Source: Myxococcales bacterium | Lineage (GTDB): Bacteria; Myxococcota_A; Polyangia; Polyangiales; DASUME01 | Direction: 5' to 3' | Assembly: GCA_047601445.1 (NCBI GenBank) | Contig: JASGJH010000001.1 | Location: forward strand, 9,056,001-9,120,000 | DNA length: 64,000 bases | In this document: in pieces, positions 1 through 64,000 of the stretch | How the letters are laid out: each line of letters opens with the position of its first letter | How positions within the stretch are numbered: the stretch's first letter is position 1 | Made by a program: the position numbers and the translations under genes | Notes under the pieces: model-generated | Seen by the model: only the letters and a program-made list of their open reading frames with translations | The model's database searches: none | What the model was told of the DNA's origin: nothing

Positions 1-85
1 TGTTCGAGACGAAGATGCCCCACAGCGAGACCCACAGCGCGAGCCGCGCTGCGCGGGAGACACGTGGGCTGGAAGGGGAAGACAT
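1..85 (-). CDS. 5' fragment of a hypothetical exported protein running off the window edge
   Basis: ATG at 85 reads MSSPSSPRVSRAARLALWVSLWGIFVSN, which looks like a signal peptide; it follows the 141-638 gene on the same strand. Confidence 0.3.
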   Translation of the reverse strand, partial: MSSPSSPRVSRAARLALWVSLWGIFVSN

Positions 86-140
86 CTCGGAAACGGCCAG
101 CTGCAAGATAGCGTCGGCCGGCCCGCGTGACGAGCGAAGC

Positions 141-638
141 TCAGAGCGTGTTCGGGTTGGTCGTGGGCTCGACGCTGGTGACGCGGACGCTCGAGCCAGG
201 GCCGAAACGGAGCTGCTTGTCGTCGTGCCTGAAGACGAGGCCCAGGGTCTCATCGCCGAGCTGGTTGACCCGCAGCGTGAACGGATTGGCGGAGAGCAGC
301 TCGGCCTCGGTCGAGGTCTCACGGCCGGCGCCGTCGCGGGCCATCAAACGCCAGCCCGGACGCAAGTACACGGTGTACTCGCCGGCGGGCAGCTGCGTGA
401 TCAAGGACTCCCGTGCCCGCACGCCGTCGCGATCCGAGATGGACAGCAGCGCCGAGCCAGTGATCTCGAGATCCACGTTGCGCAGGCGGTAGACGTTGCC
501 TGCAGCATCCTCGGCGGTCAGCGGCACCCGCAGCGAGCCCGAGAGATCGGGTTCCGCGAAGGAGCTGTCTCCGCTCGGAAGGCTCTCCGTGCAGGCAAAT
601 AGCGGCAGTGCACACGCGAGGATGTACGCGAGACGCAT
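141..638 (-). CDS. hypothetical lipoprotein
   Basis: MRLAYILACALPLFA-C lipobox; beta-rich domain (LPAGEYTVYL); purine-rich GGAG/GGGAG-like tract upstream. Confidence 0.65.
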   Translation of the reverse strand: MRLAYILACALPLFACTESLPSGDSSFAEPDLSGSLRVPLTAEDAAGNVYRLRNVDLEITGSALLSISDRDGVRARESLITQLPAGEYTVYLRPGWRLMARDGAGRETSTEAELLSANPFTLRVNQLGDETLGLVFRHDDKQLRFGPGSSVRVTSVEPTTNPNTL

Positions 639-872
639 GGTGGGGAGTCTCCAGACAACGGAGCCTAAACTGTATAGATTTGAAGTAGCAGGTCGGGCAT
701 GTGCCGCAAAGGCCTACATGCAACTTCTGCGAGATCGAACACCAAGGCTCCGCGCGCGAGCCGTTCGCCCCGCAGACACGCTGGCGTGTTGGAAACGACA
801 CGCCGAGCCTGCGAGGAACACCGGAAAATCTTGTGGATCCCGCGAGGAACACCGGTTGCTAGGCTCCGGCCC

Positions 873-3800
873 ATGGTTCGTGTCGTCTGTGCTTTGTGGC
901 TCGTCGCGTCGCTCTTCTCCGTCGGCTGCACGCCGCCCCCGACCACCCCGAGCGGAGCGGGCGCGCCCGCCCTGGGGGTGCAGGCGCCCGGCCGCCGCGG
1001 GGTGCCGCAGGGCCCCGTCCAGGTCACCTATTTCGCGCCGCACGGGGACACCGAGGTGCGCGTCCAAGTCAGCGTCGCGTTCGACCGACCGATGGTGGCC
1101 CTGGGCAGCGACGTGGGGGCCGCGGACGTTCTGCAAGTGACGCCGCAGGTGCCTGGTCGAGCGCGCTGGGTAGGTTCCCAGACGGTGGTCTTCGAGCCCG
1201 CCCACGACCTCCCGGGGGCCACTACGTTTCAGGTGCGCGTGCCCAAGGGCTTGCGAGCCCTGGACGGCAACGTGCTCAGCGATGGGCTGGTCTTCGAGTT
1301 CTCGACGCCTCGGCCCAAAGTCGTGAGCACCTCACCCGGAAACGGCGCCGAGCGCGAGCTGCCCGCTCGGGCCTTCGAGCTGTTTTTCAACCAGGCAGTT
1401 TCCCCGGAGGCGGTGCGTCGGGTGGCGAAGCTGACGGTCGAGGCGGGCGACCAGACGCGCGAGGTCGAGTTCAGCGTGAGCCGGCCTAGCAACACGGACC
1501 CCAAACAAATCCGGGTGACTCCGAGCCACAAGCTGCCGCTCGCCGCGGGCGCGCACCTGGTGCTGGGGGCCGAGCTGCTCGGTGAAGAGGGACCGAGCCC
1601 GATGGGGGAAGCGTTCGAGACTAGCTTTCGCGTGTACGGGCCGCTGCAGTTCGCGCCCGGCGACCTCTGTGCAGACTCGGGTGGACGTTGTTCGCCGAGC
1701 GGAGGGACCACCATTCGCTTCACCAATCCCGTGAAGATCAAGGACGCGCTCAAGCAGCTGCGCTTCGATCCACCTTTGCCCGAGCCGCTCAGCGCCTATG
1801 ACGAAGACTACGTCAGCGAGTACGTCTACGTGTCGCAGGAGCTGGCTCCGCTCACCAAGTACACGGTGAAGCTGGAGGGCGACCTGGTAGACGCCTATGG
1901 GAATCACTTCAGCGGTCAGCGCACGCGCGTGCTGAGCACCGGGCCCTTCGAGCCGTGGGCTTATTTCCCGGTGGACGGGGATCTCCTGCAGGCGGGCAAG
2001 GTGCAGCGCATCGGCGTGCGCATGTCGAACCTCGCTGCGCCCAAGCTCAATCTCTACGCGCTGAAGCCAGACGAAATCGACGCCCTCGCGTCGGGGCGCG
2101 AGCTCTTGCCCAAGAGCAAGGCCAAGGTGAGCGCGCTGCCTGCCGTGGGGGGCGACAAGCGGACGCGCGTGGAGATCGATCCGACGCCGGTGTTGAACCA
2201 AGGCAAGGGCGTGTTCCTGGCGGCCGTCACGGACAAGAAGAACCCGTCAGAGCCCTTCGCGCGCACCTTGCTCGCGGTGACGAACCTGGCTCCCACGTTG
2301 AAGTTCGGCCAGCGCGCGGGCGTGGTGTGGGTGACGGATCTCGAGAAGGCGCAGCCTGTGTCGGGCGCCACGGTGCGGCTCTCCGACTGTGGTGCTGTGG
2401 TGGCCACGGGCAGCACCGATTCGAAGGGCATGTGGAACTTCCAGCTCGGCGCTGCGCCGCAGTGCGAGCTGTTCGCGATCGTCGAGAAGGACGGCGACGT
2501 GAGCTTCACGCATCAGTACGCGGGCGTGGGCCCCTGGGATCTCACCAGCCACTCGGGCTACGAAGCCGAGGGCGAACAAAGCGCCTTCGTGTTCACGGAA
2601 CGCGGCGTGTATCGCCCGGGTGAGACCATGCGCTTGAAGGGCATCCTGCGTCGTCACGGCCAGCGCGGGCTTGCGATGAGCACGGGCCAGGTCAGCGTGC
2701 GGGTGGCCGACAGTCAAGATCGCGAGATCGAGCAGATGGACCTCGAGCTCGACGCGTTCGGCAGCTTCTCGCGGGCGATTCGGATCCCCGGCTCGGTCTC
2801 CTTGGGGCCGCTCGCCATCACGGTCACGCAGGGCGAGCAAACCTTTCACACCAGCGCCGAGGTGGCCGAGTTTCGACGCGCGGAGCTCGAGGTCGACGTG
2901 CGCAGCGAGAAGGAGCACGTGATTCGAGGGCAAAAGGCCAAGCTGAAGGTCAACGCGCAGTATCTGTTCGGGGCCCCGGTGGCGCACCAGGCCGTGGTGT
3001 GGAGCGCGCGTCGGGTGGTGCGCGACGCGCGCCCTGCGGGCGAGGCCTACGAGGGCTTCGCGTTCGACGACGAGACGCGCTGGTTCGAGGACACGGTGAG
3101 CCCGGAGAGCACGACGCTGGAGGGCGCCGAGGCCAAGCTCGATGAGCACGGCGAGCTGATGCTCGAGGTCCCTTCACAGATGGAGCTCGAATCGGGCGCG
3201 GCGGGGCTCGAGGTGGAGGCCACGGTGGACGGACTCGGCGGTGCGTCCGCGTCCGGGCGTACGGTGCTGACGGTGACGCCTGCGGCCTTCATGGTGGGGC
3301 TCAGGCCGAGCACCAGCTTGATCACCGCGGACCAAAAGTTCGCGGTGGAGGTCGCGGCGGCCAAGCTGGATGGTGCGCCCGTGTCCAAGGTGGCGCTCGA
3401 GGTGAGCCTCGAGCGGCGCGTGTTCTTCAGTGAGCTCAAGGAGGGGCAGGCAGGGCGCACCGAGCACGCCTACCAGCACCGCGACGAAGTCGTACAGACC
3501 TGCAAGGTCACGACCAAGCAAGGCTTCGGCCGCTGCGAACTCACGCCCAAGGCACCGGGCCTGCACTTCGCCCGCGTGACGGGCCGCGACGCGAAAGGAC
3601 GCGTGGTGAAAGCGGCACTACCGCTCTACGCGTACGGCGCGGGAGAGGCGAGCTGGGAGCCCAGCGAAGGTCCGGTGATCACGCTCAAGGCGGATCGCGA
3701 GCGCTATCAGCTCGGACAGCGCGCGAAGATCTTGGTGGCGTCTCCGTTCGACGAGGCGGAGGCCCTGGTGAGTGTGGAGCGCGAAGGCGTGGTCAGCGTG

Positions 3801-6396
3801 GAGCAGCGGCATCTAGTGGGGAAAGCGGCGACACTCGAGGTCAATGTCGATGAGCGCTTCATCCCCAACGCCTTCGTGACCGTGCTGCTAGTGCGGCCGC
3901 GCGTGGCCTCACGTGGCGAAGACAGCGGCGAGCCTGCGTTTCGCGTGGGCAGCGTGGAGCTCGCCACCGACGTTAGTGAGCATCATTTGTCCGTGAAGGT
4001 GCGGCCGGACGCGCCCGAAAAGCGCCCTGGCGAGACCGTCGAGGTGAACTTCGAGGTGGTCAACGCCAAGGGCAAGGCCGTGCCATCCGAGCTTACGGTG
4101 TTCGCGGTGGACGAGGGCGTGCTCGCGCTCACTGGCTATCGCACGCCCGATCCATTCGACGTGCTGTACGCGCCGCGCGCGCTTTCGGTGTGGACGGCCG
4201 ACGCGCGCGGGCGCCTGGCGCGGGCGGCAGCGGGAGAGGACGACAAGGGAGGCAGCGAGGGCGGCGGTGGCGGGGACGCCATGACCATGCGCAAAGACTT
4301 CGATGCGGTGGCATTCTATGCGCCCGACGTGGTCACCGACGAGGCGGGACGCGCCAAGGTCTCGTTCAAGCTACCCGACAGCCTGACGCGCTACCGCATC
4401 ATGGCCGTGGCGGCTTCACGCGGCGCCGACCTCGGCTCGGGCGAGGCCGCAGTGCGCACCAAGAAGCCCTTGATGCTGCGTCCGGCGCTGCCGCGCGTAG
4501 TGCGCGTGGGAGACAGCTTTTCGGCCGGCGCCGTGCTGCACAACGAGTCGGATCGGGATCTCGAGGTAGAGCTCAAGGCAGAAGTTCAGGGACTGACCAT
4601 GAGCGCACCGAACACCCGCAAGCTCAGCCTGGCCAAGGGGGCCGCCAGCGAGGTGCGCTTTCCGCTGCGCGCAGACGGCCCCGGAGAAGCCAAGCTTCGT
4701 TTCGTGGCCAAGGCGCAGGCGGAGTCCGATGGTCTCGAGCTGACGCGCGCGGTGCTCTTGCCGCTGGCGCTCGAGGCCGTGAGCAGCAGCGGGCACACTG
4801 ACGAGCGTGCGAGCGAAGCCCTGGCGGCGCTCAAGGGCGTGCGCCCCGACGTGGGCGGACTCGAGGTGCGCGTCTCGACCACGGCGCTGGCCACGCTGGA
4901 GGCGCCGGCAAAGGCGCTCTTCGAGTACCCCTACGGCTGCACGGAGCAACTGTCCTCCAAGTTGATCGGTATGTCGGGGCTGGCCCGACTCGAGAAGCGC
5001 GGGGTCCTCGAGAGTCCCGGTCTCGCCAAGCGCGTGGAGCTCGTGTTGGGAGAGCTCGAGCGCCATCAGCGCAGCGACGGTGGCTTCGGACTGTGGTCGA
5101 GCGAGGAGTCTTTCTATTCGCCATCCTTGACCGCCTTCCTCACCTCGTACGCCTTGCTTGCCATGGAGGAGGTCAAGCGCGCCGGGTTCGTGGTGGCTCC
5201 CCACGCCGCGGAAAACGCGCGGCTGTGGCTCTCGCAGTACCTGCGCGGCGACGAGCGTGCGTCCTCGGAGCTCGACCGCGCGAGTGTGGCGTTCGTGGCT
5301 TACGCGTTGGCGCGCACGGGCAACGCCGACGCCTCCTATGCGGGCAAGCTGTTCGAGGACCGCGAGAAGCTCGATTCTGGCTTCTCGGGTGGAGCTTGCC
5401 CACCTATTCAACGTGCTCAAGGATGGCGAGCGCGCGTCCGAGCTGCTCGACGGCGTGTTCGGACGAGTGCGCGTGACGGCCGACGAAGCGCACCTCGAGG
5501 AGAACCTCGGCGATGACTACGAGGCCATCATGACCTCCGATGTACGCGCCACGGCGCAGCTCATTCTGCTGCTGCTGGAGCGCGATCCCAACCACACGCT
5601 CTTGCCGCGGCTCACGCGCTGGCTGTCCAATGCGCGCGAGCTCGATGGTGCTTGGCGCTCCACGCAGGAGAACGCCTGGGGCCTGCTGGCGCTGGCGAAC
5701 TACGTCGACGTGCTCGAGAAAGCCAACCCGGACTTTTCGGTAACGGCGCTGTTCGGGGCTCGAACACTGGGGCAGGCTACGCTCAAGGGCCGCAAGGCAA
5801 GCAAGGCCTTCAACGTGCCGATGCGCGAGCTGCCCCCTGATGGCAGTGCGGTGGAGCTGCGTAAGCAGGGCACGGGCACGCTCTACTACACCATGCGGCT
5901 CGCCTACGCGCGCAGTGACCTACCGCAAGCGCCCGAGGAGCGTGGCTTCTATCTCGAGCGCGTATACGAGCGCATCGACCCGGCGGCGCTGGCGCGCGGG
6001 GAGACCGCGGGAGAGGCCGGCACGCGTGCGCAGCAGGGAGACTACGTGCGGGTCACGCTGCGAGTGGCCGTGCCCGCCACGCGGCGCTTCGTGGTCGTGG
6101 AGGATCCGCTGCCGGCGGGCCTCGAAGCGGTGAACTTCGGGTTGCTCACCGAAGCGCGTGGCGCCGCCGGAGCGCTCTCGCTGCAGCAGGGGCCGGTGGA
6201 TCACTCGGAGCTGCGCGATAGCCAGAGCGTGTTCGCGGCGACGCAGCTCGAGCCCGGGCTCTATCAATACCAGTACCTCGCGCGTGCCAGCACGCCTGGC
6301 AGCTTCGTGGTGCCGCCCGCCAAGGTCTCCGAGATGTACCACCCGGAGACCTTCGGTTCGACGGCAGCGACGCACTTCGAGGTGGAGGCGCCATGA
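873..6396 (+). CDS. yfhM: bacterial alpha-2-macroglobulin lipoprotein (one apparent +1 frameshift at 5372-5377)
   Basis: Lipobox LFSVG-C; Ig-like domains; FTERGVYRPGE (MG2); AVDEGVL; thioester motif PYGCTEQ; C-terminal DPLPAGLE and PPAKVSEMYHPE. Removing one T at CGATTC joins ORFs 699..5516 and 5158..6396 into about 1840 aa. Confidence 0.92.
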
Positions 6397-8267
6397 GCAA
6401 GGGTAGGCGGCGCTGGGGGCTGGCGGGGATGGCGGGCCTGGGTGTCCTGGCGCTCTGTGCGCTGGTGCTCGCACTGGCACCGTTGCCCGAGGTGCTCGAG
6501 CCGGGGCGCCGTGCTCTCGTGATCCGCGACGCGCGCGGGGGCGTGTTGCGCGAGCCGGCGTTCGAGGATGGTCTCCGCGCGCGCTGGGTCGCATTCGACG
6601 ACGTTCCACGTGCTGCCATCGACGCCATCGTACAGTCCGAGGATCACCACCTCGGTTGGCATCCGGGCGTGGACCCGCTCGGAATCGCGCGCGCGATGTG
6701 GCTCGATCTGAGGGCAGGGCGAGTAGTGGCCGGCGGTTCGACGTTGGCCATGCAACTCGCGCGCGTGAGCTACGGCTTGCCGCGCACCGCCTGGGGCAAG
6801 CTGCAGCAAGCGTTTCTGGGCATGCAGCTGCAGATGCGTCTGGGGTCCCGCGGGGTGCTTGAGGCCTACGTGAACCTCGTGCCCTTCGGGCGCGACGTGC
6901 GTGGGCTCGCCATGGCGAGCCAGGCGTACCTGGGTAAGCCCTTGCGTGACGCCACCACGGGCGAGCTCGTGGCCCTGGCCTGCTTGGTGCGCGCGCCCAG
7001 CGCCTACGACCCCCATCGCCACGCAGCGCGCTTGTTGGCGCGGCGCCACCACGTGCTCGCACTGATGCACGCCCGCGGTGCGCTCTCGCGGGAGGCGCGC
7101 GACGCCGCCGACGCGGAGCCCCTGCATCTCACGAGCTTTCGCCGCACGTTTCGCGCTCCGCATGCTTCGGCTTTGGCCTTCCTCGAGGCGGAGCGTCGCG
7201 CGGGGAAGAGCCCGAACGACGTCGAGACCACCCTCGATCCCAACCTGCAGCGCATGGCGCAGCGCGCCTGCAAGGAGGCCGTGCGCGAGCTCGAACGGAG
7301 CGCCGTGACGGATTGCGCCGCCGTCGTGTTGCGGGCCTCGAGCGCCGAGGTGCTCGCCCTGGTGGGGTCGCCCGACTTTCACTCGCCGCACGCGGGCCAG
7401 GTCAACGCCGCCCTGGCTCCCAGACAACCCGGCAGTGCGCTCAAGCCCTTCCTCTATGCGCTCGCGTTCGAGCGTGGCCAGAGCCCCGGCGACACCATCC
7501 GCGACGAGGCCATGGCTTTTCCCGCGCAATTCGGCAGCTGGATCCCCGAGAACTACGATCACCGCTTCCACGGCGAAGTGACTCTACGCGAAGCCCTGGC
7601 CAACTCGTACAACGTCCCGGCGGCCAAGTTGGCGCTCGAAATCGGCATCGACGGCTTGCTCGCACGACTGAGGAGCCTGGGCTTCAGCAGCCTCACGAAG
7701 GAGTCCGCCTACTACGGACCCGGGCTCGCACTCGGCGACGGTGAGGTGACCTTGCTCGACCTGGTGTCGGCCTACGGAACGCTCGCGCGCGGCGGCACCT
7801 ACCAGGTTCCGACCCTGATCCGGCGCGCCCGCAGGGGCTCCCACCAACTCGCGCTCTCGTCGCGCCCCGCGCGGCGCGTGTTCTCGCCAGCGGTGACTTA
7901 CCTGGTAGGGCACGTACTACAGGATTGCGCGGCCCGCCGCGCTGCCTTCGGCGAGGGCAGCGTGCTCGAGCTTCCTTTCGCGGCTGCGGTCAAGACCGGA
8001 ACCTCGTCGCGCTACCGCGACAACTGGGCGGTTGGTTACGCCGGCGACGTCGTGGTGGGTGTCTGGGTCGGACGTCACGACGGTGCGCCCATGCTCGGCG
8101 TGTCGGGCGTATCCGGCGCGGGTCCGGCTTTTCGGCGCCTGATGTTGGAGGCGGCAGGACGCACGGCCGCGGAATTTCCAGCGCCTCCGGCGGATGTGGC
8201 GCTGCGGCGCTTCGGCAAGCGTCTCGACCTTGCCCTGCTCGCGGGACCGCTGGCGTCGAACCCCTGA
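6393..8267 (+). CDS. pbpC: penicillin-binding protein 1C (transglycosylase/transpeptidase)
   Basis: EDHHLGWHPGVD and GGSTLAMQLAR (TG); PGSALK (SxxK), SYN, KTGT (TP); ATGA overlap with the A2M gene, the known yfhM-pbpC pairing. Confidence 0.9.
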   Translation: MSKGRRRWGLAGMAGLGVLALCALVLALAPLPEVLEPGRRALVIRDARGGVLREPAFEDGLRARWVAFDDVPRAAIDAIVQSEDHHLGWHPGVDPLGIARAMWLDLRAGRVVAGGSTLAMQLARVSYGLPRTAWGKLQQAFLGMQLQMRLGSRGVLEAYVNLVPFGRDVRGLAMASQAYLGKPLRDATTGELVALACLVRAPSAYDPHRHAARLLARRHHVLALMHARGALSREARDAADAEPLHLTSFRRTFRAPHASALAFLEAERRAGKSPNDVETTLDPNLQRMAQRACKEAVRELERSAVTDCAAVVLRASSAEVLALVGSPDFHSPHAGQVNAALAPRQPGSALKPFLYALAFERGQSPGDTIRDEAMAFPAQFGSWIPENYDHRFHGEVTLREALANSYNVPAAKLALEIGIDGLLARLRSLGFSSLTKESAYYGPGLALGDGEVTLLDLVSAYGTLARGGTYQVPTLIRRARRGSHQLALSSRPARRVFSPAVTYLVGHVLQDCAARRAAFGEGSVLELPFAAAVKTGTSSRYRDNWAVGYAGDVVVGVWVGRHDGAPMLGVSGVSGAGPAFRRLMLEAAGRTAAEFPAPPADVALRRFGKRLDLALLAGPLASNP

Positions 8268-8317
8268 CGTCCGGAGCATTTCGCGAGACGGCGCGCGGCG
8301 GCTATGCTCGGGCCCTC

Positions 8318-9367
8318 ATGCAGTCCCCCCACGACATTGGGCCTCTTTGTGTAGTCACTGGCGGCGCCGGGTTTCTCGGCCGCAGCATCGTGAAATACCT
8401 GCTCGACCAGGGCTATCGCGTGCGCGTATTCGACCGCGCCGGGCATCCCGACCTCGATCCTCGCGCCGAGCTTTTCCTCGGTGACGTGCGGAACCGCGAC
8501 GAAGTGAGACGCGCTTTCGCGGGCGCAGGCACCGTGTTCCACACGGCTTCGATCATCTATCTGGCCGGCGTCGCCAGCGCGAAGACGCGACGTCAGGTGT
8601 TCGACGTCAACGTGGGTGGCACCCAAAACGTGATCGATGCGTGCCTCGAGTGCGGCGTGCCTCGCCTGGTGCACACCAGCACCAACAACGTGGTCTTCGA
8701 TCGCGAGCTCGTCGACAGCGATGAACGCGCGGCCTACGCCAAGCGCTGGATCGATCTCTATACCGAGACCAAGATGCTCTCCGAGCGAGCCGTCCTCGCC
8801 GAGGGGAGGCGCGGCAAGCTGCGCACGTGCGCGCTGCGACCCGGCGGCATCTGGGCGCCCTATGGCGGCGGCGTGATGATCGACAAGGTGCTCGATCAGA
8901 TCGCGCAGGGCACGTTGATCGCGCGCATCGGAGCGGGCGGCCTGGCCGACAACACGCACGTGGAGAACCTGTGCGAAGCGGAGCTCTTGGCGGCCCGCGC
9001 CCTGCTCGAAAAGCCCGAGCTCGTGAGCGGGGAGGCCTACTTCATTACAGACGGGGAACCGATGGATCCGGTGGATTGGTTTGCTCCGCTGGTTGAAGGG
9101 CTCGGCGCCAAGTTGCCCACGCGCCGGCTGCCCGCGTCCGTGATGTACGGCCTCGGCTACGCTTGCGAGTGGGCCGCACGTTGGGGCAAGAAGGCGCCGC
9201 TGCTCACGCGCGTCGAAGTGCTCAAGGTGACGCGACGCCACAGCTTCCGCATCGACAAGGCGCGCGAGCACCTCGGCTACACACCGCGCATCCAGAGCCG
9301 CGAGGGCCTGCTCGAGTGCTTGCCCTACGCACGCGAGTACCTGGCGAAGAAGCGCGCCAGAGGTTGA
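8318..9367 (+). CDS. 3-beta-hydroxysteroid dehydrogenase family extended SDR
   Basis: TGGAGFLG, VFHTAS, VNVGGT, YTETK (YxxxK), LRPGGIW, GEAYFITDGEP. Confidence 0.85.
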   Translation: MQSPHDIGPLCVVTGGAGFLGRSIVKYLLDQGYRVRVFDRAGHPDLDPRAELFLGDVRNRDEVRRAFAGAGTVFHTASIIYLAGVASAKTRRQVFDVNVGGTQNVIDACLECGVPRLVHTSTNNVVFDRELVDSDERAAYAKRWIDLYTETKMLSERAVLAEGRRGKLRTCALRPGGIWAPYGGGVMIDKVLDQIAQGTLIARIGAGGLADNTHVENLCEAELLAARALLEKPELVSGEAYFITDGEPMDPVDWFAPLVEGLGAKLPTRRLPASVMYGLGYACEWAARWGKKAPLLTRVEVLKVTRRHSFRIDKAREHLGYTPRIQSREGLLECLPYAREYLAKKRARG

Positions 9368-9370
9368 CGG

Positions 9371-10645
9371 GTGCCCCGCGCCGGCCTGGACTATGGTTGG
9401 CGGGTGCGGCGGCTCTCACGATGGTCCCTGCCAGTCGGACTCGCAATCGCGGCCTGCGGGCTGTGGTTGTGGTCGCGGCAAGCTTTGCCCGTGCGAACGC
9501 CCCCGTTGGCTGCGCAGGAGGGCGCCGCGCCGACCCAGCTCGATCCGGCACTGCTCTATCCCAAAGTCGATCCCCCTTCCGGCATCGTGGCCGACTTGGT
9601 GCCCGTGGCGCGAGGGTTCGAACGTCCGCTCGAAATCGTCTCCGTTCCGGGCACACTCGACACCGCGCTGGTGCTCGAGCAAGCCGGACGCGTCTTTCGC
9701 GTCTCGCTCGGCTCGGGTGAGGTGACGTTTTGGTTCAGCGTTCCAGTGGACGCGAGCGCCTACGAGCGAGGTCTGCTCGGCGCGGCCTTTCACCCAGATT
9801 TTCTCGAGAGCGGCCGCCTCTTCTTCAACTACACCGTAGCCCGCGCGAACAAGAGCTTTAGCGTGGTCTCAGAGTGGCGCGTGTCCGATCCCAAGCAGCC
9901 CTTCGAGAAGCCGGCGCACATGGTCGGGGAGGTCCTGCAGCTCGAGCAACCCTTCCCGAACCACAACGGGGGCTGTCTGCGCTTCGGTCCGGACGGCATG
10001 CTCTACATCGGCTTCGGCGACGGCGGAGCCGCCAATGATTTGCTCAAGGAGGGCCAGGACGGCCGCAACTGGCTCGGATCCATGTTGCGCATCGACGTCG
10101 ACGGCGAGGCGCCCTATCAGGTCCCCGCGGACAATCCGTTTCTCGGCCGTGCCGACATGTTGCCCGAGACCTTCGCCATCGGCCTACGCAACCCATGGCG
10201 CTACACGTTCGCACCTGACGGTCGCTTGATCGTCGCCGACGTGGGACAGCAAGACTGGGAAGAGCTCGACATCCTGCTGCCCGGGGACAACCTGGGCTGG
10301 AGTCTCATGGAGGGCGCGAACTGCTTTCATGGGACCCAGTGCGATCAGCGCGGGCTGCGTTTGCCGTTCCATGTTTACGGCCACGACATGGGACAGAGCA
10401 TCACCGGCGGCGAGGTGGTGCTCGCGGAGGGGCCCCTGCGCGGGCTCTACGTTTTCGGTGATTTCTTGAGCGGACGCCTGTGGGCCGTGCGCCTCCCGGC
10501 GCAGCCCGACACCCCGATGAAACCGGTCGCGCTCGGGCAGTTCGCGGTCCACCCGAGCAGCTTCGGCCGCGATCCGGAGGGGCGCCTGTATCTGGCCGGC
10601 TACGTGGAAGGCGTGATCTACCGGCTGGACGTCCGCTCGCTCTGA
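9371..10645 (+). CDS. PQQ-dependent glucose/sorbosone dehydrogenase family beta-propeller
   Basis: ERGLLGAAFHPDF, NHNGGCLRFGPDGMLYIGFGDGG, GLRNPWR, SITGG; N-terminal TM; start uncertain. Confidence 0.85.
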   Translation: MPRAGLDYGWRVRRLSRWSLPVGLAIAACGLWLWSRQALPVRTPPLAAQEGAAPTQLDPALLYPKVDPPSGIVADLVPVARGFERPLEIVSVPGTLDTALVLEQAGRVFRVSLGSGEVTFWFSVPVDASAYERGLLGAAFHPDFLESGRLFFNYTVARANKSFSVVSEWRVSDPKQPFEKPAHMVGEVLQLEQPFPNHNGGCLRFGPDGMLYIGFGDGGAANDLLKEGQDGRNWLGSMLRIDVDGEAPYQVPADNPFLGRADMLPETFAIGLRNPWRYTFAPDGRLIVADVGQQDWEELDILLPGDNLGWSLMEGANCFHGTQCDQRGLRLPFHVYGHDMGQSITGGEVVLAEGPLRGLYVFGDFLSGRLWAVRLPAQPDTPMKPVALGQFAVHPSSFGRDPEGRLYLAGYVEGVIYRLDVRSL

Positions 10646-10721
10646 GCTCGGTGGGCGCGCACAGGAATGGGGGCAGCGGACACCCATCGAAGAAGCGCAT
10701 CGCGTCGCGTACACTGGGCGC

Positions 10722-11333
10722 GTGCGTTGGCTGCGGACCCTCCTGGCGTCGTTCGGAACGAGTGCGCTGGTCGCGGCGCCCCTCGCTGCGCAGGACACCG
10801 CACAAGAGCAGGCTGATAGCGGGGAGGAGCGAGAGCTCGACGTGGCGACGTCGCGTACCTACGTCAATGCGCGCGTGGGACTCGCGAGCACCGACGAGAA
10901 CGGCATGCCCGAGGTCTGCATGGAGGGCGCACCGCTTGCCTACTTGAGCGTGGAGGCCTGCGGGACGGGCGCGCAGCTCTGGCACAACCGTCCGCAGCCC
11001 GAGATGTCGCACTACCGGGTCAAGGGCCGCGTGCTCTCCCATGCCCTGCGTGGGTTTTGGCTGCAGGGCTTCGTGGGCGTAGGCATGGCCGAGCTCTCGG
11101 TCGGGGCGGATGACCCGGGCTTCGCGCTACGCGGCGTGTCGGCCGAGCGCACCTCGACCGCGGGCGCCGAGCTCACGTTGTCGACACGCGCCCTGATCCC
11201 GCTCAAGCGAGGCTTCGACTTGCTCGGCGACCTGGCGGTGGCCGGCGCCTATCTACCCCATGCGGACGAGCTGTTCGTGTCGCGCTTGGTATTCCAGCCG
11301 AGCTTCTCGCTCTCACTGGGGGTCGGCTTTTGA
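10722..11333 (+). CDS. hypothetical exported protein, possible small outer-membrane beta-barrel
   Basis: Signal peptide ending LAA-Q; amphipathic strands; C-terminal LSLGVGF. Confidence 0.6.
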   Translation: MRWLRTLLASFGTSALVAAPLAAQDTAQEQADSGEERELDVATSRTYVNARVGLASTDENGMPEVCMEGAPLAYLSVEACGTGAQLWHNRPQPEMSHYRVKGRVLSHALRGFWLQGFVGVGMAELSVGADDPGFALRGVSAERTSTAGAELTLSTRALIPLKRGFDLLGDLAVAGAYLPHADELFVSRLVFQPSFSLSLGVGF

Positions 11334-11372
11334 ACGAGCGCGGCGCGCTTCGTCACGCCCGTTGGTGCGGCC

Positions 11373-11963
11373 TTACTTGTTGAGCTCGAGCTTGATGTTG
11401 AGCGTGATCTCGTCGCCCACCACGAGTCCGCCGGTCTCGAGCGCCTTGCTGAACGATACGCCGAACTCCTGGCGGTTGAGCTTGCCCTTCACCTTCACGC
11501 CGCGGACCTGCTTGCCCCAGGGATTGGTGATGGGGTTGCTCAGCTCCACGTCGAGCGTCACGGGCTTGGTCACGCCGTGCATCGTGAGATCGCCCGTCAC
11601 TTTGAAGGCCTTGCCCGCCTTCTTGATCTTGGTGGACTTGAAGGTGATCTGCGGGAACTTCGCCGCGTCGAAGAAGTCCGGGCTCTTGAGGTGCTTGTCG
11701 CGGTCGGCATTGTTGGTGTCGACGCTGTTGACGTCGATCGTGAGCTCCACCGTGCTCTTGCTGAGGTCCGCCTCGTCCAGCAGCACCTTGCCGTTCGCGG
11801 TGTGGAACTCGCCTTCGACCTCGGACACCACCATGTGCGGCGCCAGGAACCCAAAGCGCGAATGCGCGGAGTCGATGGTCCACTCGCTGGTCTCGGCCAG
11901 CGCGGGCAGTGCGAGCAGGGAAGACAAGAGGGCAAAGCTAGACAACGTTTTACGGCTCTTCAT
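11373..11963 (-). CDS. yceI: YceI family polyisoprenoid-binding protein
   Basis: WTIDSAHS, RDKHLKSPDFFDAAKFPQITFKS, GDLTMHGVTKPV; signal peptide. Confidence 0.92.
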   Translation of the reverse strand: MKSRKTLSSFALLSSLLALPALAETSEWTIDSAHSRFGFLAPHMVVSEVEGEFHTANGKVLLDEADLSKSTVELTIDVNSVDTNNADRDKHLKSPDFFDAAKFPQITFKSTKIKKAGKAFKVTGDLTMHGVTKPVTLDVELSNPITNPWGKQVRGVKVKGKLNRQEFGVSFSKALETGGLVVGDEITLNIKLELNK

Positions 11964-12082
11964 CGAAACTCTCCTATTGAGGCACCCTCGTTCCGGGCGC
12001 CCTCGAGTAGTCCCAGCCTAAGACGCCGGCGCTGGTTCACAAGGTTGTCAATCGGAATATCACCGTGTAGTTTTAGTTGACA

Positions 12083-12988
12083 ATGCTGGACGAGCTGCGC
12101 GGCCTATTGGTGTTTGCCCACGTGGTGGATGCGCGCAGTTTCTCGGCGGCTGCCAAGCGCCTCAACATCACCAAGAGCGCCGTCAGCAAGCACATCCAGC
12201 AGCTCGAGGAGCGCCTCGGCGTGCAGCTGCTCGTGCGCACCACGCGCAAGCTCTCGCTCACCGAGGTGGGCGAGCGGGTCTACGCCGCCAGCGTGGGCAT
12301 CCGCGACAGCGCCGAGATCGCCCAGGAGGCCGCCTCGAGCCACGCCGGAACCATCACGGGCACCCTGCGCCTCACCGCGCCCTCCATGCTCGGCCGCAAG
12401 TACGTGGTGCCCGTGGTCACCGAGTTCATGGAGCGGCACCCAGGCCTACGGGTGGAGCTCTTGTTCACCGACGCCTTCGTCGATCTGGTCGCCGAGCGCA
12501 TCGACGTGGCCCTGCGCGGCGGGCGCCTCGTGGACCCTGGCCTGGTCGCGCGGCGCCTGGTGCGAGTGCCCGTCCCGATCTGCGCCTCCCCGCGCTACCT
12601 GGCCCAGCATGGCCACCCCAAGACTCCGCTCGAACTCGCCAAGCACGAGTGGATTCACCATCTTCCGAGCCGCGAGCCCAACCGCCTCACGCTGCACAAG
12701 GGCCGGCGCTCCGTGACCATCAACCTCGAGGGCCGGCTCACCTCGAACGACGGCGCAGCGAGCCTACAGGCAGCGGTCAGCGGCTTCGGCATCATGGCGG
12801 CGCCTTTGTTCGAGCTCAGCGACGAAGTCCGCTCCAAGCAACTGGTTCCGCTGCTTACAGATTGGCGCCACGACGACGTGCTCGTGCAGGCGGTGTTTCC
12901 GCCCCGGCGGCACGTGTCGGCCAAGGTACGCGGCTTCGTGGATTTCATCGCGGCGCGCTGGAACAAGGCCCCCTGGGCCCTCACCTGA
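12083..12988 (+). CDS. LysR family transcriptional regulator (CrgA-like)
   Basis: SFSAAAKRLNITKSAVSKHIQQLEERLGVQLLVRTTRKLSLTE HTH; divergent from yceI. Confidence 0.93.
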   Translation: MLDELRGLLVFAHVVDARSFSAAAKRLNITKSAVSKHIQQLEERLGVQLLVRTTRKLSLTEVGERVYAASVGIRDSAEIAQEAASSHAGTITGTLRLTAPSMLGRKYVVPVVTEFMERHPGLRVELLFTDAFVDLVAERIDVALRGGRLVDPGLVARRLVRVPVPICASPRYLAQHGHPKTPLELAKHEWIHHLPSREPNRLTLHKGRRSVTINLEGRLTSNDGAASLQAAVSGFGIMAAPLFELSDEVRSKQLVPLLTDWRHDDVLVQAVFPPRRHVSAKVRGFVDFIAARWNKAPWALT

Positions 12989-13088
12989 GGGGACGTCGCG
13001 ACGATTTGCGGTTACCGCCGTTCTGGCCCAGTATCAACCGGATCCCGCGGGCGCAGATACGCTCGAGGCCCCACTCCAGTAAAAGCCG

Positions 13089-14303
13089 ATGCCGTTCTCG
13101 ATCCTTCCACCCCCCATCACGCCCCTGGCGGCGATCCTCCCCTCGGAACCCTTGCTCCTGATGGGCGCCGGTCCGGTGCCGATCCCACAGGCCGTCGCGC
13201 AGGCCAACGGGGTCATCATCAATCACCTCGGGCCCACCATGGACCGCGTGGTGCAAAACGTGAAGAGCATGGCGGCCTACGCGTTCCAGACGCGTAGCGA
13301 CAAGATCATGGGCCTGGCGGGCCCGGCTTCCGCGGCCATGGAGATGGCGGTCAGCAACCTGTGCTGGCCCGGCCGCAAAGTGCTGTGCCTGAAGAGCGGG
13401 ACCTTCAGCGGACGCCTCGGCGAGATGGCCCAGGGCGTCGGCGCCGACGTCACGTTCCTGGAGAGCGCGGTGGGCCGCCCCGTCACGCTCGAGCAGGTGC
13501 GCGAGGCGCTCAAGAAGGCCCGCTTCGACGTGATCACCATGGCCCACGGCGAGACCTCCTGCGGCGTGAAGATCGTGGAGCTCGCCGAGATTTGTAAGCT
13601 CGCGAAGGAGCACGGCGCGCTCACCATCGTGGACTCGGTGGTCACGCTCACCGCGATGCCCGTGCACATGGACGACTGGGGCATCGACGTCGGAGTCACC
13701 GGCGGTCAGAAGGCGCTGTCCTCCATTCCGGGCGTTTCCTTGTGCGCGTTCTCCGCGGACGCCTGGCGCGCCGTGGAGGCCCACCCCGGGCCGCGTCCGC
13801 ACTGGTGCTACGACGCGCTGCGCGCGCATCGTTTCTGGGGCTTCCAGCAGTATCACTACACCGCGCCCGTGCCGGGCGTGCTCGCGCTGCACGAGGCGCT
13901 GCGCCTGGTGGCCGATGAGACCCTCCAACGGCGCTTCCGTCGCCACGAGATGAGCTCGCTGGCGTTGCAGGCGGGCCTCGAAGCCATGGGCCTCGAGCTG
14001 TTTGCCCCCAAGGACGTGCGGCTCAACAGCGTGATCGCGATCACGCTGCCCACGGGCGTGGATAGTGCGCGCGTGCGGGAGTACATGACCAAGGCCTTCC
14101 GCGTGGAGATCAGCGGCGCCTTCGGCCTCAACATCGTGCGTATCGGGCAGATGGGCGAGCAGTGTCGCTCGCACAACCTGTTCAAGACGCTGTACGCCCT
14201 GGGCATGAGCTTCCAGCGCGAGGGCGTGAAGCTCGACGTCGCGAACGGCATGGCCGCGCTGGAGCAAGGCCTGGCCGGCGACCGCGACTACTTCGTGGAC
14301 TGA
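13089..14303 (+). CDS. alanine-glyoxylate/serine-pyruvate aminotransferase (class V PLP)
   Basis: LLMGAGP, HGETSCG, VDSV, GGQKAL (PLP Lys), YHYTAP, RIGQMG. Confidence 0.9.
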   Translation: MPFSILPPPITPLAAILPSEPLLLMGAGPVPIPQAVAQANGVIINHLGPTMDRVVQNVKSMAAYAFQTRSDKIMGLAGPASAAMEMAVSNLCWPGRKVLCLKSGTFSGRLGEMAQGVGADVTFLESAVGRPVTLEQVREALKKARFDVITMAHGETSCGVKIVELAEICKLAKEHGALTIVDSVVTLTAMPVHMDDWGIDVGVTGGQKALSSIPGVSLCAFSADAWRAVEAHPGPRPHWCYDALRAHRFWGFQQYHYTAPVPGVLALHEALRLVADETLQRRFRRHEMSSLALQAGLEAMGLELFAPKDVRLNSVIAITLPTGVDSARVREYMTKAFRVEISGAFGLNIVRIGQMGEQCRSHNLFKTLYALGMSFQREGVKLDVANGMAALEQGLAGDRDYFVD

Positions 14304-14791
14304 TCGCGCTCCGAGCGGGTGCGTCCGAACACCCCCAGCTCGAGCCCCGCACAGAGCAGCTGACCCAGCTCCTCGCATTGCGTGAGCTGCTCGGGTAAGA
14401 GGTCGCCCACCGCCAGGATGGGGTCGGCTACCAGCTCGAAGCCGTAACCCTTGGCGATGCGCTGGACGGCGGCGCTGGCGAAGGTGCCGTCGTTGCTCGC
14501 CTTGACCAGCAGGGCGTAGGGCAAGCGCGTGACGCGGCCTTCGGCCGGATAAAAGGTGCGGTCGAAGAAGTCTTTGACTGCACCGGCCATGTAGCCGAAG
14601 TTTTCGGGTGTCGCGACCGCCAGGGCATCACACCACAAGAGGTCCTCGAGCGTGGCCTGGGTCCCGTGCAGAGTCCGCAGCTCGGCCGCCGGATCGCTGC
14701 GTACGCCGCGCTCCAGGGCCTCGACCATCTGGCGAGTGCCGCCGCTCTGCGAGGCATAGACGATCAGGATCCGGCGCGCGCGCTCGCCCAT
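14288..14791 (-). CDS. flavodoxin-like NAD(P)H-dependent oxidoreductase
   Basis: LIVYASQSGGTRQM, ATPENFGYMAGAVKDFFDRTFY. Confidence 0.85.
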   Translation of the reverse strand: MGERARRILIVYASQSGGTRQMVEALERGVRSDPAAELRTLHGTQATLEDLLWCDALAVATPENFGYMAGAVKDFFDRTFYPAEGRVTRLPYALLVKASNDGTFASAAVQRIAKGYGFELVADPILAVGDLLPEQLTQCEELGQLLCAGLELGVFGRTRSERDQSTK

Positions 14792-14885
14792 GCCCGTGAG
14801 CTTACGATCTTGGGCGCGCAAAGGGTGGGGGCTTCGTGGTAAGCGGACGAACTGGGTGGTGCTGAACACGAGGGAGGCGCGCGAG

Positions 14886-15641
14886 ATGAGTGCTTCGATA
14901 CGAGAGCGGGTGAGCCCCGAGGAGTGGGCGCTGCGTGTGGACCTGGCCGCGGCCTATCGTTTGGTGGCGCGCTTCGGCTGGGACGACCTGGTGTTCACGC
15001 ATCTGTCGGCACGCGTGCCGGGCGAGGGGCACCACTTCTTGATCAACCCTTACGGCATGCTGTTCGAGGAGATCACGGCATCGAGTCTGGTCAAGATCGA
15101 CCTCGGCGGGACGCCGGTGCTCGATACGCCCTACAAGGTGAATCCAGCGGGCTTCACCATTCACAGCGCCATCCACGAGGCGCGCGGCGATGCCCACTGC
15201 GTGATGCACACGCATTCGCTCAACGGCGTGGCGGTGTCGGCGCAGGCAGGCGGCGTGCTTCCGCTCTCGCAGCAGTCCATCTTCGTGTTGGCCTCGCTCG
15301 GCTACCACGACTACGAAGGCGTGGCGTTGAACGACGACGAGCGTCCGCGCCTGGTGCGCGACCTGGGGAGCAAGCACTACTTGATGCTGCGCAACCACGG
15401 GCTCTTGACGGTGGCGAGCAGCATCCCCGACGCGTTCCTCTTCATGTACCTGTTCGAGGCGACCTGCACCATCCAGCTGCGGGCACAGGCGGGTGGCGGG
15501 GAGCTGGTCCACGTGCCGAGCCAGATCATCGAAGGCGCCGCGGCGCAGGCCAAGCAGGTCACGCGCGGTGCAGGCGGTGCGCTCGCGTGGCCGGGGCTGT
15601 TGCGAAAGCTCGATCGGGTCGATCCGTCGTTTCGAGAGTGA
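14886..15641 (+). CDS. class II aldolase/adducin family protein
   Basis: DLVFTHLSARVP, FEEITASSLVK, GFTIHSAIH, HTHS, LRNHGLL. Confidence 0.92.
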   Translation: MSASIRERVSPEEWALRVDLAAAYRLVARFGWDDLVFTHLSARVPGEGHHFLINPYGMLFEEITASSLVKIDLGGTPVLDTPYKVNPAGFTIHSAIHEARGDAHCVMHTHSLNGVAVSAQAGGVLPLSQQSIFVLASLGYHDYEGVALNDDERPRLVRDLGSKHYLMLRNHGLLTVASSIPDAFLFMYLFEATCTIQLRAQAGGGELVHVPSQIIEGAAAQAKQVTRGAGGALAWPGLLRKLDRVDPSFRE

Positions 15642-15653
15642 GGAGCAGGAGTC

Positions 15654-16448
15654 ATGAGCAGGTTGGAAGGCAAGCGAGCGATCATCACGGGGGCCGCCAG
15701 CGGCATCGGACGGGCTTCGGCGCTGCTGTTCGCGGAGCGCGGGGCGCAGCTCGTGATCTCGGACGTCAACGCGGAGGGGCTCGGAGAGACGGTCGCCCTG
15801 GTATGCGGCGCAACACCCGGCGCTGAGGTGAAGGCGAGCGTGGGTGACGCCGCGGACCCCAACCACGTGGTGGAGCTGGTCGGTAGCTGCAGCGAAGCCT
15901 ACGGCGTGCCGAATGTGTTCTTCGCGAATGCGGGCATCGGCGGCATGCGCGGGTTGATGGAAGAGGGTCTCGACGAGTGGCAGCGCATTCTGCGCGTGAA
16001 CTTGCTGGGGCCGGTGGTGGCTATTCAGACGGTGGCGCCCGTGATGGCGAGCGCGGGGGGTGGTTCCATCGTGCTCACCGCGTCCGTGGCGGGGTTGCGC
16101 TCGGGGGCGGGCTCCTCGGCCTACAGTGCGAGCAAGGCCGGGGTCGTGAGCCTCGCGCAGACCGCCGCCTGCCAGCTCGCTGCCAAACAGGTTCGCGTCA
16201 ACGCCATCTGTCCCGGGTTGATCGAGACCGGCATGACGAAGCCCCTGCTCCAGGCGGCGCGTGAGGCGGGGAAGGGCGACAAGATCGGCAAGCACAACCC
16301 CATGCGGCGCGCCGCTCAGCCGCGCGAGATCGCCACCATGGCGGCCTACCTGGCCAGCGACGACAGCAGCTTCATGACGGGCCAAGCCGTGGTGGTGGAC
16401 GGCGGCATGAGTGCGACCCACCCGTTCACGCACGGGCGGGTAATCTGA
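15654..16448 (+). CDS. classical short-chain dehydrogenase/reductase
   Basis: TGAASGIG, NAGIG, YSASK, VNAICPGLIET. Confidence 0.92.
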   Translation: MSRLEGKRAIITGAASGIGRASALLFAERGAQLVISDVNAEGLGETVALVCGATPGAEVKASVGDAADPNHVVELVGSCSEAYGVPNVFFANAGIGGMRGLMEEGLDEWQRILRVNLLGPVVAIQTVAPVMASAGGGSIVLTASVAGLRSGAGSSAYSASKAGVVSLAQTAACQLAAKQVRVNAICPGLIETGMTKPLLQAAREAGKGDKIGKHNPMRRAAQPREIATMAAYLASDDSSFMTGQAVVVDGGMSATHPFTHGRVI

Positions 16449-16525
16449 GAGAGAGAGTCGGGAGAGCGCGCACGCGCACGACTACGTCTCGCGAGGACGA
16501 AGACGAGGATGAATGCGGGCGCGCG

Positions 16526-16557
16526 GAACTGAGCTGGGGTTGGAGGCAGCTCAGTTC
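16526..16557. terminator. hairpin between convergent SDR and leuS genes, likely a (bidirectional) terminator
   Basis: Perfect 11-bp inverted repeat GAACTGAGCTG-N10-CAGCTCAGTTC overlapping the leuS stop; no U-tract. Confidence 0.5.
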
Positions 16558-19367
16558 GCTACGATGTTCACGAGCTTGCCTGGCACCACGACCACCTTGC
16601 GGACGGTCTTGCCTGCGATCAGCTCCTGCACCTTGGCGTCGGCCAGCGCGAACTTCTCGAGCTCCTCTGCGCTCAGCTCGGCGGGGACCACGATGCGGTG
16701 GCGGACCTTGCCCATGATCTGCACGGGTACTTCCACGCTGTCGTCGCGCAGGAGCGCATCGTCGTAGCTCGGCCAGCTCGCGAGGCTCACGCAGCCCGGC
16801 ATCTCGAGCTTGCTCCAGAGTTCCTCGGACATGTGGGGCGCGAACGGCGCCAAGACGCGCGTGAATCGCTCGGCTTGGCTCTTGCTCAGCCCGCCCGCCG
16901 TGGTGCCCGCATTCACCAAGCCGATCAGGGCTGCGATGGCCGTGTTGAAAGCCAGCCGCTCCACGTCGCCCTCGACCTTGGCGATGGTGCGGTGCAGCTG
17001 CTTCTCCACCTCGGGATTGTCCGCCGCGCTGAGGGTGAGCTCGCCCGTCTCCTCGTTGACCATCAAGCGCCACGCGCGCTGCAAGAAGCGCAGGAGGCCA
17101 CCGATGTCGCGGGTGTTCCAGGGCTTACTCGCCTCCAGCGGACCCATGTACATCTCGTACAGGCGGAACGTGTCGGCGCCGAAGCTCGCGATGACGTCGT
17201 CCGGGTTGATCACGTTCTTCAGACTCTTCGACATCTTGGCCGTGATCTGCGCGACCGACTCGCCGGTTGCAGTCTCGATGTACTGCCCCTCGCCACGCTC
17301 CTCCACCATATCCACCGCCACCAGCGACTTGTCCGCGCGCTGATAGGCGAAGCTCATGATCAGCCCCTGATGGAACAGCTTCTTGAACGGCTCGGGCGAG
17401 CTCACGTGTCCCAGGTCGTGCAGCGCCTGGTGCCAAAAGCGGGAGTACAGGAGGTGCAGCACCGCGTGCTCGGCGCCACCCACGTAGAAGTCCACGCCTT
17501 CTCCGAGCCAGTAGGCCTCCACGTCCTTGTCGATCAACGCCTGATCGTTCTTGGGATCGGCGTAGCGCAGGAAGTACCAGCAGGAGCCCGCCCAACCCGG
17601 CATGGTGTTGGTCTCGCGCGTCATCGGAGCGTCCGCCGGCAGCTCGGAGATGCCGCAGGCGCCGGCCGTGGTCTGCACCCAGTCGCGGGCCTTGGCCAAG
17701 AGCGGCTTGGGCTCGTCGCTCTCTTCGGGCTGATAGTCCTGCAGCTCCGGCAAGGTCAGGGGCAGCTTGCTCTCGGCGAGCGCGTAGTGATTGCCCTCGG
17801 CGTCGTAGGCGATGGGGAAGGGCTCCCCCCAGTAGCGCTGACGGCTGAACAGCCAGTCACGCAGCTTGGTGTTGTGCTTCTTTTTGCCGAGTCCGCGCTG
17901 CTCGAGCCAGGCGGTGATCACGCGCTTGGCCTCGGGCGTGGGCAGGCCATTCAGGCTCACCTCGGGGTTGGCGGAGTTCACGTTCTTGCCGTCGTCGCTG
18001 AAGCACCCTGCGGGCTGCGAGCCATCGGCGGGCACCACCACTTCGCGGATGGGCAAGCCGAACACGGTGGCGAACTCGTGGTCGCGCTCGTCGTGCGCAG
18101 GCACGGCCATGATGGCACCGGTGCCGTATCCCATCAGCACGTAGTCGGCGACCCACACGGGCACGCGCTCGCCACTCACCGGGTTGAGTGCGTAGACGCC
18201 GGTGAACACACCGGTCTTTTCCTTGCTCTGCTGACGCTCGAGATCGCTGCGGTTGCGCGCCGCGCTCACGTAGCTCGAGAGCGTGTCGCGGTCGGTCTCG
18301 GCCAGCGGGGCTTTCAACACCGCATCCACCAGGGGATGCTCGGGCGCCACCACCATGTAGGTCGCTCCGAACAACGTGTCCGGACGCGTCGTGAAGACGC
18401 GCAGGCCCGCGTGCTCGCCCACCGGCTCCACCAGAGCGAAGGACACCTCTGCGCCCACGCTGTGGCCGATCCAGGTGGCCTGCTTGGCGATGGTGGACTC
18501 CGGCCAATCCAGACCGTCGAGCCCCTTCAACAGCCGCTGCCCGTAGGCCGTGATGCGGAACAACCACTGCTTGAGCGGCTTGCGCAGCACGGGGAAGCCG
18601 CCGCGCTCGCTGCGCCCGTCGATGACCTCTTCGTTGGCCAGTGCGGTGCCGAGCTTGGGACACCAGTTCACGGTCTGCTCGGCCAGGTAGGCCAGGCGAT
18701 AGCTGTTCACGATGGCGCGCTTGGTACTCGCATCCACGCTCTGCCAGCTGCCGAACTTACGGGCCTTGGCCTCGGCGTTCACTTCGCTCGCATCCGCGTT
18801 GAAGCCCACCGGGCGCTGGCCCGACTCGAACTCCCGGATCAGCTCGCCGATGGGCCGTGCGCGCTGGGCCTCCACGTCGAACCAGGCGTTGTAGATCTGC
18901 ACGAAGATCCACTGGGTCCACTTGTAGTAACCGGGGTCGATGGTGCCGAACTCACGGCTCCAGTCGTAGCTGAACCCGAAGCGCTTGAGCTGGCGCCGGA
19001 AGTTGTCGATGGCCTTGCGCGTGGTGATGGCCGGATGCACGCCGGTCTGAATCGCGTACTGCTCGGCCGGCAAACCGAAGGCGTCCCAGCCCATGGGATG
19101 CAGCACGTTGATGCCGCGCATGCGCTTGTAGCGCGAGAGGATATCGGTGGCCGTGTAGCCCTCGGGGTGCCCCACATGGAGGCCGGCACCGCTCGGGTAA
19201 GGAAACATATCGAGCGCGTAGAACTTGCCCTTCTTGGCGTCGAAGCCCGGCTCGCCCGGATTCGGCTGCCTGAAGGTCTGGTGCTCGTCCCAATACTTCT
19301 GCCAACGCGTCTCGATGTCGGCTGCAAGGGTGGCGTCGTAGCGGTGCTTCGGGATGTCGTCGGCCAT
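16551..19367 (-). CDS. leuS: leucine--tRNA ligase
   Basis: MFPYPSGAGLHVGH (HIGH), TTRPDT editing domain, DWLFSRQRYWGEP, KMSKS. Confidence 0.98.
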   Translation of the reverse strand: MADDIPKHRYDATLAADIETRWQKYWDEHQTFRQPNPGEPGFDAKKGKFYALDMFPYPSGAGLHVGHPEGYTATDILSRYKRMRGINVLHPMGWDAFGLPAEQYAIQTGVHPAITTRKAIDNFRRQLKRFGFSYDWSREFGTIDPGYYKWTQWIFVQIYNAWFDVEAQRARPIGELIREFESGQRPVGFNADASEVNAEAKARKFGSWQSVDASTKRAIVNSYRLAYLAEQTVNWCPKLGTALANEEVIDGRSERGGFPVLRKPLKQWLFRITAYGQRLLKGLDGLDWPESTIAKQATWIGHSVGAEVSFALVEPVGEHAGLRVFTTRPDTLFGATYMVVAPEHPLVDAVLKAPLAETDRDTLSSYVSAARNRSDLERQQSKEKTGVFTGVYALNPVSGERVPVWVADYVLMGYGTGAIMAVPAHDERDHEFATVFGLPIREVVVPADGSQPAGCFSDDGKNVNSANPEVSLNGLPTPEAKRVITAWLEQRGLGKKKHNTKLRDWLFSRQRYWGEPFPIAYDAEGNHYALAESKLPLTLPELQDYQPEESDEPKPLLAKARDWVQTTAGACGISELPADAPMTRETNTMPGWAGSCWYFLRYADPKNDQALIDKDVEAYWLGEGVDFYVGGAEHAVLHLLYSRFWHQALHDLGHVSSPEPFKKLFHQGLIMSFAYQRADKSLVAVDMVEERGEGQYIETATGESVAQITAKMSKSLKNVINPDDVIASFGADTFRLYEMYMGPLEASKPWNTRDIGGLLRFLQRAWRLMVNEETGELTLSAADNPEVEKQLHRTIAKVEGDVERLAFNTAIAALIGLVNAGTTAGGLSKSQAERFTRVLAPFAPHMSEELWSKLEMPGCVSLASWPSYDDALLRDDSVEVPVQIMGKVRHRIVVPAELSAEELEKFALADAKVQELIAGKTVRKVVVVPGKLVNIVAN

Positions 19368-19398
19368 GGGCCGCGGAGTCTACCCCTTTTTGGTCCGC

Positions 19399-20352
19399 TC
19401 ATCCCTTGCGGGGAAGACGAATCACCTTGGCGGCCCGACCACCGCCGGCCGCCGGGTCCACGGGCGGCAAGGAGAGCAGGAGCCGCTCGATGTGGGGCAG
19501 GGCGCGCTGGACGTTGCCCTCCGCGTGCAGCGGTGAGTAGGTCTCATCGAAGATCAAGGCCAGCTGGTATTGACCCGCGATGGCGTGGGCGAAGCACTGA
19601 ATGAGAGGGCCTCGCAGCTCCGAACGGGTGAGCTCACGATCGCGCGACGCGCGCTCCCGAATCTCCAGCAGGGCCCGCGCGCCGCGCAGCCGCCGCGCCG
19701 CCGCAGCCAGTCCGCCCTTGTCGGACAGCGCTCCCAGCACGTCGAGCTCGCCCTGCAGGGTCCGCAGCGCCACCGGCCCGAGCTTGGCCTCGCGCAGGCG
19801 TTGATGGGCCTCGGCCGCCGGAGCGGCCAAGAGTTCCGCCCAAGTGAGCCCCGTTCCCACCAGCATGTTGTCGGCCCGGGCCGCCATGATCAGCGCGTCC
19901 AGGTCGAGCCCCTCCTCGAGTGCCTCCGAACAGCCCCAAATCACGGGCGAGTACACGTCGATGATCCAGACGGTCTCGGCACCTGTGCGCTCGGCCAGCG
20001 CTGCCAGAGCATGGTCGAGCTCGCGCCGCAGCACCGTGGGCGTGCGCGTGGGGCTATCGGCCACCGGTTGGGCGACGGTCTCGCGGAAGGACTCCACGAC
20101 CGCCAATAGACGCGCTTCGGCTCCCGGTCGGTCCCGCGGCGGCTCGGCGAACACGGCCACCACGCGGCGCGACTCCTCGAGCGGGGCCCAGATGAGGCAG
20201 GGGTCCGTGGGCGCGCTGCCCCCGATCTCGATGCGCGCGTCCTGGGCGCCGAGACGCTTCTGAAGCATGTCGAGCAGCTTGAGCCAGACCTGGTCCTTCA
20301 CGCTCCCAGTGTCCGCGGCTGGGGTGGGATAGTCGAGCGGATTTCGGGGCAC
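19399..20352 (-). CDS. hypothetical protein
   Basis: Long ORF with typical codon usage directly upstream of leuS; start uncertain. Confidence 0.6.
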   Translation of the reverse strand: MPRNPLDYPTPAADTGSVKDQVWLKLLDMLQKRLGAQDARIEIGGSAPTDPCLIWAPLEESRRVVAVFAEPPRDRPGAEARLLAVVESFRETVAQPVADSPTRTPTVLRRELDHALAALAERTGAETVWIIDVYSPVIWGCSEALEEGLDLDALIMAARADNMLVGTGLTWAELLAAPAAEAHQRLREAKLGPVALRTLQGELDVLGALSDKGGLAAAARRLRGARALLEIRERASRDRELTRSELRGPLIQCFAHAIAGQYQLALIFDETYSPLHAEGNVQRALPHIERLLLSLPPVDPAAGGGRAAKVIRLPRKG

Positions 20353-20376
20353 GAATGTCTGAAAAGCGAAGTCCCT

Positions 20377-21315
20377 TCAGGCTGCCGGGCGATTTACGTC
20401 GTTCGCCTGGTTCCGCGGACCGCAGTTGGCCGGCTCCCGCTTCTGCGCGAGCACCATCAACTGGTAGGGGGCCACGTGGAGTCGGGCGAGCGGCTCTTCG
20501 ACCAGCCGCACCAGGCTCGTCGGCGGCAGCGCCAACGCGAGGCTCTTGATCGCCTCGACTACCGGACCCAACAGGGGAATTCGGGCGCGACTTGGCCAAT
20601 TGATGACCTGAACGAGGTGCGAGGCGTAGCGGAAATTTTCGGAGATGTGGATCGGTGTGAAGCCGGCCGCGGAGAGCAGGCGGGAGAAGCCGGCCGCGGT
20701 GTACGTGCGGGCGTGGTCCGGGTTGTGACGGGGGCGCTCGAGGGGAAGGAAAAACAAGCCGTATCCCCCGGCGCGCGTGTGTTGAGCCAGTTGCGTCAGC
20801 GTGTGCAGATCGTCGGGCACGTGTTCGATGACATGGGAGGCGATCACGATGTCGTAGTCGCTGGACGGGAAGCTGGAGTTGCCGTCGGAGCTCGCCACAC
20901 GAAAGTCAGCCTCTGCATAGGACGCGAGCCGCGGGTCGTCGCGCAGGGCGTTGACCGCGCTTTCGGAGATCTCCGAGCCGTGGAGGCTCGAGCTGGTGTC
21001 GAAGCGCATCAGCAGCGAGCCGGTGCCGAAGCCGAGCTCGAATACGCGCTGGCGCTCGAAGGGAATGTCGTGCCGTCGAAACAGCTCCTCCATCAGGAAC
21101 AGGCGATAGCGCGCGTCGTAACGGAGGAAGTCGTGGACGGCGCGGAAGTGGGCGTAGCGCCGTGCATACACGCGGCGTTGCTGGTCGACCCAGGCCGTCT
21201 GCGCACGTTCGGACGCGGAGGGCGGCGAAGCCGGGGGGAATGAATGCGCGGGGATGCCGGCGCGTTCGAGGTTCGACGTGGGGAAGGTCGACTGCAGGGG
21301 CATGCGCATGGTCAT
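20377..21315 (-). CDS. class I SAM-dependent methyltransferase
   Basis: VFELGFGTG, YDIVIASHVIEHVPD. Confidence 0.8.
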   Translation of the reverse strand: MTMRMPLQSTFPTSNLERAGIPAHSFPPASPPSASERAQTAWVDQQRRVYARRYAHFRAVHDFLRYDARYRLFLMEELFRRHDIPFERQRVFELGFGTGSLLMRFDTSSSLHGSEISESAVNALRDDPRLASYAEADFRVASSDGNSSFPSSDYDIVIASHVIEHVPDDLHTLTQLAQHTRAGGYGLFFLPLERPRHNPDHARTYTAAGFSRLLSAAGFTPIHISENFRYASHLVQVINWPSRARIPLLGPVVEAIKSLALALPPTSLVRLVEEPLARLHVAPYQLMVLAQKREPANCGPRNQANDVNRPAA

Positions 21316-21475
21316 ACGGAGGCCGATTGCAGCGGTCGTGCCAGCTCGTGCGCGTCACAAATCTCACGGATCTGCCCGATCGGGCCGGCAAACGTGAAAA
21401 ATGCGCCCACACCCTGAGGTCCACCGGGCACGGCGAGAGTGAACCCGAGGTGCTTCGAGCTACACTCGGCCCGCG

Positions 21476-22072
21476 ATGAGCGTCACTCCCAATAGCTTCG
21501 ACCGCGCTTACTACGAGCGCTTCTACGAGGACCCCAAGACGCGGGTCAGCGATCGCGCGCAAGTGGCCAAGCTAGGCGATTTCGTGTGCAGTTACTTGAG
21601 CTACCTCGAGCTGCCCGTGCGCCGCATGTTGGACGTGGGCTGCGGGGTAGGGCACTGGCAGTCCACCCTGCGCCGGCACTTCCCGAGCGCGCGCTACCAG
21701 GGCGTGGAGTACAGCCAGTACCTGTGTGAGCGCTACGGCTGGGAGCAGGGCTCCGTGGTGGACTATCGCGCCAAGCAACCCTTCGACCTGGTGATCTGCC
21801 AGGGCGTGCTGCCTTACCTCGACGCCCGCGCGGCCAAGGCGGCCATCGACAACCTGGGCAGCTTGTGTCGCGGAGCGCTCTACGTAGAGGCCGTCACCAA
21901 GGAAGATTGGGACGATGGCATCCTCGACAAGCGCCGCACCGATCGCAGCATGCAGCTGCGGCCCGCGCGCTTCTATCGGCGGGCGCTGTCGGCGCACTTT
22001 CAAGCCATCGGCGGTGGACTCTGGCTCTCGAACCGGGCCCGGGTAGCGCTGTACGCGCTCGAGCGCGGTTAG
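21476..22072 (+). CDS. class I SAM-dependent methyltransferase
   Basis: MLDVGCGVG, FDLVICQGVLPYL. Confidence 0.85.
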   Translation: MSVTPNSFDRAYYERFYEDPKTRVSDRAQVAKLGDFVCSYLSYLELPVRRMLDVGCGVGHWQSTLRRHFPSARYQGVEYSQYLCERYGWEQGSVVDYRAKQPFDLVICQGVLPYLDARAAKAAIDNLGSLCRGALYVEAVTKEDWDDGILDKRRTDRSMQLRPARFYRRALSAHFQAIGGGLWLSNRARVALYALERG

Positions 22073-22084
22073 GCGGAGCTAGCA

Positions 22085-22768
22085 GTGGACTTCTCCGAGC
22101 TCGACGCGATGATCGATCAGCTGGGGGCCAGGGCCCTGGTCGACACCTTGGAACCCTTTCTCACCGAGGCCCGCAAGGCCCGCATCGAACAGGTGCTCGC
22201 GGGGCGCCTCGAGTCGGTGCGCGTCGGCGTGGAGTGTCCCGAGGATCCCCACAACGCGGCCGCGGTCGTGCGCAGCGCCGAAGCGCTGGGCGCCATGCAC
22301 GTGCACGTGGTGGACGCTCCGACCGGCGCGCTGCACGCACCAGGCACCACCCAGGGAGCCTATTGCTGGGTGCACACCTATCACCATGCCTCGCTCGAGG
22401 AGCTGGTGGGTGCCATGCGGCGCGAAGGTGTAGCGCTGGCCGGGGCCATGATGGAGGGGGCCTTCACGCTGGAGGAGCTGCCGAATGATCGACCCCTGAT
22501 GATCTTGTTCGGCAACGAGGGCACCGGGCTCAGCTCGGCCGCTCAGGCCGCCTGCGACTTTACCTATCGCATCCCCATGGTGGGCATGAGCGAGAGCATG
22601 AACCTCTCGGTGTGCGCGGCGCTCTCGTTGTACAGCGCCACGCGGGCTCGGCGCGCGTACCTAGGCGCGAGCGGTGATCTCGGCGGCGCGCGCTTGCTGT
22701 ACGAGCGCGCGCGCTACTACGCCCGCAGTGTCGATCGGCGCATGCTCGACGCCCTGCTACGCAAGTAG
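22085..22768 (+). CDS. trmH: TrmH/SpoU family RNA 2'-O-methyltransferase
   Basis: DPHNAAAVVRSAEALG, LFGNEGTGLS, IPMVGMSESMNLSV. Confidence 0.88.
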   Translation: MDFSELDAMIDQLGARALVDTLEPFLTEARKARIEQVLAGRLESVRVGVECPEDPHNAAAVVRSAEALGAMHVHVVDAPTGALHAPGTTQGAYCWVHTYHHASLEELVGAMRREGVALAGAMMEGAFTLEELPNDRPLMILFGNEGTGLSSAAQAACDFTYRIPMVGMSESMNLSVCAALSLYSATRARRAYLGASGDLGGARLLYERARYYARSVDRRMLDALLRK

Positions 22769-22777
22769 TCCGCCCGC

Positions 22778-23530
22778 TCAGGCGGCACGCAGGCGCGCGC
22801 TGCCGGCCTGATCTCGCTCGAGGCCACAGGCGTGGGCGACGTCGTCGCGGTAGTCCAGCCAGCCCGAGAGGCACTCGTCCATGGCGGAGATTACGGGCGC
22901 ATAGTCGGCGCGCTCCACGTGGGACAACAGCACGTGCCAGGCTGCCTTGCGATGGTCGCCTTCCACCGCGCGATGAGCCTTGGTCAGCGCCAGGCGCTCG
23001 AGCGGCAGTCCGTAGTGCTTCACCAGCGGGTGTTCCTCGAGCGGAGCTTGCGGGCGCTTGGGCGCGTTCTCTTCGAGCTCTCCGCGTTCGTAGGGCGTGC
23101 CCTCGAGGAACAGCGTGCTCGCCGCCGCAGCCACCGCCCAGCCGCGCTGCATGGTGGCTTGGTCGAGGATCTCGCGAAAGCGCCGCGCGCCAGGCAAGAG
23201 CTGCACGCGCTCGAAGCGCGACACGTCCATGCCGAGGCCACGCGGATACTCCAGGAACAACTCCGGATGCGGTCTGCCCGCCGCGATGCCGCCGGTCTCT
23301 TCCTCGTAGATGTTCTCGACGAGCTCACGCCGCACCGCCGCGAACGGGCACTGCACGTAGGCGCGCCCAACCAGCACCGGGAAGTCTCGCACGTAGACCT
23401 CATACTCCTGCTCGAGGTGGATGTGCAGCAGCTCCTTGGGGACGAGCCCCTTGCCGAACGCCGGCCACGCCCAGTGCAGCTTGCGTTCCATGGTCTTGAG
23501 CAGCGACTCCCGAAAGCTGGCTACATCCAC
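22778..23530 (-). CDS. heme-oxygenase-like diiron protein (PqqC/TenA/CADD superfamily)
   Basis: ENIYEEETG..HPELF and HRAVEGDH metal-ligand pattern; GGAGG RBS before GTG at 23530. Confidence 0.75.
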   Translation of the reverse strand: MDVASFRESLLKTMERKLHWAWPAFGKGLVPKELLHIHLEQEYEVYVRDFPVLVGRAYVQCPFAAVRRELVENIYEEETGGIAAGRPHPELFLEYPRGLGMDVSRFERVQLLPGARRFREILDQATMQRGWAVAAAASTLFLEGTPYERGELEENAPKRPQAPLEEHPLVKHYGLPLERLALTKAHRAVEGDHRKAAWHVLLSHVERADYAPVISAMDECLSGWLDYRDDVAHACGLERDQAGSARLRAA

Positions 23531-23602
23531 GACGCCCTCCTTGTTGGAACACGATTCGGCTCGCACCAAGCGCAGCAGGCAGTTGCTCGCGAATTCCCGC
23601 GC

Positions 23603-24465
23603 TTACTTAGGCTGACACGGAAGGTTCGCGTTCGGCACCCCGTAACCGCCGCAGGTGATGACGTTGCCGGCGCAGACCTGCTGCGACACGCGCAACGGAC
23701 CTACGAAACCCACGGCATCTCCCCAGCAGTATTCGAAGCCACAGTTGGGATCCCCAGGGCTGCACTTCAACATGCACTGGGTCCCGGTCTCTTCGCATCG
23801 GGTCTTCTTACAGCTGTCGGAGCCGCGGCAGTCGACGATGCAGTCACCGGCCCCCTTGCAGGTGGCGTTGCAAGTGCCCGTGTCGACGCAGTTGATCTCG
23901 CACACGTTCGTCAGGGACTTGTTGCACAGCGGGTTACACACGTCGGTGCCGCTGCAGTTGATGTCGCAGGCCGTCGTGGAATTGCAGAGCGGGGTACAAA
24001 GCTCGATGTCGGGACACTGGAGATCGCAGACTGAAGTGCCCTCGCAGTTGGGCATGGGATCTACCGGCGGCCCGGCTTCGTGGCCCGCGTCGTGTGCGCC
24101 CGCGTCCCCGGCGTCGGGAAGGTGCGGACCCGCGTCGGTACCAGCATCGTGGGCGGCGTCCGGCGTGTCGGCATCCCCTGCGTCGCGGTTCCCGCTGTCG
24201 CCCGCGTTGGCATCCATCTGCACGTCGAGCGCGGCGTCCATGGAGGCGTCGAGATCGATCGCAGCGTCCATGTCTGCGTCCAGGCCGGCGTCCTGCGGCG
24301 TGGTGTTTGTGTCGTCGCCGGCATCCTCCGATGCCAGCGAGGTATCCGGAACCTCGACGCCGGGCAGCCTTCCAGCATCCAGCCCGACGCCGTCGTAGCC
24401 CACCAGGAAGCACCCGCTCGACGTGAGCGCGATGCAGCTCGTGAGCACGCCGGCGAGGCCGCGCA

Positions 24466-24466
<1 letters not shown>
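23603..24466 (-). CDS. lipoprotein with Asp/Ala-rich (DAG) linker and Cys-rich C-terminal domain
   Basis: Lipobox LTSSG-C; many DAG units; regularly spaced CxxxC units; TAATG overlap with the kinase stop. Confidence 0.75.
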
Positions 24467-26040
<1,574 letters not shown>

Positions 26041-26065
26041 GTTCGAGAATCGAACTATATCGTGA

Positions 26066-27493
26066 CTAGCGCAATCGGCGCAGGTAGTAGTGCACGCCGG
26101 TGACGGGGTGACTCACTCGTACGGCGAGCGCCCCCTTTGTCGGACTTACCGGTACCGTGGCACGGAAGCGACCTTGCGCGTCGAGTGCGACAGGTACGCC
26201 GTCGACCGACACGTCCGAGCGCAACAGTGCAGTTCCGGCTACTGGGATCTCGTTCCCAGGGTTTGGGCTGCCTTCGGCTGGCGCAGATAGGTAGGCGGAG
26301 CGCGCCGTGTTGTCGAAAACGATGCGCAAGCTGCCTTGCGCGGAGTGGTGACCATCGCTGGCGGTGAACGCGAACTCGTACTCGCCCTCGCCGAGCTCGC
26401 CCGATTTCAATTCGTGCTGCGGGCGCTTCAAGTCGTAACGCTGCTCACGACCGCCCTTGCGAATGACGAGGTTGTAACGCGCCGCGGCAGGCGCCTCCGA
26501 CCAACCCATCGCGACCACCGGCAACACGTTTTGATAGCGCACCGTGTAGCGCCGCCCGTCGGCCTCCACCTCGACGTGCGGCACCGTCTTCGGCAGCTCC
26601 ATGGTGGCGGGATCACGCTGCACGCGCAGGGTGCCCTCGTTGCCCACGGGCTTCTTGCCGCAGCGCATCTTGAGCCGATAGGAGCCCGCCGTGAGCCGCA
26701 CGACGACGGAGTCGCTGCCGCGGGCCGGCGTAAGCTGATTGCGGCCCGCTGGACCCGACACGTCCAGCACCATCGGTCCGTCGGCGCAGCTCTCGAGTCC
26801 CACGCGCACGTCCACCGGCAGCGTGGTCGCGTGCACCGTCGCGCTCTCGGGCCCGAGCAGCCCAAAGTCCGCGCGTGACGACGTGCTCACGCCGCTCTCG
26901 CTGTCGTTGGTCTCGGCGGCGACTTCGCTAGCCGGCTTGGGGGACGTGGCGGCCACTTCTGGCTGCTTGAGCGAAAGCTCCTGTCCCTGCGAGAGATTCA
27001 CCGTGGATCCGTCCTCTTGCTGGACCGTGACCTTGCCGACGAGCACGTCGAAGGTGACGTCGGATGTGGCGCCCTCACCGGCGTTCACGCGCACGCGCGC
27101 GCCTTTGCTCAAGCGCGCGAGGCCCCGCGCCGTGTGGACCTCGAGATCCAGACCGAGCGACGTCAGCTCCACGGCGCCCTCTTCCAGGGTGATGCGCTCG
27201 TTAGCGTTGCCGGGCGCCTGCGCCAGGAAACGCATGACCGTATTCGGTTCGACCACCGCGCTGCCCTCGGGGAACAGCCTGAGTCGCGCCACACTCTTGT
27301 CGCCCGTGCGCAAGCCGTCGCCCATCGAGAGCCGGTCGCCGCTCGCCGCGACGAGCCACGAGCCCTGCCTGGCAGCCAAATCGCGTTTCACATCGCCGCT
27401 CAACGTATCGAGCTCCGCCACCTCGCCACCCCCACAGGTGCCGGCGCAGGCGACGAGCCATGCAAACAGCAATCCCCACCAGCGTGGGTTCAC
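26066..27493 (-). CDS. FecR-domain exported protein with C-terminal Ig-like domains
   Basis: Signal/lipobox; [36 protein letters not shown] FecR-type pattern. Confidence 0.7.
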
Positions 27494-28980
27494 TTGCGCG
27501 TTCTCCGCAAATCCACGACGAGGATGGTAACTCCGAGCCGCTCCACTTGCGCACTTCGCTCCTGGGTCTCGTGCCCTTCGGCGCTGATCCGGAGTCGATA
27601 GTCACCCGGCGGCACATCGATCAGGAAGGTTCCGTCGTCGGCGGTCTGGAGCACCTGGCCAGTGGTCAAAATCTCGACCTGAGCCTTGAGCGGGCCACCG
27701 CGCAAGCTGCGCACCTTGCCCTTGATTTCGCCTTCGGGGAGGCTGCGCTCCACCGGGACTGGAAGTTCCAGGTGGGCCTGCTCCAGCACCACGCGCTGGG
27801 AGGCGGGTTTGCAGCCCTGGGCCGTGACCTCGATGTCGAGCGCTTCGCCGCGCACCACGCGGAACCGGGCGCGTCCGCCGGCGTCGGTCTCGGCGCTCAA
27901 GGTCTCTTCGCCCATGGTCACGGTGACGGCCGCGCCGGCCATCGGGGCGTCCGCGTCGGTCACCAGGACCACCAGCTCGCCCTTGGCGGCGACCTTGGGC
28001 TGCTCCTCGGTCGCGCGGTCGAGGGGCTGTTCCGTGGGCTCCGGCGCCGGCTTCTTGCCGAGCAGGATGCCGAGCGTGAACGCCGCCCAAAAGCGCGGTT
28101 CGATGCGGATCAAGTCGTTGAACTGGGGGCGGCTGCTCAGGCCGAACCCGATTTCCGCGCCCGGCACCCAGCGCTCGCCCACCACGGTCTGCAGGGCCCC
28201 GCGGAGGCGCATGGGCGACTGCATGGGAGTCGGCGCGCCGGCGCCCACGTTCACATCCCAGCTCCACTCGCCGACGACGGTGAAGCGCCGAAGCTGAGCG
28301 GTGAGCATGGCGCCCGCCAACACCGCGTTGTAGCGGGAGACGGAGGCGCCGAGCTGGTCGGCTTGGCTCAGCGTGTCGGGGTTCTTCAGGGCGTGCGCGC
28401 TGCGGTCGAAGCGGTAGCCGAATACGCCGCTGAGCTCACCGCCCTCCCAGGCGGCCCACGAAGCCAACGCCGACAACTCCGAGGAGACGCCGGAGAATCC
28501 CAACTTGGTGGCGTTTGCGCCGGGGAAGCGGAAGCGCGTCTGCCCCGCCAGGGAGAACTTGGAGCCGACGGCGAAGGCGTGTCGCGTGGTGAGCTCGGTG
28601 CTACCTGCGAAACCCGAGTCGTTGCCCAGGCTCTTGCTGCGGTGGATGTCGTAGCGACCGTCCAGCTTCAGGGCCAGCTGGAGCCAGTTGAGCCGTGCAA
28701 AGGCACCCGCGAACTCGGAAAAGATGCGCTCGTGGTGATCGTCCGTGCCGAGCACGGCTTCGGTATGGGCATAGCCGAGCGAGAAAGCTCCGCGAAACGC
28801 GCGCAGGGTGTCGGATTTTGGCGTGAGCCGGGCCGAGCCGACGAAGCGGCCTCCGTCGAGACCTTCGGGACCGAGCGGTGCGGCCTGCGCGTGCAGCGAG
28901 CCCGCGCCCAGCAGCACAAATCCAAACACCCAGCACACAGCGACCGCCCAAAGGGCGCGGCCGGGGAGCACTTCCTTCAT
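27490..28980 (-). CDS. exported protein: probable beta-barrel N-domain plus two carboxypeptidase-regulatory-like domains
   Basis: Signal peptide; amphipathic beta strands; TDAGGRARF and TADDGTFLIDVPPGDYRLRISAEGHETQ repeats; GTGA overlap with the FecR gene. Confidence 0.65.
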   Translation of the reverse strand: MKEVLPGRALWAVAVCWVFGFVLLGAGSLHAQAAPLGPEGLDGGRFVGSARLTPKSDTLRAFRGAFSLGYAHTEAVLGTDDHHERIFSEFAGAFARLNWLQLALKLDGRYDIHRSKSLGNDSGFAGSTELTTRHAFAVGSKFSLAGQTRFRFPGANATKLGFSGVSSELSALASWAAWEGGELSGVFGYRFDRSAHALKNPDTLSQADQLGASVSRYNAVLAGAMLTAQLRRFTVVGEWSWDVNVGAGAPTPMQSPMRLRGALQTVVGERWVPGAEIGFGLSSRPQFNDLIRIEPRFWAAFTLGILLGKKPAPEPTEQPLDRATEEQPKVAAKGELVVLVTDADAPMAGAAVTVTMGEETLSAETDAGGRARFRVVRGEALDIEVTAQGCKPASQRVVLEQAHLELPVPVERSLPEGEIKGKVRSLRGGPLKAQVEILTTGQVLQTADDGTFLIDVPPGDYRLRISAEGHETQERSAQVERLGVTILVVDLRRTRK

Positions 28981-29161
28981 AAGCACAGGGATCTTCTCAT
29001 CCCAAGGCGGTTGTCACCAACAGAACAATAGGGTGCCCGCGGCGTCCCCCGCGTTTTGTGACAAGGGGGGGCGAAAAGGGACAATCGAGGGGCATCTTGA
29101 AACCGCGCATTGTGTGCGTAACGATGCCAAGTGCACGCTCGGGGTGTGCGAGGGGAGAGCC

Positions 29162-30838
29162 ATGGAGATTGAGTCGAGCGATCTGGTCCTTGATCGCGCT
29201 TACGCCTGGGAACGTCAGATGCCCAACCGCATCTACATGACGCAGCCTATGGGACTGGGTGTGCTCCGCGAATACACCTGGCAGGCCACCCTCGATGAGG
29301 CCCGTCGGGTCGCTGCCCACCTGCAGTCGTACGGCTTTCCACCGGGCTCCAAGATCGCGATCATCTCCAAGAACTGCGCTCACTTCATCATGAGTGATCT
29401 GGCCATCTGGATGGCCGGGCACGTGTCCGTGGCGCTGTACCCCACGCTGCAGGCCGATACGGTCCGCTACATCCTAGAGCACAGCGAAGCCAAGCTCGCC
29501 TTCATCGGCAAGCTCGACGACTGGGAGAGCATGAAGGCCGGTGTGCCCGCCGGCATGCCATGCATCTCGTATCCGCTGAGTCCGCCCAACGACTTCCCCA
29601 CCTGGGATCGTCTGGTCAAAGACACGCAGCCCATCGCGGGCAGTCCCACACGCGGAGCCGACGAGACCGCGTTGCTCGTGTACACCTCGGGCAGCACGGG
29701 CAAGCCGAAGGGCGTCGAGCACACCTTCCGCGCGATGTCGACTGCGGGCAAGGGCGTCACCCAGGCGCTCCACATGAACTCGTCGGAGCGCATGCTCTCG
29801 TATTTGCCGCTCGCTCACGTGTTGGAGCGCTATGCGGTGGAGGCTGCCTCCCTCCGCATCGGCTCGCAGCTCTTCTTCGCGGAGGCTCTCGATACCTTCG
29901 TGCAAGACGTCCAGCGCTGCCAACCCACGATCTTCCACTCGGTGCCGCGCCTGTGGCTCAAGTTCCAGCAGGGCGTATTGGCCAAGATGCCCGCCGAGAA
30001 GCTCAACCGTCTGCTGCGCCTGCCCATCATCGGCAGCCTCGTGCGCAAGAAGGTGCTCAAGGGGCTGGGACTCCACAAGGCGCGCTTGGCGGTCAGCGGC
30101 TCGGCGCCCATCCCGCCCGAGCTCATCAATTGGTACCGCGCGCTCGGCCTCGAGTTGCTCGAGGGCTACGGCATGTCCGAGAATTTCGCCTACTCGCACG
30201 TCTCGCTGCCCGGGCGCTCGCGCGTCGGCTATGTGGGCAACTGCTTGCCCGATGTGGAACACCGCATCAGCCCCGAGGGCGAGATCCAGATCAAGAGCCC
30301 GGCCAACATGCGGGGTTACTTCAAGGAGCCCGAGCTGACCCGCCAGTCGTTCACCGACGATGGCTTCCTCAAGACGGGCGACCGCGGCGAGATCGACAGC
30401 GAAGGTCGCCTCAAGATCACGGGGCGTGTGAAGGAGCTGTTCAAGACCAGCAAGGGCAAATACGTGGCTCCCGCGCCCATCGAGAACCTGCTCAACGCCG
30501 ATCAGCGTATCGAGATGTCGTGCGTGGCGGGCGCGGGGCAGCCGCAACCGTTCGCCATGGTCATGCTCTCCGAGCAGCTGCGGAAGCAGCTCAAGCAGGG
30601 TGGGGCCGACCGCGCGGGCATCGAGCAGGCCATGCAGAACCTCGTGAATACCGTGAACAATCAGATCGAGGAGTACGAGCAGCTGAAGTTCGTGGTCATC
30701 GTCGAGCAAGAATGGCAAATCGAGAACGGCTTCTTGACGCCCACGCTCAAGCTCAAGCGCAACGTCGTCGAAGACGCCTACGGCAAGCACGTGCCTAACT
30801 GGTACGGCACGAACAAGCCAGTGCTCTGGCAGTCCTGA
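29162..30838 (+). CDS. long-chain fatty acid--CoA ligase (AMP-binding)
   Basis: YTSGSTGKPKGV, LSYLPLAH, EGYGMSE, KTGDRG, FKTSKGKYVAP, LTPTLKLKR. Confidence 0.93.
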   Translation: MEIESSDLVLDRAYAWERQMPNRIYMTQPMGLGVLREYTWQATLDEARRVAAHLQSYGFPPGSKIAIISKNCAHFIMSDLAIWMAGHVSVALYPTLQADTVRYILEHSEAKLAFIGKLDDWESMKAGVPAGMPCISYPLSPPNDFPTWDRLVKDTQPIAGSPTRGADETALLVYTSGSTGKPKGVEHTFRAMSTAGKGVTQALHMNSSERMLSYLPLAHVLERYAVEAASLRIGSQLFFAEALDTFVQDVQRCQPTIFHSVPRLWLKFQQGVLAKMPAEKLNRLLRLPIIGSLVRKKVLKGLGLHKARLAVSGSAPIPPELINWYRALGLELLEGYGMSENFAYSHVSLPGRSRVGYVGNCLPDVEHRISPEGEIQIKSPANMRGYFKEPELTRQSFTDDGFLKTGDRGEIDSEGRLKITGRVKELFKTSKGKYVAPAPIENLLNADQRIEMSCVAGAGQPQPFAMVMLSEQLRKQLKQGGADRAGIEQAMQNLVNTVNNQIEEYEQLKFVVIVEQEWQIENGFLTPTLKLKRNVVEDAYGKHVPNWYGTNKPVLWQS

Positions 30839-30845
30839 GGCGGTC

Positions 30846-32336
30846 GTGCGCGCGCCCGAGAGTCGTCTGCGTGCGCTCAACCAGCGGTCGGTCTCTGCCA
30901 AGGGCAAGTTCGTCCTGTACTGGATGACCTCCGCCCGCAGGCCGCACTACAACTTCGGCCTCGAGCATGCGGTGGCGCTGGCCAAGCAGCACCACGTCCC
31001 CTTGCTGGTACTGGAGGCCCTGCGCGTGGGCTATCCGTGGGCGTCCGTGCGTCTACACGACTTCGTGCTGGCTGGCATGCGCGATCACCTGGCGCACTTC
31101 GAGGGCAGCGCCGTCACCTATTACCCCTACGTGGAGCCTTCACCCGGAGCTGGTTCCGGATTGCTCGCGGCGCTCGCAGAGCACGCGTGCTCGGTGGTGG
31201 CCGACGACTACCCCGCATTCTTCTTGCCTCACATGCTCGAGGCCGCCGCGCGCAAGATCTCGGTGTGCATGGAGGCCGTGGATGGGAACGGCTTGCTGCC
31301 GATCTCCGCGGCAGACGGGCGGACCTTCGCGACAGCCTATAGTTTCAGGCGCTTCTTGCAGCAGAAGCTGCCGGCCGAGCTTTCACGCGTGCCGCGCAAG
31401 GATCCGCTCAAGGGTGTGCAGCTCGCCGAGCTCACCAAGCTGCCGCGGGGGATCGCTGCGCGTTGGCCCGCGGTCAGCGAGGCCGAGCTCGCCGATCGGA
31501 CGGGACTGCTCGCGCGACTGCCGATCGATCAGAGCGTCCCGGTGGTGACCGCCTACGAAGGTGGCTATGTGGCGGGGGCCAAGCAGCTCAAGCGCTTTCT
31601 TGGTCAGCAGCTCGCGCACTACGCAGACGCGCGCAGTCACCCGGACTCGGGTGCCAGCAGCGGACTGTCGCCGTGGCTGCACTTCGGTCACGTATCGACG
31701 CATCAAGTCATCGCCGAGCTGATGAAGGTGGAGGACTGGGACGGCCATCCCAGGGGCAAGACCCGCAACGGCACACGCGAGGGCTTTTGGGGGCTCAGCG
31801 CAGGGGCCGACGCGTTCCTGGACGAGCTGGTGACGTGGCGCGAGCTCGGCTTCAACACTTGCGCCACCCTCGAGAACTACGCGGACTACGACTCCTTGCC
31901 GGATTGGGCGCGGGAGACCCTGCGCGAGCACGAGAAGGACCCGCGCGAGCCCCTTTACACACTGGCGCAGCTCGAGCGCGCGGAGACCTACGACGAGATC
32001 TGGAACGCGGCCCAGCGCCAGCTGCTCTGGGAGGGACGCATCCACAACTACCTGCGCATGTTGTGGGGCAAGAAGATCCTCGAGTGGACACGGCATCCGC
32101 GTGAGGCACTCGAGATCATGATCCAGCTCAACAACAAGTACGCCGTGGACGGGCGCGATCCCAACTCCTACTCCGGCATCTTTTGGGTGCTCGGGCGCTA
32201 CGACCGCCCCTGGGCACCCAAGCGGAAGATCTTCGGCAGCATTCGCTACATGAGCAGCGCGTCCACTCAGCGAAAGCTACGCCTGCGTCGCTATCTCGAG
32301 CATTACGGAAGTGCCGCCCAGGGAGAGCTGTTCTGA
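30846..32336 (+). CDS. phr: class II CPD DNA photolyase
   Basis: VLYWM, SGLSPWLHFGH, FLDELVTWREL, IHNYLRMLWGKKILEW, DGRDPNSY, DRPW, IRYM. Confidence 0.92.
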   Translation: MRAPESRLRALNQRSVSAKGKFVLYWMTSARRPHYNFGLEHAVALAKQHHVPLLVLEALRVGYPWASVRLHDFVLAGMRDHLAHFEGSAVTYYPYVEPSPGAGSGLLAALAEHACSVVADDYPAFFLPHMLEAAARKISVCMEAVDGNGLLPISAADGRTFATAYSFRRFLQQKLPAELSRVPRKDPLKGVQLAELTKLPRGIAARWPAVSEAELADRTGLLARLPIDQSVPVVTAYEGGYVAGAKQLKRFLGQQLAHYADARSHPDSGASSGLSPWLHFGHVSTHQVIAELMKVEDWDGHPRGKTRNGTREGFWGLSAGADAFLDELVTWRELGFNTCATLENYADYDSLPDWARETLREHEKDPREPLYTLAQLERAETYDEIWNAAQRQLLWEGRIHNYLRMLWGKKILEWTRHPREALEIMIQLNNKYAVDGRDPNSYSGIFWVLGRYDRPWAPKRKIFGSIRYMSSASTQRKLRLRRYLEHYGSAAQGELF

Positions 32337-33352
32337 GGCCTCGACGGGCCCTCTGTGGCTGCGGGCAGTACGTCCTCCGGGAAGTCCAGCTGACGCGCGG
32401 GGGGGCGCGCACGTTGACCCTGGACCAGTCGCTCGTCGAGGAAACGCGGGAACTCACGGGCGTGATCGCGTGTCGCACTCAGCGCGAGTGCGAGCTTGCG
32501 AGGCGTGGGCACCACGGCGCGTCCGCAGCGCGGATCGTAATCCCGAGCGGCGACCAGGAGACCGATCGCGTGATAGAGGCGGCTCGCAGCGCGCACGGCG
32601 AGGCCGGCCGTGAAGGGCAGTGCGCTGATGCCTCGTTCGGCGGAGGTGTAGTAGCGATCGGCTTCGCGTAGCAGGGTGCGCATCACCTCCTGCATGGCGG
32701 AGAGCAGCGCTGGGTCGCTGGGGAAGGGCCCGCGGATGTCGCGCGGCAGCTGGGTCGCGCCGGCGGCGAGCAAGAGCCGGCGGGGTAGGTAAAGGCGGCC
32801 GAGTCCCCAATCTTCCTGGACGTCGCGACAGATGTTGGTGAGCTGCATGGCGATGCCGAGGTGGGCGGCCGGCAACAGCGCGTCGTCGCGTGTGATGCCG
32901 AAGACGTGGCACATCATCAGGCCCACCACGCCCGCCACGCGGTGGCAGTAAAGCAACAGATCGTCGAGGGTCTCGTAGCGTGCGCCGAGCACGTCCATGC
33001 CCATGCCGTCGATCAGCTCACGCGGATAGCGTATGGGGAGCCCCGAGTTGAGCGCCACCGCCCTGAAAGCACGCAGGGCTGGGTCACCGAGGGCCGTGGC
33101 CATGTCGGGCTCGGCGTAGCACTCTTCCAGCTCACGCTTGAGGCGCTCGAGCGCAGCCGGTTGCTCCGCCGCGGGTGCGTCATCGATGGCGTCATCCACG
33201 CGCCGGCAATAGGCGTAGACCGCCGCAGCACGGTCCCGCGCGTCCGGCGCCAGGAACCGCGCAGCCAGGGCGAAGCTCTTGGAGTTCTGCTCGAGGATCT
33301 CTCGGCACTCACGCAGGGCGAGCGCATGCGAAGGAGAGTTGGGCTGACTCAC
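32303..33352 (-). CDS. crtB: phytoene synthase
   Basis: SKSFALA, YAYCRRVDDAID, YCHRVAGVVG, LGIAMQLTNICRDVQED, GRLYLP. Confidence 0.93.
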   Translation of the reverse strand: MSQPNSPSHALALRECREILEQNSKSFALAARFLAPDARDRAAAVYAYCRRVDDAIDDAPAAEQPAALERLKRELEECYAEPDMATALGDPALRAFRAVALNSGLPIRYPRELIDGMGMDVLGARYETLDDLLLYCHRVAGVVGLMMCHVFGITRDDALLPAAHLGIAMQLTNICRDVQEDWGLGRLYLPRRLLLAAGATQLPRDIRGPFPSDPALLSAMQEVMRTLLREADRYYTSAERGISALPFTAGLAVRAASRLYHAIGLLVAARDYDPRCGRAVVPTPRKLALALSATRDHAREFPRFLDERLVQGQRARPPARQLDFPEDVLPAATEGPSRPQNSSPWAALP

Positions 33353-34953
33353 GGGAAGTCCTCCAGGATGACGCTGGTGGTGGCTTTGGCGGAGTTGATG
33401 ACGCCTGGCATGCCAGCGCCCGGGTGGGTGCCGGCCCCCACGATATACAGGCCGGGGATGTGCTCGTCGCGGTTGTGGGGGCGAAACCAGGCGCTCTGGG
33501 TGAGCGTCGGAGCGCACGAGAAGGCCGAGCCCTGAAAGGAGCGCAAATCGCTCGCAAAGCCCTGCGGAGTGAGCCAGCGCTTGACCACCACGTGGTCACG
33601 CAGGTTCGGCAACCAGCGTTCGAGGTAGGCCAAGATGCGATCCGCGTAGACGGGGCCCAGCGTCTGCCAATCGAGCGCCGCGTGTCCGAGGTGCGGCACC
33701 GGCGACAGCACGTAGAAGCTATCGCAGCCGGGCGGCGCAAGGCTGGGATCGGTCACGCTTGGTGCGTGCAAATACAGGCTGAAGTCGTCGGGCAATCGAT
33801 GGCCGCCGAAGATGTCGCGCAGCAGCTCTTCGTAGCGCGGACCGAAGATCACCGTGTGGTGGACGACCTCGTCGCGGTAGGTGCGATCGGTGCCGAAATA
33901 CAGCACGAACAGGCTCATCGACCAGTCCATGCGCGCGAGGCGAGCCGCCTTGCGGCGCGCGGTGCGCTCGCCAGCGAAGAGCGTGTGATAGGTGTGATGG
34001 ATGTCGGCGTTGGAAACCACCAGATCGAAGCGCTCGCTCGACTCGTGGCCCTCCACCCGCAGCCAGTGCTCCGCGCCCTTGTGGCCCCGTCGCACGTCGA
34101 TGCCAGCGACCGGCGCGTCGAGCCTCAGTTCGCCGCCGAGTTCCTCGAACAGCTTGACCAGGGCCTGCACCAGGGCGCCCGTGCCGCCCAGCGGGAACAG
34201 CACGCCCCACTTCTTCTCCAAATAGTGGATCAGCGTGTAGATGCTGCTGGTGGCGAAGGGATTCCCTCCCACGAGCAGCGAGTGAAAGCTGAGGGCTTGA
34301 CGCAGATGCTCGTCCTTCACAAAGCGGCTCACCGTGCTGTAGACCGAGCGGTCTGCGCGCAGGCGCATGAGGTCCGGCGCGCAACGCACCATGTCCGAGA
34401 AGCGCAAGAATGGCGTGGCGACGAGCTCCGTGTAGCCCACGTCGAACACACGCTTGGAGTACTCCACGAATTCCAGATAGCCCTGGGCGTCGTGCGGGCT
34501 GCGCTCGCGGATTTGCTCCAGCATGCGCTCCGTGCTGCCCACGTAGTCGAATGCATCCCCGTCGGCCCACGCGAGCCGGTAGAAGGGCGTGACGGGTACC
34601 AAGGTGACGTAGTCGGAGAGCTTGCGTCCACACAGCTCGAACAGCTCCTCGATGCAGTGCGGCGCCGTGATCACGGTCGGCCCACCATCGAACGTGAAGC
34701 CCTGCTCCTGGTACACGTAAGCGCGCCCACCTGGCTTGTCGCGGGCCTCGAAGATGACCACGTCGAACCCTGCGTGCTGCAGCCGAATCGCCGCCGCCAG
34801 CCCGCCGAAGCCGCTGCCCACCACGGCTACCCGTGCGCGCCGTCCATGCTCCGGGGTCGCGCCCGCCTTCGCGCGCGGCTCGCGATCGCGGCCCTGGCGC
34901 GTGCGTGCGCCGCTCACGGGCGTCACGCCACCTGCTGGTTTTGCCTCAGCCAT
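33349..34953 (-). CDS. crtI: phytoene desaturase
   Basis: GSGFGGLAAAIRL, FDGGPTVIT, HSLLVGGNPF, QSAWFRPHN, VGAGTHPGAGMPGV. Confidence 0.95.
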   Translation of the reverse strand: MAEAKPAGGVTPVSGARTRQGRDREPRAKAGATPEHGRRARVAVVGSGFGGLAAAIRLQHAGFDVVIFEARDKPGGRAYVYQEQGFTFDGGPTVITAPHCIEELFELCGRKLSDYVTLVPVTPFYRLAWADGDAFDYVGSTERMLEQIRERSPHDAQGYLEFVEYSKRVFDVGYTELVATPFLRFSDMVRCAPDLMRLRADRSVYSTVSRFVKDEHLRQALSFHSLLVGGNPFATSSIYTLIHYLEKKWGVLFPLGGTGALVQALVKLFEELGGELRLDAPVAGIDVRRGHKGAEHWLRVEGHESSERFDLVVSNADIHHTYHTLFAGERTARRKAARLARMDWSMSLFVLYFGTDRTYRDEVVHHTVIFGPRYEELLRDIFGGHRLPDDFSLYLHAPSVTDPSLAPPGCDSFYVLSPVPHLGHAALDWQTLGPVYADRILAYLERWLPNLRDHVVVKRWLTPQGFASDLRSFQGSAFSCAPTLTQSAWFRPHNRDEHIPGLYIVGAGTHPGAGMPGVINSAKATTSVILEDFP

Positions 34954-35983
34954 AGCTCTGTTCCAGTCGTGCGAGCTCGGCCGCCAGCGCCTCGAGCGCC
35001 GCGCCGTGGGAGAATGCGCCCTCGAGCTCCTGCATGGCTGCGCCCACGGCGAGCCGAACGCGCGCTCGCCCCAGCGGCTCCACGGCCTGTGCCAGGCGTT
35101 GCTTGAGCTCCACCAGCTGTTCGCCGCGCCCCACTTGCTTCGAGAGTTGCTTGTAGCTGAGTTGGTCCAGGCTCTCCGCTGCCCACGCCCACACCCAGTT
35201 CACGCGCTGTCCGCGCAAGTCCTCGAGCGCCTTGTCCTGGCGCTCCGGCGCCACGAAGGCACCCAGGTCGTCGAGCATCTGCAGCACCGTGCCAGTGCGC
35301 TCCCCAAAGCGCGCCAGCGCTTCCACATCCGCAGCGCGCGCCTGGGCCACCAGCGCTCCCAGGCGTGCGGCGAAAGCCATCAAGGCACCGGTCTTGAGCT
35401 GACTCGTGGTGTGCGCCACCGCGGGCACCTCGGCGCGCTTCAGCTCGGAGATGTTCAGCGCCAGGTCGAGCGCTTGCCCCTCGTGACAGCGCAAGAAGCA
35501 GCGATGGGCGGCTCGCGTGGTGGCCAGCGCGCGTTCGGGCTCGAGCTCGAGCTCATCGAGCTTGCTCAAGGCCACGAAGTACAGCCAGTTGCCCACGTTG
35601 AGCGCGCGGGGCATGCCCAGCTGCCGATGGAGCGCCGGCGCACCGCGACGTTCTTCGGCGTCGTCCTGGATGTCGTCGACGATGAGCGAGCCCGCGTGCA
35701 AGAGCTCGATGGCTTCGAGAGCTGCCCTGGGCGGCTGTCGCGCCAGGCCACCCGCCAGGCCGTAGCTCGCCTCCACCAGGCGCGCGCGGAAGGCCTTGCC
35801 GGGCCGGGACAAGAACTCCTTGGCACCTGCGAACAGGGCGCGCTCGAAGAGCTGGGGGTCGATGCCCAGGCCCGCGCACTGCCGTGCCTCGTTTTCCAGG
35901 GCGAACGAGAGGCCGTCAGCCTTGGCGTCGGCGTTGGGCTCGCCGTGCGTCTCGGACGGGTCGGGTTGGGGACCTGGCTTCAT
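34946..35983 (-). CDS. crtE: geranylgeranyl diphosphate synthase (polyprenyl synthetase)
   Basis: GKAFR, ELLHAGSLIVDDIQD..RRG, GQALDL, KTGAL, QMLDDL. Confidence 0.88.
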   Translation of the reverse strand: MKPGPQPDPSETHGEPNADAKADGLSFALENEARQCAGLGIDPQLFERALFAGAKEFLSRPGKAFRARLVEASYGLAGGLARQPPRAALEAIELLHAGSLIVDDIQDDAEERRGAPALHRQLGMPRALNVGNWLYFVALSKLDELELEPERALATTRAAHRCFLRCHEGQALDLALNISELKRAEVPAVAHTTSQLKTGALMAFAARLGALVAQARAADVEALARFGERTGTVLQMLDDLGAFVAPERQDKALEDLRGQRVNWVWAWAAESLDQLSYKQLSKQVGRGEQLVELKQRLAQAVEPLGRARVRLAVGAAMQELEGAFSHGAALEALAAELARLEQSYG

Positions 35984-37152
35984 GGCAGCTGCTCCAGCTG
36001 CACGCCGCGCGCGCTGCGCAACATGTCCAGGGCCCGCTTGAGCGACAGCCCGCGCGGGGGCGCCCCCATGAAGATGCGCGCGCGGTCCGCGGCGCTCAGC
36101 TCCGCAGCGTAGAATCGCTCGATCAACGGCGCGGGCAGGCGATAAAAATGCTCGAGCACCTCGAACCTCCGCTCGGGCTCGAAGAGTCCGAACATCATGC
36201 GCGTGAGCAAGAAGAGAAATGGCTGTTGTTCGGCGTGCTGCACACGGAAGCGCGCGAGGGCGGAGTCGGCGGCGCGCGGCGCGTGGCGACTCTGGGCCAG
36301 GGCGCTCGCAAAGCGCACCGCGATCGGAAACGAGTAGCCAGTGACCGGATGGAAGAAGCCTGCGCCATAGCCCGCTGCCAGCGCTCCCCCGGAGGCCTCG
36401 ACTTGCTCGGCCTTCCAGGGCATCGGCAAGCTCCCGCGCTCCTCGCGCAACACCTCACGAACCTCAAACCCTTGCTCCCGTGCATAGCTCAGGATGCGGG
36501 CCTTGGAGGCCTCGGCATCGAGGCCGGCGTGATCGGAGAAGAAGGTCTCTTCGAACAAGAAGCGCTCGTCTCCAAAGGGCAGCACGTACATGAAGCGGAA
36601 GCCGTCGTGTTGGGACAGGCACGCATCGATGATCAACGGCTCGGTCGCTGCGGGGGCCTTGACCCTTGCCCGCAGCTCGAGTCCGACGAACTTTTGGAAG
36701 CCTTGCGCGTCGTGGGCGAGGGAGCGCGGCCCGCGGGCATCCACCACGAACCTGGCGCGCAGCACCTCGCCGTCGGACAGCTGGACCTCTTCACGCGCGA
36801 GCTGCGTCACCTCGGTGCCCAGTCGCAACGAGCAACCTGGGCGCATCAGCTGGGCGCTGAGCACGTCGTGCAGTCGTTCGCTCGTCACGCAGCCGTAGGC
36901 AGAGGCGAGGCGTCGGGCTCGGCGCGGGAAGCGCACGTGGTAGCCGTCCCAGCGTGCCACCACCAGGGGCTCCACCCAGGCTCCGTGCTCGGCTCGCACG
37001 TCACGCGCGTGAAAGCACCAGGTGTGATTGCCGCCCAAGCGCCCCTCGCGCTCGACGACGGCCACGCGAAGTCCCGGCTCGACGTCCAGCAGCGCCAGCA
37101 CGCTCAATGCGGTGGTCAGGCCGCCCCCGACGAACAGGTAGTCGTAGTGCAT
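35980..37152 (-). CDS. crtY: lycopene beta-cyclase (monomeric CrtY type)
   Basis: VGGGL, GGNHTWCFH, QKFVG, DGFRFMYVLP, FHPVTGYS, LIERFYA. Confidence 0.9.
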   Translation of the reverse strand: MHYDYLFVGGGLTTALSVLALLDVEPGLRVAVVEREGRLGGNHTWCFHARDVRAEHGAWVEPLVVARWDGYHVRFPRRARRLASAYGCVTSERLHDVLSAQLMRPGCSLRLGTEVTQLAREEVQLSDGEVLRARFVVDARGPRSLAHDAQGFQKFVGLELRARVKAPAATEPLIIDACLSQHDGFRFMYVLPFGDERFLFEETFFSDHAGLDAEASKARILSYAREQGFEVREVLREERGSLPMPWKAEQVEASGGALAAGYGAGFFHPVTGYSFPIAVRFASALAQSRHAPRAADSALARFRVQHAEQQPFLFLLTRMMFGLFEPERRFEVLEHFYRLPAPLIERFYAAELSAADRARIFMGAPPRGLSLKRALDMLRSARGVQLEQLP

Positions 37153-37192
37153 GACAGGTTTCTCTCCCTGGGAGGACACCCTCTCCAGACGT

Positions 37193-37299
37193 TGGACACA
37201 CCTTGTACAACACTGCCGGCTTGTTCAAACCAAAATCATCTACGCGTCGGTATCTGCTGTGAAACTCCTGTTCGAGTATCTATGGACAAACCTTGTTTA
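37193..37299. promoter_or_regulatory. two copies of a TGGACA-N5-TGTWYA site upstream of the crt operon; candidate CarH/CarA/LitR operator
   Basis: TGGACACACCTTGTACA (37193-37209) and TGGACAAACCTTGTTTA (37283-37299); half sites 11 bp apart. Confidence 0.55.
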
Positions 37300-37301
37300 G
37301 T

Positions 37302-38510
37302 TCAGCTAGGGTCGATGTCGACCCCTTCGCTGACCTGATCGCTCGGGTACAGGATGACGGCCGCCTTTTCGGTCACGCCCTGCTTTACCTGCACCCAGTC
37401 GGGCGTGCGCGCCCCCAGCTCCAGCGGAGCCTTCTCGGCCTTGCCGGCCTCCACCTTGTAGACCGCCCAGGTGTTGCCATCGCGGAAGGTCGCGCTCGCA
37501 GGGACCACCAGCGCGTCGGAAATCAGTGCGGTGCGGATGCGGGCTTCCACGCGATAGCCGTCGCTGAGCGCGGTCCAGGTTTCGTACGGGTCCACCAAAT
37601 CGAGCACCACGGGCACACGCTGTTCCTCCACGCCCAGCGCGCTGCGTGTCGTGAACGCGGAGGGCTCCTTGCGCCGTACGCGAGCGGCGATCGGCTTGTC
37701 CCCGCCCCAGCGCTCGATGCGCGCTGCGGTGCCAGGTTCGATCTTCACGGCCTCTGTACTCAACACGTCCACCACGACCTCGAGCTTGCTTGGATCTCCC
37801 ACTTCGATGAGCGGCATGCCAGGTTGCACCACGGCTTCGCTCTCTTGGTAGACCCTGAGCACACGTCCGCTAATGGGAGCATTCAAGGTCAGGGCCGCCG
37901 AGGCGTTCTTGTTGTTGCCCGACATCGAAGCGATGGCCGCGCGGGCCATATTCAGCTCGTTCTCCGCCACGCGCTCGCCGAACTGGGCCGCCGCATAGTC
38001 CTCCTCGGCCGCCCGCAGCTGGAACTCGCTCTGGTCGAGCGCCTGCTTGGACGTGCCCTGGCTAGCGTGCAGGGTGCGCAGTCGAGAGGCCTCGTCGCGC
38101 GCGAAGCCGAGCGCCGCCTCGGCGCGCTTGATGCTCACGCGGGCTCGCTCCAGGTTGGCCTCCGACATGGCCGCGCGAGCCACCGACTCCGAGCGGGTTC
38201 GCTGATCGAGCAGGCCTGGCGCCACCGGCGAGATCTCGGCCAACACTGCGCCCTCCACGACCTCATCGCCCGGCTTCAGCGAGATGCGTCCGAGGTTCCC
38301 CACCACCGGGGCCGATACCACGTAGCGCGATTTGATGCGGGTCTTGCCGGACTCGTCGACGGTGACCTCGAGCTCTCGCCGCTCCACCTTGCCCAACACC
38401 ACCGCGATTGGCTTGGGCACGAATCCAAGCGAGATCAACACGGCTGCGAGGAGCAGTACGCTCCCTGTGATCAAGCGTCCCAAAAGGCGTCGTCGTTTGC
38501 GCTGATCCAT
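37302..38510 (-). CDS. HlyD/MacA family periplasmic adaptor
   Basis: N-terminal TM, VVSAPVVG and LNAPISGRV lipoyl half-motifs, coiled coil, RVEARI. Confidence 0.9.
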   Translation of the reverse strand: MDQRKRRRLLGRLITGSVLLLAAVLISLGFVPKPIAVVLGKVERRELEVTVDESGKTRIKSRYVVSAPVVGNLGRISLKPGDEVVEGAVLAEISPVAPGLLDQRTRSESVARAAMSEANLERARVSIKRAEAALGFARDEASRLRTLHASQGTSKQALDQSEFQLRAAEEDYAAAQFGERVAENELNMARAAIASMSGNNKNASAALTLNAPISGRVLRVYQESEAVVQPGMPLIEVGDPSKLEVVVDVLSTEAVKIEPGTAARIERWGGDKPIAARVRRKEPSAFTTRSALGVEEQRVPVVLDLVDPYETWTALSDGYRVEARIRTALISDALVVPASATFRDGNTWAVYKVEAGKAEKAPLELGARTPDWVQVKQGVTEKAAVILYPSDQVSEGVDIDPS

Positions 38511-38512
38511 GG

Positions 38513-40870
<2,358 letters not shown>

Positions 40871-40874
<4 letters not shown>

Positions 40875-41599
40875 CAGCTCAGCTCCGCGGGTGACAGTGG
40901 CTTTTCGTTGCGACGTTCGGTCTGGATGCGGCCGTCGGACAGCGTGAGGACGCGGTCGGCCATCTCGCCAACGGGCGCGTTGTGCGTGATCACTGCGGTA
41001 GCCGTGCCGAGCTCGCGATTGACGTGTTGGATGACCTCCAGCACGCGCACGCCGGTGCGGAAATCGAGGGCGCCGGTGGGCTCGTCGCAGAGCAGGATGT
41101 GAGGGCGCTTGGCGACCGCGCGCGCGATGGCCACGCGCTGCTGCTCACCGCCGGAGAGCTGGGCCGGGAAGTGGTCGAGGCGCTCGCCGAGGCCCACCAG
41201 CGAGAGGGCCTCCTCGGGCTCGAGCGGGTCATCCACGATGTCGGTCACGAGTGCCACGTTTTCCCGCGCAGTGAGGCTGGGGATCAAGTTGTAGAACTGG
41301 AACACGAAGCCCACGTGGTTGCGCCGATAGGCCGTGAGCTCCGCCTCGCCGGCGCGCGAGAGGTTGCCGCCGCGGTACAGCACGTCGCCCGAGGTGGGCG
41401 TGTCGAGTCCCCCCAAGATGTTGAGCAAGGTGGACTTGCCGCTGCCGGACGCGCCGAGCAGCACCACCAGCTCGCTCGGGTAGAGCGCGAAGTTCACCGA
41501 GTTGAGTGCGTGCACGGCGACCTCGCCCATTTGGTAGGTCTTGCTGATGTTGTTGGCCGAAAGCACGGGCTCGACGCCCCTGGCGCTGGAGACAGCCAT
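40871..41599 (-). CDS. ABC transporter ATP-binding protein (LolD/MacB-like)
   Basis: [33 protein letters not shown]. Confidence 0.95.
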
Positions 41600-41683
41600 G
41601 GTCACCGGCAAAGGTTGGGCGCGTGCGGCCGAGAAGACAAGCGCGAACGCGAGGCTGGTGCGTCGGGTTCGCCGATTATGCTG

Positions 41684-42829
41684 CTACGCGATCGCCTGCC
41701 GAGCGCGCAGCTGCGCGAGCTCGTCGGCTTCGAAACCCCAATCGAGGAGCGCTTCGTCGGTGTGGGCGCCGGGTACGGCCGGCGGGCGCTGAACAGCGCC
41801 GGGCGTACGCGAGAAGCGCGGTGCCGGAGCCGCCTGCAAGGCCTCGGTGGTCACGAAGGTGCCACGCGCGGAGTTGTGAGGATGGGCGGCCGCCTCGCGC
41901 GCCGAGAGCACCGGGGTCACGCATGCATCGCTGCCTTCGAACAGCTGGCTCCACGTGTCGCGGCTCTTGGTCTTGAACAGCTCGCTCAGGATTTGCTTGA
42001 GCTCGGGCCAGCGCTTGCTGTCCATGTGGGCCAGGAAGCGTGGGTCGTCGGAGAGACCCATGATGCGCAAAAATTCCGCGTAAAACTGGGGTTCGATGGC
42101 TCCCACGGCCATGTGTTTCCCGTCCGAGGTTTCGTACACCTCGTAGAAGTGGGCGCCCGTGTCGAGCAGGTTCGTCCCGCGCGGTCCGTTCCACATCCCC
42201 ATGTGCTGGAACGCGTGCATCATGGTGCACAGGAGGGCCGAGCCATCCACCATGGCCGCATCGACCACCTGTCCGCGTCCACTCTTGGAGCGCTCGAGCA
42301 GCGCGGCCATCACACCGCACGCGAGCAACATGCCGCCGCCTCCGAAGTCGGCCACCAGGTTCATGGGCGGCATGGGCTTCTCGCCGGCTCGGCCGATGGG
42401 GTCGAGTGCGCCCGCCAGGGCGATGTAGTTGATGTCGTGACCGGCGCGCTCCGCCCATGGACCGCTCTGCCCCCAGCCCGTCATGCGCCCGTAGACGAGC
42501 TGCGGATTGCGCGCACTGCAGACCTCCGGACCGAGCCCGAGACGTTCCATGACGCCAGGCCGAAAGCCTTCGAGGAGAGCATCGGCGCGCTCGAGTAGAC
42601 GCAGTGCGACCTCGACACCTTGCGCGCTCTTGAGGTTGAGCCCCACGCTGCGTCGCCCACGGTTCAACAGGTCGCGGGATGGCTTGGACTTGTCGCCCTG
42701 GGAGACGAGGTTGTGACGCTCGATGCGCAGCACGTCCGCTCCAAGGTCGGACAACAGCATCGCAGCGAATGGCGCGGGACCAAGTCCCGAAAACTCGATT
42801 ACACGAAAACCAGCGAGAGGGCCCGTCAT
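41684..42829 (-). CDS. CaiB/BaiF family CoA-transferase, alpha-methylacyl-CoA racemase-like
   Basis: GPAPFAAMLLSDLGA, EGFRPGVMERLGLGP, GHDINY, ADFGGGG, APAPRFSRTP. Confidence 0.9.
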   Translation of the reverse strand: MTGPLAGFRVIEFSGLGPAPFAAMLLSDLGADVLRIERHNLVSQGDKSKPSRDLLNRGRRSVGLNLKSAQGVEVALRLLERADALLEGFRPGVMERLGLGPEVCSARNPQLVYGRMTGWGQSGPWAERAGHDINYIALAGALDPIGRAGEKPMPPMNLVADFGGGGMLLACGVMAALLERSKSGRGQVVDAAMVDGSALLCTMMHAFQHMGMWNGPRGTNLLDTGAHFYEVYETSDGKHMAVGAIEPQFYAEFLRIMGLSDDPRFLAHMDSKRWPELKQILSELFKTKSRDTWSQLFEGSDACVTPVLSAREAAAHPHNSARGTFVTTEALQAAPAPRFSRTPGAVQRPPAVPGAHTDEALLDWGFEADELAQLRARQAIA

Positions 42830-42839
42830 GGGCCCATCA

Positions 42840-43328
42840 TCACCCGAGCGACTTCAGGATCGAAAGGGCTTCGTCCACGTGTTGCGTCGCATTGATCTGC
42901 GAGTTGAACGCGTGGCGAATCACGCCCTGCTTGTCGATCACGTAAGTCACGCGTCCAGGTAGAAGTCCCATCGTCGCTGGCACGCCGAAGCTCGCGCGAA
43001 CCTTGCCGCCGGCGTCCGATAGCAGGGAGAACGGTAAACGATATTTCTCCGCGAACGCCTTGTGCGACTTCTCGGAGTCCGAGCTGATGCCGAGCACCTC
43101 GCAGCCCACGTCGGTGAAGGCCGTGTACTGATCACGGAACGCACACGACTCCTTGGTGCAGCCGGGGGTGTCGTCCTTCGGATAGAAGTAGACCACCACG
43201 TTCTTCTGGCCGCGGAAGTCGGACAGGGTCACTTGCTTGCCGTCTTGATCTTTGAGACTGAACTCGGGGGCCTTGGCCCCAGCCGCGAGCCCCGTCCCAC
43301 TCCCCAACAGCGTGTCCATGAATCCCAT
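42840..43328 (-). CDS. bcp: BCP/PrxQ peroxiredoxin
   Basis: YFYPKDDTPGCTKESC. Confidence 0.92.
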   Translation of the reverse strand: MGFMDTLLGSGTGLAAGAKAPEFSLKDQDGKQVTLSDFRGQKNVVVYFYPKDDTPGCTKESCAFRDQYTAFTDVGCEVLGISSDSEKSHKAFAEKYRLPFSLLSDAGGKVRASFGVPATMGLLPGRVTYVIDKQGVIRHAFNSQINATQHVDEALSILKSLG

Positions 43329-43492
43329 GCAGTCCTCCGCTCGTATGCGCGCCCGGCGTGTGTTGGTGACCGGCTGCCTGCGCGGTGGAGACCGCGCGCA
43401 CGTCGATCTCTAGCGGCCGGCCCGGGCCACGTCCACCGCGCCAGCACGACGAGGTAGTACTAAGGGGTGGGCGGCCAAGTGAGGCCCAGCCG

Positions 43493-43858
43493 CTAGAACG
43501 TTACGAGGGTGATCGCCTGCTCGGGGCATGCCTCGACGCACAGACCGCAGGCCTGGCAGCGCGCGGCGTTCGGCGTATAGGCGCTCTTGCGTCCATGGAG
43601 TGCGCTGCGAACGCGGCCCACGAAGGAAAGCAAGTCGTGATCCTCGGCCTCGATGGTTCGCACTTCGAACACGCCGTAGGGGCACAGTCGCACGCACTCG
43701 CCTTTGCCTTCGCAGCGGTTGCGGTCGATCACGGGGAAGTACTGGGCGGGCGCCGCGACACAATGTTCGCCGGGCGGCGGACGATGGTTGGAACGCGGGG
43801 GGTGCGAACCGCGACGTAGTAGGGAGCTCGGCTTCAGGAGCGCTGTCGTTTCACTCAT
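43493..43858 (-). CDS. 4Fe-4S dicluster ferredoxin
   Basis: CEGKGECVRLCP and CQACGLCVEACP. Confidence 0.8.
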   Translation of the reverse strand: MSETTALLKPSSLLRRGSHPPRSNHRPPPGEHCVAAPAQYFPVIDRNRCEGKGECVRLCPYGVFEVRTIEAEDHDLLSFVGRVRSALHGRKSAYTPNAARCQACGLCVEACPEQAITLVTF

Positions 43859-43919
43859 GCGGACCTCCGGAATGGTTTTCCCGACCTTGGGGTCGGCAGG
43901 ATGCTATGCTGCCTCGATA

Positions 43920-43934
43920 GTTGAAGTAGTCAAC
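43920..43934. promoter_or_regulatory. palindrome, likely MarR operator in the divergent ferredoxin/marR promoter
   Basis: GTTGA-AGTAG-TCAAC in an AT-rich patch 43 bp before the marR start. Confidence 0.55.
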
Positions 43935-43977
43935 ATTAAGTTTTGCAAAGGTCCAGCATCGGAGGAGCACACGGGCC

Positions 43978-44418
43978 ATGGGGAAGGTCAGCAAGGAAGC
44001 CGCCCAAATTGCGGAAATCATTCATGAGTTCATGGCGGCGCACAAGCGAGCGTTCCACGCCACGGCCAAAGATCATGGGCTCTCTCCGCAGCAGGCGGCC
44101 ACCATCTGGAACCTGGAGCCCGGGACTGGCATGCCCATGAGCGCGCTCGCCGACCTGCTCATGTGTGACGCCTCGAACGTCACCGGCATCGTCGACAAGC
44201 TCGAGGCTCGCGGTTTGGCCAAGCGCGGCCAGGCCGACGACCGCCGGGTCAAGGTGTTGACGCTGACGGAGGAGGGCGCGGCGCTGCGCAACGTGATGCG
44301 CGAGCGACTCCTGCAGCCGCCGGAGTGGCTCCTCGCTTTGAACCGCGACGATCAACGCCAGCTGCACGAGCTCCTCAAGCGAGGCCTCGAGGCGCTGCGC
44401 TCCGCGACGCCGCGTTGA
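43978..44418 (+). CDS. MarR family transcriptional regulator
   Basis: LSPQQ, CDASNVTGIVDKLEARGL, DDRRVKVLTLTEEG; GGAGG RBS. Confidence 0.92.
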   Translation: MGKVSKEAAQIAEIIHEFMAAHKRAFHATAKDHGLSPQQAATIWNLEPGTGMPMSALADLLMCDASNVTGIVDKLEARGLAKRGQADDRRVKVLTLTEEGAALRNVMRERLLQPPEWLLALNRDDQRQLHELLKRGLEALRSATPR

Positions 44419-44469
44419 CTCGCTCCGCGAGGGCCCGCCTCGCGCTGAGCGGCCGCTGGGAGCGGCGCG

Positions 44470-45009
44470 CTATTCGGCGCTGCGCGGGGTACGCGCGGGA
44501 CGTTCTCCCCGCATGATGCGCAGCTGTTCGACGTTGGCCAGGCGCGCGTTACGACGGAACTGGGCCTCCTCGTAGCGGCGCTTCTCATCCGGCGTATCCA
44601 CCAAAAGCGGCGGGACCTTCACGGGTGTGCCGTCGGCCGCCACGCCCACGAAGGTGAGATAGGCCGAGACGATGTGCCGGTGCTCGCCCTTGAAGCTGTT
44701 CTCGGCCAACACCTTCACGCCGATCTCCATGGAGCTGGTCCAGGCCCGGTTGCATGCAGCCTTCACGATCAGGGTCTCACCGTCTTTGGCGGGCGCCATG
44801 AAATGCACCGAGTCCACGGAAGCGGTGACGCATACGCTGCCAGCGTGGCGCTCGGCCACCACCAGCGCGATGCGATCGCAGATGGCCATTACGAGCCCAC
44901 CGAACACGGTGTAGTGAGCGTTCAGGTCGTTGGGGAAGATCTTGTACACGTGGTTGTCCACCATGGAGGCGGACACGGGCTTGCCGGGGGGGATCACGTC
45001 GCTGCTCAA
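44470..45009 (-). CDS. acyl-CoA thioesterase (hotdog fold)
   Basis: FPNDLNAHYTVFGG, VTASVD, TSSMEIGV; TTGA overlap with folA. Confidence 0.88.
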   Translation of the reverse strand: MSSDVIPPGKPVSASMVDNHVYKIFPNDLNAHYTVFGGLVMAICDRIALVVAERHAGSVCVTASVDSVHFMAPAKDGETLIVKAACNRAWTSSMEIGVKVLAENSFKGEHRHIVSAYLTFVGVAADGTPVKVPPLLVDTPDEKRRYEEAQFRRNARLANVEQLRIMRGERPARTPRSAE

Positions 45010-45563
45010 GTGGGGCCTCGCTGGGTGCGTTCGTAGACTTCGAAGCTGAACTCCACGTCGCCGTCCCGATGGGGCCCGTCGCGCGTGACCAGCCGAAAAT
45101 CCTGCTCGAATTCTGCGAGAAACGCGTCGCACTCGAAGGCTCGGTGCACGCGGGTGAGATAGACCCGGCGGCAGCTCGGATCGCGCAGGGACTCGGCGTA
45201 GAGCGAGGCACCGCCGATCACGAAGATCCGGTCCACGCTGGGCAGGGAGATCAACTGTTCGAGCGTTTCGCTCAGCGAGCTGCACACCCGCACGCCGGGG
45301 TCGGCAGCAAAGGCGGGGTCGCGCGACAGCACCACGTTGAGGCGATCCTTGAGCGGGCGGAACTTGCCCGGGATGGACTCGTAGGTCTTGCGCCCCATCA
45401 CCACCGCGTTTTGGCGTCCTGCGCTGGCCTCGCTGGTGAGGCGCTTGAAGTAGGCCATCTCCGACGGGAGCTTCCAGGGCAGGCCGTTGGCTCTCCCGAT
45501 GCCCCGGTTTTCGTCGGCCGCGACCACGATCGAGAACGGGATCTCGCGTGCCACCTGACTCAC
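45006..45563 (-). CDS. folA: dihydrofolate reductase
   Basis: [47 protein letters not shown]. Confidence 0.95.
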
Positions 45564-46393
45564 ACCGAGACCGCGAAGCGGATGAAGGGATGGTGTTGGT
45601 ACTCGACCAGCTGGATGTCCTCGAAGCCCAGTTCGTCGAGCGGCTTCTTGGCGATCTCGACGCGCGGCGGCGCCAGGGGTGCGCGCGTCAACTGGAGCTT
45701 GAGGCCTTCCACGTGGTTCAGGTAGATGTGCGCGTCGCCGAGGGTGTGCACGAACACGCCGGGCGTGAGGTCGCACTCCTGAGCCATCATCATCAGGAGC
45801 AGGGCGTAGCTCGCGATGTTGAAGGGCACCCCGAGCGCGATGTCGGCCGAGCGCTGGTAGAGCTGCATGTCGAGCCGACCCCGGTTGACGTAAAACTGGA
45901 AGAACGCGTGACACGGCGGCAGCGCCATGTGCGGGATGTCGGCCACGTTCCAGGCGCTCACGATGATGCGGCGCGAGGTGGGGTCGCGCTTGATGAGGTC
46001 GATGGCCTCGCGAATTTGGTCGATGCCGGGTTCCGAGCGCTCGCCGCGCACCTCGTGCTTGTCGCGCGTGTGCTGCGCGAAGGGGGCGCCCCAGTGTCGC
46101 CACTGGTGGCCGTACACGGGACCGAGCTCGCCGTTCTCGTCGGCCCAGGCGTCCCAGATGGGCGAGTGCTGCGTGAGGTCGTCGCGCACGTTGGTGCTGC
46201 CGCGCAGAAACCAGAGGAGCTCGCGCACGACACCGGTCCAGAGCACCTTTTTGGTGGTCAAGAGCGGAAAGCCTTCGCGCAAGTCGTAGCGCGTCTGCGC
46301 CCCGAAGATCGACAGGGTGCCGGTGCCCGTGCGGTCCTCGCGGCGTTCGCCCTCGTCGAGGACACGCTGGACCAGTTCCAAATACTGCTTCAT
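45560..46393 (-). CDS. thyA: thymidylate synthase
   Basis: MKQYL, DRTGTGT, FPLLTTK, GPVYG, MALPPCH, YQRSAD..GVPFN, DAHIY. Confidence 0.97.
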
Positions 46394-46920
46394 CGATTCC
46401 CCTCGGTCTTGGTCGGGTCCTGACTTGGCTCGCGCGTGGCAGCACGCGCGTCTTGACTCGGCTCGCGCGTGGCAGCACGCGCGTCTTGACTTGGCTCGCG
46501 CGTGGCGGCACGCGCGTCTTGACTCGGCTCGCGCGTGGCAGCACGCGCGTCGACACACTCATCGATCCGGTCGCCCGTGATCTCGCCGCGCAGGGCGTCT
46601 TGGTGGGCCAGCCAGGCTTCGATCACCTGGGGCGGCACGCGGTGCTTCTCCAGCGTGGTCTTGAGGATTTGCCTGCGACGCCCGAAGTGGCCGCCCATGA
46701 TGGGGTGCCGCTGATGGGCCTCGCGCATGTCCCGGCCGGAGTAGCGGACCTGCGCCCCCAAGAACTCGGCCGCATGCTCGTACTCCATGCGCTTGAGGCG
46801 GTCCCGATTGACGCGCGCAAACAGGAAGCCGATCATGCCGTCCGCGCATACGCGCTCCACGAAGTCGTCGATGATCGCAGAGAGCGCGAACTCCCCACCG
46901 ATGTCTTCGAAGTACGTCAC
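46390..46920 (-). CDS. group I truncated hemoglobin with repeat-derived C-terminal tail
   Basis: [25 protein letters not shown] (proximal His); C-terminal ([11 protein letters not shown])x4; ATGA overlap with thyA. Confidence 0.8.
46421..46551. repeat. 4 x 33-bp tandem repeat, each unit containing an 8-bp hairpin
   Basis: Unit TGACTYGGCTCGCGCGTGGCRGCACGCGCGTCT; internal CGCGCGTG-N4-CACGCGCG. Confidence 0.95.
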
Positions 46921-47062
46921 GCCGCGCCGTCCCCAGTCTGGCACTTTCCAGGGCCTGAGCGGGTATAGCGAATCGCAGGAGAGGGTGCACCGCGCCGCGG
47001 AAAAGCAGCGCGAGCACCGCTAGTTCCGCTGCGTGGCGCAGCTCCAGGAGGGCTCGGCCGGC

Positions 47063-47738
47063 CTAGAAATCCTCGAGCAGCGTGAGCCAGCCCACGTAGA
47101 CGAGCAGGGTTCCGAAGGCGACCGCCGCGTACAACAAGCGCGCGTTTTTGCCGGGCTCAGAGGCCTCGGGCTCCTGGAACAGGGCCGGTGCGTGGCGCAG
47201 GGAGTCCGGGTGCAAGACCAAACCGCCGCCAGCGCTCTCGGGAGGGAGCCACGGGGCTTGGTGGGCGGGTCTGCCACGACCCGCAGGGCTCGCCGCATGG
47301 CCGTCCCGGCGCGCACGGCGGTCCTGGTGCCGGCTACGTTCGGCGTGTCGGCTTCGCTCGGCGCGACGACTGGCCTTGGAGCGCAGGCCAGGCGCCAAGC
47401 CCACGGCGATTCTTGGAGGGGCCCAGATCCACCATGTCGCCGTGCTCCAGGCGCACCCAGCCTTCCGACAAGATGCGTCCGTTGTGGCGCACGCGGTCGT
47501 CGTGCTTAAGTGCGCGCACGAGCAGCGAGTCCCCGGTGAAGGCCAACAACAAGGGAGCTATCCCAGGTGAGGCGATTTGCCAGTCGCAGCTCGCGCCTGC
47601 GCCCAGCGTGATGGTGATGCCCGCGTCGCACGCATCGAAGGCCCACGTGCCCAGCGCCGAGACACCGCGCCGCAGGGTCAAAAGAGCCTGATGCCCGTGT
47701 GCGGCGTCGGGCTCGAGACTCACACTCGACTTTCGCAT
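47063..47738 (-). CDS. FHA-like domain protein with C-terminal TM anchor (one apparent +1 frameshift at 47407-47412)
   Basis: ITLGAGASCDWQI..VRHNG..LEHGDMVDLG FHA-like fold; deleting one base joins it to the ORF ending LLYAAVAFGTLLVYVGWLTLLEDF. Confidence 0.65.
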
Positions 47739-47862
47739 GCCGCCCTCATCGCAAAACGCGTGCCCACATTGGCGGTGCTGACCGTTGCGCACCCGTGCCG
47801 ATGCGTGAGTCCCAAGTCGGGCGTGCTTGAATCTTCGGGCCGACAAGGATAGGAGCAGGCCC

Positions 47863-48720
47863 ATGCTCGATCGCCTCCTGCGCACGCAGATGCCGCCCAT
47901 GCGATGCTTCGCGGCCCCCACCTCGCATTTCGGGGTCGAGCTCGAGTACCTGGGCACGGCGGGCTTCGTGGTGCGCGGTCAGGGCCGCACCTTGGTGCTC
48001 GATCCCTATGTCACCCGGGTTCCGCTTCATCGCTTGTGGCGCCCGCTGCAGTCGGACGAAGCCCTGGTGGCGCGCGTGATTCCCAAGGCTGACGATGTGC
48101 TCGTCGGGCACGCCCATTACGACCACGTGCTCGATGCCCCTACGCTCTGCCGTCGCACCGGGGCGCGTTTGATCGGCGCCAGCGCTGTGATGCAGGTGGG
48201 CCGCGCGTTCGGACTGCCCGAGCATCAGCTGTGTGAGACCTCGGGCGGGGAGGCGATTCCGAGCGGGCCGTTTCGCATCCGGGGCCTGCCTTCGCGCCAC
48301 GGCAAGGTGTTCCTTGGGCGCGTGCTGTTTCCGGGGGACATCACCGAGCCGCCGTCTTGGCCGCCGGGCATCGCCGAGCTCAAGCACGGCCTCGTGCTGA
48401 ACTGGCACCTCGAGCTAGGCGACTTTTCCCTGGTCCACGTGGACTCTGCGGACTTCATTCCACGTGAGCTCGAAGGATTACGCGCGGACGTGCTGTGTCT
48501 GTGCGCGGCGGGCCGTCACTATCGGCCGCGCTATGTGGAGGAAGCCATCGCGCTGTTGCGGCCGCGTTATGTGGTGCCATGTCACTGGGACACCATGATT
48601 ACGCCGCTCGAGCGGTGCCAGCCCTTACCAGGCATCGACTTGCCCAAGATGGTGAGCGAGATCGAAGCGGCTGGCGCACAGGCCGTGATGATGCCCGTGC
48701 TCGGTCGCGCCAGCTTCTGA
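47863..48720 (+). CDS. metallo-beta-lactamase fold hydrolase
   Basis: LEYLGTAGF, LDPY, HAHYDH, VPCHWD. Confidence 0.85.
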   Translation: MLDRLLRTQMPPMRCFAAPTSHFGVELEYLGTAGFVVRGQGRTLVLDPYVTRVPLHRLWRPLQSDEALVARVIPKADDVLVGHAHYDHVLDAPTLCRRTGARLIGASAVMQVGRAFGLPEHQLCETSGGEAIPSGPFRIRGLPSRHGKVFLGRVLFPGDITEPPSWPPGIAELKHGLVLNWHLELGDFSLVHVDSADFIPRELEGLRADVLCLCAAGRHYRPRYVEEAIALLRPRYVVPCHWDTMITPLERCQPLPGIDLPKMVSEIEAAGAQAVMMPVLGRASF

Positions 48721-48750
48721 AGCGCGTCGCCGCCGCTCCGCTCCGGGGCG

Positions 48751-48957
48751 TCACTTGCGGAACAGGTTCAGCAGCAGGCTGAGCACGATGCTGACCACGA
48801 TCGAGCTCACCACGGGGAAGTAAAAGGTGAAGTTCTTCTTCTCCACCACGACATCCCCCGGCAGGCGTCCGATGCCAAGCTTGGACAGCGCCATCCACAG
48901 CAAGCCAGTGGCGGCGATGGTCAGACCCGCGTAGAGCAGCATTTTGCCGGCTTGCAT
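48751..48957 (-). CDS. DUF2905-type small membrane protein
   Basis: GRLPGD..FTFYFP..SSIVVSIVLSLL. Confidence 0.85.
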   Translation of the reverse strand: MQAGKMLLYAGLTIAATGLLWMALSKLGIGRLPGDVVVEKKNFTFYFPVVSSIVVSIVLSLLLNLFRK

Positions 48958-49010
48958 CTCCGAGTCGTACCACCGTCTCGCGCCAGCGCGAGCAGGGCGC
49001 GCGGTAGCGG

Positions 49011-49520
49011 TTAGTGCAGGCCCTTTTCCGTGATGTAGCGCAGGGTAAACGCGGCTTTGTCGGCGTTCCCCTCGACGCTCGACTTGGCCACGAAGTGCTC
49101 GATGATGGAGCCGATGCCGAAGATCTTGCAGTGCACGGAGTTCTTGCTCAGCTGCTCCACGCCACTTGCGTTCTCGTCGAGCCGCACGGCGCCGAGGATC
49201 TCCACGCGATCACCGATTACCGCCGGCACCATTCGATACGACCAGCACTTCTCGCGCGGATCGAACTTGCTGATCTCCTCGATGATCACGTTCTCGCCCA
49301 CCAGCTTGCGGATGGGGAGCGGAGCTTCGAGCGGCTTTTCGAAGCGCAGGCGTCGACTCATGCCCGTCTCGTAGTCGCCCTTGTGCTCGAGCACTTCCAT
49401 GCGGATGAATCCGAGCGCCTCGCAGTAGAGGCGCTGCTGGTAGTCGAGGTTCAGGCATAGCTCTCGCCAGTACGTCTCGGCGCGGACAGGGAAACGCTTG
49501 CGGAATTCGGATTCGATCAC
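49011..49520 (-). CDS. DUF2505-like / START (SRPBCC) fold putative lipid-binding protein
   Basis: 169 aa; helix-grip-like pattern ending KIFGIGSIIEHFV plus a C-terminal helix; GTGA coupling to the upstream dehydrogenase. Confidence 0.65.
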   Translation of the reverse strand: MIESEFRKRFPVRAETYWRELCLNLDYQQRLYCEALGFIRMEVLEHKGDYETGMSRRLRFEKPLEAPLPIRKLVGENVIIEEISKFDPREKCWSYRMVPAVIGDRVEILGAVRLDENASGVEQLSKNSVHCKIFGIGSIIEHFVAKSSVEGNADKAAFTLRYITEKGLH

Positions 49521-50542
49521 ACCAGACCCTGTTCTTTGAGGTGCGCACAGGTCAGGCGGATGCCCTCCGCCAGGTTCACCTTGGGCTCGTAGCCCAGGTC
49601 CCTGCGTGCCTTGTCGATGCTGAAATAGTGATGCCTCACCATATAGCGCACGGCAAACCGGGTCATCCCATCCTCCGCATTGAGGGTGCCCCCGCGCAGG
49701 GTATCGATGCCCTCCTTGATGGCGGCCGCGGCAAAGACGACGGGGTACGGGACCCCGCCCAGGATCGGCGGAAGCTTCAGCTCGGCGAGCACTTTGCCCA
49801 CGAAAGTGAAGAACGGCAGCGGCTCGCCGTTCGTCACGAAATAGGCCTGACCCGCGCTCGGACTGTCGGGGACGAGCCGACGATCCGCCAGGAGCAGCGC
49901 ATCTACCAGATTGCCCACGTAGGTGAAGTCGGAGAGCTTGCGATTGAAGAGGCCCACCGAGAAGCGCAGCTTGCCCGCCTTGGCCCGCTGCAGGACCGCT
50001 GGAAAGAAGCGCCGATCGCCGGGGCCGAACACCACGTGGGGACGGATCGCGCAGGTGAGCACTCCGCGCTGGCCGTTGGCCGCCAGGATCTCCTGTTCCG
50101 CTACGATCTTGCTGTCGGAGTAGGGAGCCTGACTCTTGCTGGAGTAGGGCAGGGTCTCGTCGCCGTTCTCGATGTCCTCGCCTTCGTACACGGCGCTGGC
50201 GGTGCTCACGTACACGAGCTTCTTCACGCGGGCCTTCCAGCAAGCGCGCAACACGCTGCGCGAGCCGCCCAGATTCACCGACCACACGTCGCTCTCGCGG
50301 TTGTGTTTGGTGTGAACCAGCGAGGCGTTGTGGAAGACCGTGGTCACGCCCTCGCAGAGCTTGGCCAGCGCGTCGGTGTCACGGATATCCACCCGCTCGA
50401 AGCGCATGTCGGAGCGCCAGGCCTCTCCGAAGGGCTCCACCACGATCACCGCGTCGCCGCGGGCGATCAGCGCGTCCACCAGGGCGCGACCCACGAAGCC
50501 GGCCCCCCCCGTCACCAACGAAACCTGCCTCTGCGTTTCCAT
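49517..50542 (-). CDS. NSDHL/Erg26-like sterol-4-carboxylate 3-dehydrogenase (3-beta-HSD family; SdmB-like)
   Basis: TGGAGFVG, STASAVYEGEDIENGDETLPY, YSDSK, CAIRPHVVFGPGD, DFTYVGN, GQAYFVTNGEP. Confidence 0.8.
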   Translation of the reverse strand: METQRQVSLVTGGAGFVGRALVDALIARGDAVIVVEPFGEAWRSDMRFERVDIRDTDALAKLCEGVTTVFHNASLVHTKHNRESDVWSVNLGGSRSVLRACWKARVKKLVYVSTASAVYEGEDIENGDETLPYSSKSQAPYSDSKIVAEQEILAANGQRGVLTCAIRPHVVFGPGDRRFFPAVLQRAKAGKLRFSVGLFNRKLSDFTYVGNLVDALLLADRRLVPDSPSAGQAYFVTNGEPLPFFTFVGKVLAELKLPPILGGVPYPVVFAAAAIKEGIDTLRGGTLNAEDGMTRFAVRYMVRHHYFSIDKARRDLGYEPKVNLAEGIRLTCAHLKEQGLV

Positions 50543-50566
50543 GGTTCGCGATGATGGTTCGAAAAA

Positions 50567-50582
50567 TAGAATCGTCAATCTA
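50567..50582. promoter_or_regulatory. imperfect palindrome in the divergent promoter; candidate TetR operator
   Basis: TAGAAT-CGTC-AATCTA flanked by A-tracts in the 101-bp intergenic gap. Confidence 0.35.
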
Positions 50583-50643
50583 AAAACTGGTTTGCCCGCT
50601 TCGAAGGGGCGAGTACAGTGCCCGGCAGAAGAGGGGCCGCCAC

Positions 50644-51783
50644 ATGGGCAAGCACGACTACGGGCACAACAAACCTGCGCCGCCGACGTTCGAAGAGGCC
50701 AACAACCTCCGTCAGCGGGCGCGCGTCGCCGGCATGGATCCCAACTACTGGTATCCGGCCATGATGTCGCGGGACTTGGCGGTCGGTGCGGTCAAAGAGG
50801 TGGTGTTCTGGCACCGCTCGTTCGCGTTCTTCCGCGGGCAAGACGGCGTGGTGCGCGCCATGGAGAACCGCTGTGCCCATCGCAACCTCAAGCTGACGCT
50901 GGGGCAGGTCGAAGGTTGCACGCTGCGCTGCGCCTACCACGGCTGGGCCTACGACGGCGAGGGCTGCCTGGTGGACATGCCCCACAACGACTTCGGCAAG
51001 AAGCTCAAGATCTCGCTGGAGACGTTCCCCGTGGCCGAGCGCTACGGGATGATCTTCTTCTTCCCCGGTGATCCCGAGCTCAGCAGCAAGCGCGAGATCC
51101 CTAGCATTCCCGAGATCGAAGGTGCGGACCCCTGGGCCCACGGCGTCATCGACTTCCACTGGAAGGGTCATCACTCGATGATCCTCGACAACGTCAGTGA
51201 CTTCACGCACGGCTACCTGCACCGCAAGTGGCGCCCCTTCGAGGGAGATCAGCTGTTGAGCCTCGAAGAGGCCAACGACCGCGTGATGCTGCAGTACAAC
51301 GCCAAGATCGCGGCCGCGAAGATCATGGACGTGCTGATCGATCGCAAGGCCCACGCGGGAACCTCGCACTACTCCTGTTACGAGTACCCTTACCAGTGGT
51401 CGAACACCGAAGAGTTCGTGAAGCACTGGCTGTTCGTGTGCCCGGTGGACGAGCGCAACACCATGGTGTTCTTCCTCTTCTACTACGCTGACTTCAAGGT
51501 TCCCTTCTTGCCGATCAAGCTGCCGCGCAAGCTGATGACCCCGCTGGTCCGCATGGGCCACGAGTACCTGGTGCGCCCGCTGTTCAACGAGGACGGCTGG
51601 GCCGTGCAGATGGAGCAGGAGGGCTACGACGGCCATTGGGACGCGCCGCTGGCAGAGGTGAACCCTCAGGTGCTCGCATTTCAGCGCCTCACCGTGCGCA
51701 AGTGGGAGACCTACCTGGAGAGTCAGAAGCTGACCAACATCAAGCGCAAGAAGCGGGAGCGCTCGGAGAATGCAGATGCCTGA
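50644..51783 (+). CDS. Rieske non-heme iron oxygenase (candidate SdmA-like sterol C-4 methyl oxidase)
   Basis: CAH..CAYH Rieske ligands; DNVSDFTHGYLH and NEDG mononuclear Fe ligands. Confidence 0.88.
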   Translation: MGKHDYGHNKPAPPTFEEANNLRQRARVAGMDPNYWYPAMMSRDLAVGAVKEVVFWHRSFAFFRGQDGVVRAMENRCAHRNLKLTLGQVEGCTLRCAYHGWAYDGEGCLVDMPHNDFGKKLKISLETFPVAERYGMIFFFPGDPELSSKREIPSIPEIEGADPWAHGVIDFHWKGHHSMILDNVSDFTHGYLHRKWRPFEGDQLLSLEEANDRVMLQYNAKIAAAKIMDVLIDRKAHAGTSHYSCYEYPYQWSNTEEFVKHWLFVCPVDERNTMVFFLFYYADFKVPFLPIKLPRKLMTPLVRMGHEYLVRPLFNEDGWAVQMEQEGYDGHWDAPLAEVNPQVLAFQRLTVRKWETYLESQKLTNIKRKKRERSENADA

Positions 51784-53402
51784 AGCCATCGAGATCACCA
51801 GCAGTGCATCCGTGCGCGACGCCCTCAAGAAGGCGGAGGCGCGCGGCCTCATCGAGTGTTACGAGCCCGCCACGCGCAAGCCCCTCGGCAGTGTGCAGGT
51901 CACCCCGCCCGAGAGCCTGCCCGGCCTGGTGCAGAGGGCGCGCAAGGCGCAGACGCTGTGGGCCAAGACGTCCTTCGACGAGCGCCGCAAGGTGATCGGG
52001 TTGTTGCTCGACCACGTGCTGGCCCATGCGGACGAGCTGTGCGACGTGGTGTCGCGCGACTCCGGCAAGACGCGCCATAACGCCATGCTGGGCGAGGTCT
52101 GGCCGGTGGTGGAGAAGGCGCGTTGGACCATCGCCCACGGTGAGAAGTTCCTGCAGACGGAGCGGGTTCCCTCCGGCGTCTTCCCCCACAAGCGTGCTCG
52201 CATCGAGTACGCACCGCTCGGCGTCATCGGCGTGATCGCGCCTTGGAACTACCCGCTGCAGAACATCCTCGGACCGACCATTCCTGCTTTGATGGCGGGC
52301 AACGCGGTGATCGTGAAGGTCAGCGAGTGGGTGGCCTGGTCGTCCGCGCGCTTCCAGAAGATCTTCGACGACGCCTTCAAGAAGGCTGGCTATCCGGTGG
52401 AGCTCGTGCAGATCGTGAACGGCTACGCCAAGACCGGCGCCGCGCTGGTCTCGTCGGGCGTGGACAAGATCGTGTTCACCGGTTCCCTCGAGAACGGCAA
52501 GCGCGTGCTCGCGCAGGCGGCAGACACGCTGACGCCGGTGGTGCTCGAGCTGGGTGGCAAGGATCCGCTCATCGTCTGCGACGACGCTCACATGGAGCAG
52601 GCGGTCCATGCGGCGTTGACTGGGTGCTTCATCAACTGCGGGCAGAACTGCCTGGCCAGCGAGCGCGCCCTGGTGTTCGACGCCGTCTACGACGCTTTCG
52701 CGGCGCGCGTGGTCGAGACCACCAAGCAGCTGCGCCAGGGCGAGCCGATGGGCGGATCCACCGTGGATCTGGGCGCCATCGTGTCGCCCTTGCAGCTCGA
52801 TTCTGATCGAGGGCCTGGTGCAGGAGGCCGTGCGGCAGGGGGCGCGCCTGTTGACTGGAGGCAAGCGAGCCCACGTGGAGCGCGGCCAATACTTCGAGCC
52901 CACCATCCTGGCGGACGTGACGCCCGACATGCGCATCGCCCACGAGGAGACCTTCGGGCCGGTGATGTTGCTGATGCGCGTCAAGAACGAGGAGGAGGCG
53001 CTGCGCGTGGCCAACGGCACGGCCTATGGCCTGGGCGCCACCGTGCTCTCCAAGGACGCGGCGCGCTGCCGACGCATGAGCTCGGCCCTGTCGGTGGGGA
53101 ACGTGTCGGTCAACGACTTCGGGCTCACGTACATGGCCATGGATTTGCCGTTCGGCGGCGTGCGTGGCTCGGGCTTCGGGCGCCTCAACGGCCGCGAGGG
53201 CCTGCGCGCCTGCACCAACATGAAGGCGATTCTCGAGGATCGCTTCCCGCTGCACGTGCCGGCCAAGGTGTTCCCCATCGGGCAGAACGCGGTCTCGGTG
53301 TCGCGCGAGGTCCTGCGCGTGCTCTACGAGCGTCGGCTCGGACAGCGCGTCGACGCCCTCGGCAAGTTGGCAGGCCTGGTGCTCAAGCGAGGCGAGTCGT
53401 GA
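51770..53402 (+). CDS. aldehyde dehydrogenase resembling the ALDH15/22 (Msc7/ALDH22A1) family (one apparent +1 frameshift at 52798-52803)
   Basis: CYEPAT, PWNYP, VKVSEWVAWS, LELGGKDP, GQNC, EETFGP, LPFGGVRGSGFGR; deleting one base gives 543 aa. Confidence 0.88.
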
Positions 53403-55045
53403 GTTCGCAGGCCGAGAGCTTCGACTACATCGTGGTCGGCGGCGGCTCGTCGGGCTGCGTGGTGGCGGGCGAGCTGTGCGCGGAGACGCGACTCGAGGTC
53501 GCACTCGTGGAGCAGGGCGACGACGCCGAGGCGCACCCCGAGACGCTGGAGGCGGACGGCTACAAGCACGCCTTCGCCAACGACGACCTGTTGCTCGACC
53601 GCTTCAGCACGCCGCAGGAGCACTGCAGGCAGCATCGCCTGTATTTGGGCTCCGGACGCGGGCTCGGTGGCAGCGGCTCCATCAACGGCATGGTCTACAC
53701 GCGTGGCGCCAAAGAGGACTACGCGAGTTGGCCGCGCGGCTATCAGTACGATGACCTGGCGCCGCTCTTCCAGTCCCTCGAGAACAAGCTGCGCGTGCGC
53801 CCGCGGGCCGGCACCGAGTTCACGGAGGTTTTCGTGCGTTCGGCCGAGGCCGCGGGCTTTCGCCGCAGTGCGAACATGAACGACGGCGACCTGTCGGGTG
53901 TGATCGGCTACGAGACCATGAACTACGAGGGCAGCGCGCGGCGCAGCTCTTACGTGTCCTACGTGCGCGAGGCACGGCAGCGCGAGAATCTGCACCTGGT
54001 GACGCGGGCGCTCACGCGACGCGTGATCTTCGAGGGCAACCGTGCGGTCGGCGTGGAGATCGAGCAGGCCGGCAAGCGCCGCGTCCTGCGCGCGCGCCGC
54101 GAGGTCATCCTGTGCGCCGGTGCGCTGGAGACGCCCAAGCTGCTGATGCTGTCGGGCGTGGGGCCGGCGGCCGAGCTGGCCAACCACGGTCTCAAGACGG
54201 TGGTCGACATGCCGTCGGTCGGCGAGAACCTGCACGATCATCCCAACGTCACGATGTTCTTCATGGGCAAGCACGAGGTGGACTCGTACTACCCGCAGTT
54301 GTACGGCTTCCATCGGGCCAACCCCGACAGTGACCTGCCCAAGGGACAGAGCGACACCTGCTACGTGATGTACCCCGCGCGCTCGTCGCTGCGCGAGGCC
54401 GCGATGCGCATGTTGCCGACCAAGCTGCCGGTGCCGCTCTACGGCAAGGCCTCCAAGGGGCTGATCCGCGCAGGCATCGCGGGCGCCACCAGTCTCGGCT
54501 TGGTGCAGGGTGGCATCGCACGCGTCTGGGGCTGCGTGGTGATCCTGGGCAAGCCCAAGAGCCGCGGACGACTCAGCCTGGCGTCGCGAGACCCCAAGCT
54601 GCAGGCCCACATCGATCCGGGCTACTTCACGCATCCGGAGGACATGGAGACCATGATCCGCGGCGTGAAGCTCGGTCGGCGCATCGCACAGGCGGAGCCG
54701 CTCGCCAAGTGGGGCAACTTCCCGCTGTTGCCGTTGGTGGCCAAGACCGACAAGCAGATTCAGGACTTCATCGAGGGCAACTTGATGACCACCTTCCACT
54801 ACGCAGGTACCTGCCGTATGGGCGAGGACAAGGCCAGCGTGGTCGATCTGGAGCTCAAGGTGCGCGGCACGCGCGGTCTGCGCGTGGCGGACGCTTCGGT
54901 GGTGCCGTTCACGCCCGTGTCAGCGATGAACGCGCCCAGCATGGTGATCGGCCTCAAGGCGGCGCGCCTGGTGCTCGCCCACGAGCGCTCACTGGGCAGC
55001 TCGAACTCGGAGATCAGCGGAGAACGTGAGGCATGGGGCGGCTGA
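53399..55045 (+). CDS. GMC family FAD oxidoreductase
   Basis: GGGSSG, GLGGSGSINGMVYTRG, TPKLLMLSGVG, GENLHDH, FHYAGTCRMG, LRVADAS; GTGA overlap with the ALDH stop. Confidence 0.92.
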   Translation: MSSQAESFDYIVVGGGSSGCVVAGELCAETRLEVALVEQGDDAEAHPETLEADGYKHAFANDDLLLDRFSTPQEHCRQHRLYLGSGRGLGGSGSINGMVYTRGAKEDYASWPRGYQYDDLAPLFQSLENKLRVRPRAGTEFTEVFVRSAEAAGFRRSANMNDGDLSGVIGYETMNYEGSARRSSYVSYVREARQRENLHLVTRALTRRVIFEGNRAVGVEIEQAGKRRVLRARREVILCAGALETPKLLMLSGVGPAAELANHGLKTVVDMPSVGENLHDHPNVTMFFMGKHEVDSYYPQLYGFHRANPDSDLPKGQSDTCYVMYPARSSLREAAMRMLPTKLPVPLYGKASKGLIRAGIAGATSLGLVQGGIARVWGCVVILGKPKSRGRLSLASRDPKLQAHIDPGYFTHPEDMETMIRGVKLGRRIAQAEPLAKWGNFPLLPLVAKTDKQIQDFIEGNLMTTFHYAGTCRMGEDKASVVDLELKVRGTRGLRVADASVVPFTPVSAMNAPSMVIGLKAARLVLAHERSLGSSNSEISGEREAWGG

Positions 55046-55704
55046 GTCCGAAAGACGGCGCCAAGCGCGCCAAGGCGGACATGTACCGGCGCCTCATCCT
55101 CGAGGCGGCCGAGCGCATCTTCGCCAGCGCGGGCTTCGAAGACGCCAAGATCCAGGACATCGCCCAGGGAGCGGGCATTTCGCTCGGCACGCTCTACACC
55201 GTGTTCCCGGGCAAGTCCGAGATCTACGACGCCGTCCAGGAGCAGCGCGGTCGCGAGATTCTCGAGAGCATCTTCCGCGCCTTGCAGGGACACGAGGGCG
55301 TGTACGACGCCTCCATGCGCGGCATCGAAGCCTACGTGCGCTCGCTGGTAGAGCGCCCGGCCTATCTGCGCATGCACCTGCGGGAAGGCCTGTCATGGAC
55401 CGAGCGGGATTCCATGCGCAGCGGGGAACAGCGTGCGATCTGGGAGCGCGGTGTGTCCATCGCGGTGAGCCTGCTGCAGGCAGGTATCGAGCAGGGCTAC
55501 TTCCACGGCGAGAATCCGCCGGAGCTGCTGCTCAAGATGATGATCGCCAGTCACCAGGTCCAGATCAAGGACTGGCTCGATCGCGGCGCCGTGCCGAGCG
55601 AGGTGGACTCGCTGGTGGCGCGCATGCAGGCACATTTTTCGCGCGCGTTCGTGCGCGACGAGAGTGCACGGGCGAACAAGAACAAGAAGCGTGTGAGCGG
55701 GTAG
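55033..55704 (+). CDS. TetR/AcrR family transcriptional regulator
   Basis: ILEAAERIFASAGFEDAKIQDIAQGAGISLGTLYTVFPGK. Confidence 0.93.
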   Translation: MGRLSPKDGAKRAKADMYRRLILEAAERIFASAGFEDAKIQDIAQGAGISLGTLYTVFPGKSEIYDAVQEQRGREILESIFRALQGHEGVYDASMRGIEAYVRSLVERPAYLRMHLREGLSWTERDSMRSGEQRAIWERGVSIAVSLLQAGIEQGYFHGENPPELLLKMMIASHQVQIKDWLDRGAVPSEVDSLVARMQAHFSRAFVRDESARANKNKKRVSG

Positions 55705-55715
55705 GGGAGAGAGTC

Positions 55716-57122
55716 ATGCAGACAGAGGCCAGCGTAGGCAGCACAGGCAAGTCCCGCGGCAACACCGCGCCATCCAAGAGCTACCGAGCGGTTCCGACGG
55801 TCTCGGGCGGTCTGCCGGTGCTCGGTCACAGCATCGAGTTCGCCGCCAATTTGTTGGGGCTGGTGAAGCGCGGTTACCAGGAGCACGGCGAGGTCGCGGG
55901 GCTCAAGGTGTTCGGCCGCAACATCGTGCTCTTGAGCGGCACCGACGCCCAGGAGGCCCTGTTTCGGGCGCCCGACGAGGTGTTGAGCCCGAACGAGGCC
56001 TACAAGATCATGACGCCCGTGTTCGGCAAGGACGTCGTGTACGACGCCAGCCCCGAGCGCATGGGTGAGCAACTCGGCATGCTGCGACCCGCGCTGCAGG
56101 ACAAGCGCATGCGCACCTATGGCGAGATCGTGGCCGAGGAGACCCGGCGCGCTGTATCGAGCTGGGGCGAGCGCGGCGAGCTCGATTTGGTGGAGTTCTG
56201 TGCCTCGCTGACCAACTTCACCTCCACCCACTGCCTGCTCGGGCGCGAGTTCCGCGAACAGATGAGCACCGAGTTCGCGCAGGTCTACTACGACCTGGAG
56301 CGCGGCGTGACCCCGGCGGCGTACATCCATCCGAACCTGCCGCTGCCTTCCATGCGCAAGCGCGATAAGGCCCGCGTGCGCCTGGTGGAGATGATCGAAG
56401 AGATCGTGAATCAGCGCCAGCGCAGCGGCAGCCGCGGCGAGGACTTCCTGCAGACCTTGATGGACGCGGAGTACAAGAACGGGGACAAGCTTACGCCCCA
56501 CGAGATCACCGGCATGTTGCTGGCAGCCATGTTCGCCGGTCACCACACCAGCAGCGTGACCACGGCGTGGACCCTGATCGAGCTCGCGCGCACCCCAGAC
56601 TATCTCGACCGCGTTCTCAACGAGCTGCACACGGTGTACAGGCCTGGGGACGACGTGACCTTCCAGTCGCTGCGTCAGATCCCGCTCACCGAGTACGCCG
56701 TCAAGGAATCGCTGCGGCTTCACCCCCCGCTCTACATCCTCCTGCGTTCGGCCCTCGTGGACTTCGAGTACCGGGACTATCTGCTGCCCAAGGGCACCTG
56801 GCTCGCCACGTCGCCCTGGGTCTCGCACCGCATTCCCGGCATCTTCCCCGAGCCGGAGCGCTTCGATCCGGACCGCTTCGCCCCGGGTCGCGAGGAGGAC
56901 AAGAAACAGTTCTCGTTCATCGCCTTCGGCGGCGGGCGCCACAAGTGCCTCGGCAACGCGTTCGCCATGCTGCAGGTCAAGACCATCTTCGCCATCTTGT
57001 TGCGCGGCTTCGAATTCGAGGTCCTGCACGACCCGATCATCCCGGAGAGCGGCCTGGTCATGGGGCCCAAGAAGCCATTCCGCGTGCGGTATCGTCGGCT
57101 GCGCCCCAACGGTCAATTCTGA
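55716..57122 (+). CDS. cyp51: cytochrome P450, CYP51 (sterol 14-alpha-demethylase) family
   Basis: YKIMTPVFGKDVVYDA (SRS1), AAMFAGHHTSS (I helix), ESLR, PERFDP, FGGGRHKCLG heme motif. Confidence 0.9.
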   Translation: MQTEASVGSTGKSRGNTAPSKSYRAVPTVSGGLPVLGHSIEFAANLLGLVKRGYQEHGEVAGLKVFGRNIVLLSGTDAQEALFRAPDEVLSPNEAYKIMTPVFGKDVVYDASPERMGEQLGMLRPALQDKRMRTYGEIVAEETRRAVSSWGERGELDLVEFCASLTNFTSTHCLLGREFREQMSTEFAQVYYDLERGVTPAAYIHPNLPLPSMRKRDKARVRLVEMIEEIVNQRQRSGSRGEDFLQTLMDAEYKNGDKLTPHEITGMLLAAMFAGHHTSSVTTAWTLIELARTPDYLDRVLNELHTVYRPGDDVTFQSLRQIPLTEYAVKESLRLHPPLYILLRSALVDFEYRDYLLPKGTWLATSPWVSHRIPGIFPEPERFDPDRFAPGREEDKKQFSFIAFGGGRHKCLGNAFAMLQVKTIFAILLRGFEFEVLHDPIIPESGLVMGPKKPFRVRYRRLRPNGQF

Positions 57123-57134
57123 GGAGAACGACAC

Positions 57135-57326
57135 ATGAAGATCGTCATCGATTGGGGTCTGTGCCAGGGGCACGCGAACTGCACCGGCGACGCTCCCGAC
57201 GTGTTTTCGGTGGACGACAACGGCAAGCTCACTGTGCTGCTCCCGGAGCCGCCCGAAGAGATGCGAAGCCAGCTGGAGCTCGCGGTCCGCTACTGTCCGA
57301 CGGGCGCGATTCGGATCGAGGGCTAA
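57135..57326 (+). CDS. fdx: 3Fe-4S ferredoxin (P450 partner)
   Basis: CQGHANC...CPTGAI; GAGGAG RBS right after cyp51. Confidence 0.9.
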   Translation: MKIVIDWGLCQGHANCTGDAPDVFSVDDNGKLTVLLPEPPEEMRSQLELAVRYCPTGAIRIEG

Positions 57327-57429
57327 CGAGTCATTCGGCCTACGGCTCGTCTTGCTCGCGGGCGGGCTCGCCTGCTTCGGCGCGACGTGTGAAGTAAACA
57401 GAGCGTACTTTACGTGGTAGGAAGGTGCG

Positions 57430-59355
57430 ATGGGCATCGGGCGACCTCTGGTTCTCTCTTCGCTGTGGGTGACGGCGGCTCTTACAGCCTGTGGTGACGC
57501 CTCGACTCCCAGCGCCGACGCCGGGGCGGACTCGGGAGTCGTGAGCCCACTCGGTCCCTGCAAGCGACGCAATCCGACCCGCGATCCCTTCTTCGGCGAC
57601 CTGCACGCGCACACGGCCCTCTCGCTCGACGCGAACCTGCAAGGGACTCGGTTGCGCCCGGCGGATGCCTACCGGTTCGCACGCGGTGAGACCGTGGGGC
57701 TGCCGCCCTACGACAGCGCGAACAATCCGCAGCGCACGCTCACGCTATCGCGCCCGCTCGACTTCGTGGCCCTGTCGGATCACGCGGAGTTCCTGGGCCT
57801 GGTCACCACCTGCCTCACGCCTGGGCTGCCTGGCTACGACTCCAGCGAATGCACCCAATACCGAGACGACCCGGATACGGCGTTCCTGCTGCTCAACAGC
57901 CAGCTCGCCGCCGACCAGTCGACTGCGGGCTACCGGACTCCGTGCGACCAAGCCAACAACTTCTGCGACTCCGCGGCGCTCAGCGCCTGGAATGAAGTGA
58001 AGGCTGAGGCCGAAGCGGCCAACGACGAGAGCGAGGAGTGCGCGTTCACGGCCTTCGTGGCCTACGAATGGTCCGCTTCTCCCGGCACCCTGAACCTCCA
58101 TCGCAACGTCATCTTCCGCAACCAGAGTGTGCCGACTCTGCCGTTTAACTACTTCGATGGCAGCGAAGAAGAAGAGCTCTGGGACGCGCTCGACAAGGAC
58201 TGCCTCCAGGCCGGCAGCGGCTGCGACGCTTTGACCATCCCGCACAACTCCAACCTTTCGGCGGGCCTGATGTTCGAGCCCGTGAAGGCCGATGGGCAGG
58301 CCTTCGACAAGGCCTACGCCGAGCGCAGGGCGGCGTTCGAGCCGTTGGTGGAGATCTTCCAGCACAAGGGCAGCTCCGAGTGCTTGCCCGAGATGGGGCC
58401 GGACGAGTTCTGCAACTTCGAGAAGATGCCCTACAACACGCTGTCCACCGTGGTCTTCGGGCTGCAGCCCGACAAGCTGGTGCCGCGAGACTACGTGCGG
58501 GATGCGCTCGGCCAGGGGCTGCGCTTTCAGGCCACGCTCGGGGCCAACCCGTTCGGCTACGGCTTCGTGGCGAGCACCGATACGCATATGGGCACGCCCG
58601 GCGGCGTGGAGGACGACAAGTTTCAGGGTCACGGTGGGGCAGGCTCGAACGCACGCGATGCGCTGCCGCAGGGCCTGGTCGACCACGTGTGGCTCAACCC
58701 CGGTGGCCTGGCGGTGCTCTGGGCCGAGGAGAACCGCCGCGACTCGCTGTTCGACGCCATGCGTAGACGCGAGGCCTACGCCACGAGTGGATCGCGCATT
58801 GTGCTGCGCTTCTTCGGCGGCTCCGACATCCCTGACAACCTGTGTGGTGCCGCAGACTTCGTGCAGCAAGGCTACGCGCTCGGGGTGCCGATGGGAGGCG
58901 AGCTCAAGTCCCAGCAGCCACCCAAGTTCGCCGTCTACGCACTGAAGGACGCGGGCACAGCCGAGCTGCCTGGCGTGCCCTTGCAGCGCGTTCAGATCAT
59001 CAAGGGCTGGCTCGAGAACGACAGCGTGCAGTACGCCATCTACGACGCAGCGGGGGGCGGCAACGACGCCAACGTCGATCCCAACACCTGCGAGCGCAGC
59101 GGCGCCGGCCAAGACGAGCTGTGCGGGGTCTGGACCGATCCCGACTTCGATCCGGCGCAGCACGCCTTCTACTACGCGCGCGTGCTCGAGAACCCCAGCT
59201 GCCGCTGGCATGCCCTGCAGTGCAGCCGCGCGGGCGTGACTTGCGGGGCGGATGGCCCGAGCAAGCCTGGTTTCGAGGGCTGCTGCGACGAGCGCTATCC
59301 CAAGGTGCAGCAGGAGCGCGCCTGGTCGAGCCCCATCTTCTACAAGGCCTTGTGA
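57430..59355 (+). CDS. DUF3604 family lipoprotein (PHP-like metal-binding fold)
   Basis: Lipobox LTA-C; FGDLHAHT, DFVALSDH, NLHRNV, IPHNSN, STDTH, QERAWSSPI. Confidence 0.85.
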   Translation: MGIGRPLVLSSLWVTAALTACGDASTPSADAGADSGVVSPLGPCKRRNPTRDPFFGDLHAHTALSLDANLQGTRLRPADAYRFARGETVGLPPYDSANNPQRTLTLSRPLDFVALSDHAEFLGLVTTCLTPGLPGYDSSECTQYRDDPDTAFLLLNSQLAADQSTAGYRTPCDQANNFCDSAALSAWNEVKAEAEAANDESEECAFTAFVAYEWSASPGTLNLHRNVIFRNQSVPTLPFNYFDGSEEEELWDALDKDCLQAGSGCDALTIPHNSNLSAGLMFEPVKADGQAFDKAYAERRAAFEPLVEIFQHKGSSECLPEMGPDEFCNFEKMPYNTLSTVVFGLQPDKLVPRDYVRDALGQGLRFQATLGANPFGYGFVASTDTHMGTPGGVEDDKFQGHGGAGSNARDALPQGLVDHVWLNPGGLAVLWAEENRRDSLFDAMRRREAYATSGSRIVLRFFGGSDIPDNLCGAADFVQQGYALGVPMGGELKSQQPPKFAVYALKDAGTAELPGVPLQRVQIIKGWLENDSVQYAIYDAAGGGNDANVDPNTCERSGAGQDELCGVWTDPDFDPAQHAFYYARVLENPSCRWHALQCSRAGVTCGADGPSKPGFEGCCDERYPKVQQERAWSSPIFYKAL

Positions 59356-60275
59356 GGGGGGCGGCGCACGCGCCGGTTGCCCGTGTCGCGCGGCAGCTGC
59401 TCGGGTTTTTCATCCTGGGCTCGAGCCTGTTCGGGCTCAAGCAGGCGCTCGGCTCGGCTGACCGCCTGCCGACCCTGGTGGTCCATGTGCCAGCGCGCGC
59501 ATCCGCCGAAGAAGTCGAACAGGCCATCGATGAAGCCGTGCTGGTGGATCGCAGCCTGTCCCGCGGGGGCGCGTTGCTCGATCCCATCGTGCGCGACCAG
59601 GTCCTGCGCAGCATGCGTGTGTCCACGGGCGTCGATGACGCTGAGAGCGAGCAGGAGCTGCTCGACCGCGCGCTCTCGCTGGGGTTGCATCGGGCGGATC
59701 CGCTCATCCGCAAGCGCCTCGCGTTTCAGGCCGAGCAGGTCTTGCGCGGGCGCCTGCACGCCGACGAGCCAGCTCCGGGGGAGCTCGAGCATTACCTCTC
59801 GGCCCACGCTGAGCGCTACCGGCATCCGGCGCGCGTGTCGTTCGCGCACGCCTTCGTCAGCCGTAGTCGGCATCCGGACGATCTCGCGGCCGCCAGCGCG
59901 CGCGTCGGCGAAAGGCTCGCGCGAGATCGACCAGACGCCCGCGCGGTCTTCGGCTACTCCGAACCTACCATCCTGCCGCTCGAGCTCGCTCGCGTGACCG
60001 ACGCAGAGGTCACTTCGCGTTTCGGGCCATCATTCGCCAAGGGCCTTGGCGCAGCGCCGATCGGCGTCTGGCAGGGCCCCCTCGACTCGAGCTACGGCCA
60101 ACACTTCGTCTTCGTGCAAGAGCGTGAGCCGGCGCGACTCGGCAATCTGGAGGAGCTCCGGTCACGTCTATTGGCTGATCGTGAGCGCGACCAGAAGGTG
60201 CTCTTGGTGGCTCGCGAGCTCCGTCGGCTGCGCACCGACTATCGGGTCGAGGTCCAGCGAGCGAGCGCGAACTGA
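59352..60275 (+). CDS. PpiC/parvulin-like peptidyl-prolyl isomerase domain protein
   Basis: N-terminal TM; DPLIRKRL; RFGPSFA; WQGPLDSSYGQHFV; GTGA overlap with the DUF3604 gene. Confidence 0.8.
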   Translation: MRGAAHAPVARVARQLLGFFILGSSLFGLKQALGSADRLPTLVVHVPARASAEEVEQAIDEAVLVDRSLSRGGALLDPIVRDQVLRSMRVSTGVDDAESEQELLDRALSLGLHRADPLIRKRLAFQAEQVLRGRLHADEPAPGELEHYLSAHAERYRHPARVSFAHAFVSRSRHPDDLAAASARVGERLARDRPDARAVFGYSEPTILPLELARVTDAEVTSRFGPSFAKGLGAAPIGVWQGPLDSSYGQHFVFVQEREPARLGNLEELRSRLLADRERDQKVLLVARELRRLRTDYRVEVQRASAN

Positions 60276-60285
60276 GGCCCGAGCA

Positions 60286-60993
60286 CTACTTCACCTGTTC
60301 GACCTTCATGTCCCTGCAGCGCAAGACGTCGCGGCAAGTTTCGCTCACCAGGCCGGCGTCGCGCCGCCGCTGCAAGTCGGCGCAGTCCGTGGCCTTGAGG
60401 ACGTCTGCGCAGCCCGCGAGCTCTCCGGGCACGAGCTCGCATTGACCCGTCACGAGCTTGGATTCGATCAACACCGACAGCTTGCTCGTCTCCACCTCAC
60501 CGACGATGGCTGCCTCCTCCGCGTCGCGTCCCTCGCAGGACATGATGCGCGCCGAGAGCTGCTGCGCGTAGGCCGCCACCTTGGCCTTTGCCTCGGGCGT
60601 CAGGTTGCGGTCCCAGCCTTCCATGATGATGGGCTGCGCCAGGGTCTCGCATCTCATGGCGGACAGTTCCTTCGAGCAGGTCGCCGACGGAGCAGTGTCG
60701 AGGGCGCACGAAGTCGACGCGAAAGCCGAGGCGAGATCGCGGACAAGGTCAGCGGCGTGAAGGTCGAGCAAGCCCTTTTCCTCTGGAGTGAGCTCCTTGC
60801 CTTGCTCCGCCTGGTAACACGACGAGATGCGCAGACCGACGGCGGCGGCCAGCGTGGGGTCCACCTTGCGCTTGGCCTGCTTGGAGCGCTTCTTGAGCGC
60901 ATAGGGATTCTCGAATTTCATCCCATCCTGGGCCAGCGCGGACGCACCGCCCAATGTGACCACAAGTAACCACAGGCATGCGGAGCGTTTCAC
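60286..60993 (-). CDS. hypothetical exported Cys-rich protein
   Basis: Signal peptide ending ALA-Q; two internal repeats with C..C..C pattern. Confidence 0.65.
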   Translation of the reverse strand: MKRSACLWLLVVTLGGASALAQDGMKFENPYALKKRSKQAKRKVDPTLAAAVGLRISSCYQAEQGKELTPEEKGLLDLHAADLVRDLASAFASTSCALDTAPSATCSKELSAMRCETLAQPIIMEGWDRNLTPEAKAKVAAYAQQLSARIMSCEGRDAEEAAIVGEVETSKLSVLIESKLVTGQCELVPGELAGCADVLKATDCADLQRRRDAGLVSETCRDVLRCRDMKVEQVK

Positions 60994-61199
60994 TTCTGTA
61001 CCTCGGCCAGGTGGCTCTTGCGGCTGCGCATCGCGACACCGAAGCCGTAGATGGCAAAACCCGCGAAGAATCCGAACAGATAGCAGCCTCCGAGACCCCA
61101 CGGTCCCCAGTTGGACGTGGCGGCGGGCTCGGACTCGGCGGCGACCTTACTTGCCAAGCAGGTCCACATCAGGAGGCTTGCACCTACCGCGTGCTTCAC
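60990..61199 (-). CDS. small hypothetical membrane protein
   Basis: Signal-like N terminus plus TM; GTGA overlap with the downstream gene. Confidence 0.5.
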   Translation of the reverse strand: MKHAVGASLLMWTCLASKVAAESEPAATSNWGPWGLGGCYLFGFFAGFAIYGFGVAMRSRKSHLAEVQK

Positions 61200-61305
61200 C
61201 GACGAACGTGCTCGAAGACCCACCATACTCGCGATCCTATCATCGCTTGATGCGTGCTTGTGAAGAGCACTGCCACTGCCCTACGATCGAGGAACAGGGC
61301 GGGGG

Positions 61306-62910
61306 ATGCGTTTCGAGATCTTTCTCAGCAAGCTGCCGCGTGCGGCGGCCGATCGCGTTTTGTCTGAAATGGACGAGATGCCGAAGGGCCTCAGTAAGGG
61401 CGTGCTCAATCGCGCCTTGGAGACCCGCACCGTGCCGACGGTGTGCGTCGCCTTCAGCGAAGACAAGCGCGTCGTCAACGAGATCGAGGACTGGTTGGTG
61501 TCCCTGGGCGCCGACTGTCGGGTGGTCGATCACGGCAACATCTTCCAGAAGCTCTCGACCTTCGTCTCCGAGAAGCTAGGCGCCGCGCGCTATCGCGAAG
61601 ACGAGCCCAACAAGGCGCAGCCGCTGATCAAGCTCGGCAAGGGCGCGAATTCCCAGTCACTGGGAGCCGAGCTGACGAGCCATGCGCTGCGCTACCTCTT
61701 GCAGTTCGTCTTCGTGGGCGTGCTCCTGATGTGGAGTCGCTGGCTCGCGATGGGGCTCGAGAAGCTGCTGGCTGCGCCGTGGTTGATGGCACAGCTGGCG
61801 GCGTGTGGCGTCGGATTGCTCGCTTCGTACGTGCTCGTGGAGAGCACCCAGGCGATTCGTGCGGGCAAGCTGCGCTTGGCCAAGGCCGCGCCCATCGCGG
61901 TCGTGCCGATCGCGCTCACCGTGGGGTCGTTGTTCTTGGTCGATCTGGGGCGCTCGGCAGTCGACGAGGCGGGGCCACCCATTAGTCGGCCACCGTCTCA
62001 GCCGTTCGCGGGACTGCTCACGGAGTTGCGTCGCCGCGAAATGGCGGGCGAGCAACCGACCGGATTCGAGCCTCCGCCCGTCACGGCCGAGCAGGCCACG
62101 CGAGACGAGGCTCAGTCGTCGGCTTCGGCCCGCGATGCCCTCTGGTGCTTCACGGGCGAAGAAGTGTCCGTCGACTGCGCGACCGAGTTCGGCTGGGAGG
62201 AGTCCCAGGCTTGTCTCCCACTGCCCACGGATGGCGCGCGCCTGCTCGAACCCTACGAAGTCCCGCTCGAACTCGAGCCCACCACCGAGGAAGCTCAGCC
62301 CGTGCTCCTCCCGGTGGCGGCTGCCGCGAAGCCCCGGCCCGTCGTTCGGCCGTGGAGTCTCTCGTTGGAGGCCGTGCCACTGGCGCTCGTGGTGGGGGCG
62401 TGGTTCGTGGCACTGCTCGGGATGCAACTTTGGTTCGAGCGCCGGCTCAAGCGGGCGAGTGCGCAAGGGCCCGTGAGCGCAGTGGCTGTCGCCGTGTCCA
62501 AGGAGGAGCTCGCTCGGCAGGCCTCCGAGGCGCAGCTCCTGTCGTCGCTGCAAGAAGAGCTCGCGCGCACCCAGGCCGCATCCGCAGAGCTGGCTGCCGA
62601 GCAGGGCGCTCTCGCGGAGCAGAACTCCCGCCACGAAAGCGAGATTGAGCGGCTGCAGGCCGCCCTGGCCGAAGCCAAGGAGCAACTCGCCGAAGCGCGC
62701 ACGGCGCTGGTGGAGGCCTTCGAGCGCGACAGCGAGGTCCCGGTCAGTCGCACCACGGTGGCCAACCAGCAGACAGCGCCTCGCGCCAACGTCCCCGCAC
62801 CTGCCCGTGAACGACCCGCTCCGCCGCGGCCGCAGCCAGCCCAGCACGGTTCGTCGTATTCCGTGACGGCGGCGCAGGAAGAGCGCATCTCACCTCGTCG
62901 TCGCGGCTAG
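61306..62910 (+). CDS. hypothetical multi-TM protein with C-terminal coiled coil
   Basis: 534-aa ORF; about 4 hydrophobic segments; heptad-rich EELART..LAEAR region. Confidence 0.7.
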   Translation: MRFEIFLSKLPRAAADRVLSEMDEMPKGLSKGVLNRALETRTVPTVCVAFSEDKRVVNEIEDWLVSLGADCRVVDHGNIFQKLSTFVSEKLGAARYREDEPNKAQPLIKLGKGANSQSLGAELTSHALRYLLQFVFVGVLLMWSRWLAMGLEKLLAAPWLMAQLAACGVGLLASYVLVESTQAIRAGKLRLAKAAPIAVVPIALTVGSLFLVDLGRSAVDEAGPPISRPPSQPFAGLLTELRRREMAGEQPTGFEPPPVTAEQATRDEAQSSASARDALWCFTGEEVSVDCATEFGWEESQACLPLPTDGARLLEPYEVPLELEPTTEEAQPVLLPVAAAAKPRPVVRPWSLSLEAVPLALVVGAWFVALLGMQLWFERRLKRASAQGPVSAVAVAVSKEELARQASEAQLLSSLQEELARTQAASAELAAEQGALAEQNSRHESEIERLQAALAEAKEQLAEARTALVEAFERDSEVPVSRTTVANQQTAPRANVPAPARERPAPPRPQPAQHGSSYSVTAAQEERISPRRRG

Positions 62911-62952
62911 GCCGCGCGCACGATCGCGGCTTTGTAACGCCTGTGGATCGGG

Positions 62953-63354
62953 TCAGGCCGCGAGGATACGCGTGACGCCTGCTTGCGCCTGCTCGATCCA
63001 GCGAGCCGCTTCCGCGTCGCGCTTGGCATCGACGTTGGCGTGGGTGCCCGCCAGGTAGATCGGCGACCCATCCCAGGACACCGCCTGCACGTGCAGCATG
63101 CCGTGGCCCAGGTTGGAGTTGGCCGGCATGGCGCCCTCACTCGACAGGATGGGGGCCACCGCTGCCAACTCGGAGCACAGCTCGTCGTCGCCTGCGTGCG
63201 CGATCAAGAGGCCCTCCGCCGTGGCGAGCACCACCGCGTCGAGGCTGGCTGCGTGCTTCACCTGCGCGAGCTGAAGCGAGAGCGCGGTGTGGGCGTCGTC
63301 CGAGCGCTGTCTGCGACGTTCCGCAGCGGGTCGGGTTGGTTGCATCATCGGCAT
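62953..63354 (-). CDS. roadblock/LC7 (MglB-like) domain protein
   Basis: LDAVVLATAEGLLIAHAG..ELAA pattern; GAGGAGG RBS. Confidence 0.7.
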   Translation of the reverse strand: MPMMQPTRPAAERRRQRSDDAHTALSLQLAQVKHAASLDAVVLATAEGLLIAHAGDDELCSELAAVAPILSSEGAMPANSNLGHGMLHVQAVSWDGSPIYLAGTHANVDAKRDAEAARWIEQAQAGVTRILAA

Positions 63355-63446
63355 GGCACCTCCTCGAAGAGTGGGCGCCCATGATCCGTGTGAGTGTTTG
63401 TGCGCCGCAAGAAAGCGACGCACCACGTAAGCGTATGGCTGAACGC

Positions 63447-64000
63447 CTATGCAGCCGGCTCGGACGGCCCCGCTTCCTGGGCCTCCTCGAGTCGGGACAG
63501 GGCCGCAAGCACGAGCGGAATCACCCTTGCCGCCGCGCTCACGTCAGGCCGGTAGTGCAGAAACAGACCCGAGAGCGTGCCGAAGACGCGACCCAGCATC
63601 ACGAACTCTTCCGGCAGACGCACCATCGGGTCGTCCTCGATGAAGCGCGCCATCAGCGCGACCTGAGCGAGTAGCTCCACCTGATTCGGCCAGTCGCCGC
63701 CCCGGGCGGCCACCACGCCCATCTGCTCGAGCACCACCTTTGCGTACGCCTCGAGTCCCTCCACGCTCCCACTCTGGGTCACGAAGCCCATGGACTGCAT
63801 GGCAAAGGCCATCTTGGCGGCATCCTTGGCCACGAACGCGCGCGCCAGATCCACGAGCAGTGCTCGCTGCGCCAGCGGCACCTCCTTGGCGCAGCCGAAG
63901 TCGAGCACCACGAGATTGCCGGCGGCGTCGGCGAGCAGGTTTCCCGGATGCGGATCCGCCTGAAATACCCCGAGGTCGAGGGCCTGACGCGTATACGCCT
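63447..64000 (-). CDS. ABC1/UbiB/AarF atypical kinase (C-terminal part; runs off the window)
   Basis: FQADPHPGNLL..VVLDFGC. Confidence 0.88.
   Translation of the reverse strand, partial: AYTRQALDLGVFQADPHPGNLLADAAGNLVVLDFGCAKEVPLAQRALLVDLARAFVAKDAAKMAFAMQSMGFVTQSGSVEGLEAYAKVVLEQMGVVAARGGDWPNQVELLAQVALMARFIEDDPMVRLPEEFVMLGRVFGTLSGLFLHYRPDVSAAARVIPLVLAALSRLEEAQEAGPSEPAA

Follow-up and report, generated by a model that had tools for sequence, protein, structure and literature searches.

Results

Gene organization of the divergent cluster

The cluster lies at positions 49011-57326 of the window, a 64,000-nt stretch of contig JASGJH010000001.1 from a Myxococcales bacterium (GCA_047601445.1; genome G000), and has two divergent arms. 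On the minus strand, the left arm encodes a 341-aa SDR (49517-50542; 3Beta_HSD) and a 169-aa DUF2505 protein (49011-49520; Pfam PF10698), whose GTG start overlaps the SDR stop. Across a 101-bp spacer (50543-50643), the plus-strand arm encodes a Rieske oxygenase (50644-51783, 379 aa), an aldehyde dehydrogenase (ALDH; 51770-53402, Pfam Aldedh in two halves), a GMC flavoprotein oxidoreductase (53399-55045, 548 aa; Pfam GMC_oxred_N/C), a TetR-family regulator (55033-55704, 223 aa; Pfam TetR_N), a CYP51 sterol 14alpha-demethylase identified by PDB matches (55716-57122, 468 aa), and a single-cluster ferredoxin (57135-57326, 63 aa, C-x2-H-x2-C...CP; Pfam Fer4_15/Fer4_13). Adjoining genes overlap or are separated by at most 12 bp. 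Within the limits of their contigs, 7/7 same-genus genomes that carry the Rieske gene retain the same order; thus, the arrangement is not due to chance, and the neighbourhood survey upheld the expected synteny.

The original prediction had described the eight genes and the spacer correctly, the latter to its exact length, but had overlooked that the ALDH gene is frameshifted by 1 base. Its view of a "complete" demethylation system was overstated, as the cluster lacks a 3-ketoreductase, a C-14 reductase, and a ferredoxin reductase and, in this assembly, has a frameshifted ALDH.

An SdmA-type Rieske oxygenase is paired with an ERG26-type SDR

The Rieske protein fell inside the SdmA radiation, forming a 100/100 in-group with Methylococcales and Enhygromyxa salina homologues in a 71-row tree built without Neverland; the branching inside this in-group was poorly defined, and the in-group also includes orphan Rieskes with no assigned function. 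The protein is 52-54% identical to the E. salina homologue P0072, its CxH/CxxH and mononuclear-iron ligands are invariant, and it is the sole SdmA-grade gene in the genome. Against NCBIfam NF052579 it scored 341 bits, missing the 600-bit cut-off. The E. salina homologue also stays below this cut-off (413 bits), which suggests a model tailored to methanotroph sequences. KshA was rejected as an identity, with remote similarity (E 8e-12). These relationships bear out the suggested SdmA affinity, and from sequence we predict a sterol C-4 methyl oxidase of the SdmA clade.

The best PDB match of the SDR was human NSDHL (6jkg; E 8e-44 with the single sequence), and a profile search returned the same entry at E 6.5e-60 versus 1.9e-26 for the next match. 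The protein carries the TGxxGxxG and YxxxK motifs. Our SDR tree was built without eukaryotic ERG26, and the closeness to NSDHL comes from the PDB matches and motifs. In that tree the SDR and SdmB form separate clades, and the SDR scored 74 bits as SdmB, against about 290 for the SdmB-type genes that flank SdmA. An OleD assignment was likewise dropped (233 bits; cut-off 580). The SDR is thus NSDHL-like, as anticipated, and not SdmB; we predict an ERG26/NSDHL-type enzyme decarboxylating a 4-carboxysterol.

Elsewhere in the genome, the best SdmB score was 156 bits, no SdmC-grade gene was found, and the cluster-type ERG25 query gave no match despite 8 other PF04116 genes. Across the genus, SdmB-grade genes (at least 280 bits) were found in 0/10 genomes (best 231), and an ERG25-like gene in only 1/10. 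This leaves SdmA with ERG26 as the sole candidate pair for C-4, a rare hybrid. The same adjacency occurs in G032 and in L102/G301; L102 holds GMC, ALDH, TetR, ERG26, SdmA, CYP51, and ferredoxin in a different order. ERG26-partnered SdmAs group together weakly (bootstrap 70), and elsewhere in the order, outside this genus, SdmB is present in 46/49 SdmA-grade loci.

The DUF2505 protein adjoins the SDR in 7/7 same-genus loci, and the cluster loci outside the genus showed no such gene. Its AlphaFold model (pLDDT 89.8) matched PRELID/Ups1 best in Foldseek, and also AsterA/C and Lam2/4 (TM 0.55-0.71); the top matches are phospholipid carriers, with sterol carriers scoring close behind. The START-like fold that had been proposed is thereby supported, and the model points to a candidate soluble sterol or lipid carrier with a START/PRELI/Aster-like helix-grip fold.

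ALDH and GMC genes travel together

A 1-base insertion at 52801/52802 breaks the ALDH frame into its two Pfam halves; the 5′ half reads on into the GMC frame, giving a spurious ORF of 1091 aa. The extra base is absent in 6/6 relatives whose contigs span the site, where the ALDH is intact, and each half is 87-88% identical to G007, as are the neighbouring genes. Control orthologues showed 0/70 frameshifts, so an assembly error cannot simply be assumed. A second frameshift was observed in a P450 gene; the assembly carries indels.

The catalytic Asn/Glu/Cys/Glu residues are retained in 26/26 ALDH sequences. The intact orthologue L024 shares 40% identity with a fungal protein that bears the name meiotic sister-chromatid recombination ALDH, and a quick tree (55 rows, outgroup not monophyletic) joined the ALDH and eukaryotic Msc7-type homologues in one clade (SH-aLRT 100), separate from other ALDHs. 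The tree set did not include yeast Msc7 itself, which we take to be P38694; plant ALDH22 is presumably a member of the same family. The GMC protein has the residues His467/Asn511 and is of the alcohol/choline oxidase type, its best PDB matches being alcohol oxidases and choline oxidases. No cholesterol oxidase was among its 15 PDB matches at E<=1e-45, and this candidate identity was discarded.

The survey loci were picked around cluster genes and kin are non-independent, which applies to the counts given here. GMC lies directly behind ALDH in 33/41 loci, and in 17/20 ALDH-centred loci; ALDH adjoins ERG25, ERG26, or SdmA in several families. Together with the retained catalytic residues, these neighbours favour the series CH3 > CH2OH > CHO > COOH > decarboxylation. 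A second family was sampled through 25 genomes chosen by hand: ALDH and GMC occur jointly in 23 and are both missing from 2, and an SdmA>ALDH>GMC tandem is found in 9. Of 88 genomes with both an ERG26-type SDR and the ALDH, 56 have the two no more than 15 kb apart. ALDH is near CYP51 in 9/41 loci, and in 12/41 no sterol gene was recognised up to 10 kb away. In the order sample, ALDH is absent from 24/56 SdmA genomes and 42/114 cyclase genomes. When genus g8 is set aside, a cyclase is present in 55/63 genomes with the ALDH, and ALDH occurs in 8 of about 152 cyclase-less genomes.

CYP51, ferredoxin, and a candidate TetR operator

Each of the top 36 PDB matches of the P450 carried the name CYP51 or sterol 14alpha-demethylase, the best (7jj1/6mi0/6mcw) at E 6e-148. 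The heme Cys and I-helix motifs are present, and this is the only CYP51 in the genome. From its His motif, we take the ferredoxin to be of the 3Fe-4S type. It is the predicted cognate electron donor of CYP51, by analogy with CYP51s fused or adjacent to their ferredoxin (PMC13277303).

The TetR protein scored only 27.6 bits against the KstR model; its homologues (33-43% identity) occur in ERG26/ALDH/GMC clusters of other families. The divergent spacer holds an imperfect inverted repeat (50568-50602; 11-bp arms, 13-bp spacer), a candidate operator for TetR that overlaps a sigma70-like promoter (-35/-10 match at 50578-50551, minus strand; 1 found versus 0.7 expected). The repeat is present in 8/8 same-genus divergent spacers and is the top site of the genome (28.6 versus 18.2 for the next, when scored by a matrix built from these 8 sites). 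No operator-like site was found at the cyclase locus.

The genome encodes a lanosterol-type cyclase and a squalene epoxidase

In line with the original prediction, neither a cyclase nor an epoxidase was reported in the window, but the suggested genome search recovered both elsewhere. An oxidosqualene cyclase at C1:4800236 has the VSDCTAE motif and V453, the mark of lanosterol synthases (PMC4919349), and is preceded by a 1206-aa squalene epoxidase-synthase (SE-SQS) fusion. The genome further contains ERG4/ERG24-family, ERG2, and mevalonate-type genes, and 8/9 congeners have a cyclase too. Our steroid-degradation search comprised KstD and KshA. KstD gave no match at E<=1e-30, and KshA_C gave weak matches only (83 and 60 bits, versus up to 187 in g8). 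With the cyclase and fusion present and KstD not found, the cluster is most likely biosynthetic here, not catabolic. An ERG25/ERG26/ALDH/GMC/TetR version of the cluster occurs in genus g8, in which 5/5 near-complete genomes lack a cyclase; the g8 genomes tested carry KstD- and KshA-like genes.

Discussion

Very probably, the cluster is a sterol-tailoring operon of a sterol-making myxobacterium, serving biosynthetic C-14 and C-4 demethylation; the CYP51, SdmA-clade Rieske, and NSDHL-type SDR identities sustain this part of the original prediction. The full mechanism, in which C-4 oxidation is split among Rieske, GMC, ALDH, and ERG26-type SDR, is a reading towards which we lean slightly; the GMC and ALDH share in it is borne out at the level of comparative genomics. 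We infer substrates, step order, regulation, and the carrier role from the identities, synteny, presence or absence, and catalytic residues of the genes.

Lanosterol would be made elsewhere in the genome by the SE-SQS fusion and V453 cyclase, and CYP51 with its ferredoxin would remove the C-14 methyl. The SdmA-type Rieske would hydroxylate the C-4 methyl and may carry on to the aldehyde. Once released, 4-hydroxymethyl sterol would be converted by GMC to the 4-formyl sterol, which the Msc7-type ALDH would oxidise to the acid; for this last step to work in the present strain, the frameshift has to be an assembly error. The ERG26-type SDR would then oxidise the 3-OH, and the beta-keto acid would lose CO2. 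A reductase outside the cluster would restore the 3-OH, two SDRs (C1:3096335 and C1:5644935) being the candidates. From the palindrome in the spacer, TetR may repress both arms; DUF2505 is a possible shuttle for the hydrophobic intermediates.

Published work counts on both sides of split oxidation. SdmA of E. salina and SdmA of Calothrix, each expressed alone, accumulate the 4-methylaldehyde (PMC10202945), in its favour. Against it, SdmAB alone gives full demethylation in Calothrix (PMC10202945), SdmA of M. capsulatus is reported as processive for all three oxidations, and SdmA attacks the 4beta-methyl whereas NSDHL takes the 4alpha-carboxylate (review PMC6385002). It is conceivable, though unlikely, that SdmA does all three oxidations and ERG26 decarboxylates, with ALDH and GMC as dispensable clean-up enzymes from an older ERG25-ERG26 cluster that are being lost in the genus. 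The GMC gene deleted to a remnant in G008, the ALDH frameshift alongside clean controls, and the SdmA genomes without ALDH would fit such a loss. However, the intact ALDH of the six site-spanning relatives, its neighbour-like identity to G007, the recurrence of the tandem in another family, and the P450 frameshift as a sign of assembly indels all speak against it.

Improbable, in our view, is that ALDH is a 3-ketosterol reductase completing an SdmA-ERG26-"ERG27-analog" set, with another role for GMC such as 3beta-OH oxidation. This published proposal for the Msc7-type ALDH draws on its phyletic pattern in eukaryotes (PMC2817430) and its synteny with ERG25 and ERG26 (PMC8237579 SI), and the cluster has no other ketoreductase. 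Against it, the ALDH that yeast retains does not rescue erg27 (PMC2817430). ALDH is also kept beside SdmB, already a ketone reducer (L123, L061), 5 loci have a distinct SDR after ERG26, and the canonical Cys/Glu/Asn site is conserved in 26/26 sequences. Such a site acts on aldehydes via a thioester, not on ketones.

We give similarly little credence to ALDH and GMC acting elsewhere on the sterol, on the CYP51-released C-14 (C-32) alcohol or aldehyde or on a side-chain C-26 one. ALDH-GMC directly follows CYP51-ferredoxin in L214, L216, and L226, and a mycobacterial CYP51 operon with ALDH, alcohol dehydrogenase, and TetR may be a parallel; the cluster ALDH matches the Rv0768 model at only 112 bits, in its C-terminal half. 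But the same three loci also have ERG25-like genes, and many loci keep ALDH-GMC with SdmA or ERG25/ERG26 and without CYP51 (L123, L194-196, L199, L200, L205). Finally, an inducible module that remodels or degrades scavenged (prey) methylsterols, the alternative originally raised, agrees with the embedded TetR and its candidate operator, the distance from a cyclase locus at which no operator-like site was found, and the cyclase-less g8 relatives, but is very unlikely for this genome, which has the cyclase and epoxidase, no KstD match at E<=1e-30, only weak KshA_C matches, and its only CYP51 and SdmA in the cluster.

Preferring split oxidation, we tentatively extend it, at somewhat less than even confidence, to much of Myxococcota: C-4 demethylation there may be a five-enzyme mix-and-match module of an interchangeable ERG25-type or SdmA first oxidase, GMC alcohol oxidase, Msc7-type ALDH, ERG26 or SdmB, and a separate SDR ketoreductase, with the long-proposed "ERG27-analog" as a 4-formyl-sterol dehydrogenase. 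If so, the orphan eukaryotic Msc7 family would gain a sterol-synthesis role dating to the eukaryotic ancestor, the search for the plant and protist 3-ketoreductase would reopen, and cyclase-less steroid degraders, which carry the same module, could strip methyls from scavenged sterols. The hybrid cluster itself would be a further C-4 demethylation route mixing "bacterial" SdmA and "eukaryotic" ERG26, usually treated as alternatives, with a bearing on how sterol synthesis arose in eukaryotes, on 4-methylsterane biomarkers, and on bacterial degradation of methylated sterols.

Compared with the eukaryotic ERG25/ERG26/ERG27/ERG28 complex, the cluster shares an NSDHL-type decarboxylase and an ALDH with Msc7-type homologues in fungi, algae, and protists, but has a Rieske enzyme for the di-iron oxidase, no ERG27-type gene, and an added soluble GMC. 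AlkB/AlkJ/AlkH-type chains (hydroxylase > GMC alcohol dehydrogenase > ALDH) follow the same methyl-to-carboxylate logic with different substrates and families, a resemblance only. DUF2505 shares the helix-grip fold of the eukaryotic Aster/Lam carriers and PRELI, while its closest folds are the phospholipid carriers PRELID/Ups1; like BstABC (PMC10942540), it is a putative carrier beside sterol genes, but BstC is all-helical and unrelated. CYP51 adjoins its cognate ferredoxin as in Methylococcus, Mycobacterium, and uncultured Myxococcota (PMC13277303), except that no NTF2-type 8,14-Bsr lies beside it at this locus and an ERG4/ERG24-family gene lies elsewhere. With SdmAB/SdmABC of M. capsulatus, E. 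salina, and Calothrix (PMC10202945), the cluster shares an SdmA-radiation Rieske in a cyclase-bearing genome; here, the partners are an ERG26-type SDR, ALDH, and GMC, and no SdmB- or SdmC-grade gene was found. The original prediction knew of no described cluster with the ALDH, but the myxobacterial ERG25-ERG26-"ERG27-analog" cluster had been published (PMC2817430; PMC8237579 SI), with ERG26 and the Msc7-type ALDH clustered and C-4 demethylation inferred; that work takes the ALDH for a ketoreductase, and the text consulted mentions neither GMC (0 occurrences in the SI) nor TetR. What appears new, as we found no paper on either, is the SdmA-ERG26 hybrid, in which SdmA replaces ERG25, and its GMC partner.

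The cluster is a predicted sterol demethylation operon conserved in the genus

The cluster (49011-57326) is a real, genus-conserved operon for sterol C-14/C-4 demethylation that brings known families together in an unusual way; we infer all of its activities. Performing gene calls and domain searches, we find its eight genes at the positions given in the original prediction. The minus-strand arm carries a DUF2505 gene (49011-49520) and a short-chain dehydrogenase gene (SDR; 49517-50542), recognised by their DUF2505 and 3Beta_HSD Pfam domains. Across a 101-bp spacer, the plus-strand arm runs Rieske, ALDH, GMC, TetR, P450 and ferredoxin, neighbouring genes overlapping or standing apart by no more than 12 bp. 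Seven of the nine congeners searched have the Rieske gene, and all seven keep the cluster order, except that in G008 all that is left of the GMC gene, between ALDH and TetR, is about 100 bp (L028:11400-11530). A DUF3604 gene (57430-59355) follows the ferredoxin here and in the congeners G007 and G004, whereas G008 lacks it at this position; it probably lies outside the operon. Also in the window, residues 343-512 at the C-terminal end of a 518-aa ORF (45006-46562) form a dihydrofolate reductase domain; its N-terminal part has no Pfam match in that frame.

The original prediction overlooked one additional base at 52801/52802 that breaks the ALDH frame. This base is absent in all six relatives spanning the site, and each ALDH half is 87-88% identical to G007, a conservation equal to that of the neighbouring genes. 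Because both halves are conserved like their neighbours and the relatives are intact, the break is an indel of the assembly or else of very recent origin. In a control, none of 70 orthologues was affected by a frame change, and the same detector picked up the ALDH break. We rejected a 1091-aa ALDH-GMC "fusion" ORF as a frameshift artefact; its middle is out-of-frame text, and the relatives have two genes. A second P450 of the host genome G000 (contig C1:1589891-1591199) is likewise split by a frame change.

The best solved relatives of the cluster P450 in a PDB search are CYP51s. The Rieske protein scored 341 bits on the SdmA model, under the cut-off, as was also the case for its Enhygromyxa salina homologue (P0072, which may differ from the SdmA assayed in PMC10202945). 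In the tree it falls within the SdmA radiation alongside Methylococcales and E. salina homologues; matches to aromatic oxygenases and KshA were remote only, and we discarded these identities. For the SDR, NSDHL is the nearest solved relative by a wide margin. Its clade is separate from SdmB, and we rejected SdmB and OleD on model scores and the tree. DUF2505 adopts a START/PRELI/Aster fold in its predicted structure; the ESM Atlas returned only Myxococcota clusters for ALDH and DUF2505, one of them PRELI-labelled. The GMC protein (His467/Asn511) is of the alcohol/choline-oxidase type, and its nearest PDB relatives do not support a cholesterol oxidase.

An imperfect 11-13-11 palindrome at 50568-50602, kept in eight of eight congener spacers, is a candidate TetR operator. 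A genome-wide TetR regulon was rejected, as G000 has no strong second site. No palindrome-like site was found at the G000 cyclase or ERG24 loci, or in the clusters of other families.

The host genome probably encodes de novo sterol synthesis

The G000 genome is a single contig of 9.5 Mb with 66% GC, and close homologues come from records labelled Polyangiales or Myxococcales. It encodes an oxidosqualene cyclase at C1:4.80 Mb with a VSDCTAE motif, which meets the TIGR01787 cut-off and scores 711 bits on TIGR03463, under the cut-off of 851. V453 is a described marker of lanosterol synthases (PMC4919349). Directly upstream lies a 1206-aa squalene epoxidase-squalene synthase fusion (L009:8598-14260, equal to C1:4796598-4802260), with a partial cyclase/prenyltransferase-fold segment between its two parts. 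L214 has a similar 1105-aa SE...SQS ORF, and many loci of the order show the same spacing. ERG4/ERG24-family, ERG2 and HMG-CoA reductase genes lie elsewhere in G000, and eight of nine congeners also have the cyclase. A homology search of the genome found no KstD, KshA-like matches were weak, and the cluster holds the sole CYP51 and sole SdmA-grade Rieske. Thus, the best reading of the cluster is as a tailoring arm for sterols made de novo.

We also noticed a 314-aa membrane protein in G000 (C1:7015801-7016745), without a Pfam match, which is 49-51% identical to the product of a gene that separates CYP51 from ferredoxin in L102 (8797-9819) and L197 (2963-4042). It may resemble the cyclopropylsterol isomerase CPI1, an enzyme one would not expect alongside a V453 cyclase.

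SdmA is found beside ERG26 in place of SdmB

As far as our searches reach, the SdmA+ERG26 hybrid and the GMC partner are new. A literature search found no paper naming either, though bioRxiv supplements or figures may show the GMC. All ten genomes of the genus lack an SdmB-grade gene; their best score was 231 bits, whereas SdmA-flanking SdmBs reach about 290. An ERG25-like gene is present in one of the ten, against 19 of 23 other chosen genomes. The order's other genera supplied 49 SdmA-grade loci, of which 46 have SdmB, one (G032) has ERG26 and two have neither. A family sample of 73 genomes around G301 has SdmA in 59 and ERG26 in 31, adjacent in G301 only. The G301 locus (L102) carries GMC, ALDH, TetR, ERG26, SdmA, CYP51 and ferredoxin, arranged differently from G000; its genome's best SdmB-model score, 249 bits, is ambiguous. 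ERG26-partnered SdmAs cluster together weakly in the tree (support 70/97). The reverse mix occurs in G043 and G030, which carry ERG25-like, ERG26 and SdmB-grade genes and lack an SdmA-grade gene.

Several other arrangements were seen. An 875-aa ORF (L032:10431-13058) fuses HMG-CoA reductase to an SdmB-type SDR upstream of SdmA. SdmA-like Rieskes of L033-L036 and L084-L093 (36-39% identity) have no recognised sterol genes in the loci retrieved. An SdmB-SdmA-ERG24-CYP51-(SE-OSC) cassette is present in L099, L101, L116, L118, L119 and L125-L128. These records are labelled Pseudomonadales, Nitrospirales, Gamma-/Alphaproteobacteria and Chloroflexota, and their SdmAs group closely where included in the tree, a sequence pattern that suggests lateral spread of the cassette. 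Non-CYP51 P450-type genes directly adjoin ERG26 or GMC at L209:10155-11336, L203:5939-7216 and L199:5577-6938, only that of L209 being confirmed as a P450; L203 also has a sterol methyltransferase. In the searches made, the L209 genome (G203) had no SdmA-grade, ERG25-like, cluster ALDH or cyclase gene. Such P450s may represent a third C-4 oxidase type.

The ALDH may act as a 4-formyl-sterol dehydrogenase

Among 1.84 billion representatives, the nearest relatives of the ALDH include eukaryotic proteins, one of which (40% identity) is named meiotic sister-chromatid recombination aldehyde dehydrogenase; eukaryotic homologues and myxobacterial cluster ALDHs form one clade in the tree. The original prediction knew of no described cluster with ALDH, GMC and START partners, but the ALDH partner has been described. 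It corresponds to the "ERG27-analog" that Desmond and Gribaldo proposed (PMC2817430) and for which Hoshino and Gaucher report ERG25 and ERG26 as the usual flanking genes (PMC8237579).

Our reading of this Msc7-type ALDH as a 4-formyl-sterol dehydrogenase is also new as far as our searches reach. E. salina and Calothrix SdmA alone accumulate the 4-methylaldehyde (PMC10202945), the substrate that an ALDH of this kind would require. Both PMC2817430 and PMC8237579 regard it as a putative 3-ketoreductase. However, the catalytic Asn, Glu, Cys and second Glu are kept in all 26 clade members checked, the ALDH is retained beside SdmB in L123 and L061, and the yeast copy is reported not to rescue erg27 (PMC2817430). 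A ketoreductase gene is missing from the cluster; two G000 SDRs, which group with an SDR downstream of ERG26 in five other loci, are candidates for this role.

Several observations speak against oxidation split between the Rieske protein, GMC and ALDH. Reportedly, SdmA acts on the 4beta-methyl and carries out three oxidations, whereas the eukaryotic system targets the 4alpha-methyl (PMC6385002). SdmAB is sufficient in Calothrix (PMC10202945), and full demethylation by it is reported for Sandaracinus and Minicystis (bioRxiv 10.1101/2024.11.01.621555). In our order sample (300 genomes, with G122 excluded and five weak ERG26 matches removed), the ALDH is absent from 24 of the 56 genomes with SdmA and from 42 of the 114 with a cyclase.

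The same sample has ALDH in 113, ERG26 in 101, cyclase in 114 and SdmA in 56 genomes. Many SdmA+SdmB genomes of its families f8 and f17, and of the G301 family, have a second Msc7-type ALDH paralogue at 48-52% identity. Of the 88 genomes having both ERG26 and ALDH, 56 carry the two no more than 15 kb apart (outside genera g1 and g8, 11 of 33 do so), and outside g8 the cyclase is present in 55 of 63 ALDH genomes. We counted GMC over the retrieved loci and 25 hand-picked genomes of the G301 family. It is directly downstream of ALDH in 33 of the 41 loci that have the ALDH; of the 20 picked by ALDH alone, 17 show this arrangement. Both genes occur in 23 of the 25 genomes and neither in two; they are adjacent in 12, nine having an SdmA>ALDH>GMC tandem. 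As the genomes are related and often fragmented, and the loci partly chosen around these genes, the counts show linkage rather than independent events.

A related module fits sterol catabolism in genus g8

The idea of scavenged sterols, raised in the original prediction, gives way to de novo synthesis in G000 and fits the g8 relatives, since these are largely cyclase-less and carry CYP51, KstD-like and KshA-like genes. Their module comprises ERG26, an ERG25-like gene, a PaaE/KshB-like reductase, TetR, ALDH and GMC. The cyclase is present in 17 of 50 ALDH-bearing g8 genomes and was found in none of five chosen near-complete ones. Of the g8 genomes tested, four of four have CYP51, four of four have KstD-like genes scoring below the cut-off, and three of three have 6-11 KshA-like genes. 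This situation is like that of known sterol degraders, which are described as also carrying CYP51 together with 8,14-Bsr (PMC13277303).

Follow-up and report, generated by a model that had tools for sequence, protein, structure and literature searches.

A Msc7/ALDH22-family aldehyde dehydrogenase in a myxobacterial sterol gene cluster, a candidate for oxidation of the sterol C-4 methyl groups

Genes at the locus

In the window (the whole stretch of 64,000 nucleotides that was analysed), a gene for an aldehyde dehydrogenase (ALDH) of the Msc7/ALDH22 family lies at 51776..53402 on the forward strand, with Pfam Aldedh matches on both halves and 541 aa when read through a break in its frame; an ATG at 51770 is an alternative start. 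From either start it overlaps the stop (51781-51783) of an SdmA-like Rieske oxygenase gene (50644..51783, forward strand), as had been noticed earlier from the sequence. The Rieske protein reaches 341 bits against NF052579 (SdmA), below the cut-off of 600, a model built for methanotrophs against which the Rieskes of cyclase-SdmB clusters also score only 396-409 bits. It is the only SdmA-like Rieske gene found in this genome; at related metagenome loci, SdmB-like genes occur in 50/80, a cyclase in 29/80 and CYP51 in 28/80. Divergent from the Rieske gene is an NSDHL/ERG26-like 3beta-hydroxysteroid dehydrogenase/C-4 decarboxylase gene (49517..50542, reverse strand, with a possible upstream TTG start at 50578). 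This protein matches Pfam 3Beta_HSD, has human NSDHL (6jkg, E 7e-44) as its best PDB match, the next being at 3e-19, and scores weakly against the SdmB model (74 bits; cut-off 600).

Downstream, joined to the ALDH stop by a GTGA overlap, is a GMC flavin oxidoreductase gene of the primary-alcohol-oxidase type (53399..55045, forward strand; Pfam GMC_oxred_N/C). Among solved structures it comes closest to chloramphenicol oxidase, alcohol oxidase and choline oxidase; cholesterol oxidase was ruled out, with no such entry among 15 PDB matches. Three more forward-strand genes follow: a TetR-family regulator (55033..55704; Pfam TetR_N), the sterol 14-demethylase CYP51 (55716..57122; best PDB matches named cytochrome P450 51, with 7jj1, presumably from M. 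capsulatus, at E 6e-148), and a 63-aa ferredoxin-like ORF whose translation contains CxxHxxC...CP (57135..57326). The last is likely the redox partner of CYP51; one gammaproteobacterial locus encodes a P450 with a fused Fer4_15 domain. The mycobacterial CYP51 cluster with AldA Rv0768, as we take its layout to be, likewise brings together CYP51, ferredoxin, TetR and an ALDH, but the ALDH there is of a different family (TIGR04284); a Rv0768-type AldA was ruled out for the window gene, at 258 bits where the cut-off is 775. The earlier description of the locus as a sterol operon holds for CYP51, the SdmA-like Rieske and the NSDHL-like gene; the cyclase and squalene epoxidase lie outside the window, about 4.3 Mb away. 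The genome has matches for OSC, squalene epoxidase, ERG24 and SMT.

An extra base at about 52801-52802, most probably introduced in assembly, breaks the ALDH frame. The read-through protein contains all seven motifs picked out in the earlier note, at residues 26 (IECYEPAT), 93, 180, 220, 446, 474 and 486, the last three in the second reading frame. With an X at the break, the protein aligns gap-free over 541/541 residues with an intact relative (P0001) at 90% identity. The broken frame in the assembly could also mean a real pseudogene in this organism, which would be compatible with any reading of the family, but this is highly improbable: each of the three breaks looked at in the window lies in the context AGCTCGA-[A/T]-TC, a genome-wide frame-shift test found a +1 shift at 8/21 scorable sites of this context as against 2/238 at the uninserted word and 11/1284 at random sites, and P0001 reads GATC at the break and shows no gap elsewhere.

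Family assignment and catalytic residues

The window ALDH belongs to the Msc7/ALDH22 family. An IQ-TREE analysis (38 rows kept and 20 dropped from 58) recovers one clade, to the exclusion of other ALDH families, that unites it with proteins named ALDH22A1 and Msc7 (support 99/100, branch 0.44), and a FastTree analysis of 261 rows returns the same clade with support 0.98. Yeast Msc7 itself we take to be P38694/NP_011904, an equivalence with which the description agrees. Identity is 43.9% to Klebsormidium ALDH22A1 (P0140), 42.7% to P0148 and 41.9% to a chytrid Msc7 (P0179), so that the resemblance to ALDH22A1 and Msc7 first proposed from motifs is borne out. These values lie above the 40% identity by which ALDH families are named (PMC4409362), a weak test here, as one outgroup protein reaches 40.7%. 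When searched against this genome, 4/4 named eukaryotic proteins pick this gene as their reciprocal best match (427-442 bits, compared with at most 314). The nearest group (37-44%), whatever its relation to the apocarotenoid dehydrogenases (DDALDH), falls outside the clade. The eukaryotic proteins may nest inside the bacterial ones (support 91/93, not starred), a placement as tentative as in the published supplement.

Placement with the succinate-semialdehyde dehydrogenases, one danger foreseen for the assignment, did not occur: the tree sets the ALDH apart from them. PRK09407 (NF006916) is the best-scoring NCBIfam model for the ALDH and stands for its nearest outgroup, but P0001 scores only 411.7 bits against its cut-off of 521, Klebsormidium ALDH22A1 is also under it at 410 bits, and the proteins at or over it (L102 at 538, L086 at 520.5) lie outside the ALDH22/Msc7 clade. 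This identity was thus ruled out.

The catalytic residues of the window ALDH are N158, E258 and C292. These three, with K181 and E391, are invariant in 115/115 bacterial and 115/115 mostly eukaryotic rows. Residues G106, K114, Y159, N163 and N291 of the pocket are common to both groups and rare in 30 outgroup rows, and 23 columns are family-specific, being shared by at least 80% of bacterial and 75% of eukaryotic rows but by no more than 30% of the outgroup. Structure prediction gives the usual ALDH fold (pLDDT 94, TM 0.81-0.82); no close family member was found in the PDB among the best 60 of 200 sequence matches or the fold matches listed. E184 follows K181, a pairing that we presume to favour NAD+, which is probably the cofactor. 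One feature divides the family: the N-terminal hydrophobic anchor of the ER-anchored eukaryotic subgroup is missing from the window protein (maximum hydropathy 0.15), and hydropathy exceeds 1.8 in 2/120 bacterial as against 143/227 mostly eukaryotic proteins.

Gene neighbourhoods and co-occurrence across genomes

Neighbours at 80 ALDH-family loci, and at SdmA-like metagenome loci, were identified by tblastn with score thresholds set by eye, because automatic gene calls were too short in GC-rich loci. A GMC gene stands beside the ALDH at 65/80. An ERG25-like hydroxylase is present at 33 loci and an SdmA-like Rieske at 20, never both together, so the two fill the same slot in different loci; NSDHL-like genes occur at 31, a related TetR at 20, CYP51 at 15 and a gene that we presume to deserve the label CPI-like at 13. 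At control loci, chosen around the nearest outgroup ALDHs, none of these sterol-linked genes was found (0/20). Identity between the bacterial hydroxylase and an ERG25-type domain is low, at 26-33%. No oxygenase appeared in the stretch examined at 27/80 ALDH loci, and no sterol marker of any kind at 24/80. Seen from the oxygenase, the ALDH is nearby at 9/80 SdmA-like metagenome loci, eight of which are closely related to the window.

Across 241 genomes the ALDH is present in 24 and the GMC gene in 23, all of the latter among the 24. A Rieske or hydroxylase gene accompanies the ALDH in 23/24 genomes and is found in 5/217 others, so that a distribution independent of sterol genes is not what we see. 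By genus the figures are 11/12 and 5/164, and the genome counts are best read beside these, since they overstate the association: 17 of the 24 ALDH genomes belong to one family and 13 to one genus. The tie to CYP51 and to the cyclase gene osc that had been expected in bacteria stands for CYP51 (21/24 ALDH genomes) and is loose for osc (13/24), with a cyclase in 0/5 gammaproteobacterial carriers. The ALDH is tightly partnered by the GMC gene, by an oxygenase of the C-4 type and by an ERG26-like gene. Five SdmA-like genomes do without the ALDH family (best scores 306-375 bits, compared with 775-809 for members); a cyclase is present in four of the five, and also in G221. The hydroxylase also occurs in four genomes that lack the ALDH, and in three of these an NSDHL-like gene adjoins it.

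A proposed relay for C-4 methyl oxidation

From the family, gene order, co-occurrence and intact catalytic residues, which are directly established, we infer the substrate and reaction, and we lean modestly towards a 4-formylsterol dehydrogenase acting in a CH3-CH2OH-CHO-COOH relay that removes the sterol C-4 methyls. The earlier note had proposed oxidation of formyl sterols; gene context and catalytic residues make this the best-supported reading, and a conditional one. The ALDH lies between look-alikes of a methyl oxygenase and an alcohol oxidase, and would therefore likely complete the oxidation of the C-4 aldehyde to the acid. The Rieske (elsewhere the ERG25-like di-iron hydroxylase) would hydroxylate the C-4 methyl, the GMC enzyme would turn the alcohol into the aldehyde, the ALDH would turn the 4-formylsterol into the 4-carboxysterol, likely the final oxidation, and the NSDHL-like enzyme would oxidise C-3 with release of CO2.

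The window differs in part from the known bacterial system. Like the SdmA/SdmB(/SdmC) loci it has an SdmA-like Rieske with CYP51 nearby, but this genome has no close SdmB and carries an NSDHL/ERG26-like gene instead, together with GMC and ALDH, which are mostly missing from SdmAB loci: only 1 of 50 SdmA-like metagenome loci with SdmB has the ALDH. When SdmA of E. salina or Calothrix is expressed by itself, the 4-methylaldehyde builds up, yet in E. coli lanosterol is demethylated by SdmA together with SdmB or SdmC, without the help of this ALDH (PMC10202945). Animals, too, carry out C-4 demethylation without the family (PMC2817430). Since SdmA and ERG25 are each capable of all three oxidations, the ALDH is likely a helper, which might drive stalled intermediates on and spare O2 and reductant. 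Because most SdmA loci lack it, it would be accessory, and an obligatory role beside SdmA was ruled out. If the relay is real, the aldehyde build-up with SdmA alone would be explained. The eukaryotic ERG25/ERG26/ERG27 complex shares the ERG26-like decarboxylase, and other ALDH loci have an ERG25-like hydroxylase in the oxygenase slot; the window has a Rieske in place of ERG25, separate alcohol and aldehyde enzymes, and no ERG27 that we could find.

Alternative reactions

The ALDH could act on some other sterol aldehyde, at C-14 (C-32) as leaked by CYP51, at C-19 or at the end of the side chain, in remodelling or breakdown. The frequency of CYP51 at its loci and in its genomes is consistent with this, some carriers have no cyclase, and terminal-methyl catabolism typically uses GMC and ALDH pairs. 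We nevertheless regard it as unlikely. What stands beside the ALDH is an oxygenase (53/80) or an NSDHL-like gene more often than CYP51; 35/56 genomes with a CYP51-like gene have no ALDH; CYP51 can take a 14-carboxy sterol no further; and an ERG26-like decarboxylase points towards an acid at C-4.

A different reaction has been published. The sterol tie of the family appeared under the name 'ERG27 analog' (Desmond and Gribaldo, 2009, PMC2817430; Hoshino and Gaucher, 2021, PMC8237579), so that the eukaryotic proteins, earlier called orphans, are not fully so. The family tree given there includes ALDH22A1, P38694, E. salina, HdN1, Ketobacter and 42_54_T18, organisms also among our loci; a second myxobacterial group stands near the eukaryotes, and synteny with ERG25- and ERG26-like genes is reported, which our hydroxylase and NSDHL-like counts match, as do the NSDHL-like and Rieske genes of the window. 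The putative reaction given there is C-3 ketoreduction, completing C-4 demethylation after ERG25 and ERG26, whereas we propose aldehyde oxidation. In its favour are the presence of the family in sterol-making eukaryotes without ERG27 and its absence from animals (PMC2817430), and flanking ERG25 and ERG26 genes in myxobacteria (PMC8237579 SI). No C-3 ketoreductase partner was found in this genome (the closest match to SdmB has 30% identity, and the NSDHL-like gene leaves that step unfilled), so the proposal keeps some room here.

Even so, we judge ketoreduction quite unlikely. An ALDH works by way of a thiohemiacetal and then a thioester on its cysteine, intermediates that a ketone cannot productively form, and every ALDH catalytic residue is kept. 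In fungi MSC7 persists alongside ERG27, and the yeast protein fails to rescue erg27 (PMC2817430). The five cyclase-less gammaproteobacteria keep the ALDH beside ERG25/26-like genes; if, as we suppose, they degrade sterols, ketoreduction would not be needed there. The fixed GMC partner would also go without explanation. We favour oxidation because Cys, Glu and Asn are invariant, the GMC gene travels with the ALDH and C-4 oxygenases are its neighbours. In the portions available, neither 'GMC' nor 'oxidoreductase' has a match in the PMC8237579 SI, and a pairing of the family with SdmA was not found in the published texts.

A general scavenger of membrane-lipid aldehydes (fatty, isoprenoid or apocarotenoid), merely accompanying sterol genes, is very unlikely. 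It would suit the 24 loci free of sterol markers and the bacterial paralogue group nearest the eukaryotes, of which 3/4 members stand alone (L108, L111, L113). The sterol link, however, is seen in two phyla and with two oxygenases that are unrelated to each other, is missing from the control loci and agrees with fungal sterol-regulon data, and the genomes seen with that paralogue all have an SdmA-like gene and a cyclase (4/4).

Eukaryotic members

The literature searched yielded no substrate for Msc7/ALDH22, no sterol assay and no 4-formylsterol proposal, though work under other names may escape such a search. In C. glabrata, gain-of-function Upc2A induces 11 genes, with MSC7 at the top and nine ergosterol genes (PMC8509923). 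MSC7 is up in an erg1 mutant (PMC5928633). In A. fumigatus, SrbA ChIP identifies Msc7 as a target, and it is down in the srbA mutant (PMC4223079); amphotericin B enriches the yeast msc7 deletion (PMC4763212). Eukaryotic Msc7/ALDH22 could perform the 4-formylsterol oxidation at the ER beside ERG25.

We offer a wider version tentatively, a shade short of even confidence: that Msc7/ALDH22 is a 4-formylsterol dehydrogenase which eukaryotes inherited along with other sterol genes of myxobacteria, that in bacteria it is part of a portable GMC and ALDH module serving SdmA or ERG25-type oxygenases, so that three enzymes share the C-4 methyl oxidation, that the 'ERG27 analog' label is wrong and that the plant 3-ketoreductase is still missing. 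If this is true, the textbook sterol pathway would gain one step and the question of the plant ketoreductase would reopen, for a family that ranges over plants, algae, fungi and many protists. It might also tune signals, as 4-formyl and 4-carboxy sterols are reported to act as signalling molecules (PMC6385002). The soluble bacterial members, in a compact operon, would lend themselves to easy testing in lanosterol-producing E. coli. Finally, in one gene model of the chytrid Gonapodya (P0263, KAJ3338986.1) a complete Msc7 is fused to an ERG25/SMO-type domain, the one such case among 120 matches listed, although annotation may have run two neighbouring genes together.

Family assignment and the interrupted reading frame

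The ALDH gene (51776..53402, + strand) lies between genes for a Rieske oxygenase and a GMC protein, and the ORF list holds it as two halves in different frames. Bridging them with an X at about 52801-52802 gives a 541 aa protein with 90% gap-free identity to P0001, an intact metagenomic relative; near-length relatives measure 494-573 aa in 120 of the 120 listed. Every motif cited in the earlier note is found in this read-through protein, and its assignment to the Msc7/ALDH22 family was correct. In an IQ-TREE tree of 38 rows (20 of 58 were dropped for time), a branch of length 0.44 with 99/100 support sets the window ALDH and its bacterial kin apart from the outgroup, together with the eukaryotes and a group of myxobacterial paralogues; FastTree with 261 rows gives the same ALDH/eukaryote grouping (0.98), and all four named eukaryotic proteins compared have this ALDH as their best match in the window genome. 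Some outgroup proteins reach or exceed the PRK09407 SSADH cut-off, and P0001 falls below it (412 vs 521). Searching for longer relatives brought up proteins named ALDH22A1 (Klebsormidium, Chlorella), a chytrid Msc7 and, at 40-49%, proteins from Monosiga, Naegleria and Thecamonas, from red and brown algae and from diatoms. Catalytic N158, E258 and C292 are invariant in the family, pocket residues are common to bacterial and eukaryotic members, the N-terminal anchor is absent from bacterial members, and P0001 as modelled by AlphaFold takes the standard ALDH form (pLDDT 94.1). The feature is real.

Eukaryotic members are monophyletic (97/97, IQ-TREE); their placement beside the myxobacterial paralogue group (91/93) is not firm. 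That second group occurs at loci L104 (6580-9743), L108, L111 and L113, and in L104 it stands in tandem with the main ALDH, downstream of OSC-SdmB-SdmA. At L176, SdmB-SdmA is flanked by two ALDHs.

The word AGCTCGA-[A/T]-TC is common to all three breaks examined in the window: the ALDH, an ABC permease near 39998, and a long ORF near 5373 that we take to be alpha-2-macroglobulin-like. Genome-wide, a +1 frame change occurs at 8 of 21 scorable sites of this word, vs 2/238 at AGCTCGATC and 11/1284 at random sites; given this excess, the ALDH break is most likely a systematic assembly error. One-base insertions recur in this genome at GATC-containing words, with several genes broken (window 5373, 39998, 52801), and any frameshift in the assembly is best regarded as a likely error.

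The gene cluster and its genome

The Rieske gene (50644-51783, +) has as its top NCBIfam model SdmA, a known bacterial sterol C-4 demethylation protein, at 341, below the cut-off of 600. After the ALDH come GMC (53399-55045, +), TetR (+), CYP51 (55716-57122, +; top matches are CYP51 structures, E 6e-148) and a small ferredoxin (+), and gene ends overlap along the first four, Rieske to TetR. Divergent from the Rieske-ALDH-GMC run is a 3beta-HSD gene; among solved structures, human NSDHL matches its product best (E 7e-44). About 4.3 Mb away, a DCTAE-type cyclase adjoins a squalene-epoxidase match; ERG24 and SMT matches are present in the genome, and no close SdmB was found in it.

A second 3beta-HSD-like gene (7925-9367, +; 33% to the cluster's NSDHL-like protein) may supply the C-3 step that is otherwise unaccounted for. 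Overlapping the NSDHL-like gene, and retained in six close relatives, is a DUF2505 protein (49011-49520, -), which presumably has a START-like fold and is possibly a lipid carrier. A carotenoid-type run (32303-37179, -), by likeness presumably phytoene synthase, desaturase, polyprenyl synthase and cyclase, adjoins a photolyase-like gene (30846-32336). At 46390-46640, a short tandem peptide repeat, its 12-residue unit present about four times, closes a globin-like ORF and extends into the thymidylate synthase start.

Neighbourhoods and co-occurrence

Among the best 80 of 124 ALDH loci from the genome collection, viewed up to 8 kb around (24 have less than 3 kb on one side), GMC accompanies 65, an ERG25-like PF04116 hydroxylase 33, an NSDHL-like gene 31, SdmA-like Rieske 20, CYP51 15, SdmB-like 11, ERG24 3, cyclase 2, SMT 2 and EBP 1. 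In 13 there is a gene, without a Pfam match, that we take to be CPI-like. Rieske and hydroxylase never share a locus in these 80, and 24 lack any sterol marker; 20 control loci of the nearest outgroup ALDHs showed zero markers at the same thresholds.

The family (at least 439 bits; next score 394) is in 24 of 241 genomes of the phylum, and the GMC clade is in 23, every one an ALDH carrier. Rieske or hydroxylase is found in 23/24 ALDH genomes vs 5/217 others; by genus it is 11/12 vs 5/164. As to the co-occurrence with CYP51 and osc that the earlier note suggested testing, a CYP51-like gene is in 21 of the 24 and in a further 35 genomes, and a cyclase is in 13, plus 14 others. All these figures are inflated by kinship, since a single family accounts for 17 of the 24.

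Five gammaproteobacteria with a GMC-ALDH-hydroxylase-NSDHL block all lack a cyclase (0/5) and are probably sterol users, so that the block would extend to such organisms. Gammaproteobacterial loci L041, L045, L053, L057, L058, L060, L064-L066, L071 and L082 hold CPI-like, CYP51 (fused to ferredoxin in L066), GMC, ALDH, ERG25-like and NSDHL-like genes, a set that probably strips methyls from cycloartenol- or lanosterol-type sterols ahead of breakdown. L120, L121 and L122 have ERG25-like hydroxylase, TetR and NSDHL-like genes, with neither ALDH nor GMC.

Seen from the oxygenase, the association is weak: of 157 SdmA-like metagenome loci, the best 80, many of them on short contigs, include 50 with SdmB-like genes and only nine with the ALDH (eight are close kin of the window, one has SdmB). 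Four genomes of gammaproteobacteria that match SdmA strongly (one above the methanotroph cut-off; a fifth, from an unpublished genome, was left out) lack the family, as does G221, another genome with an SdmA-like gene. Being rare near SdmA-like loci and absent from these genomes, the ALDH is dispensable for SdmA chemistry. The GMC-ALDH pair, for its part, occurs alongside SdmA as well, and is therefore no simple substitute for it.

A proposed reaction

One scheme would fit the intact ALDH site, the fixed primary-alcohol-oxidase partner, the swappable methyl-oxygenase and the ERG26-like decarboxylase. An oxygenase, in an interchangeable slot, would convert a sterol methyl to the alcohol, GMC the alcohol to the aldehyde and the ALDH the aldehyde to the acid, after which the ERG26-like enzyme would oxidise C-3 and release CO2. 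Gene order, co-occurrence and residues behind it are direct observations; from them we infer the ALDH's substrate and reaction, and 4-formylsterol dehydrogenase is the reading we lean towards by a little. Action on other sterol aldehydes is possible. The published C-3 ketoreductase role is compatible with the family's distribution but improbable, being at odds with ALDH chemistry and with yeast genetics and leaving the GMC partner unexplained.

The sterol link drawn in the earlier note is strong but not new. Phyletic pattern singled the family out in the Plesiocystis genome, and it was put forward as the C-3 ketoreductase that was missing; its yeast member was unable to rescue erg27 (Desmond and Gribaldo, 2009; PMC2817430). 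The family was later treated as an "ERG27-analog", in a tree with yeast P38694 and Arabidopsis ALDH22A1, with ERG25 and ERG26 flanking in most cases (Hoshino and Gaucher, 2021; PMC8237579); family and synteny were thus known. SdmA on its own yields the 4-methylaldehyde, and in E. coli its combination with SdmB or SdmC achieves demethylation (Lee et al., 2023; PMC10202945). The supplement text of that paper, gene-map figures aside, has no match for "aldehyde dehydrogenase" or "GMC", nor the main text of a 2024 preprint (10.1101/2024.11.01.621555) for "dehydrogenase". A literature search found neither an assay of the family, which is also filed under other names, nor a 4-formyl proposal. What is new here is a different reaction for the family that can be put to the test, its GMC partner, its occurrence together with an SdmA-like Rieske and an NSDHL-like gene, and eukaryotic corroboration.

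Eukaryotic evidence

A Gonapodya sp. JEL0774 gene model (KAJ3338986.1) carries PF04116 at 121-257 and then a whole Msc7 from residue 267, the sole such case among the 120 matches listed for the Msc7 search; "methylsterol monooxygenase 2-2" (0.95) is among the Atlas clusters nearest its N-terminal part. Whether a true fusion or a pair of neighbouring genes run together in annotation, it is one instance of an ERG25-type gene adjoining MSC7. The fungal data that follow concern genes placed in the family by the name Msc7. Of the 11 genes that gain-of-function Upc2A raises in C. glabrata, MSC7 comes first and nine are ergosterol genes, with no sterol response element assigned to MSC7 (PMC8509923); loss-of-function aside, MSC7 is also one of 35 genes up in an erg1 mutant (PMC5928633). 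In A. fumigatus, SrbA binds 97 genes, Msc7 among them, and Msc7 is down in the srbA mutant; that regulon also takes in hypoxia genes (PMC4223079). The yeast msc7 deletion is enriched after amphotericin B beside erg5, cyb5 and ncp1 mutants and many unrelated genes (PMC4763212).
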